This document shows, in pieces, positions 1 to 64,000 of a stretch of 64,000 bases of DNA. Under the pieces are notes generated by a model. The model saw only the letters and a list, made by a program, of their open reading frames with translations. It was not told where the DNA came from and made no database searches. Source of the DNA: Blasia pusilla (lineage: Eukaryota); contig CM114271.1 in assembly GCA_050084515.1 (NCBI GenBank), forward strand, positions 37,820,001 through 37,884,000, in the 5' to 3' direction. The translations under genes and the position numbers were made by a program. Every line of letters starts with the position of its first letter. Positions within the stretch are counted from its first letter, which is position 1.

Positions 1-315
1 GTTCAACCGCATGCGTCAAACTGGAGCTAAGCGCAGGGGTTCATACATTCATTGCTTCCGGTGATATTCACACCAGTAGGAAGGCCAGTAGGAAAGCGCG
101 CCCAGTCTTACAATAGCTAGATTTAACTTGAACTGTACGTATGGAATCGGTCCTATCAATCTCTTCGAATTCATCAATACGTTCAAGCCAAAGTTGAAGT
201 ACGAGCTGCGAAATGGGACCGGTAAAACCGAGCGTACTCACATGCCTTCGGTAATCAAATGCAACAATGTAGAGCCAACAAACATCTCACTGGGATACAG
301 CATGTGTGAGCCTAC

Positions 316-487
316 CGAAGTTGATGATTCGCACCGAGCCTACGTGTCCTTCCACACCCTCGATTTCCTCCATGCTGCTAATGACCTCTGGTAAGAGCTT
401 GGGGAACAGCGTGTTTTGCTCCTTCAAAGCTCCCCACAGGGCGCTCACAGGCACGGCCAACTCGACAACAGACTCGAAGGAACCCAT
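316..487 (-). CDS. Bet v 1/PR-10-like protein, pair 1 minus gene, exon 1 (exon 2 lies left of the window)
   Basis: ATG at 487, MGSFESVVELAVPVSALWGALKEQNTLFPKLLPEVISSMEEIEGVEGHVGSVRIINF. GTAGG donor at 315, phase 1. Gly-rich loop like PR-10. Confidence 0.85.
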
Positions 488-652
488 TTCCGGTCGGGTG
501 CTGAATCTCGGCACTGATGCGATGGACTCTGGAGACGACACTCTCGAGATGAAGATGTAGGTACGGGATGCAAGAGCAAATCGAGTGATGGCGAAATTGT
601 GAGAGAGTACTGGTTGGCGATGAAGCTTGCGAACTGAGATCGCGCGAGCTCC

Positions 653-1404
653 TTATATACTGAACAGAGCAATGTGAGGCTGCTCTGTAGTTGCTGCCAT
701 CCGCCCGTACTCGGGTGCTGAATCATGCCTCCCAGTGGAGGCCGGGATGGCCGAGAAAGGGTTCCCCACCTCCACGGCCTCCACGGTCAAATGACGACGA
801 AGTCCAAAGTTGCTGTTCTAAAGGTCGTCCCGCTCTGACCCGTCCGACGTAGCAAGCGTCTTCTCGCACTTCCATTATGGGCGCGGCTCGGATAAATCGG
901 TCACTAGAATAGGCGTTTTCACCGGCCGAAAGACAAGTGAACATTACGCTTTTACGCCGGTTCCATCCGCTTTTAGCCTCTGTTGACTCGTTTGAGGACA
1001 GAGAAAGGACGACCTCACCGGCGTTTAGCATGCAGCCCGCGGTAGGATACGTTAAATTCGTATAGAATCGCGGTGAGACGGTCGGTCAGTGGAAACTCGT
1101 TAGTGTAAATATTGATAATGGCCTGCCTTCGAGGGTTGTTCGTGCGTGAGTCATGAAGCGGATCACGGGAGTCAGATTAAAGCTAATGCAAGTTACAGCG
1201 AAGACCTTTCTAGGGACAAGGGGCATGCTAACTCGGACCGATGCGACACGCTGCCCCGTTGCAAGTCCTCAAGAGCACATGCCTAGCAAGACGTCGTCGG
1301 CAGGCCTGGGAAGCATTTCTGGTCGTTTGATCTAGACCAATGCATGCATGGCCTTTTTCCCGTGCTAGGCACCAGCTGAGGAGCGTCCTCTGTTCAGTAT
1401 ATAA
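653..1404. promoter_or_regulatory. Divergent promoter region of PR-10 pair 1 with mirrored TATA boxes
   Basis: TATATAA on minus at 653-659 and on plus at 1398-1404, both in the context CTCTGTTCAGTATATAAG, ~150-170 nt upstream of each ATG. RY-like CATGCATG at ~1343-1350. Confidence 0.75.
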
Positions 1405-1547
1405 GAGCCTCGCGCACTCTCAGTTCGCAGGCCTTCATCGCTAACCAGTAAAGTCTCGCAATCAATCGATCTGCTCTTGCATCCAACTTTAGATCTCCGT
1501 CTAGATCATTTAGTCCATTCCATCAGGGTCGAGATTCAGCACCGGAA

Positions 1548-2211
1548 ATGGGTTCCTTCGAGTCTGCTGTGGAGTTGGCCGTGCCTGTGAGCGCCCTGTG
1601 GGCGGCTTTGAAGGAGCAAAACACGCTGTTCCCCAAGCTCTTACCAGAGGTCATTAGCAGCGTTGAGGAAATCGAGGGTGTGGAAGGACACGTCGGCTCC
1701 GTCCGACTCATCAAGTTTGGTAAGATCACGAAAGAACATGTCAGGCTCAAGAAGTTTATGCACACAGTGTTGATGAGTAAATCACGGTCCGTTTTATTGG
1801 TCCCATTTAGCAGTTCGATGTTGCAACTAATGGCGATGAATGCCTAGTATCAATAGGCATGGCCACCTGAAATTGAATGATCGGTTCTCACACCAACGCC
1901 GTCCACACTTTCCAGTGGCTCCCGCGGGCGCGTTCGTCAAGGAGAAGCTCATCGGCCTGGACCTCGAAGGTGATTCTAAAATCACCACTCAAGAGATCGA
2001 GGGAGGACATCTCAGCGAGGGCGTAGGCTTCACCAAGTGGGTTACCATCATGACCATCAGCGCCGTCGGCGATGACAAGTGCAAGGTGCACGTCACCACC
2101 GAGTACGAGGGCGGCTCAGAAAACGCCATTCCTGGCGTCGTCGAACAAGCGCAGGGAGCAGTCACACATTTGTTCAAAGCAATCGAAGATTATATCAAGA
2201 ACAAGGCGTAG
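1548..2211 (+). CDS. Bet v 1/PR-10-like (START-fold) protein, pair 1 plus gene; exons 1548-1719 and 1916-2211, 155 aa
   Basis: GTAAG donor at 1720, TTTCCAG acceptor ending 1915. Splicing gives an open 468-nt CDS: ...GHVGSVRLIKF-V-APAGAFVKEKLIGLD...IEGGHL...LFKAIEDYIKNKA*. Length, single intron position and C-terminal FKAIEDY helix are typical of PR-10. Confidence 0.9.
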
Positions 2212-2889
2212 ATGAATTCAGCGTTGTGCGGGTATTGAACCCAGGGAATCAGAATTTACTCCCGTTGCATGTTTCCTGCCGATCGAGCTAGAGCCCTTCA
2301 ATTGTTTTTCGAAATTTCGTCATCAATTAGCATTGTAGGTAATTGTAAGTCAGAAACAGAATAACACCCTTGAACTCGACGCTTCCGTGTGTGTCCTAGT
2401 GCTAGCCGGCCCTGGTTCAACCAGCTTTAGTCGAGTTAGATCTAAAATCCTGGGGGTGCCATTCGGTGATGAGTTCCTGGCACAGAGTTTTTATTCCCAA
2501 TTAGCTTCGGTAAGAGCTCAGATTTCTCTCAAGCCTGATGGCGTCACGGCACCACAGGATGTACGATTTTGGAAAGTGTAGGAGTTCTGATCCCTTCTAT
2601 GAATGAAAATTTAAAAGAATTTACAGCACACTCAGTCTATTGTGTACGCGCAGCGGATTCCTATTAGCAAGAGTCTCTTGAAACGCACATATGTAAGAAA
2701 CTTGCTGAATTCTCGCAACCTGGAAAATGTCCAGAAATATTCAGGATTCATTAATGAATGAACAGATCCAATTTAAAGATCGGTAGAGGAGGCGTCTCCC
2801 GCGTCCTCAGGGAGTTCAACTTGTCTTCCGATTCACGAGCGTACACGGGCTTGGGCAGGTTGGGCAACCTGCAATTTTATGTTGAATTA

Positions 2890-3800
2890 TACTACGATGG
2901 CAGGCCAGAGAAAATAATTACGTAGCCGGTTGATAGAAGAAGTTGTCACTCTCGCGAAACGAGAAAGAGTTCGTGAGTGCGGGCAAAACATTTTGTGGAA
3001 GGTTGAGACTATGGCCACATAAACCAGCGACATGCTTACGCATCCCAAAGAAGGAATCAATACACGTTCGAAGGCGCGGCATTCGGTCATGAAGGAGCTG
3101 CTTCATTTGAGCTAGAAGGCAAGCAGGACCACCAATCAATCATTGAACAGTTCGCCGTTGAAAGCAGCTCCCGCTTGCACCAAAGTAGTGCAAGTAATGA
3201 TGGCGACGGAGAATATAGGAAATGATATAGATGCAGAAGGTAGTTAGAATACGCTAAGTTTTTAAAATTTCTTGCGAAGTTGTATCACTTTTTATAGTCA
3301 CAACTGTACATGAGATTAATTATAAAGAAATGTGGATTGCTAAGTGGAACCATCCGAGTGTAGGACGAGAAGCTTGCTCGACTAGGGCTGAGAGTGTTTT
3401 TCTATCTGAAAGACGGTGTAGTGATTGAAGTGACATTTAGAGCTCTAGAGACTGATCTAATATGCGAAGGATAATGCATCTAATATGCGAAGGATAATGC
3501 ATCTAACCATGACGAACATTTACATCTTGCAGAGTGGGCGTACGTCTGGAGACGTGGAAGCCTCCAAGTGTCCACGTGATCGATCATATTATGGATATGA
3601 ACCGCCAGGACTTGCAAGTCATGGCTATGGCAAGTCTACCAAGGTCTTGTTCGCGGCTTCAGATGAACTCCGGAAGGCAGACTGTTGGTTATCCGAAACT
3701 ACAAGACAGAAGTTCCTTTCGTTTTCTGCCACGTCACTCCCGATCGAGAGGCCTACAAATCTACATCTATGGGCAGCATTTGGTTGGCCAGGCCACTCGA
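2890..3800 (+). pseudogene. Possible decayed coding sequence of unknown family downstream of plus PR-10 genes
   Basis: Protein-like stretches broken by stops (LEYAKF..FLAKLYHFL*SQLYMRLIIKKCGLLSGTIRV*DEKLARLGLRVFFYLKDGVVIEVTFRALETDLICEG; VRLETWKPPSVHVIDHIMDMNRQDLQVMAMASLPRSCSRLQ). Homologous copies at ~12.3-13.05, 37.57-38.27 and 50.45-51.5 kb. Confidence 0.3.
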
Positions 3801-4215
3801 AGCGAGACCTTCTGGTCTTTTAGTTCCCGCCCGCGATCATGAACTGTTTATTTGGTTCTGTAACTTCTGTTTCTTCATAAGCACAAATGGGGTCCACGAT
3901 GTCAGACAAAATACATCTCTCGAAAGTCCTGTCTCCGACGTGGACGCTAGACCGTAAGGCAGAAACAAGATCCGGGAGTTCTTTACCGGTACGGCAGTAT
4001 TTTTTTGGGAAAACTTTCTTCTTTTCGGTAATTTTCCAATTTTTTACACATTTGTTCGGCTAATATCCGGAAAACCAGCGGGGAAAAATTTTCCCACCTC
4101 TTTTTGACTTCATTCTCTAGTTGTAAAACGCCTCATTCACTTCAATTTTTGCCTCCCTTTTTGAGACTAAGTATCATGTTATCCCTTCTAAGAAATGTTA
4201 TCCCTTCTAAGAATT

Positions 4216-6110
4216 GAGCCCGTCCACGACGGTTCCCTTGAAAGGAAAAAATACATATGTAGAAAAAGGATGGGAAACCCATCACGATCCAAAGAGGGGT
4301 GTGGAGACCCAAAAAATAGACTTCAAGAGGCCGGAGCCGGTCCCGAGGAGAAAGAAGGGGGCCTTCCCCCTTAACGACCAAAATCACCAACAACAGAAAC
4401 AATATCAGCAACACCTACAAAACTATGATTACTACTAAGTGGGCCTCTAGCATTGACCTCTCCAACCGCCTGAGCCCGCCGCAGAAGCCCATTTGCCTGG
4501 GTGCGCTGCAAAGCTATGGAGACCCGTTGCCTACAATAAAGTATCGCAGTGGCTAAGGACAACCCATTTCTTGACTGGAGATGATGGGTGCAATCCGTAA
4601 AGAACGAGTCAAACCTCTCCCCCATCGCCCCGTACATCTCAATGGCTAAGGGGATAAATCGATGTCCATCATGAAGTAGACTATAAATGTGGGTCTTCTT
4701 GACCACCGCCGCCGCCGCTCCTTGTAGCAATCTCCCTTGTGCTACCACTTGGGCTCGCACCGCCTCCCGCGTAGGATCTGTCACTACAACATCCGCTACC
4801 ACCACCTAAGACTCCCTCTTAATGTAGAGATCCATACGGATAAGGGAATCCTGCATGGAGTAGTGCCTCTTTCTTTGTACATGGAATCAACTCTCCCGAG
4901 CAATAGAGAACATAATATCCCGCACTGCATCGTGAGTGGCTATCCTCTCATCCCCAACTAGACACCGTGTCAAATGCACACCAAGTGGATTCAGACTCCG
5001 GCGACACTCGCAATGTGTCGAACCAACCATCATTGGTTGGGGCAGGCCTAGTCGGAACCTCATCGCTGTAGTGTAGATAAGTGGTACGATGCGGAAAGCC
5101 GGGATGAGGGGACGAGCCCCCACCCATGAGCCTACCCCCTTTCCGGAGTAAGAGCAAATACGGGCCCGAACCTCCATGGGGATATTCCCGTCCGACATAG
5201 TAGCTTTAAACAATGCATCAAAGTGGACTTCCATCAAAGCAGATTGGAGCCAAGACTGTCCGGAGGTAACTAGGGAAGAGAAAACGGGAAGAACTGCTCT
5301 AGCCTCAACAAGAAGGGAGTCTCTACAAGCTGTGAGTGAAGACTGAAGTGGGAAAAGACCATCCTCAACTTGGGAAATGTACTGTTAAAGTTGCTGAAAT
5401 GCAGGAACAACCAAGTCTCCAAGGCCGAAAATGTGAGTATCATCTACCAAGGAAGGGAAAATGCAACCCGGGAAAGCCTCCACCGTAGAAAGAACCGCTC
5501 GATAATGAGCCAAAGCAAATAATGCACCACCCAAGGGATCACCCTGACGCGTCCCGGTAGCAGACTCCAAGACCGTGACCTCCTCCTCGAACCTACCGTG
5601 GTGAAAATAGAGAGCCGAGGGGGGCCCATAAAAAGCATGCACGAAGGGAATCAAGCTCGCTATGGGACCCCCTGTATCTCTCAGCTCCGTGAAGATAGCT
5701 TCCGGAGACACTGAGTTAAAGGCGTTCTCCACATCTACTTGGAGAACCACCCACTCAGGATGTATATCTAAACAAGCCCTCAAACCTAAGGCTACAGCCT
5801 CACAACCAGCTGGCGTGGCAACTCCGAAGTGGTGACTGGAAAGCCTCACGGAACTGCAAAGCCATAGTGCGACTCACCAACCGCAAGAGCACCTCCCCTA
5901 TGGCAATCGGACGGATCCCTCCACGATAACGCCAAAAGTCGCCCCACCCCCAATACGTGGGCTACTGCTGTTGGCACTCTCCCCTGAGCTAGGTGAGAGG
6001 CAACTTGAAGCAACTCGGAAAAGTCCCTAGTAGTGTCCTCGGAGGGAAAGCAATCACGAAGGTGATCCATCGTCAATCTCCTTCCCATCCCCGCCGCCAT
6101 CCCGTAGAGC
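4216..6110 (-). mobile_element. Non-LTR retrotransposon with C-terminal restriction-like endonuclease (CRE/R2-group), 5'-truncated, frameshifted
   Basis: RT motifs VLQVDVENAFNS, GTRQGDPLGGALF, SLVDD (5385-5849). CCHC knuckle CECRRSLNPLGVHLTRC...HDAVRD (4887-5237). RLE motif ADVVVTDP...KK...FIPLAIEMYG (4371-4805). Confidence 0.85.
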
Positions 6111-7400
6111 TCCGCGGCGCCCTCTCAAGCATCCTTAGAGACCCTCCCCTTGATATATACTTCAAGGGCTCTCCAACCTCCCCCTACGTTTGGGATAGTC
6201 TTCTCAGGCCACTCCGTTTGGGTCTTAGCCCAACTATCCTTCCAACATTTTTGGACAGTTTCTTCATCTTTGCGTATGCATTTTTTGGGATCTTTTGTGC
6301 ATTGTAATCGGCTTAGCATAAGCTTTCCAATGCCATCTTATTTGTCCCAAATACATCTTGGTTCTGGCCATTATGAATGATCTAAAATACATTGAAATCC
6401 CAAATGCTAGTCAAGTTCCAATTTCGGTTTTCATCATCCTTGGCAACCCACTCTTCTTAGACTCGACTTTTCAAGTCTAGGTTCATATTGGGTCCAAGTT
6501 TCTTGAGTCATGACTATTAACACATGAACACTCAGCCTTGCTTGCGTCTCACATCTCATCTCTCCTCCAAGAGACTTCTTTGAGGCGCATTAATCCTAGT
6601 GTGAGCCTACTAGAGTCTTGATGTTTCCCATTGGCGCACGTTTGGTTATAAAGTGGTGACATCCTGGCTGGCTCTTGCATATGCAACAATTTTAGTTTCC
6701 ACCTCACTTCAACATTACTTCTGGCGCCCAACTTTGCTCTCCTAGCTTTGCTCCTTGCTCTCCAACTTTACTCTTTACTCTTCAACTGCATCTTTGAATA
6801 AGTTCAATAAGAAAGGGTCATTTAAATCCATCACGTACGAAGAAATATGGCAATGAGAAAGACATCAATGAATTCCACACAAGGCAGAAGGAAGGCTATT
6901 AGTGCCAATATATGTCCATCCAAGAAATTCTATGGCATAAAGAGTGCAACTCGAGCACCCTATAAAGCGAGAAATGGTCTTCAATTTTATAATAGAAGTA
7001 TATCAAACTAAAATTCAAGTTACATGATGTAATACAACAAACAATGAACCATTAATGTACGAAAGAATACTTAAGTTGGACATCATCAAAAGATCAGCTT
7101 GGGGTACCAAGTTAAGCCTTTTAAAGGGTCCCTACTTTGGGGATGAGTGAAGAGATTCTCTCCCTTCTTCAAAACACAAGGATCATACAAAGAATATTTC
7201 CCCCGGAAATATTGAGTTCCATTGAGTCCTTGGGGAGATCCAAGGAAGTCAATCATAAAACTAGAGAGTCCCCATAGTGACTCTATTCCTTGAGAAAGTT
7301 TGTATGTAAGAATGAAGTGACGATCCAAACAAGACTTGCAAAGAAGCTACACAATGTATTTGCTAGAAACAATACATATTTGTAATATTCACTAAGAATT
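6110..7400 (-). repeat. Unclassified LTR-like repeat, inverted homolog of 26415-27180 and 60405-61100
   Basis: 6740-7378 reverse-complements 26416-27070 (e.g. cttggatctccccaaggactcaatgga). 6120-6200 matches 27080-27170 including a TATATA(A) box. Confidence 0.5.
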
Positions 7401-9053
7401 CTGGCTTCATCCTTGATGTAAAGGCCACCAAGTGCTTCCCAAGAGTGCGCAAAAGGGCTCAAACAATAGATAAGAAAGTAAATCAAAAGCAATATTGCAT
7501 GGTATTCAAGATCAAACAACTTATTTCAAATAAGAATAGCTATACATTGAGTTCTTGAAGACCTTGGACATATATCTTATTATGTACCCTAAGCGCAAAG
7601 AAGATATGTTATTCGCATCCCTTTTACTTATATGTTATATCTGAAAAGGAATAAGGATAACTATCCATGCTAAAAATGAATATCACCACATGCATGTGGT
7701 GCTATTCATTTTTAGTATGACAATGGAACCTAGTATAATATATGCAGAAAATAATAATAGCATTAAGTCTATTAAAATTTATATATTTCATATAATTTTA
7801 AATAACGAATTGAAAGAAAGACAAATTTCATTGATTAAAATTTAATTAGTGAACGTTATTTTGATGGAAAAGTGGAAAGGTTTAAAATAAAGTACTATCC
7901 ACGCTTTTATGGAAAATTAAAATAGTTGGAATATAATTTAAACTGAAATTTCATTATCATGCTTTTATTTTTATTTTAAAATTTTATATTTAAATCTTTT
8001 AAATGAAGAATACTTTACGTTTCCGGGCGAAAGCATTTGAATGAAAACATTGCAAACGATATAGATGCGAATGACCAATCCCATTTCGTAAAGTGAGCGC
8101 GTTGGACATATGCGTTGCAGACCACAAGCTAGAGTAAGGACCACAGTGCTTACTCTACCGCAAAAGACGGTGTCATGATTGAAGTAGAGTTTGGAGCTCG
8201 AGACCTTGCAGCGCTCGATGAACTGTCGGAATTACATGTCGGAAGTAGAGTTCATCCAACGTTGCCAGGTGAAAACTGATCACCATCGAGAATAACTTAT
8301 CATTGCGATCCATGATGGTGCAGGCGCATGCTTAGAACAGAGCACTTTTCTTAAAATAAAAACAGAGCACTAGACCTAAAAACTGTGTGGGCATCTGATG
8401 GCCAAATCAATCATCTCAGCGATACACCCGATTGCACTCGGTTAAACCAGCTAGCTCCGGTTACCGCAGCACTCAATCTCACGGACTTTCATTCTTCATC
8501 TGTAACCAGATTCCTGTCGATAATTGATGTTGATAAAATTAAATGACGCTTTTATCATGAAGAAGTTCTCGTATTGGGTAGCCAGGGCAACTGGAAAGCA
8601 TCAAGCACTGTAAACTTACTCTTTCAAATTTTCATGCATAGAAGGGATCAGAACCCATGAGCCCTTCAAAATCGTACATCCTGCCGTTCCGCGATGACAG
8701 CGCAGGGGCATGGCAGATTAGAGCTCGAGCCAGAACTGAAAAACTGTGTGCTGGGAACTGATCAGAAAATGGAGCGTGGCGTGCACCTCCGTGCACTCTA
8801 GAACTGCCTAAACTAAACCTGGTTGAATCAAGCAGCACCTTACCCTTACCACTAGCACGTATTAAAATGGAAGACTCCGATCCAGCTCGACACTGTTATT
8901 CTGTTACTACACTTACAACGTCACACCGATAATTCATTCTGGTGGTGACGATCAATCATCAGGAGGGCCCGGAGCTCGATCTTCAAGGAAACAACCAAGC
9001 GGAATCGATTCGTATTCAATGGGGATTAATACTGTGCATATCGTTGACTTCAT

Positions 9054-10052
9054 CTAGGCGCTGTTCTTAATATATACTTCGACTGCCTTGAACAAATTTG
9101 TGACTGCTCCCTCCGCTTGTTCGACGACGCCAGGAATGGCGTTTTCTAAACCGCCCTCGTACTCGGTGGTGACGTGCACCTTGCACTTGTCATCGCCGAC
9201 CGCGCTGATGGTCATACTGGTAACCCACTTGGTGAAGCCCACACTGAGATGTCCCCCCTCGATCTCTTGGGTGGTGATTTTAGCATCACCTTCGAGGTCC
9301 AGGCCGATGAGCTTCTCCTTGACGAACGCGCCGGCGGGAGCCACTGGAAAATGTGAACGAAGTTGGTGTGAAAGATCATCATGAATTTCAGGTGGCCCAT
9401 GGGTACTTCTAGTAAGTGCTCATCACTACTTGCAACAATGATCACGGATACATCCGTTCCGTGGAAAAATTAAGCTGTAGAAAAAATTGACATTTAAACT
9501 GTCGTCTGTATCCGTCATTTGAGCGTAATGCCAATTTTTTCTAGAGGTTTAGTTTTGAAAATCACTGTGTTGGCCAGTTATCGACCTGAATGAGTTTGAC
9601 CGCACGCTTCAAACTGGAGCTAAGCGCAGGCGTTCGTATATTCATTGTTTCCAGTAATATTCACACCAGGAAGGCCAGTAGGAAAGCGCGCCGATCTTAT
9701 TAGTAGCTAGATTTTAGAATTCATCTGGAAATATCTCTTCGAATTCATCAATACGTTCAAGCCAAAGTTGAAGTACGACCTCGAAATGGGACTAGTAAAA
9801 CCGACCGTACTCACATGTGTTCAGTAATCAAATGTAGAGCCCACAAACATCTCTCTGGGATACAGCATGTGCGAGCTTACCGAAGTTGATGATTCGCACC
9901 GAGCCTACGTGTCCTTCCGCACCCTCGATTTCCTCTATGCTGCTAATGACCTCTGATAAGAGCTTGGGGAACAGCGTGTTTTGCTCCTTCAAAGCTCCCC
10001 ACAGGGCGCTCACAGGCACGGCCAACTCGACAGCAGACTCGAAGGAACCCAT
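9054..10052 (-). CDS. Bet v 1/PR-10-like protein, pair 2 minus gene; exons 10052-9881 and 9343-9054, 153 aa
   Basis: GTAAG donor at 9880, TTTTCCAG acceptor at 9344, open frame. In-frame 6-nt deletion (GGHLS-VGF versus GGHLSEGVGF) plus P>S, V>A and S>L changes. Confidence 0.85.
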
Positions 10053-10217
10053 TTCCGGTCCGGTACTGAATCTCGGTACTGATGCGATAGACTCTGGAGA
10101 CGACACTCTCGAGATGAAGATGTAGGTACGGGATGCAAGAGCAAATCGAGTGATGGCGAAATTGTGAGAGAGTACTGGTTAGCGATGAAGCTTGCGAGCT
10201 GAGATCGCGCGAGCTCC

Positions 10218-10969
10218 TTATATACTGAACAGAGCAATGTGAGGCTGCTCTGTAGTTGCTGCCATCCGCCCGTACTCGGGTGCTGAATCATGCCTCCCAG
10301 TGGAGGCCGGGATGGCCGAGAAAGGGTTCCCCACCTCCACGGCCTCCACGGTCAAATGACGACGAAGTCCAAAGTTGCTGTTCTAAAGGTCGTCCCGCTC
10401 TGACCCGTCCGACGTAGCAAGCGTCTTCTCGAACTTCCATTATGGGCGCGGCTCGGATAAATCGGTCACTAGAATAGGCGTTTTCACCGGCCGAAAGACA
10501 AGTGAACATTACGCTTTTACGCCGGTTCCATCCGCTTTTAGCCTCTGTTGACTCGTTTGAGGACAGAGAAAGGACGACCTCACCGGCGTTTAGCATGCAG
10601 CCCGCGGTAGGATACGTTAAATTCGTATAGAATCGCGTTGAGACGGTCGGTCAGTGGAAACTCGTTAGTGTAAATATTGATAATGGACTGCCTTCGAGGG
10701 TTGTTCGTGCGTGAGTCATGAAGCGGATCACGGGAGTCAGATTAAAGCTAATGCAAGTTACAGCGAAGACCTTTCTAGGGACAAGGGGCATGCTAACTCG
10801 GACCGATGCGACACGCTGCCCCGTTGCAAGTCCTCAAGAGCACATGCCTAGCAAGACGTCGTCGGCAGGCCTGGGAAGCATTTCTGGTCGATTGATCTAG
10901 ACCAATGCATGCATGGCCTTTTTCCCGTGCTAGGCACCAGCTGAGGAGCGTCCTCTGTTCAGTATATAA
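10218..10969. promoter_or_regulatory. Divergent promoter region of PR-10 pair 2
   Basis: Mirrored TATATAA at 10218-10224 (minus) and 10963-10969 (plus); nearly identical to 653-1404. Confidence 0.75.
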
Positions 10970-11112
10970 GAGCCTCGCGCAGTCTCAGTTCGCAGGCCTT
11001 CATCGCCAACCAGTAAAGTCTCGCAATCAATCGATCTGCTCTTGCATCCAACTTTAGATCTCCGTCTAGATCATTTAGTCCATTCCGTCAGGGTCGAGAT
11101 TCAGCACCGGAA

Positions 11113-11775
11113 ATGGGTTCCTTCGAGTCTGCTGTGGAGTTGGCCGTGCCTGTGAGCGCCCTGTGGGCGGCTTTGAAGGAGCAAAACACGCTGTTCCCAA
11201 GCTCTTACCAGAGGTCATTAGCAGCGTTGAGGAAATCGAGGGTGTGGAAGGACACGTCGGCTCCGTCCGACTCATCAAGTTTGGTAAGATCACTAAAGAA
11301 CATGTCAGGCTCAAGAAGTTTATGCACACAGTGTTGATGAGTAAATCACGGTCCGTTTTATTGGTCCCATTTAGCAGTTCGATGTTGCAACTAATGGCGA
11401 TGAATGCCTAGTATCAATAGGCATGGCCACCTGAAATTGAATGATCGGTTCTCACACCAACGCCGTCCACACTTTCCAGTGGCTCCTGCGGGCGCGTTCG
11501 TCAAGGAGAAGCTCATCGGCCTGGACCTCGAAGGTGATTCTAAAATCACCACTCAAGAGATCGAGGGAGGACATCTCAGCGAGGGCGTAGGCTTCACCAA
11601 GTGGGTTACCATCATGACCATCAGCGCCGTCGGCGATGACAAGTGCAAGGTGCACGTCACCACCGAGTACGAGGGCGGCTCAGAAAACGCCATTCCTGGC
11701 GTCGTCGAACAAGCGCAGGGAGCAGTCACACATTTGTTCAAAGCAATCGAAGATTATATCAAGAACAAGGCGTAG
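11113..11775 (+). pseudogene. PR-10-like pair 2 plus gene with a 1-nt deletion in exon 1 (exons 11113-11283 and 11480-11775)
   Basis: ttcccaag at 11194-11201 versus ttccccaag in paralogs causes a frameshift. Otherwise almost identical to 1548-2211, so a homopolymer sequencing error is possible. Confidence 0.7.
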
Positions 11776-13079
11776 ATGAATTCAGCGCTGTGCGGGTATT
11801 GAACCCAGGGAATCAGAATGTACTCCCGTTGCATGTTTCCTGCCGATCGAGCTAGAGCCCTTCAATTGTTTTTCGAAATTTCGTCATCAATTAGCATTGT
11901 AGGTAATTGTAAGTCAGAAACAGAATAACACCCTTGAACTCGACGCTTCCGTGTGTGTCCTAGTGCTAGCCGGCCCTGGTTCAACCAGGTTTAGTCGAGT
12001 TAGATCTAAAATCCTGGGGGTGCCATTCGGTGATGAGTTCCTGGCACAGAGTTTTTATTCCCAATTAGCTTCGGTAAGAGCTCTGATTTCTCTCAAGCCT
12101 GATGGCGTCACGGCACCGCAGGATGCACGATTTTGGAAAGTGTAGGAGTTCTGATCCCTTCTATGAATGAAAATTTGGAAGACTTTACGGGACGCTCAGT
12201 CTATTGTGTACGCACAGCGGATAGCTATTAGCAAGAGTCTCTTGAAACGCACACATGTAAGAAACTTGCTGAACTCTCGCAACCTGGAAAATGTCATTAA
12301 TGAACGAACAGATCCAATTTGAAGGCAAGCAGAACTATCAATCAATCATTGAACAGTTCGGCGTTGAAAGCATCTCCGCTTTCAGCGGCGAGCTGAATAT
12401 TGCAAATGATATAGATGCAGAAGGTAGTTAGAATACGCGAAGAAGTTTTTGAAATGTCCTGCGAAGCTGTATCACTTTTTATAGTCACAAGTGTAAATGA
12501 AATTAATTATGAAGAAATGTGGACTGCTAAGTGGAACCATCAGAGTTTAGGACTAGAAGCTCGCTAGATTAAGGCTGAGAGTATTTTTCTATCTCAAAGA
12601 CGGTCTACTTATTGAAGTAAAATTGGGAGCTCAAGAGACTGATCTAATGTGCGAAGGATGATGCATCTAACCATGAAAGAAGAAACTGAAATGATCCTCA
12701 AATAATTATGCGGGGAAAAGCCGATAAAGTACTGTAAAGAAGCTACACTGGACCAGTGATTGGTTCAATCTCAGAGGAGGTGCAAGCTTTTTGCGTTAAC
12801 TTGGTCATCTGTGGATCTTCTTGAAAGTTCCTACAGAGTGGACGTACGTCTGGACACGTTGAAGTCTCCAAGGGTCCCACGTGATCGCCAGGACTTCCAA
12901 GTCATGGTTATGGCAAGTCTACCAAGGTCTTGTTCGCGGCTTCAGACGAACTCAAGTCCGGAACTACAGGACATAGGTTGCTTTCGCTTACTCCCGATCG
13001 AGAGGCTTTACAAATCTACATCTGTGGGCACCATTCGGTCGGCCATTCCACGAGAGCTTCTGGTCTCGTGTACCGAAAT

Positions 13080-14450
13080 CATCATTATCTATTACAATAC
13101 TCTATATTATTATTACTTTAGTATACATCTTACGGAGAGTGTTTTCTTGATTCTTAGAAAATGTTTCACAACCAAAGTGAAACAAGAAGATTTTGTGTGT
13201 CCTTTCCCTTCACGGATTATACCCTTTTTCCTTTTCGGAAAAAGGGTATAATCCGTGAATTTGGTTTCGTTTCTTCATAAGCACAAATCGGGTTCACAAA
13301 AGGAAGACTGACCGGACATTAAGACACATCTCTCTAAAGTCCTGTCTCTAGACCGTAAGGCCGAAACATGGTTCGGGAGTTTCTTTCGCGGTAATGGAGC
13401 CGGCATTGTTGGGAAATCTTTTTTATTTTCGGTAATTTTCCAATTTTTAAATTTTCTACACAGTTGTTCGGCTGATATTCGGAGAACGGACGAACGGGAA
13501 AAAAATTCCTTTTTGGACTTCATTCTCTACTAGTTGTAAGACAATTAATTGAGTTCAAGTTTTGCTTCCCCTTTTTGGGACTAACTTATCCACGGAAGAA
13601 TTGAACTTTATAACACACATTTATTATTTTATTTATAATAAATAATTTAAAATTAATTACATATTATTAATTATATTATTATTATATCATAATTAATTAA
13701 TTAATAAGAATTTATTTGTCTAATAGCCACAATAGAATAAAATCGGATTTTCTAAAAGAACACATTCGTCCGAATTGATGTTAAATAAAAATATTTATTT
13801 AAAATATAAGGAGTATTATTTCTGTCATAGCACCCTCATATAAATTTCATAGAAGTAAAAACATTTCTTTGTGTAATATTACATAGAAATAAATTATTTC
13901 CATAAAATAAAATTTTTTTATAAATTTTTTTCTAATAATTTAAAAAAAGTATCTCTTGGTAACTGGTTTATATTAGAATGGGTGATCCTAGATGTTTAAT
14001 AAAAAAATAATGACATAATCTGGAAAATAGTAAAATATTTGTAATTTTTTCCCTTAATTCATATTTGATGGGAAGGGAAAATGAATCTTAATTGAGAAGG
14101 AATATTGTTTCAATTTTATTGGAGGATGGAATTACTTAGGGAAATATGGGAGAAGGAATAGATTTCATTTAAATTTTAATTTAGGAATGGAATTTAATTA
14201 ATTTTCTCAATATTATTTTTTAATTTTCAAGTGAGAAATATGATTATTTTTTAAAATAACCTATTTCCTATTTGATATTTCCAAAAAAAATAAGAGCTTC
14301 AATGGAAGACGGAATGATTTCATTACTTGAAATTAACCAAAAATCTAGATAATGGATATTATTTTGATGGAAAGAGAAGGTATTGTTCACACTTTAATAG
14401 AAAATTAAACTTATCTAAAACATTTTTTTAATTTTAAATTTTAGAAGTAT
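13080..14450. repeat. Repeated spacer module ending in an AT-rich block (also ~31150-32270, ~38270-39570, partial 3860-4215)
   Basis: Shared blocks such as tacggagagtgttt, gtcctgtctctagaccgtaagg and ggaaaatagtaaaatattt...tttcaattttattggaggatggaatt. Confidence 0.6.
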
Positions 14451-17039
14451 AGTATATTTACGGCCTCTACATGTGGGCTAATTTAAGATTTCCTCTTCCA
14501 GAATCCAGGTACGTTGTGTTTGCCTCATTTTTTTCTAAGCTCGTTACGCATGTCCAAGTGTGCATCCATATTACGTGGAGGCTTTGATACCTTCCGATGG
14601 AAACCGCTCTCACATCTCGCATTAGGTCACTAAGTTCGGATTCGCGTCCTCAATCGAGCTCGCCTCCACGTTCTACAGATCAGGAAGAACCTTTACACTA
14701 GCTCTTGGACTCTCTCAATCCCTCATGCCCTATCTACATTCTTGCCCACAGTGAGGAAGCGCAAGTGAGGTCACGCTCTACCTTGCTCTCATCGTCTCAC
14801 CTTGATTTGAGTCACGGTCCTCAAGTGACTCTGTTTGCACGCGTGTTCACACTCTACCACGGTCTGCACCTCACAATTTTGTTTCAATCGTGACCGTGTA
14901 TTGTCTGCGTTTGCAAATGTGTTAGCTCTATAACTTACCTGAACATCTGCTCTATATCTCTATCTCTCTCTCATTTCTGCACATTTTGCTTATATCTGCT
15001 CTTGGGTCTGCTCCATTTCGTACAAGTACTTCGTTGGCCCTCTACTTCACATTCCTTTATATTCGTCTTCATAGTTCAAGATTAGTTGTCTCTTTAAATC
15101 TGGAATCCGAAATCCTTCAGGGTACACATACGCTTATCTCAATGCGTCAACACGTGCCACACCTATCTTTTTTTGTCTCTGAGTCTCTGATTCATTGTCT
15201 GACAAGCTCACCGCCGCCACTTCATCTTAGTCACGATTATAGCTCAAATACACTAGTATATTTGATCTGCTTGATCAAATCACCACTTGATCTGCTGCTC
15301 TGAGTGGCATAGCCTCCTGTGTTTGTTTACTGGATGTATTACAATACTCACGAGCTTCTATTGGTTGTGACTAATTTTTGCATGTAATTCCTACTCGATT
15401 GCTCAAAGTCACCATATATGCTCTTATATTTGAAAACAGGAAACCCTCTCTCTGTTTTTTTCTCTCTCTCTCTACTCTTTCGATCATTGTATAAACTCTC
15501 ATAAAATAGAATGGCAGAAGTTGTGCGGGCCATCGTCAGATCTCTTCCTCTTTTGCGCGTAGCTAGAACCGTTTCTAGTGCCTACCCTCAAGAAACCAAG
15601 TGCAGGGGATAGCGTGACAAAATAGTTATATTTTTTAGAGTAGTAAGAGCGCAGATAGGCTCCCCCCTGCACACCTGAGATCATAAAGCTGCTCTAGAGG
15701 GCATGTGATTCTATCCTCATATTCCCAGATTGTAACCATAAGCGACACAGCAGTTTCTCAATACCATCATTTAGCAGGGATATTCTCTAATACGCATCAA
15801 TGGCTTGCTATTCCTTCTCAGCACAGCCACGTCTAGGGTGTTTTTCCCTCCTTCCTCCTTCCTCCGTCCAACCTTGCCATCATATTGATCAAAACTCTAT
15901 AGAAAGTCATGAATAAATCACTAGTTCATCTCAATTACATATGTGAGATACATTATCCATATTTTGTAGTACATATTTTCAAGTATTTAATGTGTATTTG
16001 TTACTCACCACTTCACCAGTTTGGATATTTAGTTTGAAAGCTCATTCTGTAGTACTAAGCCTGTTTGTCCCGACGGACAATCTTTTTTTCCCCTCTTTCA
16101 AGTATCCACGTACTATTGGCCTCTGCACATACCAGATTCCTACTCCGGGCATTGTGATGACGCGGTGAACCTCATTCTCTTTAGAAGCTCAGTTTCTCAC
16201 ATAAATCGAGGCAAATCTCACAATAACATTGCTCTTATTCCATCACATACCCCTTTACCTCTTCGATCAATTACTTTTTCCCCTCAAACCTTTATTGTTG
16301 ATGCTATTGGACAATAGGACATTGCATTTGGAGTTTCCTGCATATATATTCTTCTTCTTCTTCTTTCCTGAAAGTTTTTGGATTCTACCAGACACAACTA
16401 ATATGTACTTCTAAAGTTCTCACATTGCCAAAGGTGTTAAATTGCACGTCGAGTTAATCCATCTAAAAGTAATCACCTTTTGGTACACTTTAGAGGAAGT
16501 TCACGGATGTTTGAATCCATTGACTATGAATTCTTATTAATCGCACAGAGTTATTACTACAGCATTACATTCCAGTTTGCTATTCATTTTGACAATAATC
16601 AATCAACGAGTGCTTCTGATACGCATAATCATCTCTCTTCACTTGAACTCTTCTTGTCTAAATATCGACCACACATCAGGCAAGAAAGCCTACTTTGTAT
16701 CTCATATTATTTCCATCTTCTGAATTTTCAGTCCTACTGCTTGCTACAGGAATAAATCAATTCATGCATGCTTTACACTCATTTATGTTTTTCCCTCCAC
16801 GTGTATCTAAGCACATCGTGACAAGTATTCACAACTTGCCAACCGTTTGATATACATCTCATTGATATTTTGGAGTTTAGCATACTATTGCTCTTTTTGT
16901 ATCTAAATATTGTATATTCATGCTTCCTGTACACACTGCTGCCCTTGCCGTACACTAAGCTATAACTTCCTATTCAGCTTTTCTCCTAGCTAGTACACTC
17001 AACTCTATATTTTAACAACATATTAGTTAGAACAATTCC

Positions 17040-20000
17040 ATGGATGACCAGCTTGCTCATTCAACTTGTTTTTTTTATCATACATTATAGATATTAGACA
17101 ATAGAGCTCCGAGATGTTTGCGGGCAAGGAATACTTCTACTTCTACCCGCCTTGTTAGAAGCAGAGACACGACTTTCTTGAAACGCAAGAAATCTCGCTT
17201 GCATATTTCTAAGCATAGGGCTCGTTATAGGCACACCTTGGAAAATCAGTTAGCCTGTAAATCTATTGCCTACTATTGGCCATTTGCTGATCAATTACTC
17301 TCCATATAGGAGTTAACGTATTTATCCATCATTTCATAGATGTTGTGTTGTGGTTATTGTGGAATTGTAAAGTATTCCTCTCCTAAGGACCCCATGTCCA
17401 CAATTTCCACATCTCAGTATCCTCCATATGCCTTATGTAATGGTTTTCTAACTGTCTATATTATACCCAAGATAGGTGAGTTTTATGCGTGTGATCCTTG
17501 TACCACTCTAGATCCCAGGACTTCACACAATATCTACATGACACCCTCTTATATCAAGCAGATTCTAGCTCTTAATCCCTTTCATCTTCAGCTACTATCA
17601 ATGGTTGACTACTGTATTAGGATTATACAAAAGTATAATGGGTTCCACAAGGGATTTTTCAATGCAACATCACTTAAATACTCGCCTCTCATAGCATGGA
17701 ACTTGGACTTTACTAGTATCCATGATCTTCAAGCCACAATCACAAGTTTGACACAGATCTTGGCCATAAATGTACAGATAAACCACCGTTACAGAGACTA
17801 TAAGTGTTCACTTGAGTTGCCCAATGCATATGCTGGCCTCGTCATTCTTCCTTCTACTACAGTAAACACTATTGTTAAATCATCTCAAAGTAAAGGCCAA
17901 GTAACACATAGCATGTCCCATGATCCATATAAGCTAGATCTTAATTTGTTACAGGATGTTACTTATTCCATACCCGTTCAAAGAAGTAATGCCTCTGATA
18001 AATTTGATGACGGCTCCATATTTTCAGAAATCAGGCCAATTATAGAGAACCTTTATTGATAGACTTATTAGGGTCTTCCAATGATAAGAGGCTAACCATA
18101 GAAATAGGGATATTTCCCTTTCCTTTTCCGTATATTTGGGGATTCTTTCCTAGTATTGGCTCTTTTTCAGATTATATGAAGTTAAGGTCAAGACAAATAT
18201 TTAGACCTTTTTCACTTTACGAGCCATATCCTATGGTTATGCACCACCTAAGACAATCCATATCCCTTTCTTCTACATCGATATCTTGTTCTTTCATTCT
18301 TAATAGAGATCTAGAAAAATGGAGAAGAGACAAGCCACACCTACTTGAGGAAGATCCATACTTTAATCTATCAAAATATTCATTGAGCCCTCAATTACCT
18401 GGTACTCCTGCTTGGCATCGCAAACACTTGAAAGATCTGAGAGCCATGGTAGCTAGATAAGGCATGCCCTACACCCTTACATTTGATGAAGTTTTGCCTA
18501 CAAGATGGACAGAGATTGGACATATAGAGAAAATAGTAACAAATTTCAGATAGTTCATTTATATGGAGAGATACACATGCGGAGTGTGCACAACACTTCC
18601 AAACCAGATTGCACACATTTCTCTCCGAGTACATACTCTCGAGTCCACATATCCTTGGTCATGTTATAGATTACATAATCAAATATGAGTTACAAAATAG
18701 AGGTAGCTTGCATTGTCACATAGTATTCTGGATTTCTTCAAATGATATTGATAGAGTCACTTCTGGAACATGTGATTACATTCCTAGCTCTACATGTTCA
18801 AATCCTCCATGACAAGAAACAAATACTAGTTCCATTAGTCCAAATTCAATACTTCTTGATTTATGTGACCTCTAAACAATTGCACCATTGTAAAGAAGGT
18901 GCTTATACAGTTAGGAAAAAACACAAGAAACCTTATTGTAGGCCACGTTTTCCTGTTGACACAAATCTAGCCACAGTTCCATTCATTAACCCACAAACCA
19001 TGCGTTGGGACTCATTATCAACCATCTCACCTTCATCGCAATGTTATACCATACCATCCATTAGTTTTGCTGCTTTGGGAAGCACACATGAACATACAAA
19101 GAGTCACAAATATAGATTGGTCCTTTTATCTTATCAAGTATGCATTAAAGTCAGAACCCACAAGCTCACTTGATATTGATACAGAAATTGCTAGGTGCCT
19201 TGGATTAGAAGCCTTGGATGAAGTTAGATTGAAGCTTATCTCATGAGTTGTTCTGAATCATTCGATTTCCGCAATAGAAGCAAATTTAGCATCCATGCAA
19301 ATACCTATAATATTCAGGTCCCAGTCTGTCAAATATATTGACTCAAACCCTCCCTCTCGAAGATCTTTGTTATACAAGAATGCTTCAATTCCTTGTGTCC
19401 ACCCTGTTGAGCTATACTCTAATAGACCATCCTCTTTAGAAGATTTGACTTTCACACAGTATTGGACAAGTTATGATATATATAAGAGACCTACTAAGAA
19501 AAACATTACCACACTTGTAAGAATTGATTCTCTTGGAAATAGTGTTTATTCCCCATCCAGAGTTATCAAGTCTACAAAGTTTCACCCTTTACACAAGTGG
19601 AATGAGTCCTTTTATAACCTACTTTTACAGCGTATTCCATTCAGGTCAGAGCAAGATCTTCTTCTTCGACTTCCACTCAGTGCAAACTTCTCCATGAATG
19701 TTTACATCGTGGCATTGTACAAGACATGGAGTCTATTACCTCATTAATACAAGCCCATGTTGTTCAGAACTTGTGGAGTACTGTCCATACTGCAAAAATA
19801 GTGTCAAAGTGTGCAAACATCTTCCAACCAAGTCTAGACAGTGATATACATTCATTCTTCGAAGGTGTTACCTCCATATCACAACCACGTTAGGAGAACA
19901 ATACTACCCATATCCAGACAGATAGGATACTAAACACGTAACAACACAACTTATTCAAATATTTGCAAAACCTTTCCTCTACAATTTTCTGGCTCCAAGG

Positions 20001-21200
20001 ATCTCCAAGTTGAGGAAAAAAAATCTTTGTAAATTTCATGTGTAAGTATTGGAGAAACAAAGGCTACTATCTCCTCCTGGCAACTACTACAAGTATTGCA
20101 GCAGTACGTCTCCATCTTGAAGCAACTATAGTACATTATGCATTTTGCATACCACTTTGTGGAGACATTCCTAACATGCATGCTACATCCGATCCCTACA
20201 TTAGGCTGTAGAGTGCAGACATTGTTATTATAGATGAATGTTCTATGCTCACTCCTTGTTTGATGCAGATAATAGCCATGAGACTCAACCAAAGCAAGCC
20301 ATGTTACAGCAATACACCTTTTTCTAACAGATTAATTTCCTTGGAAGTGACATGGCGCAGCTACCTCCTATGTGTACTCATACAGTTGAAGTTTTGTGTA
20401 GCACTTGTCATTCACTAACGTCTCCATTTCTAAGTAATTTTAAGAAGCTCGAATTAAAGACTCCAATAATACACTCTAGCGATCTAGATTACCTTAGATT
20501 TCTGATTGATATTAGATCCTCACTACCATCAAAATCTGAAATTCACGCTTGCTTAAAATATTGTTTTGTCAATGAATCAGAAGCTGTAGACTTTATTTCA
20601 CATGATACATTAATAGTTTGTTCATACCGCATTGATGCCCAAGTATTTAACACAGTATGTCTCAAGAGGTTCTTTGATACAATATCAATTATTCCTGTTG
20701 GAATAGCTACTGATGCACCTTCAATTCCAGAGTTAGCATCTTGGTTAGAAGATGAAGATTTTCATTAATTGACATATATTGCAATTGGGTGCATTGTCAT
20801 GCTAACCTCTAATATCAACTTGGAAATCCAAGCTGCAAACGGCTCTCATGCCATCATCTCAGCAGTTCATTGTGTTGATCATGACATACATTCCATAACA
20901 ATTAGAATTACTTCCTCGGGTCACTTTGTCAGTGTCACAAGGTCAAGCTTTCCTATACTAAGATATGGGTCTGGTTGCAAGTATTTGAAGAGGACATTTC
21001 CATTAATTCTTGGATATGCCATGATAAGACATAAAAGCTAGGGGCTAATTGTAAATGGTCATTTTTTGTTCGTAATTAAGTCCGCCTTCATTGCTGGATT
21101 AGTTTATGTTATGCTTTCTAGAGTTCGCAATGAGCAACAGTTGCACATTCTTGGTCAACTATCTCGAGATAATTTTTTGACAATTGGTCAAAGAACTAGT
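17040..21200 (+). mobile_element. Helitron RepHel (HUH Rep + Pif1 helicase) pseudogene
   Basis: N-terminal CxxC..CxxC. PGTPAWHRKHLKDLRAMV. HUH motif YELQNRGSLHCHIVFW (~18684-18731) and YLIKY (~19130). Helicase motifs IIIDECSM (~20225-20247), DMAQLPP, FPLILGYAMIRHKS*G and GLVYVMLSRV. Many stops and frameshifts. Element ends not resolved; may extend ~14.5-21.8 kb. Confidence 0.9.
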
Positions 21201-21946
21201 TCCCTTGCAACTTTTCTATGCCTCTACATTGTGCAAATGTCTACTAGTGAGACTATTTCGAGGACCAGAGGTAAAAAGCCAATGATGACAACACATCAAC
21301 TACATAACTCAACAACTATACCATCTCCAATCTATGATTATCATCTAGATTCTCAACAGCTACAGCAACCTGCAGTAGCATCCTCTTAGCCTCAGGTCAT
21401 TTCCTTGCAATAGTACAATTTTCTCTATAGATATTCGCAGGTTCTCGATCTAACCATTGCATAGGTTCCTAGAAGTTACATGGACTTTGCCAGTATGATA
21501 CTAAATGACATTCAAAGCATTCCTGAGCCGTTTACTCCACGAATTGTTTAGCCAATTGAGAACCAAATGAGGTTCTATGACAACCTTAGCCTTGTTTCAT
21601 TTTTGGTACCTCTACAATTCTTTAAGTAAAAAAATAAATTGAAATAAAGAAAGCCTTCAAAGAACAGAAAAAGTACCAAGTTAAGCTAAAATCCAACATG
21701 TTGTCCTTACACTATGATAGAGGGGGATTCGACCCCTAATTGAGTAAGAAGCTCAATCAGCCAATCTGTCATCCCCCTAGCATACTCCCTCCCACTAATT
21801 TACTCCCAATTCAACAGTGTCAAGTACACTCGAAGCAAAATCCACAAAAATATTGAATCCAACATGTTTCAAACATTAAAAAACTCACCAAGATCAACTC
21901 ACACTCTAAATGTATGTAATGAAAGCATATAAGTCGAATGAATCAA

Positions 21947-21947
<1 letters not shown>

Positions 21948-21990
<43 letters not shown>
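21948..21990. repeat. (TA)n microsatellite (degenerate copy at ~47058-47115)
   Basis: Directly visible TA run. Confidence 0.95.
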
Positions 21991-21992
<2 letters not shown>

Positions 21993-23537
21993 TATCTTTA
22001 ATCCTGATTTCATTATCAAGGTCACATTAGAAATCACCATTTCAAAATCAATCGATTGCACATTTATTACATCATAAGTATACAAGGTTTTGTTATTAGA
22101 TAAGCATGACCGGAAGACTTGTACCAATTATACATAACACGAAAAATGCTTCCCTTCTGTCCAGGAGAAGATACACGCATATCCAAGAAGTCCAAGGATC
22201 TACGACGTCTTGACCAATATGAACCATTCTTTTAAATCATAAACACAATATACCCCAACAAAGATATGCTCCTTTTTGCAACACTTGCCTCAACTGCAAG
22301 TTGTGTCTCTTTTGCCTTCTTTTTCTTTGACTTTGTTGATCTTGTGGAAGGACCAACGTTGTATTTCTTAAAACTCAGTTGTTATTACATTAGTTTATAC
22401 TTTCATTAAACCTCAAATATTTTTCCCCTTTTCCTCTACAAGTTTAATATCATAATTTTATGAAACTATGAAATATCTTTTGCTTATGTCTCTTGTATCT
22501 TATCTTCCAATCACTTTTTTATGAGTTGCAACTTTGTTCAACACCGGCTCCACTTAATCTCCCAATTTGGATATACATATAATCATCCACTCGAGATGAC
22601 CATATTCTATTTCTAACTATTTATCAAAACTCCAACATATTGCTACATTTCTACTAAATTTACATAGTTTCAATATTCATAACAACAATTCTATTTAAAG
22701 ACATCACATCTAATATATAACTTTCCAATTACAAGCTAACAAGAATTTATATTCCAAACAAATTCAATGGCTCTAAACATGAAATCAAGACTTCACACAA
22801 GCTCGGTCTTCCATCATTTGAGAAGTTTTATTTTTACGTCCTTATTCCCATTCTTACCAAACTCCCCCATATATTTCATTTATTCCCTTTCATGAGCCCC
22901 TTTATAAATATTTTTACATTATTTAAAACTCAATTTTGTAAAAGAGCACATTTTTTAGCATATGCGTTGTGGACCGAATAATAAGGACCATAGTGCTTTT
23001 CTATCGCAAAAGACATGTCACTCCAAGAGCTGCAAACTCTACGATTGAAGTAGAGTTTGGAGCTCGAGACTCTTATATACTCTCCGAAGGACAGTTCACC
23101 CAACGCAGTCATCCATCTAGAGTTTTGATCGCTGATCACCTTCGAGAAAAACTTGTCCTTACGATCCATGATGGTGCAGGCGCATGCTTCCCAAATAAAA
23201 AAAAAGCACTAGACTAAAAATTGTGTGGGCATCTGATGGCCAAATAAATCATCTCAACGATACACCCGATTGCACTCGGTTAAATGAGCTAGCTTTGGTT
23301 ACCACAGACTCAATCTCACGGACTCTCATTCTTTATCTGTAACCTGACTCCATTCCATAATTCATGTTGATAAATTTAAATTACGACTTATCATGAAAAT
23401 ATGAACGGAGTTGGTGTGAGGGACCATTATGAATTTCAGGTGGCCATGGCTACTTGTACTAAGTCGATCACGGATACATCCCACATTTGAATATTATGTC
23501 CAAATTTCCTAAAGGTTAAGTTTTTTTGTGATCTTAC

Positions 23538-23710
23538 CAAACTTGATGAGTTGGGACGGAGCCGACATGTCCTTCCACATCCTCAATTTCCTCAACGTTG
23601 CTAATGACCTCTGGTAAGAGCTTGGGGAACACCGTGTTTTGCTCCTTCAAAGCCATCCACAAGGCGCTCAGACCCACGGCCAACTCCATAGCAGACTCGA
23701 AGGAACCCAT
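23538..23710 (-). pseudogene. Isolated, inverted exon 1 of the fourth-pair plus-type PR-10 gene
   Basis: ATG at 23710 and GTAAG donor at 23537, with indels. Lies within an ~480-bp block (~23525-24002) inverted relative to ~48695-49170. Confidence 0.75.
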
Positions 23711-24149
23711 GTCCGGTGCGGAATCTCAGTACGCTTGGTTTTACCGCTCCCATTTTGCAGCTCGTACTTCATGTTCCGCTTGAACGTATTGATAAATTCG
23801 AAGAGATCGATGGGACTAAATCCAGATGTACACTTCTAGTTAAATCTAACTATTATAAGATTGGGCGCACTTTCCTTTTGGCTTTCCTACTGGTGTGAAT
23901 ATGACGAGAAATAATGAGTGTATGAACCCCTACGCTTAGCACCAGTTTGATGTAGGCGGTTAAACTCATTCAGATCAATAGCTCGCCTACATAGTCAATT
24001 TCCCATTCAGCTAACTACATTTTGTTTGGAATCATAGGACAACATAGTGGAAATCCATCGGATCTTCCATGGACAATTTAGGAAACCATAAATCAAGTCG
24101 TTAAACTCCAATAGATTTCCTTACGGTATTTCGGTCCATGTTGCTCAAC

Positions 24150-24890
24150 TGTGTGGCAACCCGTCAGAGACCGACGGGTTGACACAAGACAACTTTGTAG
24201 TCGCTTTCTTGGATGATATGTGTGTTTTGAAACATGTTAGAAGCCGACGGGTTGCAAGGTGGTATTTAAAATTAGAAATTGAAGCCTCATATGCAAACCG
24301 TCGGTCTTCGATGGGTTGCATAAGGTGAAACATTTCTAAGAAGGAGACTCATTTTCAAAAAAAATGCAACCCGTCGGATACTGACTGGTTGCAGACACAT
24401 TTGTGTTAGCAAAATTAGTGGAATATAATTCTATATTTCCGCATTCTAGGCCTCCTTGCAACCCGTCGCACTCCAACAGGTTGCCAGATCGACTCCGAAA
24501 TTGACTCCGGTTGACAGCAATGTGGAGCCTGTCAAACTCTAACAGGGTACGAGATCAAAAGGTTCAACGAATTAACAGCAACCCGTCAGAGTCTGACAAG
24601 TTTCAAGAAGGCCATGGATGCCGAAAATAAACCATGATATTCCTCCATTCATGTCCAACGGCTATCGATTTGCAACCCGTCGGAGTCCGAAGGGTTGCAA
24701 CATTGCTGCCATCTGCCAACAGTTGTGCAACTTTTCGGAATCCTGTGGAGGCAAAAACTACATTGAACCTTTCTTAGGGGCTTTCTCTTGGATACCGTCG
24801 CAGCCCGTCGGAGTCCGATGGGTTGCACTCAGTCGGCACACGATCTTGTTTGTTATCTTGTGTGCAACGTGACGGAAACCGAAGGATTAC
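24150..24890. repeat. Cluster of ~10 degenerate 29-bp palindromes (intron of the ParB-like gene, copy 1)
   Basis: e.g. tgcaacccgtcggatactgactggttgca (24365), tgcaacccgtcggagtccgaagggttgca (24671), gcagcccgtcggagtccgatgggttgca (24800). Confidence 0.85.
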
Positions 24891-24929
24891 ATTGCAGAAT
24901 AATTCTCACTTTGTCTTGATGATTTGCAG

Positions 24930-25590
24930 GATTGTCTCGGAGGGGAACTGGATGCATCATTGGATCCAAGATTGCGATAGAGTCAAGAAGGTGCTTACAA
25001 CACACCCGGCGGAATACAAAGGATTCTTGGGGAAAGACTTAGTGGATGAGATGCTCGCGAAGGGTGCGCAGATCAAGAAGAAGACTTGGGCGGATACATA
25101 CATCACCCAAGAGGCAGCCGTCACGATTCTGTGCTGGTCAAAAATTTAGGCTTCCAAGAAAAATGCCACATAGGAGTTGGAGCGGAGGGAAATTTTTTGG
25201 CATCAAAGCGAGCAAAGTTCATTCAGACTGCTATGTCAGCAGTCACCAAGTACACTGCGAGCAAGATGCAGCGGTACATTGCCATCCTCAACCCAGATCT
25301 TTGCTAGGACTTCTACAAGGAGTTGAAGGCGATCATTAAACGCCACAGGAAGAGGGACGAAGATCTATAAGGTCGAATTGGGGAAAAGGTCTCATTAGAC
25401 CGCGTCCACAGGTTAGCACTTTCAGGAATATCCGAATTTAGGTGGATCCGACTGATGAAAATTAGTCTTGAGGGGACTCAAGCACAAAAACAGACAGCAC
25501 ATCATCCTCCGGGGGTATCAGACCCTCCCATCTCTCATTGGCTGAGAGAATGGTCTTTCTCGGACTGCGGTATGTGGAATTCTCTGTTCA
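24930..25590 (+). pseudogene. Internal exon of the ParB-like transposon gene (copy 1; upstream exons deleted)
   Basis: TTTGCAG acceptor ending 24929. Reads IVSEGNWMHHWIQDCDRVKKV...SKMQRYIAILNPDLC*DFYKELK...VSLDRVHRLALSG...HWLREW. Paralog of 58899-59560. Confidence 0.6.
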
Positions 25591-26411
25591 ATTCGGGCTT
25601 CAATTTGAACCTTCTCTGAGTTTACAATTACAAGAATTCACAGATGCTGATTGGGCAAGAAGCGTGTCTGATGGACACTCCATATATGGTTATTCATTTA
25701 CTTTGGGAAGCCCAATTACAAGTCTATAGTTACTTTATCTTCAAGAGAGGCTGAATACAAATGAGCAACCAATGTAGCATGTGAGGAGGTGTGGCTTCAT
25801 CAATTACTTGTTGAGATTGGTATTAGTAACTTAAGACCTAGAGTAATATATGCAGAAAATATTAGTAGCATCAAACTTGCTAATAACCCTATGTTTCATG
25901 CTTGTACAAAGCATGTTGAGATGCACTATCATTTTATGAGAGAGAAAATGCTTGCAAGAGAAATTGATCTTGTGTATATAGGTATAGATCAGCAAATTGC
26001 TAACGTCTTTACAAAGGCATTGTCTAGAGATAAGTTTGAGATGTTTAGAAACAATTTAGGCGTTACAGATCTCAATATGAGCTTGAGAGGAAGTATTGAA
26101 GATTGAGTTACACACGAGATCATGAGACACTTGAACTGCTATATTTGGTACTCACGCAAAGTAGGGAAGCTTGATCTTGGTTAGTCAGTGAAGTGCGCTT
26201 ATCTTAACTAAGGTTAGTCAATCATAATTATTCTAACCAGAGACTATGGTTAAGATTAGGGTTAGGGTTGCTTGTACATACCCTATATAATTGAGAAGGG
26301 GATCACCCTCCACTCATTCTCTCATTACAAAATTTTGTTCTCCACGGTGATGAGTGAATGTGAGAGCCGTTTCCCACCAGTTATGCTTCTTTAGCAATTT
26401 TTACATATTCA
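25590..26411 (+). mobile_element. Ty1/Copia 3' fragment: RNase H, polypurine tract and 3' LTR
   Basis: FTDADWA...SSREAEY...WL..LL.EIG...ENISSIKLANNPMFHACTKHVEMHYHFMRE...QIANVFTKAL. PPT ttgagaggaagtat followed by TG at 26097, LTR TATA at ~26284, tentative CA end at ~26411. Confidence 0.85.
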
Positions 26412-28700
26412 CGATGTGTATTATTTCTAGTTGATACACCGTGTATTTTTTTGCACATCTTGTCTCGATCATCACTTTATTCTTAAGTACAAACTTTCTC
26501 AAGCGATACTATGGAGACTCTCTAGTTCCTTGGTTGACTTCCTTGGATCTCCCCAAGGACTCAATGGACTCGAAGAAATATCCTTTGTTTGATCCTTGAG
26601 AGATTTTGATAGAAGGTAGAGAGTTGCTTCAGTCATCCCCAAAGTCAAGACCCTTTAAAAAGGCTTAATCTAGAATCCCAAGCCGGTCTTTTCATGATGT
26701 CCAACTTTAAGGTTTCTTTCGTATATTAAAGGTTGATTGTCCCTTGTTTGTGGTAGCACTTCTTCCAAGTTGAAGTTCTATTTGATATACTCTTCTTGAG
26801 AAAGTGGAGACCATTTCTCGCTCTCTAGGGATGTTGGAGTTGCACTCTTTATGCCATAGTGTTCTTGGATGAACACACATTGGCACTGATAGCCTTCCCT
26901 CTTCTATGTATGGATTTCATTTATGTGCTTATCATCGCAGTGTTTCTTGTTACGTCATGGATTTGAGTGACCTTTTCTTGTTGAACTTGTTCAAAGATAC
27001 AACTGTAGAGTCACGAGCAAAGCTGGAGAGCAAGAGCTAGAGCTAGAGATCCAATAGCAAAGTTGGAGCGGCCCAAGAAGACTTTCCCAAGGTGGGGGGG
27101 GGGGGGCAGGTCAGAGGGCCCTAGAAGTATATATAAGGGGAAGGGTCTCTGAGGGTGCTTGGGATCTGAGCACTACTTTAAGTAGCCACAAGGCTAATCG
27201 AGGGCACGGAATGGACCAAGGGCAAGAGAGTAAATTTCAAAGGCCCCCCTTGGATTCCAACTATGACTTAGGTACTAGGTCTCATGGTTAGGGACTCATG
27301 CAAAATCCATTAGATAGTTGGAACCGCTAAGCATGTGAGCCTCGTTTTAGGTGCCTTGAGTATCTAGAAAGTTTGTCCCAAGTCTACAAAGATCCGCCCG
27401 TATTGGGAAGTGAGGAGTTAGGACCTATTAAGCTTGATGCATGGCAAAGTTGAAAACTCGAAGAGTTGGAAGGGTGGTGGACGCAAACCAAGTCTAATGA
27501 GAGTGTATGTAGATGCAGATCAACAAAGTGAGCATGACCTACTAAATGTATGCTTCCGCAACATCTAAAATTGACGTTCAAAAGGAGTAGGTGCACGATA
27601 GAAGGGATGAACGCAGACCCAAGTACAGATTAAGGATTGAACAACCTAAAATGTATTGCAAACAAAGCGTAATCAAAATGCTCAAAGAATGCAGTTTTTG
27701 ACCCTAGTTTAGAATGACCTTGCTGACTTGGGCCCCATAGTCGTGCATGCTTCCCGCGGACTAAAAAGAAAATTTGGCCGAATCCGGGGTTATGAGTAAT
27801 CATAGCTGGTTAAAATTGGTTTTGGTAAAAAAATGGCAAGATTGGGGGTTTCGAAATGGTAAAATCGATTTGAAATCCAATTCTACTATTCCCCGCTATG
27901 AAATACCAGTTCCCATTCTTGCTTCGGTCCACAATGAATATGCTCAAAAATTCAAAATTGTGTTATTTCACAAAATTGAGCTTTTAATAATGTAAAAATA
28001 TTTTTAATTTCAATACTAACTAGTATGCGTCCGTTATAGGAAAAGGAAGGCATGATAAAGGGGCTCATGGAGGGAATAAATGAAATATATGGGGGAGTTT
28101 TGGTAAGAATGGGAAGGGGGCTGGTATTTTGGCAGGAGAGAGTAAGAGAGGAGAGGAAGAGAGAAAGAGAGGAGAGTCTCTCTTAAAAAAAAAGGGAGAG
28201 TCCGCCTCCTCTCTTCTAAAATTTCATTAGTTTCTTTATAAGTTTTTCTCTTTGAAATGCTAAAAAACTTTAGAAGAGAGTAACAAGTGGACTAGATTGG
28301 GTCATAAACTAACTTCGTGTTTCCAGGCTTCAATCCTAAACTAGACACACCAAGACCAAGTAAGCCGTGGTCTATATATACTACTTACATCACTCTATAT
28401 GCTAGCCAAGACTTTCACTACTAATAGATGGGATTTATTTTCTCCTAGGACATTCTTGGAGATTGATAAACAGGATAGCAAATTTGGTGAGTTTATTAGA
28501 AAGTGATGGGTTCGAATATTTCCAACTATGACTTAGACTTCTCTGAGGCCACGAATCAGTCGTCTATGTTGGCTGAGCAATGGGTATATGGAGTGTCTAT
28601 GATGGTGATGGATGTTTGGAAAGTTTAGGGCTTAGCGTTTAAACACATCAGTCTGAGGTAAAGAAAGCGACCCTTAAGGCCTACATGGAAGGACTACGAG
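26412..28700. repeat. Nested unclassified retroelement/LTR-like repeats
   Basis: 26416-27180 is homologous to inverted 6110-7400. 27925-28112 is homologous to inverted 22850-22990 and 47965-48150. GA-rich tract at 28135-28200. No coding motif recognised. Confidence 0.45.
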
Positions 28701-28724
28701 GAAAATAAAGGCAATCAACCTTTC

Positions 28725-29375
28725 ATCATGTCGGAATCCGACAGGTTGGTAGAAAAGCTAGTGATGAAACAAGTGGAGAGAATGAAATGAAGGTAAGGCA
28801 TCATCCTTCCATGCAACTGGTCGGAATCTGACAGGTTTAGATGCTGATTGCTTCCATTTTACTCTAAGTCCTTCCTTGTAGATCTCTGTCCTCTCTTCAT
28901 GCAACTTGTCGGATTCCGACAGGTTGCATGATAGATGAAGTTTGAATCTAAGAAGAACAACAGGAATGAAGCCTCCCAACCTGAGGCATGCCAACCTGTT
29001 AGAATGCAATAAGTTTCAGAAAATAACACTTGAGTGAGGAATGGTTTGAAGGAAATGGGGAACAAGGCGAGGGTCCACAAGCCAGCCAAAATGCTTGAAA
29101 GGATTGTGGTGGCATGGGAAAAGAAAAGTCAGTCAAGTAGACAACCTATCCAAATCCAACCGGATGGAGGACGTTAAATTGGGAAAATGCAGCAGCCAAT
29201 CAATTTGACGTGCAACCTGTCTGAATCCGACAGGTTTCCTGAATGGATCATAGAGAAAGAGGTTTTAAAAAAATATGAGCGTCCCGGAAGCAATAAATCC
29301 TACAACTTGTCGGAATCCAATAGGTTGCAAGCATGGTCTTTGGTTTGCAACCCAGTTTAATCCGACGGGTTGCTC
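28725..29375. repeat. Palindrome cluster in the 3' flank of the MTase-like exon
   Basis: ~7 copies, mostly the CCTG/CAGG variant, e.g. gcaacttgtcggattccgacaggttgc (28901). Confidence 0.75.
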
Positions 29376-29536
29376 AATGAAGACCGTTCAACATAGAGGA
29401 ATCGCAACCGAGATACACAAGCACCACTACTTAGAAGACACATCAAGAACGTTAATATCCTTAAAAAAAATGGAAGTCCTTTATTATATCCTAGGGAAAC
29501 TCGGAAATTTACATTTGTTCACATAATCCAACAACT

Positions 29537-30472
29537 CTAGTCTATGATTTCCTCAGCCTTGTCATCTACAAATTTACTCCTAACTCTCCTCGGCTCCTGT
29601 ACAAGAGGAATGTCTTGGGATACTAGTGGCTCATCTCGTCGATTGTAGATGGGGATTGAGAATGTAGGAGAAGTTGATGGCCTTGCCTCCCCCCCTAGGT
29701 ACACCATATCGGTCCCATGTGTGATTTTAAGAGTCCCAAAGCCTTCCCCGTAAAAAAATCTTGTATGCTCCGCAAGGTGACATCCATCCACTATCAATAT
29801 GTACTTCGTCACTTGAAACCACCACATCCCTACTCCAAAACACTTGAATCAATTGAACCCGATAAATCCAGTCAACTCACTCATCATCTTCGGAGAGCTC
29901 CTCCAAAACGATTGCCGGCCTTGCCCTGCCGATTTTTGGAATGACAAGAAGGGAAGATGGCGTCACTACCAATGGGTCTCTCTGGTTGGAGCGATTGCCT
30001 TTGGAGGCGAGTTGTAGACTCCCACAAGCCTTTCGTAATCCACCTTTGCCTCCTTGCAAAGGTCGAAAAGTTTCGTTCTTCCTTCAATGGAGAGAATGTT
30101 TCTGCCACTCTACCATGCACCTCTGATACTCGCCCCTGATAAACCAACCAAGTCCAAGACCAAATCACATGGCCTCGAGCATAGCTCAATGAGGGTCTGC
30201 ATCAGGGCAGGTGACTTATCCCTTCCTCCAAGTAAAGGCGTGCCTTCAATCATAAAGAGTCCTGGGGGATTTGTAAAGGTTATCCAATGTGATCCAATCC
30301 AAGCATGGATCGACGGGATTGGATATCTGAAACACCTAAAACATGTGCTCTGGTCTCACAAAACAGTAGACATAGGAGTGCTCCATCTGTCCACAAGGCA
30401 AGAGCAAAAAATGGTTAGCTTTAAGGTGGAACAAGCCTACACGTCGGAAATTCTCGCTTGCTCTACAACTTC
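29537..30472 (-). pseudogene. Terminal exon encoding an N4-cytosine/N6-adenine DNA methyltransferase-like SAM-binding region (not in ORF track)
   Basis: Manual minus-strand translation after TTTAG acceptor at 30473: ...WITFTNPPGLFMIEGTPLLGGRDKSPALMQTLIELCSRPCDLVLDLVGLSGASIRGAW*SGRNILSIEGRTKLFDLC. Core at 30083-30230, stop at 30110-30112. Resembles the K-P-x-L..LI...S..GD.VLD.F.GSG.T..AA...GR..IG.E pattern of beta-class amino-MTases. Acidic tail RSKFVDDKAEEIID* ends at 29537. Confidence 0.7.
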
Positions 30473-30479
30473 CTAAACA

Positions 30480-30945
30480 TTTGTGCAAAATTATTCGGAT
30501 CCCCATGGGTTGCTCATAAACAAAAAGAGATTTTGTCTAGCTCTACAATTAAATCAATATGCCTAGTGCAACATTCATTTTCGAATCCCGAAGGGTTGCA
30601 CAAAATTGGTTTTTTCCTTATCCAAGCATCTACTTTAGAAGCAACCCGTGAGAGCCCGACGGGTTGCTCATAAACAAAGTAAGATTTCTTGAAACTATAT
30701 ACTTTCATCAAAAAATTTGCAACCCATCGGTCTCCACGGGTTGCCTATAATTTTCTTTTTCCTTATCCAAATATCTAGTTGAGAAGCAATTTTTGAATTC
30801 CAACGGGTTGCTCATATCAACGTCATAAGTCTATGAGCAACCCCGTGTTTCGATGGGTTTCTCATCATGGGGAAACGGTTGCACTAAATGTCTTCATTAA
30901 TTATAAATCGATTCCTACAACCCGTCGGGATTGACGGGTTGCATA
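30480..30945. repeat. Palindrome cluster in the intron preceding the MTase-like exon
   Basis: e.g. gcaacccgtgagagcccgacgggttgc (30641), acaacccgtcgggattgacgggttgca (30917). Candidate minus-strand GT donors at 30956 and 30952. Confidence 0.75.
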
Positions 30946-33403
30946 TGTAAACCTACGGTCTAGAACATAGAAAAAAATGGAATAAAGTAATTTTGAACAT
31001 ACCCGGATTTGATTTGTAGAAGATGTGAGTGGGTCTTCATTTTTAACCAAAAGTGTGCCCCCTCCTCCACTTTAGCAACCTCTTCACGTGGTGAAGGTTG
31101 AAGACCTGTCTTTGCTCCCCTTTGGTCTCGTGTCCTGGCCGAGAGAAATCATCATTATCTATTACAATAATCTATCTTATTATTACTCTAGTGAACTTAC
31201 GGAGAGTGTTTCCTTGATTGGGTTAGGAAAGGTTTCACAACCCAAGTGAAACAAGAAAATTTGTGTGTCCTTTCCAAAAGGAAAAGGGTTATACCCTTTT
31301 CCTTTTGCGGGTTCTTAAATTTTTCTTTATTTCCCGTATATCTTACTAATGAATTTGGTTTCGTTTCTTCATAAGCACAAATCGGGTTCACGATGTCAGA
31401 CAAAAGGCAGGACATTAAGACACATCTCTCTAAAGTCTTGTCTCTAGACCGTATGGCAGAAACATGGTTCAGTAGTATTTTTCGCGGTAATGGAGCCGGT
31501 AGTGTTGGGAAATATGTTTTATTTTCCATAATTTTCCAATTTTTTTACACAAAGAGGAAGAATTTTCCGACCTCTTTTGGATTTCATTCTACTAAGTTAT
31601 CCTCGGAGGAATTCAACTTTAAATCACACATATTTATTAATTAATTGATAATTAATGAATATTTATTTATTATAATAATTTCATATTTCTCTAATAACCA
31701 CATTACAATCAAATCTGGTTTTCTAAAAAAGAAATTTATCTCAATTGTATAAAGTACAAATTGATATAAAGTACAAATGATAATTACAAAAAATATTATT
31801 TCTATCATAACACCCTCATAGAAATAGAAAATTATAGGCCTAATACTATATGTAAAGAGATTCAGAATTTTTTTCTAATAATTTGTATAAATATCTCTAG
31901 GTAACTAGTTTATCCTAGAATGGGTAATTAATCACACAAAACAATGAGAAAGTTTTGGAAAATAGTAAAATATTTACAATTTTGTCCCTTAATTCATACT
32001 TCATGGGAAGGGAAAATGAATGTTGGTGGAGAAGGAATACATATTGTTTCAATTTAATTGGAGGATGGAATTTTGGGAGAAGGAATACATTTTATTTAAA
32101 TTTTAATGGAGAAATGGAATGTAATAATTTTTCTTCAAATTCTACTTTAATTTTGAAAATGAAAAATATGATGACTTAAATTTTTTTCCTACTTGATATT
32201 TCAAAATAAAATAACTTCAATTAAAGAGGGAATGATTTCATTAATCATAGTTAACCAATAATTTAGATAGCATATATATATTTTATAATTAGCGATCCCA
32301 TATGCTTAATTAGACAAGAGAGTGAATTGTAACACAAACTAGGCAAACTCTTTTAATTTTGTTGATTAACCATATTAAATGGATAGAAATAGATAATGGC
32401 AAAGGAATGAATAGGGATTTGAGAGGAATATATCTTAATCAATTATTAATTAATTTAATATTATAATGGATGATTATAAAAATAAATAACATGGAATAAT
32501 TATAATAAATAACCATAAATTTAAAATTTTACCTCAATTTGATGAAAAGAAACTAAATTTTCATGGAGAAGGGGATTTCGTTGAATTTTAGAGAAGGATG
32601 ATTACTTAGGGGATTGGGATATTGTCTAAATTTGAATGGAGGATTGTAATTACCAAGAAGAGTGAAATATTATAGAAGATTTAAGAAGATAAAATTTATT
32701 TTTAAAATTCTAAATTAATAACATGATCATTTAAAAAAATAATCATATTAATTCACCCGTTATATTTTTGAAAAGAAAATTAATTAAAAATGATTCAATT
32801 AATTTAAATTAAAAAAAATTGATTACTAAATGTGTTTCTTTTGAAGATGAAAAATAGTTATTGTTTTGAGCTTGTATGGAAGAGTGAGATTATTTAAGGG
32901 AGATGGTTATTATTGAAAGATTATTGAAATTTTTCTTACTCTTTTAAGATTTTAAAAAATAGAATATTTAAATTTTAAAATTATATCCAATTTCAAAATT
33001 TGAACATAGTCAAAAACTCTTATTGAAAATTATTTTAAGGTCCTACTGCCAAGCGACAATTGGACAACAAGAAAATAAAATTGAGAAACAATTGAACTTG
33101 AATTTTCTGGAATATATATTTTTCTTGGATCACGGGGTCTTACTAGTTATTTACTAGTTATTTTGATGGGAAGAAAAAGTATTATTCACACTTTTGTAGA
33201 AAATTGAACTTATCTAAAATATTTTTAAAAACTCAGTTCCGTAAAGTAAAACGTTGTGGACGAGAAGCAAGAACAAGGACCATAATCGCGACACCGTCTA
33301 TCCCAGAAGACGGTGTCGCGATTGAAGTAGAGTTTGGAGCTCGAGACACATATATATCATCCAACGCTGCCAGGTCAAAACTGATCACCTTCGAGAATAA
33401 CTA

Positions 33404-33750
33404 ACGGAGCTTCGCAAAAAAAACAAGAGCACAAGACTAAAAGCTGTTTGGGCATCTGATGACCGAGTCAATCCTCTCAACGGTACACCCGATTTCACTC
33501 GGTTATACTAGCTAGCTCCGGTTACCACAGCACTCAATCTCACGGACTCTCATTCTTCATCTGTAACCGGATCGATCCATGACGGAGCTTCGCAAAAAAA
33601 ACAGAGCACTAGACTAAAAACTGTGTGGGCATCTGATGGCCGAATCAATCATCTCAACGGTACACCCGATTTCACTAGGTTATACTAGCTAGCTCCGGTT
33701 ACCACAGCACTCAATCTCACGGACTCTCATTCTTCATCTGTAACCGGACT
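33404..33750. repeat. Local tandem duplication, ~178-bp unit x2
   Basis: acggagcttcgcaaaaaaaac...ctgtaaccgga starts at 33404 and again at 33582. Single copy at the paralogous sites (~8360-8510, ~23200-23345, ~48370-48520). Confidence 0.85.
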
Positions 33751-34265
33751 CCTTTCGATAATTGATGTTTGATGTTGATAAATTTAAATGACGACTTAAG
33801 TATTCGGTAGCCAGGGCAACTCGAAAGCATCAAGCACTGTAAACGTACTCTTTCAAATCTTCATGCATAGAAGGGATCAGAACACATGAGCCCTTCAAAA
33901 TCGTACATCCTGCCGTTCCGAAAAGACAGCGCAAGGGCATGGCAGATTAGAGCTCGCGCCAGAACTGAGAAAGTGTGTGCTGGGAACAAATCAGAAAATG
34001 GATAGTGGCGTGCACCTCCGTGCAGGCTAACTAAACCCGGTTGAATCAAGCAGCACCTTACCACTAGCACGTATAAAAATGGAAGGCTCCGATCCAGCTC
34101 GACACTGTTATTCTGTTACTACACTTACAACGTCACACCGATAATTGATGCTGGTGGTGACGATCAATCATAAGGAGGGCCTTGAGCTCGATCTTCAGTG
34201 AAACAAGCAAGCAGAATTGATTGGTATTCGATGGGGATTAATACTGTGCATATCGTTGACTTCAT

Positions 34266-35190
34266 CTAGGCGCTGTCCTTGATATATCCTTCGACTGCCT
34301 TGAACAAATTTGTGACTGCTCCCTTCGCTTGTTCGACGACGCCAGGAATGGCGTTTTCTGAGCCGCCCTCGTACTCGGTGGTGACGTGCACCTTGCACTT
34401 GTCATCGCCGACCGCGATGATGGTCATACTGGTAACCCACTTGGTGAAGCCCACGCCCTCACTGAGATGTCCTCCCTCGATCTCTTGGGTGGTGATTTTA
34501 GCATCACCTTCGAGGTCCAGGCCGATGAGCTTCTCCTTGACGAACGCGCCGGCGGGCGCCACTGGAAAATGTAAACGGAGTTGGTGTGAGAGACCATCAT
34601 GAATTTCAGGTGGCCATGGCTACTTGTACTAAGTCGATCACGGATACATCCTACATTTGAACGTTGAGTTTTGAAATTGACTGACTCATTCTATCGACCT
34701 GAATGAGTTTAACCGCATGCGTCAAACTGGAGCTAAGCGCAGGGGTCGATACATTCATTGTTTCCGGTGATATTCACACCAGGAAGGCCAGTAGGAAAGC
34801 GCGCCGAATCTTATTATAGCTAGATTTAACTAGAACTGTACATCTGGAATCGGTTCCATCGATCTCTTCGAATTCATCAATACGTTCAAGCCAAAGTTGA
34901 AGTACGAGCTGCGAAATGGGACCGGTAAAACCGAGCGTACTCACATGCCTTCGGTAATCAAATGCAACAATGTAGAGCCAACAAACATCTCACTGGGATA
35001 CAGCATGTGTGAGCTTACCGAAGTTGATGATTCGCACCGAGCCTACGTGTCCTTCCACACCCTCGATTTCCTCCATGGTGCTAATGACCTCTGGTAAGAG
35101 CTTGGGGAACAGCGTGTTTTGCTCCTTCAAAGCTCCCCACAGGGCGCTCACAGGCACGGCCAACTCGACAGCAGACTCGAAGGAACCCAT
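34266..35190 (-). CDS. Bet v 1/PR-10-like protein, pair 3 minus gene; exons 35190-35019 and 34561-34266, 155 aa
   Basis: GTAAG donor at 35018, TTTTCCAG acceptor at 34562, open spliced frame ending LFKAVEGYIKDSA*. Confidence 0.9.
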
Positions 35191-35355
35191 TTCCGGTCCA
35201 GTACTGAATCTCGGTACTGATGCGATAGACTCTGGAGACGAAACTCTCGAGATGAAGATGTAGGTACGGGATGCAAGAGCAAATCGAGTGATGGCGAAAT
35301 TGTGAGAGAGTACTGGTTAGCGATGAAGCTTGCGAACTGAGATCGCGCGCGCTCC

Positions 35356-36107
35356 TTATATACTGAACAGAGCAATGTGAGGCTGCTCTGTAGTTGCTGC
35401 CATCCGCCCGTACTCGGGTGCTGAATCATGCCTCCCAGTGGAGGCCGGGATGGCCGAGAAAGGATTCCCCACCTCCACGGCCTCCACGGTCAAATGACGA
35501 CGAAGTCCAAAGTTGCTGTTCTAAAGGTCGTCCCGCTCTGACCCGTCCGACGTAGCAAGCGTCTTCTCGAACTTCCATTATGGGCGCGGCTCGGATAAAT
35601 TGGTCACTAGAATAGGCGTTTTCACCGGCCGAAAGACAAGTGAACATTACGCTTTTACGCCTGTTCCATCCGCTTTTAGCCTCTGTTGACTCGTTTGAGG
35701 ACAGAGAAAGGACGACCTCACCGGCGTTTAGCATGCAGCCCGCGGTAGGATACGTTAAATTCGTATAGAATCGCGTTGAGACGGTCGGTCAGTGGAAACT
35801 CGTTAGTGTAAATATTGATAATGGACTGCCTTCGAGGGTTGTTCGTGCGTGAGTCATGAAGCGGATCACGGGAGTCAGATTAAAGCTAATGCAAGTTACA
35901 GCGAAGACCTTTCTAGGGACAAGGGGCATGCTAACTCGGACCGATGCGACACGCTGCCCCGTTGCAAGTCCTCAAGAGCACATGCCTAGCAAGACGTCGT
36001 CGGCAGGCCTGGGAAGCATTTCTGGTCGTTTGATCTAGACCAATGCATGCATGGCCTTTTTCCCGTGCTAGGCACCAGCTGAGGAGCGTCCTCTGTTCAG
36101 TATATAA
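35356..36107. promoter_or_regulatory. Divergent promoter region of PR-10 pair 3
   Basis: Mirrored TATATAA at 35356-35362 (minus) and 36101-36107 (plus). Confidence 0.75.
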
Positions 36108-36250
36108 GAGCCTCGCGCACTCTCAGTTCGCAGGCCTTCATCGCTAACCAGTAAAGTCTCGCAATCAATCGATCTGCTCTTGCATCCAACTTTAGATCTC
36201 CGTCTAGATCATTTAGTCCATTCCATCAGGGTCGAGATTCAGCACCGGAA

Positions 36251-37023
36251 ATGGGTTCCTTCGAGTCTGCTGTGGAGTTGGCCGTGCCTGTGAGCGCCTT
36301 GTGGGCGGCTTTGAAGGAGCAAAACACGCTGTTCCCCAAGCTCTTACCAGAGGTCATTAGCAGCGTTGAGGAAATCGAGGGTGTGGAAGGACACGTCGGC
36401 TCCATCCGACTCATCAAGTTTGGTAAGATCACGAAAGAACATGTCAGGCTCAAGAAGTTTATGCACACAGTGTTGATGAGTAAATCACGGTCCGTTTTAT
36501 TGATCCCATTTAGCAGTCTGTATATAAAGAGGGGGTTTAAATTACTGTCTTGATCGATGGGGTTGGTGGATAGCCTGTTCAGTCAATTGCAAGACTTTTG
36601 GATAACGTTCTCGGATGAATGCGTGATCGATGTTGCAATTAATGGCGATGAACGCTTAGTATCAATAGGCATGGCCACCTGAAATTGAATGATCGGTTCT
36701 CACACCAACACCGTCCACACTTTCCAGTGGCTCCCGCGGGCGCGTTCGTCAAGGAGAAGCTCATCGGCCTGGACCTCGAAGGTGATTCTAAAATCACCAC
36801 TCAAGAGATCGAGGGAGGACATCTCAGCGAGGGCGTAGGCTTCACCAAGTGGGTTACCATCATGACCATCAGCGCCGTCGGCGATGACAAGTGCAAGGTG
36901 CACGTCACCACCGAGTACGAGGGCGGCTCAGAAAACGCCATTCCTGGCGTCGTCGAACAAGGGCAGGGAGCAGTCACACATTTGTTCAAAGCAATCGAAG
37001 ATTATATCAAGAACAAGGCGTAG
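36251..37023 (+). CDS. Bet v 1/PR-10-like protein, pair 3 plus gene; exons 36251-36422 and 36728-37023, 155 aa
   Basis: GTAAG donor at 36423, TTTCCAG acceptor ending 36727, open frame. Intron is 305 nt versus 196 nt in pairs 1 and 2. Confidence 0.9.
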
Positions 37024-40000
37024 ATGAATTCAGCGTTGTGCGAGTATTGAACCCAGGGAATCAGAATGTACTCCCGTTGCATGTTTCCTGCCGATCGAGC
37101 TAGAGCCCTTCAATTGTTTTTCGAAATTTCGTCATCAATTAGCATTGTAGGTAATTGTAAGTCAGAAACAGAATAACACCCTTGAACTCGACGCTTCCGT
37201 GTGTGTCCTAGTGCTAGCCGGCCCTGGTTCAACCAGGTTTAGTCGAGTTAGATCTAAAATCCTGGGGGTGCCATTCGGTGATGAGTTCCTGGCACAGAGT
37301 TTTTATTCCCAATTAGCTTCGGTAAGAGCTCTGATTTCTCTCAAGCCTGATGGCGTCACGGCACCGCAGGATGCACGATTTTGGAAAGTGTAGGAGTTCT
37401 GATCCCTTCTATGAATGAAAATTTGGAAGACTTTACGGGACGCTCAGTCTATTGTGTACGCACAGCGGATAGCTATTAGCAAGAGTCTCTTGAAACGCAC
37501 ACATGCAAGAAACTTGCTGAATTCTCGCAACCTGGAAAATGTCATTAATGAATGAACAGATCCAATTTGAAGGCAAGCAGAACTATCAATCAATCACTGA
37601 ACAGTTCGGCGTTGAAAGCAGCTCCCGCTTTCAGCGGCGAGCTGAATATTGCAAATGATATAGATGCAGAAGGTAGTTAGAATACGCGAAGAAGTTTTTG
37701 AAATGACCTGCGAAGCTGTATCACTTTTTATAGTCACGAGTGTAAATGAAATTAATTATGAAGAAATGTGGATTGCTAAGTGGAACCATCAGAGTTTAGG
37801 ACTAGAAGCTCGCTAGATTAAGGCTGAGAGTATTTTTCTATCTCAAAGACGGTCTACTTATTGAAGTAAAATTGAGAGCTCAAGAGACTGATCTAATGTG
37901 CGAAGGATGATGCATCTAACCATGAAAGGAGAGACTGAAATGATCCTCAAATAATTATGCGGGGAAAAACCGATAAAGTACTGTAAAGAAGCTACACTGG
38001 ACCAGTGATTGGTTCAATCTAAGAGGAGGTGCAAGCCTTTTGCGTTAACTTGGTCATCTGTGGATCTTCTTGAAAGTTCCTACAGAGTGGACGTACGTCT
38101 GGAGACGTTGAAGTCTCCAAGGGTCCCACGTGATCGATCATGTTCAGGATATGAACCGCCAGGACTTCATGCAAGTCTACCAAGGTCTCGTTCGCGGCTT
38201 CAGACGAACTCAAGTCCGGAACTACAGGACATAGGTTGCTTTCGCTTACTCCCGATCGAGAGGCCTACAAATCATCATTATCTATTACAATACTCTATAT
38301 TATTATTATTTTAGTATACATCTTACGGAGAGTGTTTCCTTGATTCGGTTAGAAAATGTACCCTTTTCGGGTTATTTAATTTTTTTTACTAAGGAACTGT
38401 GAATTTGGTTTCGTTTCTTCATAATCACAAATAGGGTTCACAAAAGGAAGACTGACCGGACAGTAAGACACATATCTCTAAAGTCCTGTCTCTAGACCGT
38501 AAGGCCGAAACATGATTCGGGAGTTTCTTTCGCGGTAATGGAGCCGGCATTGTTGGGAAATCTTTTTTATTTTCGGTAATTTTCCAATTTTTAAATTTTC
38601 TACACAGTTGTTCGGCTGAACGGGAAAAAAATTTCCTTTTGGACTTCATTCTCTACTAGTTGTAAGACAATTAATTGAGTTCAATTGTTGCTTCCCCTTT
38701 TTGGGACTAAGTTATCCACGGAAGAATTGAACTTTAAATCACACACATTTATTATTTTATTTATAATAAATACTTTAGAATTAATTACATATTATTAATT
38801 ATAATTCTACAATAATTAATTAATTAATAATAACACATTTTTCTAATAACCACAATAGAATAAAATCGAATTTTCTAAAAGACCACATTCGTCCGAATTG
38901 ATGTTAAGTACAAATATTAATTTAAAATACAAGGAGTATTATTTCTATCATAACACCCTCAGATAAACTTCATAGAAGTAAAAACATTTCTTTGTGTAAT
39001 ATTATATAGAAATAAATTATTTCTATAAATATATATACATATATAATTTTTTTTCTAATAATCCTAAAAATATATCTCTTGGTAACTGGTTTATATTAGA
39101 ATGGGTGATCCTAGATGTTTAATAAAAAAATAATCAGATAATCTGGAAAATAGTAAAATATTTGTAATTTTTTCCCTTAATTCATATTTGATGGGAAGGG
39201 AAAATGAATCTTAATTGAGAAGGAATATTGTTTCAATTTTATTGGAGGATGGAATTACTTAGGGAAATATGGGAGAAGGAATAGATTTCATTTAAATTTT
39301 AATTTAGGAATGGAATTTAATTAAGTTTCTCAATACTATGTTTTAATTTTCAAATGAGAAATATGATTATTTTTTAAAATAATATTTTTCCTATTTGATA
39401 TTTCCAACAAAAAAAAAGAGCTTCAATGGAAGACGTAATGATTTCATTAATTGAAATTGACCAAAAATTTAGATAATGGATATTATTTTGATGGAAAGAG
39501 AAGGTATTGTTCACACTTTAATAGAAAATTACAATTATCTAAAACATTTTTAAAATTTAAAATTTTAGAAATAGAGTATATTTACGGCCTCTACATGTGG
39601 GATAATTTAAGATTTCCTCTTCCAGAATCCAGGTGCGTTGTGTTTGCCTCATTTTTTTCTAAGCTCGTTACGCATGTCCAAGTGTGCATCCATATTACGT
39701 GGAGGCTTTGATACCTTCCGATGGAAACCGCTCTCACATCTCGCATTAGGTCACTAAGTTCGGATTCGCGTACTCAATCGAGCTCGCCTCCACGTTCTAT
39801 ATATCAGGAAGAACCTTTACACTAGCTCTTGGACTCTCTCATTCCCTCATGCCCTATCTACATTCTTGCCCACAGTGAGGAAGTGCAAGTGAGGTCACGC
39901 TCTACCTTGCTCTCACCGTCTCACCTTGATTTGAGTCACGGCCCTCTAGTGACTCCGTTTGCACGCGTGTTCACACTCTACCACGGTCTGCACCTCAAAA

Positions 40001-42140
40001 TTTTATTTCAATCGTGACCCTCTATTGTCTGCGTTTGCAGATGTGTTAGCTCTATAACTTACCTGAACATCTGCTCTATATCTCTATCTCTCTCTCATTT
40101 CTGCACATTTTTCTTATATCTGCTCTTGGGTCTGCTCCATTTCGTACAAGTACTTCGTTGGCCCTCTACTTCACATTCCTTTCTATTCGTCTTCATAGTT
40201 CAGGATTAGTTGTCTCTTTAAATGTTGAATCCGAAATCCTTCAGGGTACACATACGCTTATCTCAATGCGTCAACAGGTGCCACACCTATCTTTTTTTGT
40301 CTCTGAGTCTCTGATTCATTGTCTGACAAGCTCACCACCGCCACTTCATCTTAGTCACGATTACAGCTCAAATACACTAGTATATTTGATCTGCTTGATC
40401 AAATCACCACTTGATCTGCTGCTCCGAGTGGCATAGCCTCCTGTGTTTGTTTACTGAATGTATTACAATACTCACGAGCTTCTATTGGTTGTGACTAATT
40501 TTTGAATGTAATTCCTACTCGATTTCTCAAAGTCACCATATATGCTCTTATATTTGAAAACAGGAAACCCTCTCTCTCTATCTACTCTTTCGATCATTGT
40601 ATAAACTCTCATAAAATAGAATGGCAGAAGTTGTGCGGGCCATCGTCAGATCTCTTCCTCTTTTGCGCGTAGCTAGAACCGTTTCTAGTGCCTACCCTCA
40701 AGAAACCAAATGCAGGGGATAGCGTGACGAAATAGTTATATTTTTTAGAGTAGTAAGAGCGCAGATAGGCTCCCCCCTGCACACGTGAGATCATAAAGCT
40801 ACTCTAGAGGGCATGTGATTCTATCCTCATATTTCCAGATTGTAACCATAAGCGACACAGCAGTTTCTCAATACCATCATTTAGCACGGATATTCTCTAA
40901 TACGCATCAATGGCTTGCTATTCCTTCTCAGCACAGCCACGTCTAGGGTGTTTTTCTCTCCTTCCTCCGTCCAACCTTGCCATCCTATTGATCAAAACTC
41001 TATAGAAAGTCAGGAATAAATCACTAGTTCATCTCAATTACATATGTGAGATACATTATCCACATTTTGTTGTACATATTTTCAAGTATTTAATGTGTAT
41101 TTTTTACTCGCCACTTCACCAGTTTGGATATTTAGTTTGAAAGTTCATTCTGTGGTACTAAGCCTGTTCGTCCCGGCGGACAATCTTTTTTTCCCTCTTT
41201 CAAGTATCCACGCACTATTGGCCTCTACACATACCAGATTCCTACTCCGGGCATTGTGATGAAGCGGTGAACCTCATCCTCTTTAGAAGCTCAGTTTCTC
41301 ACATAAATCGAGGCAAATCTCACAATAACATTGCTCTTATTCCGTCACATACCCCTTTACCTCTTCAATCAATTACTTTTTCCCCTCAAACCTTTATTGC
41401 TGATGCTATTGGACAATAGGACATTGCATTTGGAGTTTCCTGCATATATATTCTTCTCTTTTTTTTTTCCTGGAAGTTTCTGGATTCTACCAGACACAAC
41501 TAATATGTACTTCTAAAGTTCTCAGATTGCCAAAGGTGTTAAATTGCATGTCGAGATAATCCATCTAAAAGTAATCACCTTTTGGTACACTTTAGAGGAA
41601 GTTCACGGATGTTTGAATCCATTGACTATGAATTCTTATTAATCGCACAGAGTTATTACTACAGCGTTACATTCCAGTTTGCTATTCATTCTGACAATAA
41701 TCGATCAACGAGTGCTTCTGATACGCATAATCATCTCTCTTCACTTGAACTCTTCTTGTCTGAATATCGACCACACATCAAACAAGGAACCCTACTTTGT
41801 ATCTCATATTATTTCCATCTTCTGAATTTTCAGTCCTACTGCTTGCTACAGGAATAAATCAATTCATGCATGCTTTACACTCATTTATGTTTTTCCCTCC
41901 ACATGTATCTGAGCACATCGTGATAAGTATTCACATCTTGCCAGCCGTTTGATATACATCTCATTGATATTTTAGAGTTAGCATACTATTGCTCTTTTTG
42001 TATCTAAATATTGTATATTCATGCTTCCTGTACACACTGCTGGCCTCGCCGTACACTAAGCTATAACTTCCTATTTAGATTTTCTCCTAGGTAGTACACT
42101 CGACTCTATATTTTAACAACATATTAGTTAGAACAATTCC

Positions 42141-45100
42141 ATGGATGACCAGCTTGCTCATTCAACTTGTTTTTTCGATCAGAGATTACAGATATTAGAC
42201 AATAGAGCTCCAGTATGTTTGCGGGCAAGGAATACTTCTACTCCTACCCGCCCAGTTAGAAGCAGAGACACGACTTTCTTGAAACGCAAGAAATCTCGCC
42301 TGCATATTTCTAAGCAGAGGGCTCATTATAGGCACACCTTGGAAAATCAGTTAGCCTGTAAATCTATTGCCTACTATTGGCCATTTGCTGACCAATTATT
42401 CTCCATATAGGAGTTAACGTATTTATCCATCATTTCATGGATGTTATGTTGTGGTTATTGTGGAATTGTAAAGTATTCCACTCCTAAGGATCCCATGTCC
42501 ACAATTTCCACATCTCAATATCCTCCATATGCCTTATGTAATGGTTTTCTAACTGTCTATATTATACCCATGATAGGTGAGTTTTATGCGTGTGATCCTT
42601 GTACCACTCTAGATCCAAGGACTTCACACAATGTCTACATGACACCCTCTTATATCAAGCAGATTCTAGCTCTTTATCCCCTTCATCTTCAACTACTATC
42701 AATGGTTGACTATTGTATTAGCATTATACAAAAGTATAACGGGTTCCACAAGGGATTTTTCAATGCAACATCACTTAAAGATTTGCCTCTCATAGCATGG
42801 AACTTGGACTTTACTAGTATCCATGATCTTCAAGCCACAATCACAAGTTTGACACAGATCTTGGCCATAAATGTACAGATAAACCACCCTTACAGAGACT
42901 ATAAGTGTTCACTTGAGTTGCCCAATGCATCTGCTGGCCTCGTCATTCTACCTTCTACTACAATAGACACTATTGTTAAATCATCTCAAAGTAAAGGCCA
43001 AGTAACACATAGCATGTCCCATGATCCATGTAAGCCAGATCTTAATTTGTTACAGGATGTTACTTATTCCATACCCGTTCAAAGAAGTAATGCCTCTCAT
43101 AAATCTGATAACGGCTCCATATTTTCAGAAATCAGGCCAATTATAGAGAACCTTTATTGATAGACTTATTAGGGTCTTCCAATGATAAGAGGCTAACCAT
43201 AGAAATAGGGATATTTCCCTTTCCCTTTCCTTTTCCGTATCTTTGGGGATTCTTTCCTAGTATTGGCTCTTTTTCAGATTATATGAAGTTAAGGTCAAGA
43301 CAACTATTTAGACCTTTTTCACTTTACGAGCCATATCCTATGGTTATGCACCACCTAAGACAATCCATATCCCCTTCTTCTACATCGTTATCTTGTTCTT
43401 TCACTCTTAATAGAGATCTAGAAAAATGGAGAAGAGACAAGCCACACCTACTTGAGGAAGATCCATACTTTAATCTATCAAAATATTCATTGAGCCCTCA
43501 ATTACCTGGTACTCCTGCTTGGCATCGCAAACACTTGAAAGATCTGAGAGCCATGGTAGCTAGATAAGGCATGCCCTACACCCTTACATTTGATGAAGTT
43601 TTGCCTACAAGATGGACAGAGATCGGACACATAGAGAAAATAGTAACAAATTTCAAATAGTTCATTTATATGGAGAGATACACATGCAGAGTGTGCACAA
43701 CACTTCCAAACCAGATTGCACACATTTCTCTCCGAGTACATACTCTCGAGTCCCCATATCCTTGGTCATGTTATAGATTACGTAATCAAATATGAGTTAC
43801 AAAATAGAGGTAGCCTGCATTGTCACATAGTATTCTGGATTTCTTCAAATGATATTGATAGAGTCACTTCTGAAACATGTGCTTACATTCCTAGCTCTAC
43901 ATGTTCAAATCCTCCATGACAAGAAACAAATACTAGTTCCATTAGTCCAAATTCAATACTTCTTGATTATGTGACCTCTAAAAAATTGCACCATTGTAAA
44001 GAAGGTGCTTATATAGTTAGGAAAAAAGACAAGAAACCTCATTGTAGGCCACGTTTTCCTGTTGACACAAATCTAGCCACAGTTCCATTCATTAACCCAC
44101 AAACCATGCGTTGGGACTCATTATCAACCATCTCACCTTCATCGCAATGTTATACCATACCATCCATTAGTTTTGCTGCTTTGGGAAGCACACATGAACA
44201 TACAAAGAGTCACAAATATAGATTGGTCCTTTTATCTTATCAAGTATGCATTAAAGTCAAAACCCACAGGCTCACTTGATATTGACACAGAAATTGGTAG
44301 GTGCCTTGGATTAGAAGCCTTGGATGAAGTTAGATTGAAGCTTATCTCATGAGTTGTTCTGAATCATTCAATTTCCGCAATAGAAGAAACTTTAGCATCC
44401 ATGCAAATACCTATAATATTCAGGTCCCAATCTCACAAATATATTGACTCAAACCCTCCCTCTCGAAGAACTTTGTTATACAAGAATGCTTCAATTCCTT
44501 GTATCCACCCTGTTGAGCTATACTCTAATAGACCATCCTCTTTAGAAGATTTGACTTTCACACAGTATTGGACAAGTTATGATATATATAAGAGACCTAC
44601 TAAGAAAAACATTACCACAGTTGTAGGAATTGATTCTCTTGGAAAAAGTGTTTATTCCCCATCCAGAGTTATCAAGTCTACAAAGTTTCACCCTTTACAC
44701 AAGTGGAATGAGTCCTTTTATAACCTACTTTTACAGCGTATTCCATTTAGGTCAGAGCAAGATCTTCTTCTTCGACTTCCACTCAGTGCAAACTTCTCCA
44801 TGAATGTTTACATCGTGGCATTTTTCAAGACATGGAGTCTATTACCTCATTAATACAAGCCCATCTTTGTTCAAAACTTGGAGAGATCTTGTCCATCTTT
44901 GCAAAAATAGTGTCAAAGTGTGCAAACATCTTCCAACCAAGTCTAGACAGTGATATACATTCATTCTTCGGAGGTGTTACCTCCATATCACAACCACGTT
45001 AGGAGAACAATACTACCCATATCCACACATGTAGGATACTAAACACATAACAACACAACTTATTCAAATATTTGCAAAACCTTTCCTCTACAATTTTCTT

Positions 45101-46300
45101 GCTCCAAGGATCTCCAAGTTGAGGAAAAAAAATCTTTGTAAATTTCATGTGTAAGTATTGGAGAAACAAAGGCTACTATCTCCTCCTAGCAACTACTACA
45201 AGTATTGCAGCAGTACGTCTCCATCTTGAAGCAACTATAGTACACTATGCATTTTGCATACGACTTTGTGGAGACATTCCTAACATGCATGCTACATCCG
45301 ATTCCTACATTAGGCTGTAGAGTACAGACATTGTTATTATAGATGAATGTTCTATGCTCACTCCTTGTTTGATGCAAATAATAGCCATGAGACTCAACCA
45401 AAGCAAGCCATGTTACACCAATACACCTTTTTCTAACAGATTAATTTACTTGGAAGTGACATGGCGCAGCTACCTCCTATGTGTACTCATACAGTTGAAC
45501 TTTTGTGTAGCACTTGTCACCCACTAACGTCTCCATTTCTAAGTAATTTTAAGAAGCTCGAATTAAAGACTCCAATAAGACACTCTGGCGATCTAGATTA
45601 CCTTAGATTTCTAACTGATATTAGATCCTCACTACCATCAAAATCTGAAATTTATGCTTGCTTAAAATATTGTTTTTCCAATGAATCAGAAGCTGTAGAC
45701 TTTATTTCACATGATACATTAATAGTTTGTTCATACCGCATTGATGCCCAAGTATTTAACACAGTATGTCTCAAGAGGTTCTTTGATACAATATCAATTA
45801 TTCTTGTTGGAATAGCTACTAATGCACCTTCAATTCTAGAGTTAGCATCTTGGTTAGAAGATGAAGATTTTCATTAATTGACATATATTGCAATTGGGTG
45901 CATTGTGATGCTAGCCTCTAATATGAACTTGGAAATCCAAGCTGCAAACGGCTCTCATGCCATCATCTCAGCAGTTCATTGTGTTGATCATGACATACAT
46001 TCCATAACAATTAGAATTACTTCCTCGGGTCACTTTGTCAGTGTCACAAGGTGAAGCTTTCCTTTACTAAGATATGGGTATGGTTGCAAGTATTTGAAGA
46101 GGACATTCCCATTAATTCTTGGATATGCCATGACAAGACATAAAAGCTAGGGGCTAATTGTAAATGGTCGTTTTTGTTCGTAATTAAGTCCGCCTTCATT
46201 GCTAGATTAGTTTATGTTATGCTTTCTAGAGTTTGCAATGAGCAACAGTTGCACATTCTTGGTCAACTATATCCGGATGATTTTTTGACAATTGGTCAAA
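42141..46300 (+). mobile_element. Helitron RepHel pseudogene, duplicate of 17040-21200
   Basis: Same HUH motif (YELQNRGSLHCHIVFW) and Pif1 motifs, and the same inactivating stops (AMVAR*, EDEDFH*, HKS*G). Confidence 0.9.
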
Positions 46301-48985
46301 GAACTAGTTCCCTTGCAACTTTTCTATGCCTCTACATTATGCAAATGTCTACTAGTGAGACTATTTCGAGGACCAGAGGTAAAAAGCCAATGATGACAAC
46401 ACATCAACTACATAACTCAACAACTATACCATCTCCAATCTATGATTATCATCTACATTCTCAACAGCTACAGCAACCTGCAGTAGCATCCTCTTAGCCT
46501 CAGGTCATTTCCTTGCAATAGTACACAATTTTCTCTATAGATATTCCCAAGTTCTCGATCTAACCATTGCAGAGGTTCCTAGAAGTTACATGGACTTTGC
46601 CAGTATGATACTAAATGACATTCAAAGCATTCCTCAGCCGTTTACTCCACGAACTGTTCAGCCAATTGAGAACCAAATGAGATTCTATGACAACCTTGGC
46701 CTTGTTTCATTTTTGGTACCTCTACAATTCTTTAAGTAAAAAAATTAATTGAAATAAATAAGGCCTTCAAAGAAAAGAAAAAGTACCAAGTTAAGCTAAA
46801 ATCCAACATGTTGTCCTTACACTATGATAGAGGGGGATTCGACCCCTAATTGAGTAAGAAGCTCAATCAGCCAATCTGTCATCCCCCTAGCGTACTCCCT
46901 CCCACTAATTTACTCCCAATTCAACAGTGTCAAGTACACTCGAAGCAAAATCTACAAAAATATTGAATCCAACATGTCTCAAACATTAAAAAACTCACCA
47001 AGATCAACTCATACTCTAAATGTATGTAATGAAAGCATATAAGTCGAATGAATAAAGTATATATTATATATATATATATTTTATATATATTATATATATA
47101 TATAATATATATATATTCTATCTTTAATCTTGATTTCATTATCAAGGTCACATTAGAAATCACCATTTCAATATCAATCGATTGCACATTTATTGCATCA
47201 TAAGTATACAAGGTTTTGTTATTAGATAAGCATGATCGGAAGACTTGTACCAATTATACATAACACGACAAATGCTTCCCTTTTGTCCACATACAGGCAT
47301 ATCCAACAAGTCCAAGGACCTACGACGTCTTGACCAATGTGAACCATTCTTTTAAATCATAAACAAAATATGCCCCAACAAAGATATGCTTCTTTTTGCA
47401 ACACTTGCCTCAACTGCAAGTTTTGTCTCTTTTCCCTTCTTTTTCTTTGACTTTGTTGATCTTGTGGAAGGACCAACGTTATATTTCTTAAAACTCAGAT
47501 GTTATTACATTAGTTTATACTTTCATTAAACCTCAAATATTTTGCCCCTTTTCCTCTAAAAGTTTAATATCATAATTTTATGAAACTATGAAATATCTTT
47601 TGCTTATGTCTCCTGTATCTTATCTTCCAATCACTTTTGTATGAGTTGCAACTTTGTGCAACACCGACTCCACTTAATCTCCCAATCTGGATATACATAT
47701 AATCATCCACTCGAGATGGCCATATTCTATTTCTAACTATTTATCAAAACTCAAACACATTGCTACATTTCTACTAAATTTACATGGTTTCAATATTCAT
47801 AACAACAATTCTATTTAAAGACATCAAATCTAATATATAACTTTCCAATTACAAGCTAACAAGAATTTATATTCCAAACAAATTCAATGGCTCTAAACAT
47901 GAAATCAAGATTTCACACAAACTCGGTCCTCCATCATTTGAGCAATTTTATTTTTACGTCCTTATTCCCATTCTTACCAAAATTCCCCATATATTTCATT
48001 TATTCCCTCCATGAGCCCCTTTAAAATGCCTTCCCTTTCCTATAGCGGGCGCATACTAGTTAGTATTGAAATTAAAAATATTTTTACATTATTTAAAACT
48101 CAATTTTGTAAAAAAGCACATTTTTTAGCATATACGTTGTGGACCGAATAATAGGGACCATAGTGCTTTTCTATCGCAAAAGACGTATCACTCCAAGAGT
48201 TGCAAACTCTACGATTGAAGTAGAGTTTGGAGCTCGAGACTCGTATATACTCTCGGAAGGACAGTTCTCCCAACGCAGTCATCCATCCGCAGTTTTGATC
48301 GCTGATCACCTTCGAGAAAAACTTGTCCTTACAATCCATGATGGTGGAGGGGCATGCTTCGTAAATAAAAACAAAGCACTAGACTAAAATTTTTTTGGGC
48401 ATCTGATGGCCAAATAAATCATCTCAACGATACACCCGATTGCACTCGGTTAAACGAGCTAGCTCCGGTTACCACAGACTCAATCTCACGGACTCTCATT
48501 CTTTATCTGTAACCGGACTCCATTCCATAATTGATGTTGATAAATTTAAATGATGACTTATCATGAAAATATGAACGGAAATGGTGTGAGGGACCATTTT
48601 GAATTTCAGGTGGCCATGGCTACTTGTACTAAGTCGATCACGGATACATCCCACATTTGAACGTTATGTCCAAATTTCCTAAAGGTTAAGTTTTGAAATT
48701 GACTATGTAGGTGAGCTATTGATCTGAATGAGTTTAACCGTCTGCGTCAAATTGGTGCTAAGCGTAGGGGTTCATACACTCATTATTTCGGTAATATTCA
48801 CACCAGTAGGAAAGCCAAAAGGAAAGCGCGCCCAATCTTATAATAGTTAGATTTAACTAGAAGTGTACATCTGGATTTAGTCCCATCGATCTCTTTGAAT
48901 TCATCAATACATTCAAGCGGAACATAAAGTACGAGCTGCGAAATGGGAGCGGTAAAACCGAGCGTACCGAGATTCAGCACCGGAC

Positions 48986-49784
48986 ATGGGTTCCTTCGAG
49001 TTTGTTGTGGAGTTGGCCGTGGCTCTGAGCGCCTTGTGGGCGGATTTGAAGGAGCAAAACACGGTGTTCCCCAAGCTCTTACCAGAGGTCATGAGCAACG
49101 TTGAGGAAATTGAGGTGTAGAAGGACATGTCGGCTCCATCCCAACTCATCAAGTTTGGTAAGATCACGAAAGAACATATCAGGCTCAAGAAAATTATGCA
49201 CATTACAGTGTTGATTAGTAAAGCACGATCTGTTTTATTGGTCCCATTTAGCAGTCTGTATATAAAGAGGGGGTTGAAATTACTATCTTCATCGATGGGG
49301 TTCATGGATAGCCTATTTAGTCAATTGCAAGACTTTTGGATAACATTCAACGAGAGGGAGATCTCGGATGAATGCGTGATCAATGTTGCAATTAATGGCG
49401 ATGAATGCTTAGTATCAATAGACATGACCACCTAAAATTGAATGATCCATTCTCACACCAATGCAATCCACACTTTGCAATGGCTCCCGCGGGCGCGTTC
49501 GTCAAGGAGAAGCTCATCGGCGTGGACCTCGATCTCTTGAGTGGTGATTCTAAAATCACCACTCAAGAGATCGAGGGAGGACATCTTAGTGAGGGCATAG
49601 GCTTCACCAAGTGGATTACCATCATGACCATCAGGGCCGTCGACGATGACAAGTGCAAGGTGCACGTCACCATCGAGTATCAGGAAGGCTCAGAAATGCC
49701 ATTCCTGGCATCGTCGAAAAAGCGCATAGAGCAGTCACACATTTGTTCAAGGCAATCGAAGAAAATATCCAGAACAAGGCGTAG
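48986..49784 (+). pseudogene. PR-10-like pseudogene (fourth pair, plus gene)
   Basis: ATG at 48986. Frameshifting indels in exon 1 (gaggtgtagaag), acceptor CAG>CAA at ~49480, frameshift in exon 2. Promoter and partner exon 1 are removed by a fusion at ~48967. Confidence 0.85.
49527..49576. repeat. Perfect 23-bp inverted repeat with 4-nt loop, unique to the pseudogene
   Basis: cctcgatctcttgagtggtgatt-ctaa-aatcaccactcaagagatcgagg. Confidence 0.95.
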
Positions 49785-52454
49785 ATGAATTCAGCGTTGT
49801 GCGGGTACTTAACCTATGGATTCAAAATTTACTCCCGTTGCATGTTTGTTGCGGATCGAGCTAGAGCCCTTCAATCATTTTTCGAAAGATCGTCATCAAT
49901 TAGCATTGTAGCTAATTGTAAGTCAAAATTAGAATAAAAATCTTGAGCTCGACGCTTCCGTGTGTGTGCTAGTGCTAACTGGCCCTGGTTCAACGAGGCT
50001 TAGTCGAGTTAGATCTAAAATCCTGGGGGTTCCATTCGGTGATGAGTTCCTGGTAGAGAGTTTTTATTCCCAATTAGCTCCGGTAAGAGCTTTGATTTCT
50101 CTCAAGCCTAATGGCATCATGGCACCATAGGATGTTTGATTTTGGAAAGTGTACGAGTTCTGATCCCTTCTATGAATGAAAATTGAAAGAATTTACGGCA
50201 CGCTCATTCTATTGTGTACACGCAGTGGATTCCTATTAGCAAGAGTCTCTTGGAACGCATATATGTAAGAAACTTGCTGAATTCTCGCAACTTGGAAAAT
50301 GTCATTTATTCATTAATGAATGAGCAGATCCAATTTAAAGATCACTAGAGGAGGCGTCTCCCGCGGCCTCAAGGAGTTCAACTTGTCTTGTGATTCACGA
50401 GCGTAAACGGGCTTGGGCAGGTCGAGCAACTTGAAATTGTATACAAATTATACTACGATGGCAAGCGAGAGAAAATGATTACGTGGCCATTCGAACGTAC
50501 AGAAAAAGTTGTCACTCATGGGAAACGAGAAGGAGTTCGTGAGTGTAGGCAAAACTTTTTGTGGAAGGTTGAGACTATGGCCACATAAACGAGCGATATG
50601 GTTACGCATCCCAAAGAAGGAATGAATAGGTGTTCGAAGGCGTGGCGTTCGGTCATGAAGGAGCTGCTTCATTTGAGCTAGAAGGCAAGCATGACCACTT
50701 ATCAATCATTGAATAGTTTTCCATTGAAAGCATCTCCCGCTTGCACCAAAGAAGTGAAAGTAATGATGGCGATGGAGAATTTAGCAAATGATCTAGATGC
50801 AGAAGGTAGTTAGAATACGCGAAGTTCTTAAATTGTCTTGCGAGGTTGTATCACTTTTTATAGTCACAACAGTACATGAGATTAATTGTAAAGAAATGTG
50901 GATTGCTAAGTGGAACCATCCGAGTGTAGGACGAGAAGCTCGCTAGATTAGGGCTGAGAGTGTTTTTCTGTCTAAAAGACGGTGTAGTGATTGAAGTAAC
51001 ATTTAGAGCTGTAGAGATTGATCTAATATGCGAAGGATGATGCATCATGCATCTAACCATGAAAGGAGGAACTGAAATGATTCTCAAATAATTATGCGGG
51101 GAAAAGCTGATAAAGTATTGTAAAGAAGCTACACTGGAGCAGTAATCGGCTCAATCTCAGAGGATGTGTAAGCTTTTTGGGTTAATTTGGTCATGAAGAA
51201 CATTTACTCTGTGGATCTTCTTGAAAGTTCTTGCAGAGTGGGCGTAAGTATGGAGACGTGGAAGTCTCCAAGTGTCCACGTGATTGGTTAGATTAGGATA
51301 TGAACCGCCAGGACTTGCAAGTCATGGCTATGGCAAGTCTACCAAGGTCTTGTTCGCGGCTTCAGATGAACTCAAGTCCGGAAAGTAGACTATTGGTTAT
51401 CCCAAACTACAAGACATATTCCTTTCATTTTCTGTCACTCCAGATCAAGAAGCCTACAAATCTACATTTATGGGCAGCATTTGGTCAACTAGACGGCCAT
51501 TTGAAAGCATGATGCCATCCACTCAAGAGGTACAAGAGAAACTTGAGAGATGAAGTTTAAGGTGGTGAACCCTTGAGCCCTTACAGGGAAATTATAAGTG
51601 TTAGTCAAGAAGAAATATGAAGGCTACACTCCCGTAGAGTAAGAATAAGACTTTTGAAGTCAAAAAGGAAAGAAAATGGAAGATGAAAGTCAATTATGGG
51701 GAGCTGCCGTCCAAAAAGTAACAGTGGTATTCAAATCTTGTGGAGGGCCAAAGAATCTTGATAAATATTTGGTCAAGAGAAAATCTCAAGGAAAGAGGAG
51801 ATAATGACTTGAGTAAAATTGACCAAGTAGTAAGAGTGAACAAGGAAGAAGGAAAAAGTCTCTACCTGTCGTGCGCCTACTCTCCTTGAACGTTAATATT
51901 TGTTGTTGCAGAAGCGTGCGTTCAGTAGGTCACACTCTCTACGTAGATCTGCATCCAAACACGCAGTTTGGTTAGTCGGGTCTTGGATCAATCAGCGGGC
52001 TAAATTTTCAAGTTCTCATCAAGCTCAACTTTCCTAGTTTTGCGGTTTATAACACAAGCAAGTCTTGGAAGAATTGGGATAGACTTTGTGGTCGATTCAG
52101 GAACCTCAAACAAAGTTTTGCACGTGGCTATTCCAACTTTCCGATGGACATCCAATGAGTCCCTAACCAAGACTCACAAAAAATGAATCACGGCTTGGAA
52201 TCCAAGTGTGGCGTACAAAGTCCACTCCCTTGGATCAGGTTTGGGTTTCGAGTTCCAACGCCAAACTCCCGTTCCATCCCGTGCCCTTGAGATGCCGTTT
52301 GGTGCTCAAAGTGGGGATTTGTGTTCCAAGACTTCTTGGAGAAACTCCTCCCTTACTAGTACTTACGGGCCTCTCCAATTGGCCCTCAACTCGATTGCTC
52401 TCACAGTCATTTTCGGCCAATATCTCGAGTTTGTACTTATGCGTTTGCTGAGAT

Positions 52455-53090
52455 CCCGACGGACTCCGACGGGTTGGACGATGAAAAAGTTTCAGGAAAA
52501 ATTGCAACCCGTCGGATTGCTATGTGTTGCATGGTGAACTATTTTCAGAACAAAGCAACAACTTGTCGAATTCCAACGGGTTTCATGATGAAATTTTTCC
52601 AAAAAAATATTACAACCCGTCGGATTCCGACGGGTTGCATGATGAACTTTTTTGAGAACAAAATAGCAACTTGTCGCATTTAGACGGGTAACATGATGAA
52701 CATTTTCCAGAAAAAATTGCAACCCGTCGGAATCCGACGGGTTGCATGTATAACTTTCTACAGAAAAATATTGCGACCCGTCGGCTTCCGACGGGTTGCA
52801 AGATGAACTTTTTTCTGAAAAATATTCCAACCCATCAGATTCGACGGGTTGCATGATGAACTTTTTCCATAAAAATATTGCAACCCTTTGACTTTCGATA
52901 CATTGCATGACATAATTTTTTCATAAAAAAATCGCAAGCCGTCAAAATCCGACGGGTTGGAAGCCCGCAGATTCGGACGGTTTGCAAGCCGTTGGATTCA
53001 AACTTCCCGCAATGTGATGGAACTTGTCAGTTCCGACGAGTTTCTTTACCTACGTAATTTGAGCCCCATACAATTTCGACGGCTTGCAAC
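52455..53090. repeat. Palindrome minisatellite, 53-54-bp period, in the transposase intron
   Basis: Palindrome starts at ~52503, 52557, 52611, 52665, 52718 (perfect, 52718-52746), 52772, 52826, 52879 and 52933. Spacers are related (tgatgaactttttccagaaaaatat). Confidence 0.9.
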
Positions 53091-53134
53091 CTTACATTTC
53101 AACCACATATTTGGAAAAAGTGGAGAAAACTCAC

Positions 53135-55111
53135 CTGCCGTATAAAGTTTCCCCATTGCCTCATACGGACGGTCCACCAACTGAGCCACGAACACAACTC
53201 TTTATATTTTCCGTCAATCGCATGCTTTCTCCATCACACATGAAGTTTGTCTTGGCACTCCATGGCTTGTTTCAAGGTTTTGCTATCCCTGCAACGTTGA
53301 AGTAGAGCTATATGCTCTCTTCTCTTATTCTCCTTGATGTAGGATTTTGTGTAGCGAGTCACAGACTGTTGCCAATGGAAAGCATCTAATATTTCCCTTT
53401 CCGGTTGAACTCCTTCCCCCCAGAACACTTCTCGGATTGCAATCCATCCCGGTTGGGCATTTTCTGCCATGAAGCCATATATTTCAGGAGGAGATCTTTT
53501 GTTTTCGTTCACCACCTCCAGCAAGAGTAACCAACACATCTTCAAGCTGCCAACATCTTCCGCTTTCACCTCACAAACAAAAATGGTTTTGAGACCCTTC
53601 TCCACATGGTCATAAACATGTGCATCCATGGTCAACCATCCATTTAATACCTTGTAGCAAATATCAAAGCTAACCCACCTCCCAAATAGATCTTCTCCCT
53701 CCTTGATTCTGTCAATAAGATTGAGGCCGCTAGACGGGCCTGTAGTAGACAATTTGAAGACATAAGCTCTAGATCCCTCGCCTCCTTGGCCCATGAATTG
53801 CCATCTCTGGATGAATGGAAATCGTGAGTTGGCCTTGATCCTAGAAATGGCATCCATCTCCGCGGTCTTTCCATCAAGTATTTGTATTTGACGCAATAAG
53901 TTCCTGAAGCTTTCTGGATCACCCAAGAATGCCAGGTTTTCCCATAGTTGCTTCTCCTCAGCTTCTGTGATATCCCCTTCGCCATGGATACCCAAAAATT
54001 GTTCACAAATTTGTGATAAAGTTGTCAATTTGATCACTCTCGCTTTGATCCTGGAGAATTTTTGTATACCTCGGCCACTTTCTTTGCTACATCCTTCTTG
54101 ATGTATCTCTGAATTGCACCCGTGACAAGATGAGTGTGACACCCAACATGAATTGCCACTCTTGTGTACTTGGACCTTGAACTATAGTTGTGCACTTTGA
54201 AATAAGTAAGCCGGACACGCTCTAACACAGAAAGGGGAGGCTTGACAATGCGGACAACGATGGCCACCGATAGGATGGTCGTACCCACAGCGTAGGGAGT
54301 TTTTGTATTTTTGGGAGGAAATTGGGAAGTATTCACGACTCTGTTTCTCTCGAGGAAGGGGCACCCTGGGCTTCTGCACTCTAAGGCTCCAATAAATTGG
54401 CAACAAGACACAATCCAAGGACCACTAGGGATTGAAGCGCTCATCCGCTACAGTCTGCACCATCGGCGACATTCCGATTTTCGGTCCATTCCCTTCAAGC
54501 GGCCTCCATCTTTCTTTTGAGCAGGATCCACAAGTGGAGGCAGCTCAAAAATGTTGTTCCATCATACGTTGCTGGCAGCTCATCCACGATTATGTGCTTG
54601 ATCAGTTTCAAGGGAAGAGAAGAAAGCAACAAATTCCTCGAAACTCCAAGCAGGAAAAAGTAAGCGGACGTGTTTCCAACAGATCCTGTGAGATCGATGA
54701 CATCCTGGATATCCATAGTCTTAATTGTGGTGTTTCGAGCTTGTGAAAATGGAGTCAATGCAAGATCAGCCGAAGCACCCATGCCAAACATGGAGCATGG
54801 AGCACTCGAAGGTTTTGGACCGTCTTCATGAGTCGTAGTGGTGATCAGGGGTAGGCATTGGAGTAGGGTAAGAGGGTCCACACTCTGTAGCTTCCAATTT
54901 CCGGTTGGACTGTTTCCCTAATGACATCATCCGTTCCATCAACCTTGACATCCTTGGATACAAATATGGTTCCAATCAAGAGAAGAAATAGGAGTGAAAG
55001 GAAATGTTCTTCAACAATTACATGAATGTCATCAGGCTGGGCTCGAATACTCTCCGATTGAGGAAGGCCCGCTAGATGACTGCTACATGTAAGCTTCACA
55101 TAATTGTCCAT
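53135..55111 (-). mobile_element. Mutator/MULE-type DDE transposase with N-terminal GCM/WRKY-fold-like Zn domain, degraded
   Basis: Joined frames read VDELPATYDG/IFELPP...GMDRKSECRRW...IGALECRSPGCPF...N...VAIHVGCHTH (GCM-like). MULE core WVSFDICYKVLNGWLTMDAHVYD...TIFVCEVKAE...GFMAENAQPGWIAIREVF...DAFHWQQS. Reading through the TGA at 53234-53236 gives WRKHAIDGKYKELCSWLSWWTVRMRQWGNFIRQ, then a GTGAGT donor at 53134. Third catalytic residue not found. Confidence 0.75.
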
Positions 55112-55315
55112 TTCGGTCAGACCAACAATAATTGCCCAGATAGAGAAATAAGAATGGGAATGTTGAATTTATAGTGAATAGTGTCCGTTTAAATTTTGAC
55201 AGAATATCTATGACATGTGTTAGGTTGAACCATCGTCGGGTGAGTGGACCTACCAGAAAGGAATATTCGGACATCTTGGTTGATGACTAGTGGGAAAGGC
55301 CTTGTCAGGCTTACT

Positions 55316-56163
55316 TCGACCCGTAGGAGACGGACGGGTTGGAAGGTAGACACTAGGGGAACTTCAACCCGTTGGAGTCCGACGGATTGGAAACGAGGAG
55401 GGATGTCGATGGAACAAACCCTGAACACTAAACGCATCTCGACGTCTAGAATTTTGTCATAATCTATGGGAAAGATGTGGCAGGGGTCCTTCAACCCGTC
55501 GGAGTCCGATGGATTATAAAATGGACAGACTCTGAACACCGGTCCGTCCGGTCCTGCTACCCGCTTACCTAACGGATTCCCCCACCTTCCACAAGTTAGG
55601 CAGCCTGGGTTCCGTGCAACTCGTTGGAGTCCAACGGGTTACACGACCCAGGTTAAATGGACCCCATGCCACCCGCCAAAGTCTGACGGGTTGCACGGGA
55701 CCCTTTCTAGATGGACCCTATGCAACCCGTTATGGTCCAACGGGTTGCAGGAGGTGAGCAAGATGAATTCTCCCCGTGCAACCCGTCGGAGTCCGACGGG
55801 TTGCACGAGAGCCAATTTGGATGGACCCTATGCAACCCGTTGTGGTCCAACGGGTTGCAGGAGGTAGGCAGGATGAATTCTCCCTGTGCAACCCGTCGGA
55901 GTCCGACGGGTTGCACAGGAGCCAGGGTGGATGGACCCTATGCAACCCGTCATGGTCCGACGGGTTGCTAGAACTAGGCAAGATGAATGCTCCCCATGCA
56001 ACCTGTCAGAGTCCGATGGGTTGCACTAGAGCTAGGCTGGATGGACCCTATGCAACCCATCGTGGTCCGACGGGTTGCACGGTGACCTCCTATTCAACCT
56101 GTTGGAGTCCGAAGGGTTGCACAGTGACCTCCTATTCAACCTGTCGGAGTCCGATAGGTTGCA
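55316..56163. repeat. Palindrome array between the two divergent transposon genes, including a 110-bp A/B higher-order repeat
   Basis: A-type copies at 55721, 55831, 55941 and 56051 (preceded by gatggacccta). B-type at 55777, 55887 and 55997 (preceded by gatgaattctccc). 55777-55805 and 55887-55915 are perfect 14+1+14 palindromes. Confidence 0.9.
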
Positions 56164-56490
56164 TAGTTCCCATGTGCCATGCACCGTATACGCAAGATGT
56201 CATCGTCGGACCAACGGTTCCCAAAACCTAATGGTCAGCTCAATGACTAAAAATCTATATAAGGCTTTGATGATGATCATTTCTCTTTCCTTTCCATTGC
56301 ATTTTCAGTAAAAGCGTTTTGAGCAAACACGTGGGTTACTCCGGAAACCGCTTCGCTCGAAGGTACCACCGCTACGATTGACGAAGATTCGAGGGATGAC
56401 GCTTTGAGGGATGACGCTTCGAAGATTGACAGTGAAATTGATTGCTTTACTATAAGCGAAGTGTAGAGCTTTACTTCTTTCACGACCACA

Positions 56491-59400
56491 ATGACGAGGA
56501 AGAAAACTCTAGCATCGAAGGTTGGGAGTGTAACTCCAAAGTCCATCAGAACGCCTGTACCGCCTTCTCTTGGCCCTTGCTCGGTGGTGGACATAAGGCA
56601 ACAAGAGATAGAGGACCGGGAGAGGGAAGCTGAAATGCGCAGGCAAGAGCTAGAGGCTAAGCTTGCGCTGGAGGAACTTGCAAAGCGGAATGCCGAGGTG
56701 GAGGCATCAAAGGCAATGAAAAAAAGGATTGCGGACAAGAAGAGAGAGAAGAAACGTCTCGATGCATCTATTAGGAGGGAAGAATTGGCATAAGCACGGA
56801 GGGAGAAGGCTATCACCGTGGAGGAAGATAGCCTTGTCGGACCTACGGACAACGTTGAGATGGAGGATGCATCCCCGTTGAGGTCGGGCAAAACCCTAAA
56901 CTTGAAAACGTCTGAAGAGCTTGAAGATGCTCAAGAGAAGGAAGAGGAGTCAATGAAGACACCAAGTGTGGAGATGGTGGACATCTCTAAGGAAGCGGGA
57001 GAAGAGTCCTCGTCTTCATTGAGCCGGGTGGAAGAATTTGAGTTCTTCCGCATGGATGAGTTTCCTATGGAGTTGCCTCCTCTTGTCTCAGAGCAGTTGG
57101 CCGGCCTTGACACTTATCCAATTTTTGAGAGGGTAAGGAGTCTTCGACATAACTTACTAAGCTTTGATGATCACTTCGAAAGAAAATTACAACCTATTAA
57201 CCATCACGAAAATTTTTCAGGTTGTAAAGTAGATGGCGGTGGTGGATGGCCACAAGTCCCCCCGAATTCTTCTTTGTCGACTTTGGACCATGGAGTACGT
57301 CCGGGAAATTCAGTCGGACGAGGACATTGCAAAGTTGAAGTATTCAGTTGCCATAACATCTTACTTCGATAGCTTCCTGCCATTCTTCGTGCAGCCTTAT
57401 GATGAACATGGAACACAGTCTCTCGTGACAGAAGAAGACCTGGAGAACATGGACACGTTCTAGAGAATAAGAGACACGAAGTTCATAAGAGTTGTCAGAG
57501 GAACTGAATTCAGGTGGATAATGAACCTAAATTTCTTCATTTGGGATGGAAACCACAGGTTCAGGGCATGGTTCCAATTTTCCGAGGAGCGCCCAAATTT
57601 ATTAGAGGCGCATTTTTGTGTGAGGGCAGTCGTCCTCCATCCCTTTCTGCATCATATGGCCACGGTGTAGATGGTGATGCACTCAATGAATACGTAAGTG
57701 TTTCTTTTTCTCTCTTAGAATTGTTTGCTTGCTGCAACCCGTCGGAGTCCAATGAGTTGCCCAATTCAGCTTACTAGAGTTTGCAATTAATTGTTGGTTA
57801 GAGAGGAAACCAATCGCAACTTGCATGGGCAATTTGGGACACAATACAGCAACCCGTCGGAGTTCGACGGGTTGCCCCATTCAGCTAACTACATTTTATT
57901 TGGAATCATAGGACAACATAATGGAAATCCATCGTATCTTCCATGGACAATTTAGGAAACCATAAAGCAAGTCGTTAAACTCCAATAGGTTTCCTTACGG
58001 TATTTCGGTCCATGTTGCTCAACCGTGTGGCAATCCGTCGGAGACCGACAGGTTGACACAAGACAACTTCGTAGTCGCTTTCTTGGATGATATGTGTGTT
58101 TTGAAACATGTTAGAAGCCGACGGGTTGCAGGGTGGTATTTAAAATTAGAAATTGAAGCCTTATATGCAAATCGTCGGTCTCCGATGGGTTGCATAAGGT
58201 GAAACATTTCTAAGAAGGAGACTCATTTTCAAAAAAAATGCAACCGGTCGGATGCTGACTGGTTACAGACACATTTGTGTTAGCTAAATTAGTGGAATAT
58301 CATTCTATATTTTCCGCATCCTAGGCCTCCTTGCAACCCATCGGATACTGACTGGTTGCAGACACATTTGTGATAGCTAAATTAATGGAATATCATTCTA
58401 TATTTTCGGCATCCTAGGCCTCCTTGCAACCCGTCGGACTCCAACAGGTTGCGAGATCGACTCTGAAATTGACTCCGGTTGACAGCAATGTGGAGCCCAT
58501 CAAACTCTGACAGGTTACGAGATCAAAAGGTTCAACGAATTAACAGCAACCCGTCGGAGTCTGACAAGTTTCAAGAAGGTCATGGATGCCAAAAATAAAC
58601 CATGATATTCCTCCATTCATGTCCAACGGCTATCGATATTGCAACCCGTCGGAGTCTGAAGGGTTGCAAGATTGCTGCCATTTGCTAATAGTTGTGCAAC
58701 TTTTCGAGATCCTGTGGAGGCACAAACTACATTGAACCTTTCTTAGGGCCTTTCTCTTGGATACCGTCGCAGCCCGTTAGAGTCCGACGGGTTGCAATCA
58801 GTCGGCACACGATCTTGTTTGTCATCTTGTGTGCAACGTGACGGAAACTGACGGATTACATTGCAGAATAATTCTCAGTTTGTCTTGACGATTTGCAGGA
58901 TTGTCTCGGAGGGGAACTTGATGCATCATTGGATCCAAAATTGCGATAGGGTCAAGAAGGTGCTTACAACACACCCGACGGAATACAAAGGATTCTTGGG
59001 GCAAGACTTAGTGGATGAGATGCTCGCGAAGGGTACGCAGATCAAGAAGAAGACTTGGGCGGATAGATACATATCCCAAGAGGGAACCGTCATGATTCTG
59101 TGCTGGTCAAAAATTTAGGCTTCCAAGAAAAATGCCACATAGGAGTTGGAGCGGAGGGAAATGTTTTGGCATCGAAGCGAGCAAAGTTCATTCAGACTGC
59201 TATGTCAGCAGTCACCAAGTACACTGCGAGCAAGATGCAGCGGTACATTGGCATCCTCAACCCAGATCTTTGCTAGGACTTCTACAAGGAGTTGAAGGCG
59301 ATCATTAATCGCCAGAGGAAGAGGGACAAAGATCTACAAGGTTGAATTGGGGAAAATGTCTCATTAGACCGCATCCATAGGTTAGAACTTTCAGGAATAT

Positions 59401-59560
59401 CCGAATTTAGGTGGATCCGACTGATGAAAATCAGTCTTGAGGGGACTCAAGCACAAAAACATGTAGCACATCATCCTCCGGGGGTTTCAGACCCTCCTAT
59501 CTCTCATTGGCTGAGAGAATAGTCTTTCTCGGACTGCGGTATGTGGAATTCTCTGTTCAA
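56491..59560 (+). pseudogene. Spliced gene: coiled-coil/acidic N-terminus plus ParB/Srx-like domain; exons ~56491-57132, 57221-57693 and 58899-~59560
   Basis: Phase-consistent introns 57133-57220 (GTAAGG..TTTTTCAG) and 57694-58898 (GTAAGT..TTTGCAG). Reads RILLCRLWTMEYVREIQSDEDIAKLK...FFVQ...FFIWDGNHRFRAW (DGNHR at 57545-57559)...MHSMNT-IVSEGNLMHHWIQ. Several TAG/TAA stops. Truncated by Copia. Confidence 0.7.
57733..58860. repeat. Palindrome cluster (~14 copies) filling the large intron of the ParB-like gene
   Basis: e.g. gcaacccgtcggagttcgacgggttgc (57849-57875). A 93-bp palindrome+spacer unit is duplicated at 58239 and 58332. Confidence 0.85.
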
Positions 59561-60400
59561 TTCGGGCTTCAATTTGAACCTTCTCCGAGTTTACAATTAC
59601 AAGAATTCACAGATGCTGATTGGGCAAGAAGCGTGTCTGATGGACACTCCATATGTGGTTATTCATTTACTTTGGGAAGCCCAATTATAAGCTGGGCTTC
59701 AAAGAAGCAACCTATAGTTGCTTTATCTTCAAGAGAGGCTGAATACAAATGAGCAACCAATGCAGCATGTGAGGCGGTGTGGCTTTATCAATTACTTATT
59801 GAGATTGGTATTAGTAACTTAAGACCTAGTGTAATATATGGAGAAAATATTAGTAGCATCAAACTTGCTAATAACCCTATGTTTCATGCTTGTACAAAGC
59901 ATGTTGAGATGCACTATCATTTTATGAGAGAGAAAATGCTTGCAAGAGAAATTGATCTTGTGTATGTAGGTATAGATCAGCAAATTGCTTACGTCTTTAC
60001 AAAGGCATTGTCTAGAGATAAGTTTGAGATGTTTAGAAACAATTTAGGCGTTACAGATCTTGATATGAGCTTGAGAGGGAGTATTGAAGATTGAGTTACA
60101 CACAAGATCATGAGATATTTGAACTGCTATATTTGGTACTCATGCAAAGTAGGGAAGCTTAATCTTGGTTAGTCAGTGAAGTGCGCTTATCTTAACTAAG
60201 GTTAGTCAATCACAATTAGTCTAACCATAGACTATGGTTAAGATTAGGGTTAGGGTTGCTTGTACATACCCTATATAATTGAGAAGGGGATCACCCTCCA
60301 CTCATTCTCTCATTGCAAAATTTAATTCTCCACGGTGGTGAGTGAGTGTGAGAGCCGTTTCCCAGCAGTTATGCTTCTTGAGCAATTTTCTACATATTCA
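59560..60400 (+). mobile_element. Ty1/Copia RNase H, PPT and 3' LTR (duplicate of 25590-26411)
   Basis: FTDADWARSVSDGHSICGYSFTLGSPIISWASKKQPIVALSSREAEYK, TKHVEMHYHF, PPT gagagggagtat followed by TG at 60085. Confidence 0.85.
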
Positions 60401-62640
60401 CGATGTGTATTGTTTCTAGTTGATACACCGTGTATTTTTTTGCACATCTTGTCTCGATCATCACTTTATTCTTAAGTACAAACTTTCTCAAGCGATACTA
60501 TGGAGACTCTATAGTTTCTTGGTTGACTTCCTTGGATCTCCCCAAGGACTCAATGGACCCGAAGAAATATCCTTTGTTTGATCCTTGTGAGATTTCTGTA
60601 GAGAGTCAATTAAGTCATCCCCAAAGTCAAGACCCTTTAAAAAGGCTTAATTTAGAATCCCAAGCCGGTCTTTTCATGATGTCCAACTTTAAGGTTTCTT
60701 TTGTATATTAAAGGTTGATTGTCCCTTGTTTGTGGTAGCACTTCGTCCAAGTTGAAGTTCTATTTGATATGCTCTTCTTGAGAAAGAGGAGACCATTTCT
60801 TGCTCTCTAGGGGTGTTGGAGTTGCACTCTTTATGCCATAGTGTTCTTGGATGGACACACATTGGCACTGATAGCCTTCCCTCTTCTATGTATGGATTTC
60901 ATTTATGTGCTTATCATCGCAGTGTTTCTTATTACGTCATGGATTTGAGTGACCTTTTCTTGTTCAATACAACTATAGAGTCAGGAGAAAAGCTAGAGAG
61001 CAAGAGCTAGAGCTAGAGATCCAATAGCAAAGTTGGAGCGGCCCAAGAAGACTTTCCCAAGGGGGGGGGCAGGTCAGAGGGCCCTAGAAGTATATATAAG
61101 GGGATCTGAGCTCTACTTTGAGTAGCCACAAGGCTAATCGAGGGCACGGAATGGACCAAGGGCAAGAGAGTAAATTTCAAAGGCCCCCCTTGGATTCCAA
61201 CTATGACTTAGTTACTGGTTCTCATGGTTAGGGACTCATGCAAAATCCATTAGACAATTGGAACGGTTAGGCTTGTGAGCCTCGTTTTAGGTGCCTTGAG
61301 TATCTAGAAAGTTTGTCCCAAGTCTAGAAAGATCCGCCCGTATTGGGAAGTGAAGAGTTAGGACCTATTAAGCTTGATGCATGGCTGAGTTGAAAAATTG
61401 GAAGGCTGGTGGACTCAAACCAAGTCTAATTTGAGAGTGTGTTTAGATGCAAATCAACAAAGTGAGCATGACCTTCTAAATATATGCTTCCGCAACATCT
61501 AAAATTGACGTTCAAAAGGAGTAGGTGCACGATAGAGGGGATGATAGCAGACCCAAGTACAGATTAAGGATTGAACAATCTAAAATGTATTGCAAACAAA
61601 GCGTAATCAAAATGCTCAAAGAATGCAGTTTTTGACCCTAGTTTAGAATGACCTTGCTGACTTGGGCCCCATAGTCGTGTATGCTTCCCGCGGACTAAAA
61701 AGAAAATTTGGCTGAATCTGGGGTTATGAGTAATCATAGTTGGTTAAAATTGGTTTTGGTAAAACAATGGCAAGATTGGGAGTTCCAAAATGGTAAAATG
61801 AATTTGAAATCCAATTTTACTATTCCACGCTATGAAATACCAGTTCCCATTCTTGCTTCAGTCCACAACGAATATGCTCAAAAATTCAAAAATGTGTTAT
61901 TTTACAAAATTGAGCTTTTAATAATGTAAAAATATTTTTAATTTCAATACTAACTAGTATGCGTCCGTTATAGGAAAAGAAAGGCATTATAAAGGGGCTC
62001 ATGGAGGGAATAAATGAAATATATGGGGGAGTTTGGTAAGAATGGGAAGGGGGCTGGTATTTTGGCAGGAGAGAGTAAGAGAGGAGAGGAAGAGAGAAAG
62101 AGAGGAGAGTCTCTCTTAAAAAAAAAAGGGAGAGTCCGCCTCCTCTCTTCTAAAATTTCATTTGTTTCTTTATAAGTTTTTCTCTTTGAAATGCTAAAAA
62201 ACTTTAGAAGAGAGTAACAAGTGGACTAGATTGGGTCATAAACTAACCTCGTTTTTCCAGGCTTCAATCCTAAACTAGACACACCAAGACCAAGTAAGCC
62301 GTGGTCTGTATATACTACTTACATCACTCTATATGCTAGCCAAGACTTTCACTACTAATAGATGGGATTTATTTTCTCCTAGGACATTCTTGGAGATTGA
62401 CAAACACGATAGCAAATTTGGTGAGTTTATTAGAAAAGGGATGGGTTTGAATATTTCCAATTATGACTCAGACTTCTCTGAGGCCACGAATCAGTCGTCT
62501 ATGTTGGCTGAGCAATGGGTATATGGAGTGTCTATGATGGTGATGGGTGTTTGGAAAGTTTAGGGTTTAGCGTTTAAACACATCAGTCTGAGGTAAAGAA
62601 AGCGATCCTTAAGGCCTACATGGAAGGACTACGAGGAAAA
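60401..62640. repeat. Nested unclassified LTR-like repeats (duplicate of 26412-28700)
   Basis: Colinear with 26412-28700. Confidence 0.45.
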
Positions 62641-62659
62641 TAAAGGCAATCAACCTTTC

Positions 62660-63325
62660 ATCTTGTCGGAATCCGACAGGTTGGTAGACGTCAAGATTCC
62701 ATAAAATCTAATGACGAAACAAGTGGAGAGAATGAAATGAAGGTAATGCATCATCCTTCCATGCAACCTGTCGGAATCCGACAGGTTTAGATGCTGATTG
62801 CTCCCATTTTACTCTAAGTCCTTCCTTGTAGATCTGTGTCCTCTCTTCATGCAACTTGTCGGACTCTGATAGGTTGCATGATAGATGAAGTTTGAATCTA
62901 AGAAGAACAACAGGAATGAAGCCTCCCAACCTGAGGCATGCCAACCTGTGAGAATGCAATAGGTTTCAGAAAATAACGCCTGAGTGAGGAATGGTTTGAA
63001 GGAAATGGGGGAACAAGGCGAGGGTCCACAAGCCAGCCAGAATGCCTGAAAGGATTGTGGTGGCACAAGAAAAGAAAAATTAGTCAAGTAGACAACCTGT
63101 CGAGATCCAACCGGGTGGAGAACGTTAAATTGGGAAAATGCAGCAGCCAATCAATTTGACATGCAACCTGTCTGAATCCGACAGGTTTCCTGAATGGATC
63201 ATAGAGAAAGAGGTTTAAAAAAATATGAGCATCCCGTAAGCAATAAATCCCACAACTTGTCGGAATCCAATAGGTTGCAAGCATGGTCTTTGGTTTGCAA
63301 CCCTGTTTAACTCGACGGGTTGCTC
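62660..63325. repeat. Palindrome cluster (duplicate of 28725-29375)
   Basis: e.g. tgcaacctgtcggaatccgacaggttt (62762). Confidence 0.75.
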
Positions 63326-63486
63326 AATGAAGACCGTTCAACATAGAGGAATCGCAACCGAGACACACAAGTACCACTACTTAGAAGACACATCAAGAAC
63401 ATTAATATCCTTAAAAAAAATGGAAGTCCTTTATTATATCCTAGGGAAACTCGGAAATTTACATTTGTTCATAGAATCCAACAACT

Positions 63487-64000
63487 CTAGTCTATGATTT
63501 CCTTAGCCTTGTCATCTCAAATTTACTCCTAACTCTCCTTGGTTCCTGTACAAGAGGAATGTCTTGGGATACTAGTGGCTCATCTGGCCGATTGTAGATG
63601 GGGATTGAGAATGTAGGAGAAGTTGATAGCCTTGCCTCCCCCCCCTAGGTACACCATATCGGTCCCATGTGTGATTTTAAGAGTCCCAACGCCTTCCCCG
63701 TAAAAACATCTTGTATGCTCCGCAAGGTGACATCTATCCACTATCAATATGTACTTCATCACTTGAAACCACCAAATCCCTATTCCAAAACACTTGAATC
63801 AATTGAACCCGATAAATGCAGTGAACTCACTCATCATCTTCTGAGAGCTCCTCCAAAATGATTGCCGGCCTTGCCCTGCCGATTTTTGGAATGACAGGAA
63901 GGGAAGATGGCGTCACTACCAATGGGTCTACTGTTGGTTGGAGTAGTTGCCTTTTGAGGTGAGTTGTAGACTCCCACAAGCCTTTCGTAATCCACCTTTG
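63487..64000 (-). pseudogene. C-terminal tail of the MTase-like exon, copy 2 (MTase core predicted just beyond the window edge)
   Basis: Colinear with 29537-30048; the window ends ~35 nt before the GRNILSIE-equivalent position. Confidence 0.6.

What the first reader, a model, noticed from the sequence alone, without database searches (positions are those of the whole stretch)
29960..30472. Hidden bacterial-type N4C/N6A DNA methyltransferase exon missed by ORF calling
Seen: the minus frame gives GGRDKSPALMQTLIELCSRPCDLVLDLVGLSGASIRGAW*SGRNILSIEG; the ORF track shows only its antisense shadow (30054-30476 +). Known: beta-class amino-MTases end with motif X (K-P..L...LI), motif I (GD.VLDPF.GSG) and GR..IG.E. 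Eukaryotic 4mC enzymes of bacterial origin are known in only a few lineages (to my recollection bdelloid rotifers and Marchantia). Inference: a transposon-borne source of non-5mC DNA methylation in a land plant. I could not find a clean DPPY/SPPY catalytic motif, so activity and target base are undetermined.
Basis: partly seen in the sequence, partly recalled or inferred. Interest (0 to 1): 0.82.

Follow-up and report, generated by a model that had tools for sequence, protein, structure and literature searches.

The report
Decayed transposon DNA-methyltransferase gene fragment
This is a short leftover, broken by a stop codon, of the tail end of a DNA-methyltransferase-like gene that sits in a repeated, palindrome-rich mobile-element remnant; the similarity is real, but it is a dead fragment and not a hidden working gene.

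Summary
The peptide is in the sequence as described (minus strand, 29966-30355, TAG at 30110-30112). On its own it only weakly matches Pfam N6_N4_Mtase: 17.3 bits against a cut-off of 26.7.

It is nevertheless a true homologue of a eukaryotic gene family:
- A search of 1.84 billion proteins gave 3 hits.
- A family search gave 45 short proteins and one full-length protein, the 1147-aa M758_1G295400 of the moss Ceratodon purpureus. Its C-terminus passes the Pfam cut-off at 30.4 bits.
- A family HMM built without the window row hits the six-frame window once, at 30062-30259(-), with 44.0 bits. The best score in 50 shuffled windows was 2.9 bits.

Only about 66-88 codons survive, covering motifs X and I. 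They carry a nonsense codon, and nothing of the catalytic half is found in the window. A second relic, of the family's N-terminal domain, lies at 57164-57691(+) with three stops.

Both relics sit in repeat blocks studded with a 25-nt palindrome: 28 copies against 0 expected.

Proteins of about 1100 aa that join a ParB-like domain to an N4C/N6A methyltransferase are already described as transposon accessory genes in algae (PMC12477816).

Verdict: the homology is real, but the locus is a pseudogene relic. It is a new member of a known kind and of modest interest.

The parts
30062..30325 (-). Relic of the C-terminal (AdoMet-binding) part of an N6_N4 methyltransferase-like domain. The family HMM match covers 30062-30259. 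Weaker likeness ('RYPIP...ITFTN') extends to about 30325.
   Evidence: Family HMM 44.0 bits. tblastn with P0047 aa 1057-1118 gives E 2e-8 and 39% identity. phmmer hits aligned from query residue 25. Pfam PF01555 17.3 bits.
30182..30220 (-). Motif X-like helix, DKSPALMQTLIEL.
   Evidence: Aligns to QKSLALMEKIISI of DpnA and to HEKSDVFFQTLID of P0047. Coordinates were counted.
30128..30166 (-). Degenerate motif I, DLVLDLVGLSGAS. The canonical form is D.VLDPF.GSG and the family form is VVDLSASTGAS.
30110..30112 (-). In-frame TAG nonsense codon inside the domain. It sits at a column where relatives have Ala, and there is no gap.
29966..30109 (-). Continuation of the frame after the TAG. SGRNILSIEGRTKLF is still homologous, down to 30062. 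The tail down to the TAG at 29966-29968 has no family likeness.
30039..30476 (+). 145-aa antisense ORF (the 'shadow'), with no family match.
57164..57691 (+). Relic of the same family's N-terminal domain (P0047 aa 202-382). It includes the shared WDGNHR at 57542-57559 and three in-frame stops at 57230, 57461 and 57668.
   Evidence: tblastn E 8e-13, 28% identity over 184 columns..
56794..57372 (+). Acidic 192-aa ORF in another frame, just upstream of and overlapping the N-terminal relic. It is possibly the decayed acidic N-terminus of the same gene (inference).
   Evidence: No Pfam family above noise.
24002..30048 (.). Repeat block A. A second copy, block B, lies at 57876-64000 and is cut by the window end 14 nt short of the MTase relic. 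Identity over aligned bases is 95.7%, and CpG obs/exp is 0.58 and 0.54.
57876..64000 (.). Repeat block B, the copy of block A.
55615..56167 (.). Tandem array, period 54/110 nt, of the palindrome TGCAACCCGTCGGA-N-TCCGACGGGTTGCA.
52455..52963 (.). Second tandem array, period 54/107 nt, of the same palindrome.
30642..30941 (.). Three degenerate copies of the palindrome just upstream, on the minus strand, of the MTase relic. Further copies lie at 24157-24825, 28902-29372, 57735-57874, 58031-58794 and 62764-63322.
53234..54181 (-). 315-aa open frame between the two palindrome arrays. It is a possible MULE-type transposase remnant, but this is a lead only.
   Evidence: Atlas feature search: best clusters carry PF10551 MULE, scores 0.94-0.91. 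Pfam found nothing even at E<=5, and the fold model was too poor to use.

Best explanation
Window 30062-30325(-) is a pseudogene relic, about 66-88 codons long, of the last part of a multi-copy eukaryotic gene family. The family's full-length form is Ceratodon purpureus M758_1G295400 (1147 aa). That protein has a long N-terminal region with a conserved 'WDGNHR' domain, which I read as ParB-like from recall, not from a test. Its C-terminus is a permuted (beta-class) N6_N4 DNA-amino-methyltransferase-like domain.

At this locus only motif X, motif I and the following strand remain. They are interrupted by a TAG and have lost family-conserved residues. The catalytic half is gone, so the locus makes no enzyme.

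Shown: the homology, the breakage, the repeat context, and the second relic of the N-terminal domain.

Inferred: the gene is, or was, an accessory gene of a large DNA transposon. Its intact product would bind the element's own 25-29-nt palindromes through the N-terminal domain and methylate, or merely bind, nearby DNA through the C-terminal domain. This is what has been proposed for the ParB-like/methyltransferase accessory proteins of algal transposons.
For: Homology:
- phmmer found 3 hits among 1.84e9 proteins.
- The family search found 45 proteins at E<=0.01 among 4070 candidates. 3 of them were query rows. 38 came from ENA, 5 from Logan and 2 from JGI. 8 of the 45 carry a precomputed PF01555.
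- The 'longer' search found 1 of 8000 scored candidates, P0047. P0047 scores 30.4 bits on PF01555 over aa 903-1119, profile 2-217 of 221, above the 26.7 cut-off. It also hits PHROG DNA methyltransferase families.
- The family HMM gives 44.0 bits at 30062-30259(-) and nowhere else in the six frames. The best of 50 shuffles was 2.9 bits.

Decay:
- The TAG sits at an aligned column, His is replaced by Asn in 'GRH', and the upstream frame is closed.
- tblastn with P0047 finds only aa 1057-1118 here and aa 202-382 at 57164-57691(+) with 3 stops. Nothing matches aa 383-1056.

Mobile context:
- The relic ends a 6-kb block that is present twice.
- 28 copies of the palindrome against 0.00 expected in 100 shuffles. 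All lie in 24.1-30.7 kb and 52.4-62.8 kb, flanking both relics.
- Relatives sit on many different long contigs.

Precedent:
- Red-algal PAG2 and PAG3 lie next to arrays of inverted repeats (bioRxiv 10.1101/2025.02.11.637652, sections 8 and 21 read).
Against: - Neither element termini (TIR) nor target-site duplications were found, so 'transposon' rests on repetition and context.
- The transposase assignment of ORF 53234-54181 is only a language-model lead. Pfam found nothing.
- The ParB-like nature of the N-terminal domain was not confirmed. There was no Pfam or NCBIfam hit and no ParB structure by profile search. In the 15 rows listed out of 100 phage records, tblastn matches lie only in aa 895-1134. 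The Atlas pointed instead to fungal DUF3723, score 0.95, a lead only.
- The two relics in the window are on opposite strands and are not one gene.
- Block B is cut at the window end, so it is not shown that the second copy also holds the MTase relic.
- Family motif I (SASTGAS) and motif IV (DTPF in P0047) depart from the canonical forms, so even intact members may not methylate.
Confidence: 0.82

Rival explanations
1. It is a functional exon of an active, unannotated N4C/N6A DNA methyltransferase gene.
For: The motif order X, then I, then GR..G.E is correct and homology is significant. A full-length relative with a motif IV-like DTPF exists in a moss.
Against: There is an in-frame TAG at an ungapped family column and conserved residues are lost. 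A stop lies directly upstream at 30356-30358. No match to the catalytic half or any other part of the gene was found on this strand nearby. No Pfam domain was found in 28 neighbouring ORFs apart from noise. The relic lies in a duplicated, CpG-depleted repeat block.
Confidence: 0.03
2. It is a chance resemblance to methyltransferase motifs in non-coding repeat DNA.
For: The Pfam score is below the cut-off, at 17.3 against 26.7 bits. E 0.005 refers to a single protein, not to six frames of 64 kb. PDB hits are E 0.15 or worse.
Against: The family HMM without the window row gives 44.0 bits, against a maximum of 2.9 bits in 50 shuffled windows. There are 3 hits at E<=2.4e-4 in 1.84e9 proteins. A second, independent relic of the same protein's N-terminal domain lies in the same window at E 8e-13.
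Confidence: 0.02
3. It is a relic of the same family, but the family is a host multigene family or a remnant of a viral or bacterial insertion, not a transposon accessory gene. On this reading the palindromes belong to an unrelated repeat that happens to surround it.
For: No TIR or TSD was found. The transposase is not confirmed. The only named member is annotated simply as a hypothetical protein. The C-terminal domain's nearest named relatives are phage adenine methyltransferases.
Against: No relative was found in IMG/VR viral contigs or in one genome per prokaryote species by pattern scan plus tblastn. This is weak evidence, because the scans use short exact patterns. Many diverged copies lie on separate long contigs. 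Both relics in this window are flanked by the same palindrome arrays. The same architecture is published as transposon cargo in three algal lineages.
Confidence: 0.13

Closest known systems
Ceratodon purpureus hypothetical protein M758_1G295400 (P0047, 1147 aa) and its 44 unnamed short relatives
   Same: Direct homologue. Window 30065-30250 aligns to aa 1057-1118 at 39% identity, and window 57164-57691 aligns to aa 202-382 at 28% identity. The degenerate motif I pattern D-L-x-x-x-x-G-A-S is shared.
   Different: The window copies are fragments with stops. P0047 is an open 1147-aa model with a motif IV-like DTPF at 908-911.
[quoted passage not shown]
   Same: Similar size, with an N-terminal DNA-binding-type domain and a C-terminal N4C/N6A methyltransferase domain. 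It is carried in a giant DNA transposon and is proposed to bind and mark its own element (passages read).
   Different: No sequence of it was available here, so homology is untested. The ParB-like nature of the moss and window N-domain was not confirmed. The element here is not a recognised Sola1.
Red-algal Plavaka accessory genes PAG2 (PF01555 + SET) and PAG3 (ParB-like + 2OG oxygenase), Bostrychia/Chondrus
   Same: A PF01555 domain and a ParB-like domain occur as transposon cargo, with tandem arrays of inverted repeats next to the ParB-like gene. Here, tandem arrays of a palindrome lie next to the relics.
   Different: There the two domains are on separate proteins with other partner domains. 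Here they are, in P0047, on one protein without a SET or 2OG domain.
Bacterial and phage beta-class (permuted) amino-methyltransferases: DpnA, M.RsrI, CcrM, YhdJ, phage adenine MTases
   Same: Same domain and motif order (IV ... X, I). P0047 aligns over the whole domain with a Solobacterium phage adenine MTase, 22% identity over 229 columns, with DTPF opposite that enzyme's DIPY. The relic aligns to DpnA residues 171-227.
   Different: Those are small, stand-alone prokaryotic enzymes with a canonical FxGxG loop. The eukaryotic family has about 900 extra N-terminal residues and an S-A-S-T-G loop.
Marchantia MpDN4MT1a/b and the bdelloid rotifer N4CMT (eukaryotic 4mC enzymes of bacterial origin)
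   Same: An N6_N4-type domain recruited into a eukaryote.
   Different: MpDN4MT1 has TSPPY and no extra domains. N4CMT has a C-terminal chromodomain. Both are single or tandem host genes with shown activity. The family here has DTPF, a long N-terminal region and many decayed copies, and no activity is known. No sequence comparison was possible.

Membership tests
Pfam PF01555 N6_N4_Mtase (beta-class amino-methyltransferase domain) | Profile score at or above the curated cut-off (26.7 bits) | tested here: not met
   The window peptide scores 17.3 bits, covering only profile 166-219 of 221. The full-length relative P0047 does meet it, with 30.4 bits over profile 2-217. P0004 scores 26.5 and P0002 22.0.
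Pfam PF01555 N6_N4_Mtase | Catalytic motif IV, (D/S/N)PP(Y/F/W), N-terminal to motifs X and I (motif wording recalled) | tested here: not met
   It is absent from the window. There is no match to P0047 aa 903-1056. NPPG at 30271 aligns to the family's LTLTN, not to motif IV. In P0047 the position reads DTPF, opposite DIPY of a phage MTase.
Pfam PF01555 N6_N4_Mtase | Motif X helix followed by motif I (D.F.GSG) and the GR..G.E strand, in this permuted order | tested here: met
   The order and spacing match DpnA 171-227 and the profile end. However, the glycine loop is degenerate (VGLSGAS) and is followed by a TAG.
Moss-type long MTase-like family (P0047 and relatives) | Significant match to a family profile built without the query | tested here: met
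   44.0 bits, i-E 4.7e-15, a single hit in the six frames. Shuffle maximum 2.9 bits.
Moss-type long MTase-like family | Open, complete coding sequence | tested here: not met
   There is one stop in the C-terminal relic and three in the N-terminal relic. The middle 670 residues are missing, and the pieces are on opposite strands 27 kb apart.
ParB-like/methyltransferase transposon accessory proteins (algal type) | N-terminal ParB-like DNA-binding domain | tested here: inconclusive
   WDGNHR is shared by P0047 and the window relic, and it resembles the ParB/Srx DGxHR motif (recalled). There was no Pfam, NCBIfam or PDB-profile support. The Atlas lead was DUF3723. The AF2 model has low confidence there.
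ParB-like/methyltransferase transposon accessory proteins (algal type) | Carried inside a DNA transposon with defined termini and a transposase | tested here: inconclusive
   The repeat block is present twice and contains palindrome arrays. No TIR was found. The MULE assignment is only a lead.
Marchantia DN4MT1-type 4mC methyltransferases | TSPPY catalytic motif; no additional domains | tested here: not met
   The paper states TSPPY and no extra domains. P0047 has DTPF and a 900-aa N-terminal extension. The window lacks the region.
Any active DNA methyltransferase | Methyl transfer to DNA, and the target base | not testable with these tools
The domain has switched between 6mA and 4mC repeatedly (PMC8885841, section 10 passage).

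The most novel reading that the evidence does not exclude
Bryophyte-type genomes harbour a so far undescribed family of large DNA transposons. Their accessory protein of about 1150 aa would bind the element's own 25-29-nt palindrome arrays through a ParB-like domain and deposit 6mA or 4mC on the element through a variant (DTPF) beta-class methyltransferase domain. That would be a transposon self-marking system in land plants, and this window would hold decayed copies of it.
Probability: 0.2. Interest if true: 0.65.

Novelty: new member of a known kind. Interest (0 to 1): 0.3.

Why it matters
The locus itself has no function. It is a pseudogene fragment and should not be counted as a plant 4mC/6mA enzyme.

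Its value is as a pointer. It links this genome to a gene family with one annotated full-length moss member and dozens of unnamed copies. That family has the same architecture as the ParB-like/methyltransferase accessory proteins recently noted in brown, red and green algal giant transposons.

If intact, active members exist in bryophytes, the proposed 'transposon that binds and marks its own DNA' idea would extend to land plants. The 25-nt palindrome would then be a concrete candidate binding site to test.

My searches of the held library found no paper that joins ParB-like, DNA methyltransferase, transposon and bryophytes or N6_N4_Mtase and moss in this sense. Supplements of the two algal papers were not read and might mention land-plant homologues.

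Tried and rejected
- The whole genome is not held, so no paralogue search was possible.
- The direct 'longer' word search with the lone peptide found nothing.
- Locus retrieval for relatives failed in every collection tried: JGI metagenomes with the family alignment and with P0046, IMG/VR and prokaryote genomes. No DNA context of relatives could therefore be studied, and only one full-length member is known.
- 28 ORFs around the relic had no meaningful Pfam family.
- The AF2 model of P0047 with a 29-row alignment had mean pLDDT 44.2. Only about 1060-1130 was confident, with a helix-strand-helix-strand-helix pattern, so no fold search was run on it.
- The AF2 model of ORF 53234-54181 had pLDDT 39.6 and was unusable. 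Its PDB sequence search gave only a chance-level hit.
- The profile of the N-terminal domain against PDB gave no ParB.
- Short-word BLAST for terminal inverted repeats around 30050-31200 found none.
- NPPG at 30271 was rejected as a motif IV candidate.
- A weak tblastn piece at 59412-59474(-), E 3.1, was judged to be chance because it is out of order.
- No complex-prediction job was run.

Full report
**Observation.**
The only long ORF listed over the site is the antisense 30039-30476(+), 145 aa, which has no Pfam family.

**Is it more than chance?**
Scanned alone, with X at the stop, the 130-residue read-through gives Pfam PF01555 N6_N4_Mtase at E 0.005 and 17.3 bits. That is under the curated 26.7 bits, but the match lies at the expected end of the profile, 166-219 of 221. 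NCBIfam gives a DNA methyltransferase subfamily at E 0.076. The best solved structures are DpnA at E 0.15 and M.RsrI at E 1.4, aligned over motif X, motif I and the following strand. For a motif picked from six frames of 64 kb this would not be convincing by itself.

A search without a word index against 1,835,955,588 representative proteins found 3 proteins at E<=0.001: P0002, P0003 and P0004, at 36-42% identity. Each has a sub- or near-threshold PF01555 match at the same profile end, scoring 22.0, 13.6 and 26.5 bits.

A profile of these found 45 proteins at E<=0.01 among 4070 candidates. 3 were rows of the query. 38 came from ENA, 5 from Logan and 2 from JGI. Most are about 147 aa, on different contigs of up to 1.18 Mb, and 8 of the 45 have a precomputed PF01555.

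An HMM of 27 members, with the window's own row removed, hits the window's six-frame translation once, at 30062-30259(-), with 44.0 bits and i-E 4.7e-15. In 50 block-shuffled windows the best domain score was 2.9 bits. The homology is therefore real.

**What the family is.**
The search among longer proteins returned one protein out of 8000 scored candidates: P0047, 1147 aa, named by NCBI 'hypothetical protein M758_1G295400 [Ceratodon purpureus]', a moss.
- Its residues 903-1119 match PF01555 over profile 2-217 of 221 with 30.4 bits, above the cut-off.
- PHROGs gives four DNA methyltransferase families.
- NCBIfam gives weak adenine-methyltransferase hits to YhdJ and CcrM.
- tblastn finds 100 phage records at E<=0.1. 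In the 15 rows listed, all matches lie in aa 895-1134 under genes annotated as adenine or DNA methyltransferases, apart from one unannotated record and one hypothetical protein.

Aligned over the whole domain with a Solobacterium phage adenine methyltransferase (22% identity over 229 columns), P0047's 'IIIDTPF' lies opposite that enzyme's 'VIADIPY'. The moss protein therefore has a motif IV-like D-T-P-F at 908-911. Its motif I reads VVDLSASTGAS where the phage enzyme has VIDPCAGSGST.

About 900 residues precede the domain. They include a conserved stretch with 'WDGNHR' at 333.

**What is left in the window.**
tblastn of P0047 against the window gives two significant pieces:
- aa 1057-1118 at 30065-30250(-), E 2e-8, 39% identity;
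- aa 202-382 at 57164-57691(+), E 8e-13, 28% identity over 184 columns.

The second piece has three in-frame stops, at 57230, 57461 and 57668, and keeps WDGNHR at 57542-57559. Nothing matches aa 383-1056. This gap includes the whole catalytic half of the methyltransferase domain.

In the C-terminal relic:
- the TAG stands at an ungapped alignment column;
- the family-invariant His of 'GRH' is Asn;
- the frame is closed just upstream, at 30356-30358.

'NPPG' at 30271 might tempt a reading as NPPY, but it aligns with the family's conserved 'LTLTN' segment about 17 residues before motif X, so it is not motif IV.

The site is therefore a pseudogene fragment, not an exon that ORF calling overlooked.

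**Context.**
The relic ends a block, 24002-30048, that recurs at 57876-64000. Identity over aligned bases is 95.7%, with 172 transitions and 88 transversions. CpG obs/exp is 0.58 and 0.54, against 0.73 for the whole window. The second copy is cut by the window end 14 nt before the homologous stretch, so whether it also carries the relic is unknown.

A 25-nt palindrome, CAACCCGTCGGA-N-TCCGACGGGTTG, occurs 28 times at up to 3 mismatches. 100 dinucleotide-preserving shuffles gave a mean of 0.00. All copies lie in 24.1-30.7 kb and 52.4-62.8 kb. Two tandem arrays with a 54-nt period lie at 52455-52963 and 55615-56167. Copies flank both relics.

Between the arrays lies a 315-aa open frame, 53234-54181(-). 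Its nearest Atlas clusters carry PF10551 MULE, with scores of 0.94-0.91. Pfam finds nothing even at E<=5, and the single-sequence fold was unusable, so the MULE assignment is only a lead. No terminal inverted repeats were found.

**Comparison with what is known.**
- Walker et al., bioRxiv 10.1101/2021.02.12.428880, passages read. MpDN4MT1a/b carry TSPPY.
- PMC8885841, passages read. N4CMT has a chromodomain, and MpDN4MT1 has no extra domains.

The family here differs from both in motif IV, in size and in copy number.

A closer precedent is the 1104-aa accessory protein of the Ectocarpus Sola1-1_Ec32 transposon. [quoted passage not shown]

In red algae, PAG2 (PF01555 + SET) and PAG3 (ParB-like + 2OG oxygenase) travel in Plavaka, Mutator, Zisupton and Fanzor elements, with tandem arrays of inverted repeats next to PAG3 (bioRxiv 10.1101/2025.02.11.637652, sections 8 and 21 read). 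ParB-HTH-fused adenine methyltransferases of chlorophytes and chytrids were noted earlier (PMC4738411, passages read).

The size, the domain order and the neighbouring palindrome arrays make the moss and window family look like this kind.

I could not confirm that the N-terminal domain is ParB-like. The likeness of WDGNHR to the ParB/Srx DGxHR motif is recalled. Pfam, NCBIfam and a PDB profile search gave nothing. The Atlas lead was to fungal DUF3723, score 0.95, which the search listing shows discussed in papers on fungal Starship elements (listing only). No algal sequence was available for a direct comparison.

**Mechanism.**
At this locus there is none, because it is a dead relic.

For intact members I infer, at roughly even odds, that the protein recognises the element's palindromes through the N-terminal domain and methylates adenine, or less likely cytosine N4, nearby. 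Asp at the first motif IV position and the adenine-methyltransferase neighbours lean towards 6mA. The domain is known to switch specificity, and the S-A-S-T-G loop may weaken AdoMet binding, so a DNA-binding pseudo-enzyme is a live alternative.

**Novelty and verdict.**
- The kind is already in print for algae. I found no paper in the held library that joins it to bryophytes. I did not read the supplements of the algal papers.
- I rate it a new member of a known kind, with interest 0.3.
- The organism of the window could not be determined. 'Land plant' rests only on the moss relative.

Noticed in passing
window 24157-30941 and 52452-63322: A 25-29-nt perfect palindrome, (TG)CAACCCGTCGGA-N-TCCGACGGGTTG(CA), occurs in 28 copies at up to 3 mismatches, against 0 expected. 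Two 54-nt-period tandem arrays lie at 52455-52963 and 55615-56167. It is a candidate protein-binding site of the element.
   Followed up: partly
window 53234-54181 (-): A 315-aa open frame lies between the palindrome arrays. The Atlas points to MULE transposases (0.94), but Pfam gives no hit even at E<=5 and the fold model is unusable.
   Followed up: partly
window 57164-57691 (+), with 56794-57372 (+): A second relic of the same protein family (the N-terminal domain with WDGNHR) lies on the opposite strand, 27 kb from the finding. It has three stops and is preceded by an acidic ORF in another frame.
   Followed up: yes
window 15461-23524 and 40571-48694: A segment of about 8 kb is duplicated 25.1 kb apart at 92-98% identity. 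It carries long open frames (for example 17340-18059 and 42411-43160; 19247-19747 and 44353-44853). Two of these, 17340-18059 and 19247-19747, were scanned and have no Pfam family.
   Followed up: no
window 266-2420, 9831-11984, 34969-37232 (and 49694-49993): Another repeat family is present three to four times at 96-100% identity, in the GC-richer parts of the window.
   Followed up: no
window 5385-5873 (-): A reverse-transcriptase fragment (Pfam RVT_1, 34.5 bits), with a further open frame at 4887-5384(-). It is probably a retroelement remnant.
   Followed up: no
P0047 aa 195-420: The Atlas feature search places the N-terminal domain nearest to fungal DUF3723 clusters, score 0.95. DUF3723 appears in papers on Starship giant transposons (search listing only). 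This hints at a wider eukaryotic mobile-element domain.
   Followed up: no

Follow-up and report, generated by a model that had tools for sequence, protein, structure and literature searches.

Two decayed genes lie head to head at the right-hand end of the window, as we call the whole 64-kb stretch of DNA analysed: a minus-strand pseudogene of a probable transposase and a plus-strand accessory gene with a ParB/sulfiredoxin (Srx)-like exon. Arrays of a ~27-bp palindrome, GCAACCCGTCGGANTCCGACGGGTTGC, accompany them, and methylase remnants lie on the minus strand (Table 1).

Table 1. Features of the locus and of its duplicate, in window positions
Feature	Position	Strand	Remarks
Outer (left) palindrome array c1	52452-52990		~8 tandem 54-bp units, one palindrome per unit
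Transposase pseudogene	52991-55111	-	ORF pieces in three frames, internal stops
Transposase ORF pieces	54845-55111, 54495-54881, 54034-54444, 53234-54142	-	tail to ~53000
Intergenic palindrome array c2	55190-56180		between the 5' ends of both divergent genes
Accessory gene, 5' exon region	56491-57372	+	acidic, coiled, low-complexity N-terminus
ParB/Srx-like domain exon	57233-57694	+	IPLCRL...VR...GY...F.V...WDGNHR..AW; one in-frame stop; GTAAGT donor at end
Accessory-gene intron	57695-58897	+	canonical GT..AG; flanking exons contiguous in Riccia proteins
Palindrome cluster c3, inside the intron	within 57695-58897		~12 palindrome sites
Accessory-gene exon remnants	58898-59555	+	by tblastn; contain stops; homology stops at 59555
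Copia-like pol C-terminal fragment	59507-60094	+	DADWA...ISWASKKQ...EAEY; duplicate 25472-26106
Palindrome cluster c4	62764-63188		duplicate at 28902-29237
Methylase remnant end, copy 2	63837-64000	-	from duplication map; rest runs off the window
Copy 1, intron part and exon remnants	24002-25586	+	c3 at 24157-24825; exons 24955-25586
Methylase remnant, copy 1	29969-30355	-	in-frame stop; SAM-binding motif-I region GGRDKSPALMQTLIELCSRPCDLVLDLVGLSGAS...GRNILSIEGR
Palindrome cluster c5	30642-30941		past methylase remnant; copy 1 only, copy-2 counterpart off window

Part of the locus is present twice: positions 24002-30048 match 57876-64000 at 94-95%, inside a larger repeat of ~25 kb. An origin of the duplicates as independent transposition copies was considered and rejected, as they are parts of one segmental duplication. 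Copy 1, on the left, contains neither the transposase nor the ParB-like exon, and its accessory-gene exon remnants match the Riccia protein P0065 (tblastn, sum E 4e-11). In copy 2 the accessory gene is interrupted, at a point corresponding to residue ~533 of its Riccia homologue, by a fragment whose motifs we take to be those of copia-like pol; its ORFs gave no Pfam hit. The methylase tail in the window is inverted and internally shortened. That both copies are dead, as the sequence-only reading had held, is borne out by stops, frameshifts, the copia-like insertion and the inverted methylase remnant. Judging from its sequence, the transposon system in the window is inactive.

Palindrome family and arrays

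By eye, 60-70 palindrome copies had been estimated. Scanning the window for the 11-nt half-sites (up to two mismatches) yielded 101 hits, merging into 64 sites, whereas block shuffles gave a mean of 7.8 and a maximum of 13 hits. The 25-nt core, with up to three mismatches, produced 36 strand-hits against 0.00 expected (100 shuffles). The reported confinement to the two duplicated stretches also holds, with 43 sites in 52440-64000, 21 in 24002-31100 and none in the rest of the window. CpG transitions make up 54 of the 112 palindrome mismatches, and the window's palindromes carry a CpG-to-TpG/CpA decay signature.

Palindrome arrays phased at 54 bp occupy the outer end, the divergent promoter region and the first mapped intron of the accessory gene. 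TRF delimits c1 at 52455-52886 (period 54, 8.1 copies), and this array probably represents subterminal repeats of the element. For c2 it reports 55615-56082 (period 54/110) and 56047-56167 (period 42); the units alternate between GGAGTCC-centred and TGGTCC-centred forms, and the array matches itself at a 110-bp offset. Cluster c3 is tandem at 58239-58438, with a period of 93. A search for perfect hairpins with 9-bp arms found no comparable palindrome family in 20 of 80 related loci.

The transposase and the accessory protein

Read by eye, one transposase piece (54034-54444) is Cys/His-rich with a possible WRKY/GCM-type zinc finger, and another (53234-54142, with the tail) holds a catalytic core with FD...GFMA(D/E)N...AFHW motifs; the C-terminal SWIM region is absent from the pseudogene. 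Homologues occur in the metagenome loci L041, L043/44 and L053/56 (E 1e-7 to 1e-13), and in L056 the catalytic core is followed downstream, again by eye, by a SWIM-like CxC...KH ORF. We take this pattern and an FD...GFMAD...C.(F/Y)HW spacing to be typical of Mutator-like elements (MULEs). The ten best family-bearing hits of the ESM features of the 302-aa ORF are all MULE clusters, with a score (0.89) that falls below the 0.9 line and so counts as a lead only. Pfam and NCBIfam gave no match to the transposase ORFs, MULE profiles matched neither these nor the related loci, and database searches with the window transposase found no homologue. The earlier identification as a MULE/GCM transposase thus retains the ESM lead and the motifs, but neither identity is confirmed by a profile; the protein is probably a DDE-type, Mutator-like transposase.

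The 5' region of the accessory gene contains a stop codon in frame (56791-56793) and changes frame near 57230. The plus strand of the window is colinear with residues 165-533 of P0065, to which 58918-59127 and 59241-59555 contribute matches to residues 328-398 and 435-533 (tblastn, sum E 3e-8). The exon with the WDGNHR motif has 62 homologues by HMMER (best E 8.3e-19); most of those with a name belong to the liverwort Riccia sorocarpa. In 49 aligned sequences N107 is invariant and G106, H108 and R109 are kept in at least 90%; at the sequence level this is a real domain family. The AF2 model of the exon has a pLDDT of 88.6, and the Foldseek hits listed include ParB, Noc, KorB, Srx, serine kinase and SbnI, with probabilities up to 1.00. 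The top hits are all ParB/Noc/KorB/Srx, with a best E of 0.016, TM-scores of 0.40-0.46 and no hit at E <= 0.001. ParB was not called by Pfam for the window domain or for any of 20 homologues, nor by an NCBIfam search or by a profile of the domain alignment run against PDB sequences. The ParB/Srx identity first read from the motif is therefore supported by predicted fold, with weak E-values, but not by a sequence profile.

In P0065 (1207 aa) the ParB-like domain (~residues 165-322) is joined to a PF01555 match (residues 1112-1162, 5.2e-5), and NF010253 'DNA methyltransferase' matches the same C-terminal segment. PF01555 is also found in P0063 (9.4e-6) and P0066 (2.5e-5); all PF01555 scores lie below the Pfam cut-off of 26.7 bits, and the match is limited to the C-terminal 50-55 profile positions. 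Because this full-length Riccia relative joins them, the ParB-like and methylase parts, earlier taken for separate cargo, are better described as two ends of one accessory protein. The copy-1 remnant matches residues 1106-1176 of P0065 on the minus strand (tblastn, E 1.8e-5), PF01555 at E 0.045, DpnA 5hek at E 0.28 and NF010253 at E 0.16. Its 'TNPPG' lies only ~35 aa upstream of the motif-I region, which suggests an internal deletion. The copy-2 end (63837-63998) reaches E 0.088 with a custom HMM whose rows include the window's own copy 1. Where a catalytic (D/N/S)PP(Y/F/W) is expected, the Riccia proteins have DLPT, DMPS or DLPS and the window has NPPG, so that an inactive or atypical enzyme is possible. 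In four locus groups the ParB-like match is followed, 2-5 kb downstream and on the same strand, by methylase motif-I-like segments (E 8e-4, 0.01, 0.51 and 0.62). An HMM of Riccia rows only found nothing in the metagenome loci or window ORFs, and P0065 past residue 320 gave no tblastn hit at E < 0.1 in the metagenome loci. The proposed amino-methylase is thus real as a PF01555-like part, but its scores are sub-threshold and it sits on the minus strand, inverted relative to the ParB-like exons.

A probable composite element and its alternatives

Of 20 informative metagenome locus groups (those with at least 3 kb upstream), six have a transposase relative head to head with their ParB-like gene when counted with L041-derived queries, and its relative position and orientation are the same in all six divergent groups; no transposase homologue was detected in the other 14. 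The window's own transposase ORF matches 5 of 80 metagenome loci (three distinct groups). This recurrent pairing supports one composite element, and with it the link between the two genes made from the window alone. With one copy to work from, no terminal inverted repeats and no target-site duplication could be delimited. We consider it likely that 52452-64000 (in copy 1, on to ~30950) is a dead composite cut-and-paste DNA transposon with a transposase, a ParB-like/methylase accessory protein and palindromes.

The all-MULE ESM lead, together with the MULE-typical motifs of the window and L056, makes it rather unlikely that the transposase of such a composite element belongs to another DDE superfamily known for this cargo (EnSpm/Plavaka, KDZ/Zisupton or Sola). 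That assignment would fit the lack of MULE profile matches in window ORFs and related loci, the ParB/methylase cargo known from Sola1, Plavaka, Zisupton and Fanzor elements, and the case of the Bostrychia Plavaka elements, which are described as having at first been taken for MULEs owing to the accessory genes they share (10.1101/2025.02.11.637652). Two or more nested or abutting elements, namely a transposase-only unit bounded by c1 and c2, a non-autonomous or Pack-type ParB-like/methylase unit and palindromes spread in MITE-like fashion, are improbable. Palindrome clusters do flank each coding block, the methylase remnant is inverted with other repeats in between, element ends are not definable, and the 14 groups have the ParB-like gene without a detectable transposase; against this stand the constant pairing in six divergent groups, the position of c3 inside the accessory gene's canonical intron, and the opposite-strand layout published for Ectocarpus Sola1-1_Ec32 (PMC12477816).

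It is very improbable that the ParB-like/methylase gene is a bryophyte host or domesticated family merely lying beside a transposon remnant, even though Riccia sorocarpa annotates many family proteins as ordinary hypothetical genes, some uninterrupted over 864-1207 aa. The family has multiple copies, most of them fragmentary: at least 11 Riccia clusters are among the 30 hits that were looked up, many measuring only 160-460 aa, and 218 relatives were found in a handful of metagenome assemblies. Moreover, the gene shows linkage to a transposase and, in the window, is decayed and embedded in element-specific repeats.

Possible working and known counterparts

In the composite element as we picture it, tandem palindromes would fill an intergenic region common to two divergent genes. 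One of these would encode a DDE-type, probably Mutator-like, transposase, and the other one large accessory protein with an N-terminal ParB/sulfiredoxin-fold domain and, in intact relatives, a putative C-terminal beta-class amino-methyltransferase (PF01555-like) domain. The palindromes may be the element's own protein-binding sites. The accessory protein is a tentative candidate for the binder, by analogy, because inverted-repeat arrays accompany ParB-like genes across red-algal transposase superfamilies; the transposase is a slightly weaker candidate, and both or neither takes the remaining probability. The accessory protein would load on the palindromes and then modify or shield the element's DNA, in order to control transposition or counter host 5mC silencing; self-marking or anti-silencing is a conceivable, speculative function. 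En/Spm TnpA is a non-transposase protein that binds repeated subterminal or promoter motifs and affects its element's epigenetic state. VANDAL VANC-type accessory proteins, as cited in one preprint, also bind their own element's repeated motifs and affect epigenetic state (10.1101/2025.02.11.637652). As far as these accounts go, TnpA and VANC have neither a methylase enzyme nor a ParB fold and are unrelated; the resemblance would be functional only.

The complete architecture with cis-palindromes, once thought to be the novelty, has already been described for algal transposons: ParB-like/methylase accessory genes opposite the transposase in a brown alga (PMC12477816), and inverted-repeat arrays beside ParB-like genes in red algae (10.1101/2025.02.11.637652). 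The giant Ectocarpus transposon Sola1-1_Ec32 encodes a 1104-aa protein with ParB-like and N4C/N6A-type methylase domains, proposed by its authors to bind and modify its own transposon (PMC12477816; Genome Biol 2025). Likened by its description, it shares with the window family one large protein carrying both domains opposite the transposase strand (1104 against 1207 aa in Riccia); it differs in having a Sola1 rather than a MULE-like transposase and a brown-algal rather than a bryophyte-like host, and the copy in the window is a dead, rearranged one.

The red-algal PAG2/PAG3 cassette, described in a Bostrychia moritziana preprint, travels in giant Plavaka (EnSpm/CACTA), Mutator, Zisupton and Fanzor elements; one gene fuses its methylase to SET, and a second gene joins a 2OG oxygenase with the ParB-like domain, which is only weakly detectable (HHpred to 7BNR, e 0.29) (10.1101/2025.02.11.637652). 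The same 7BNR ranks second in the Foldseek list for the window's exon. As that text presents it, the cassette resembles the window in its cargo of a PF01555 methylase and an N-terminal ParB-like domain, in its mostly degenerate copies, and in tandem inverted-repeat arrays adjoining the ParB-like gene; it differs in its two genes, against one protein here, judging from the Riccia relatives, and neither SET nor oxygenase domains were detected here. ParB-type domains are also associated with amino-methyltransferases in prokaryotic and phage ParB-terminase loci (PMC4738411; BioEssays 2016), presumably where the eukaryotic versions ultimately came from, although the contexts there are phage packaging or restriction-modification. 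For chlorophytes and chytrids that review lists ParB-HTH-fused Dam-type methylases, but it does not include the bryophyte family (PMC4738411), for which no prokaryotic homologue was identified.

Thus, ParB-methylase transposon cargo, recently described in algae, is now seen in a bryophyte-like genome, and this is possibly the first time that it has been noted in land plants.

Palindromes in a duplicated element

Matches to the 25-nt core of the palindrome with at most 3 mismatches number 36 in the window, counted by strand, against 0.00 expected, and its 11-nt half-sites give 101 hits, compared with a mean of 7.8 in shuffled sequence. Once merged, the half-site hits define 64 sites in the window, 43 of them in 52440-64000, 21 in 24002-31100 and none in the remainder, which bears out the claim of the earlier sequence-only reading that the palindromes are confined to two duplicates. 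They are placed at the outer end of the element, between its two divergent genes, where they are phased, and in an intron. No Rfam family matched in the window. Mismatches to the consensus total 112 across all clusters; 54 of these replace C by T or G by A (C>T, G>A) at its two CpGs, a pattern of decay that fits prolonged cytosine methylation of the element. The palindrome is centred on GGANTCC, and GANTC, the site of the CcrM/HinfI type, is retained in 17 of the 31 two-arm copies, which is no more than suggestive.

Palindrome clusters (c1-c5) and segments of the accessory gene located with P0065, a 1207-aa Riccia homologue
Feature	Position	Strand	Remarks
Palindrome cluster c1	52452-52990		eight tandem units, 54 bp each
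Palindrome cluster c2	55190-56180		periods 54/110 bp + 42 bp
Palindrome cluster c3	57735-58794		within accessory-gene intron
Palindrome cluster c4	62764-63188		
Palindrome cluster c5	30642-30941		copy 1 only
P0065 aa 165-322	57233-57694	+	tblastn
Accessory-gene intron	57695-58897	+	GTAAGT donor, TTTGCAG acceptor; contains c3
P0065 aa 328-398	58918-59127	+	tblastn; also in copy 1
P0065 aa 435-533	59241-59555	+	tblastn; also in copy 1
P0065 aa 1106-1176	30229-29996	-	tblastn, E 1.8e-5

The window is repeat-rich. Positions 24002-30048 (copy 1) match 57876-64000 (copy 2) at 94-95% identity, and this match sits within a wider repeat of ~25 kb (e.g. 13255-22909 against 38399-48027, at 95.7%). The two duplicates noted earlier are therefore real, but they represent one segmental duplication and not two transposition events; the dead element was carried along by this ~25-kb duplication. 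Copy 1 is devoid of an equivalent of 49176-57875, the stretch with the transposase and the ParB-like exon. Mutator-like elements typically have long terminal inverted repeats and a target-site duplication of 9-11 bp. Only a single left end, at about 52452, lies in the window, and cluster-against-cluster BLAST revealed no sequence other than the palindromes that could be a terminal inverted repeat. The segmental duplication makes up the entire window; further internal repeats in it (1-2731, 9599-12295 and 34707-37543) are 96-98% identical. A Cys-rich ORF of 239-249 aa, present at 17340-18059 and 42411-43160 (both plus strand) in a duplicated 9.7-kb AT-rich block, accounts for two of only five window ORFs longer than 180 aa and may belong to another mobile element.

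The accessory gene and its predicted domains

An exhaustive HMMER search at E <= 0.001 with the exon at 57233-57667 (plus strand, its single stop read as X) retrieved 62 protein homologues, 11 of them at 1e-10 or better and the best at E 8.3e-19 with 37% identity. Among the 30 that were looked up, 11 are hypothetical proteins of the liverwort Riccia sorocarpa, one comes from the fern Adiantum nelumboides and 18 from metagenome or read-archive assemblies; none of these 30 is algal. One of the HMMER hits, P0024, a 1600-aa Laminin_G/BACON/Por-tail protein, was excluded as unrelated from the 49-sequence alignment of the domain; it reached 1.3e-7 through four short stretches that match query residues 52-114, and is probably a repeat-driven chance match.

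The ParB-like and methylase parts of the cargo do not represent two genes. In the Riccia protein P0065, which belongs to the cluster of homologue P0006, both are parts of one protein: the domain with the WDGNHR motif lies at about aa 165-322 and the C-terminus matches PF01555 (N6_N4_Mtase) at aa 1112-1162 (E 5.2e-5). The plus-strand matches to P0065 (aa 165-533) are colinear with the protein, and the segments aa 328-398 and aa 435-533 have their tblastn counterpart in copy 1 at 24955-25586; aa 1106-1176 match on the opposite strand. The stretch that separates the first two segments is read as an intron because of its donor and acceptor. Homology to P0065 ends at the start of what we take to be a copia-like pol C-terminus at 59507-60094 (plus strand), for which Pfam gave no support.

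This copia-like tail, found on the plus strand at both 59507-60094 and 25472-26106, marks the cut in the accessory gene. Beyond it, 60394-60961 resembles 6738-7388 in inverted orientation (77%), and the repeat at 60394-60961 and 6.7-7.4 kb is possibly LTR material. A Ser-rich ORF of 217 aa (56277-56930, minus strand) is antisense to the exon for the acidic N-terminus of the accessory gene; it seems to mirror the composition of that exon and does not look like a gene.

The ParB/Srx superfamily is characterized by a conserved strand-helix motif of the G-x-x-R or DG-x-HR type. In the 49-sequence alignment the domain is laid out as IPLCRL..VR, GY, F.V, an insertion with W..W..FE, and F.VWDGNHR..AW; N107 is invariant, G106, H108 and R109 occur in at least 90% of the sequences, and WDGNHR fits the superfamily motif. 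Sequence profiles did not recognize it: the plus-strand gene had no Pfam match once a spurious one to ATP-synt_B on the coiled N-terminus was set aside, ParBc (PF02195) was found neither in the window frames nor in any of the 20 homologues scanned, and NCBIfam yielded no ParB model for the domain. Searches of PDB sequences with the alignment profile (hmmsearch) and with the exon (phmmer) returned chance matches only, and the 68-aa WDGNHR ORF had no usable match in the ESM Atlas. An AF2 model of 57233-57667 built with 48 homologues reached a pLDDT of 88.6 and a pTM of 0.81, and every Foldseek PDB match listed for it belongs to the ParB/Srx-type group, namely Noc, ParB (Myxococcus, Caulobacter and Bacillus), KorB, sulfiredoxins, an archaeal serine kinase, SbnI and PadC. 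Probabilities ranged up to 1.00, with E 0.016-0.05 and TM 0.40-0.46, and no match at E <= 0.001. We therefore assign the domain a ParB/Srx fold with moderate confidence on the strength of the model; the earlier ParB/Srx call holds for the predicted fold but not at the level of sequence profiles. A ParB-type protein would be expected to bind NTP and, sequence-specifically, a palindromic parS-like site; no HTH was identified.

On all ORFs and on the read-through frames of 52455-64000 and 29300-30900, the only non-spurious Pfam match was a weak one to PF01555, given by the methylase remnant at 29969-30355 (minus strand; E 0.045, 14.1 bits). The Riccia relatives score 23.7-26.2 bits, just under the Pfam cut-off of 26.7 bits, below which all window and Riccia scores fall, and cover profile positions of about 165-218 of 221, the motif-I end; the Riccia fragments P0063 and P0066 match at 9.4e-6 and 2.5e-5. 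The NCBIfam DNA-methyltransferase model NF010253 matches the same segment at E 0.0011-0.16. The remnant retains K-S-P..L...LIE.....D.VLD...G.SG and GR..L.IE, aligns with DpnA at E 0.28, contains an in-frame stop and seems to have lost about 140 residues.

In beta-class amino-methyltransferases a catalytic (D/N/S)-P-P-(Y/F/W) precedes motif I by about 170 aa. The Riccia proteins have DLPTG, DMPSG or DLPSG in its place, and in the window the distance between NPPG and motif I is no more than about 35 aa; the catalytic competence of the predicted methylase is therefore in question. AF2 modelling of the Riccia domain from a 6-row alignment was unusable (pLDDT 35.9), and P0066 had no match in the PDB. 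Of the amino-methylase proposed earlier there stands a sub-threshold PF01555 motif-I end, but the canonical catalytic motif was not found in the Riccia proteins.

The transposase and its linkage to the accessory gene

The transposase ORFs occupy three frames of the minus strand, with stops, at about 53000-55111. MULE transposases combine a DDE core bearing a C-x-x-H signature with two fingers, a zinc finger of the WRKY/GCM1 type at the N-terminus and a SWIM finger at the C-terminus. By eye, the catalytic core is spaced ..FD..K..GW.TM.., ..E.., GFMA(D/E)N...AI..VF and ..FHW, which we take to be the pattern of MULE cores; 5' of it, a stretch rich in Cys and His (C....C ... HVGCHTH) could represent a finger of the WRKY/GCM1 type, and in the related metagenome locus L056 an ORF with a SWIM-like CxC...KH follows the core. 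The ten best family-bearing ESM Atlas matches of the 302-aa ORF are all MULE clusters (top 0.89), a result to be read as a lead only. These motifs point to a transposase that is probably MULE-like. Its origin in another superfamily is unlikely but would agree with the profile searches: neither Pfam, at E <= 0.1 on the window frames, nor NCBIfam assigned the ORFs to a family, PF10551, PF00872 and PF03108 gave nothing at E <= 0.1 in the window frames or in loci L056 and L041, and word-indexed searches retrieved no homologue, whether the query was the ORF, its extension or an alignment of four sequences. The earlier MULE/GCM call keeps the ESM lead and the by-eye motifs but gains no profile match.

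When metagenomes were scanned with a sub-alignment of the ParB-like domain, 218 relatives were recovered; the 80 loci retained form 43 groups at a nucleotide identity of at least 95%. The window transposase ORF matches five of the 80 loci, or three groups (L041, L043/44 and L053/56), at E 2e-7 to 4e-13, and queries derived from L041 add short matches in L030, L032 and L035. Twenty groups have 3 kb or more of sequence upstream; in total, six of them contain a transposase homologue, and none was found in the other 14. In all six it lies upstream of the ParB-like gene and opposite to it, as in the window, so that the head-to-head pairing first noticed in a single sequence recurs.

In four groups, segments similar to the motif-I region of the window follow the ParB-like match on its strand, at a distance of 2-5 kb downstream (E 8e-4, 0.01, 0.51 and 0.62); at L010, PF01555 is the sole Pfam family listed (E 0.84). 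A match of an earlier methylase HMM to L010 was discarded, as it depended on the window's own row in the model; an HMM built from Riccia alone matched neither loci nor window ORFs, and in tblastn no locus was matched by the C-terminus of the Riccia protein. No palindrome family comparable to that of the window was seen in the 20 of 80 loci scanned, and the GAGTCAAAC hairpin, considered as an analogue, was rejected since it occurs in isolated copies only. Two identical 27-bp hairpins (GGGAGTCAAACTGCCAGTTTGACTCCC in a longer shared stretch) at 6814 and 11604 of L017, 4.8 kb apart, lie on either side of its ParB-like gene and could represent the repeated ends of a different element. In L056, ORFs at 15117-15809 and 19113-19553 (both plus strand), which by eye resemble an organellar ribosomal protein S3 and a hAT-type dimerisation domain, suggest that the metagenome contigs are plant nuclear DNA.

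Algal counterparts and a possible function

ParB-like/methylase accessory proteins were presented in 2025 as a possible new class that binds and epigenetically modifies its own transposon (PMC12477816); until now their hosts have been brown, red and green algae. For this statement the Ectocarpus transposon paper (PMC12477816) cites the review of Iyer et al. (2011) and the Bostrychia paper. The Bostrychia preprint describes PAG2 as PF01555 with SET and PAG3 as a ParB-like domain with a 2OG oxygenase, tandem inverted-repeat arrays adjoining PAG3, and PAG homologues in Mutator elements of Chondrus as well as in Zisupton and Fanzor elements (10.1101/2025.02.11.637652). By these published descriptions, the Blasia element resembles the algal type in joining ParB-like and PF01555-like domains on a DNA transposon, with the accessory gene opposite the transposase and inverted-repeat arrays adjoining. 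The architecture is therefore already known. Overall, the sequence-only reading made a sound observation and had the anatomy largely right, but overstated the novelty of the complete arrangement. New here are the host range (the Blasia pusilla window, Riccia and a fern), the union of ParB-like and methylase domains in a single protein that is paired with a MULE-like transposase, and the particular palindrome. The literature searched contained no land-plant report of such an element; the supplements of the algal papers and the 2011 review may mention one.

The palindromes would be putative dimer-binding sites for a protein encoded by the element. The accessory protein is a tentative candidate for this binder, by analogy, because in red algae inverted-repeat arrays adjoin ParB-like genes across several transposase superfamilies; the transposase is a possible binder as well, if a slightly more doubtful one. 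The accessory protein may modify or shield the DNA of the element. A land-plant transposon with a working parS/ParB-like system of self-recognition, combining a nucleotide-gated clamp, a fused methylase and a private mark, is a distinctly improbable extension of this proposal. In such a system the nucleotide-gated clamp would be the ParB/Srx-fold domain, loading on the palindromes with their 54-bp phasing; the fused methylase would place 6mA or 4mC at the GANTC in the centre of these sites, and the private mark would either shield the element from 5mC silencing or time transposition to replication. Dam methylation times IS10 transposition to replication.

The presence of this architecture in the Blasia window, together with the long uninterrupted relatives in Riccia sorocarpa and the fern match, suggests that this class of elements reaches land plants, in which long-read methylation calling and transformation could probe self-marking. 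If the improbable reading were true, the intact 1207-aa Riccia genes would make a self-recognition system testable in a liverwort.
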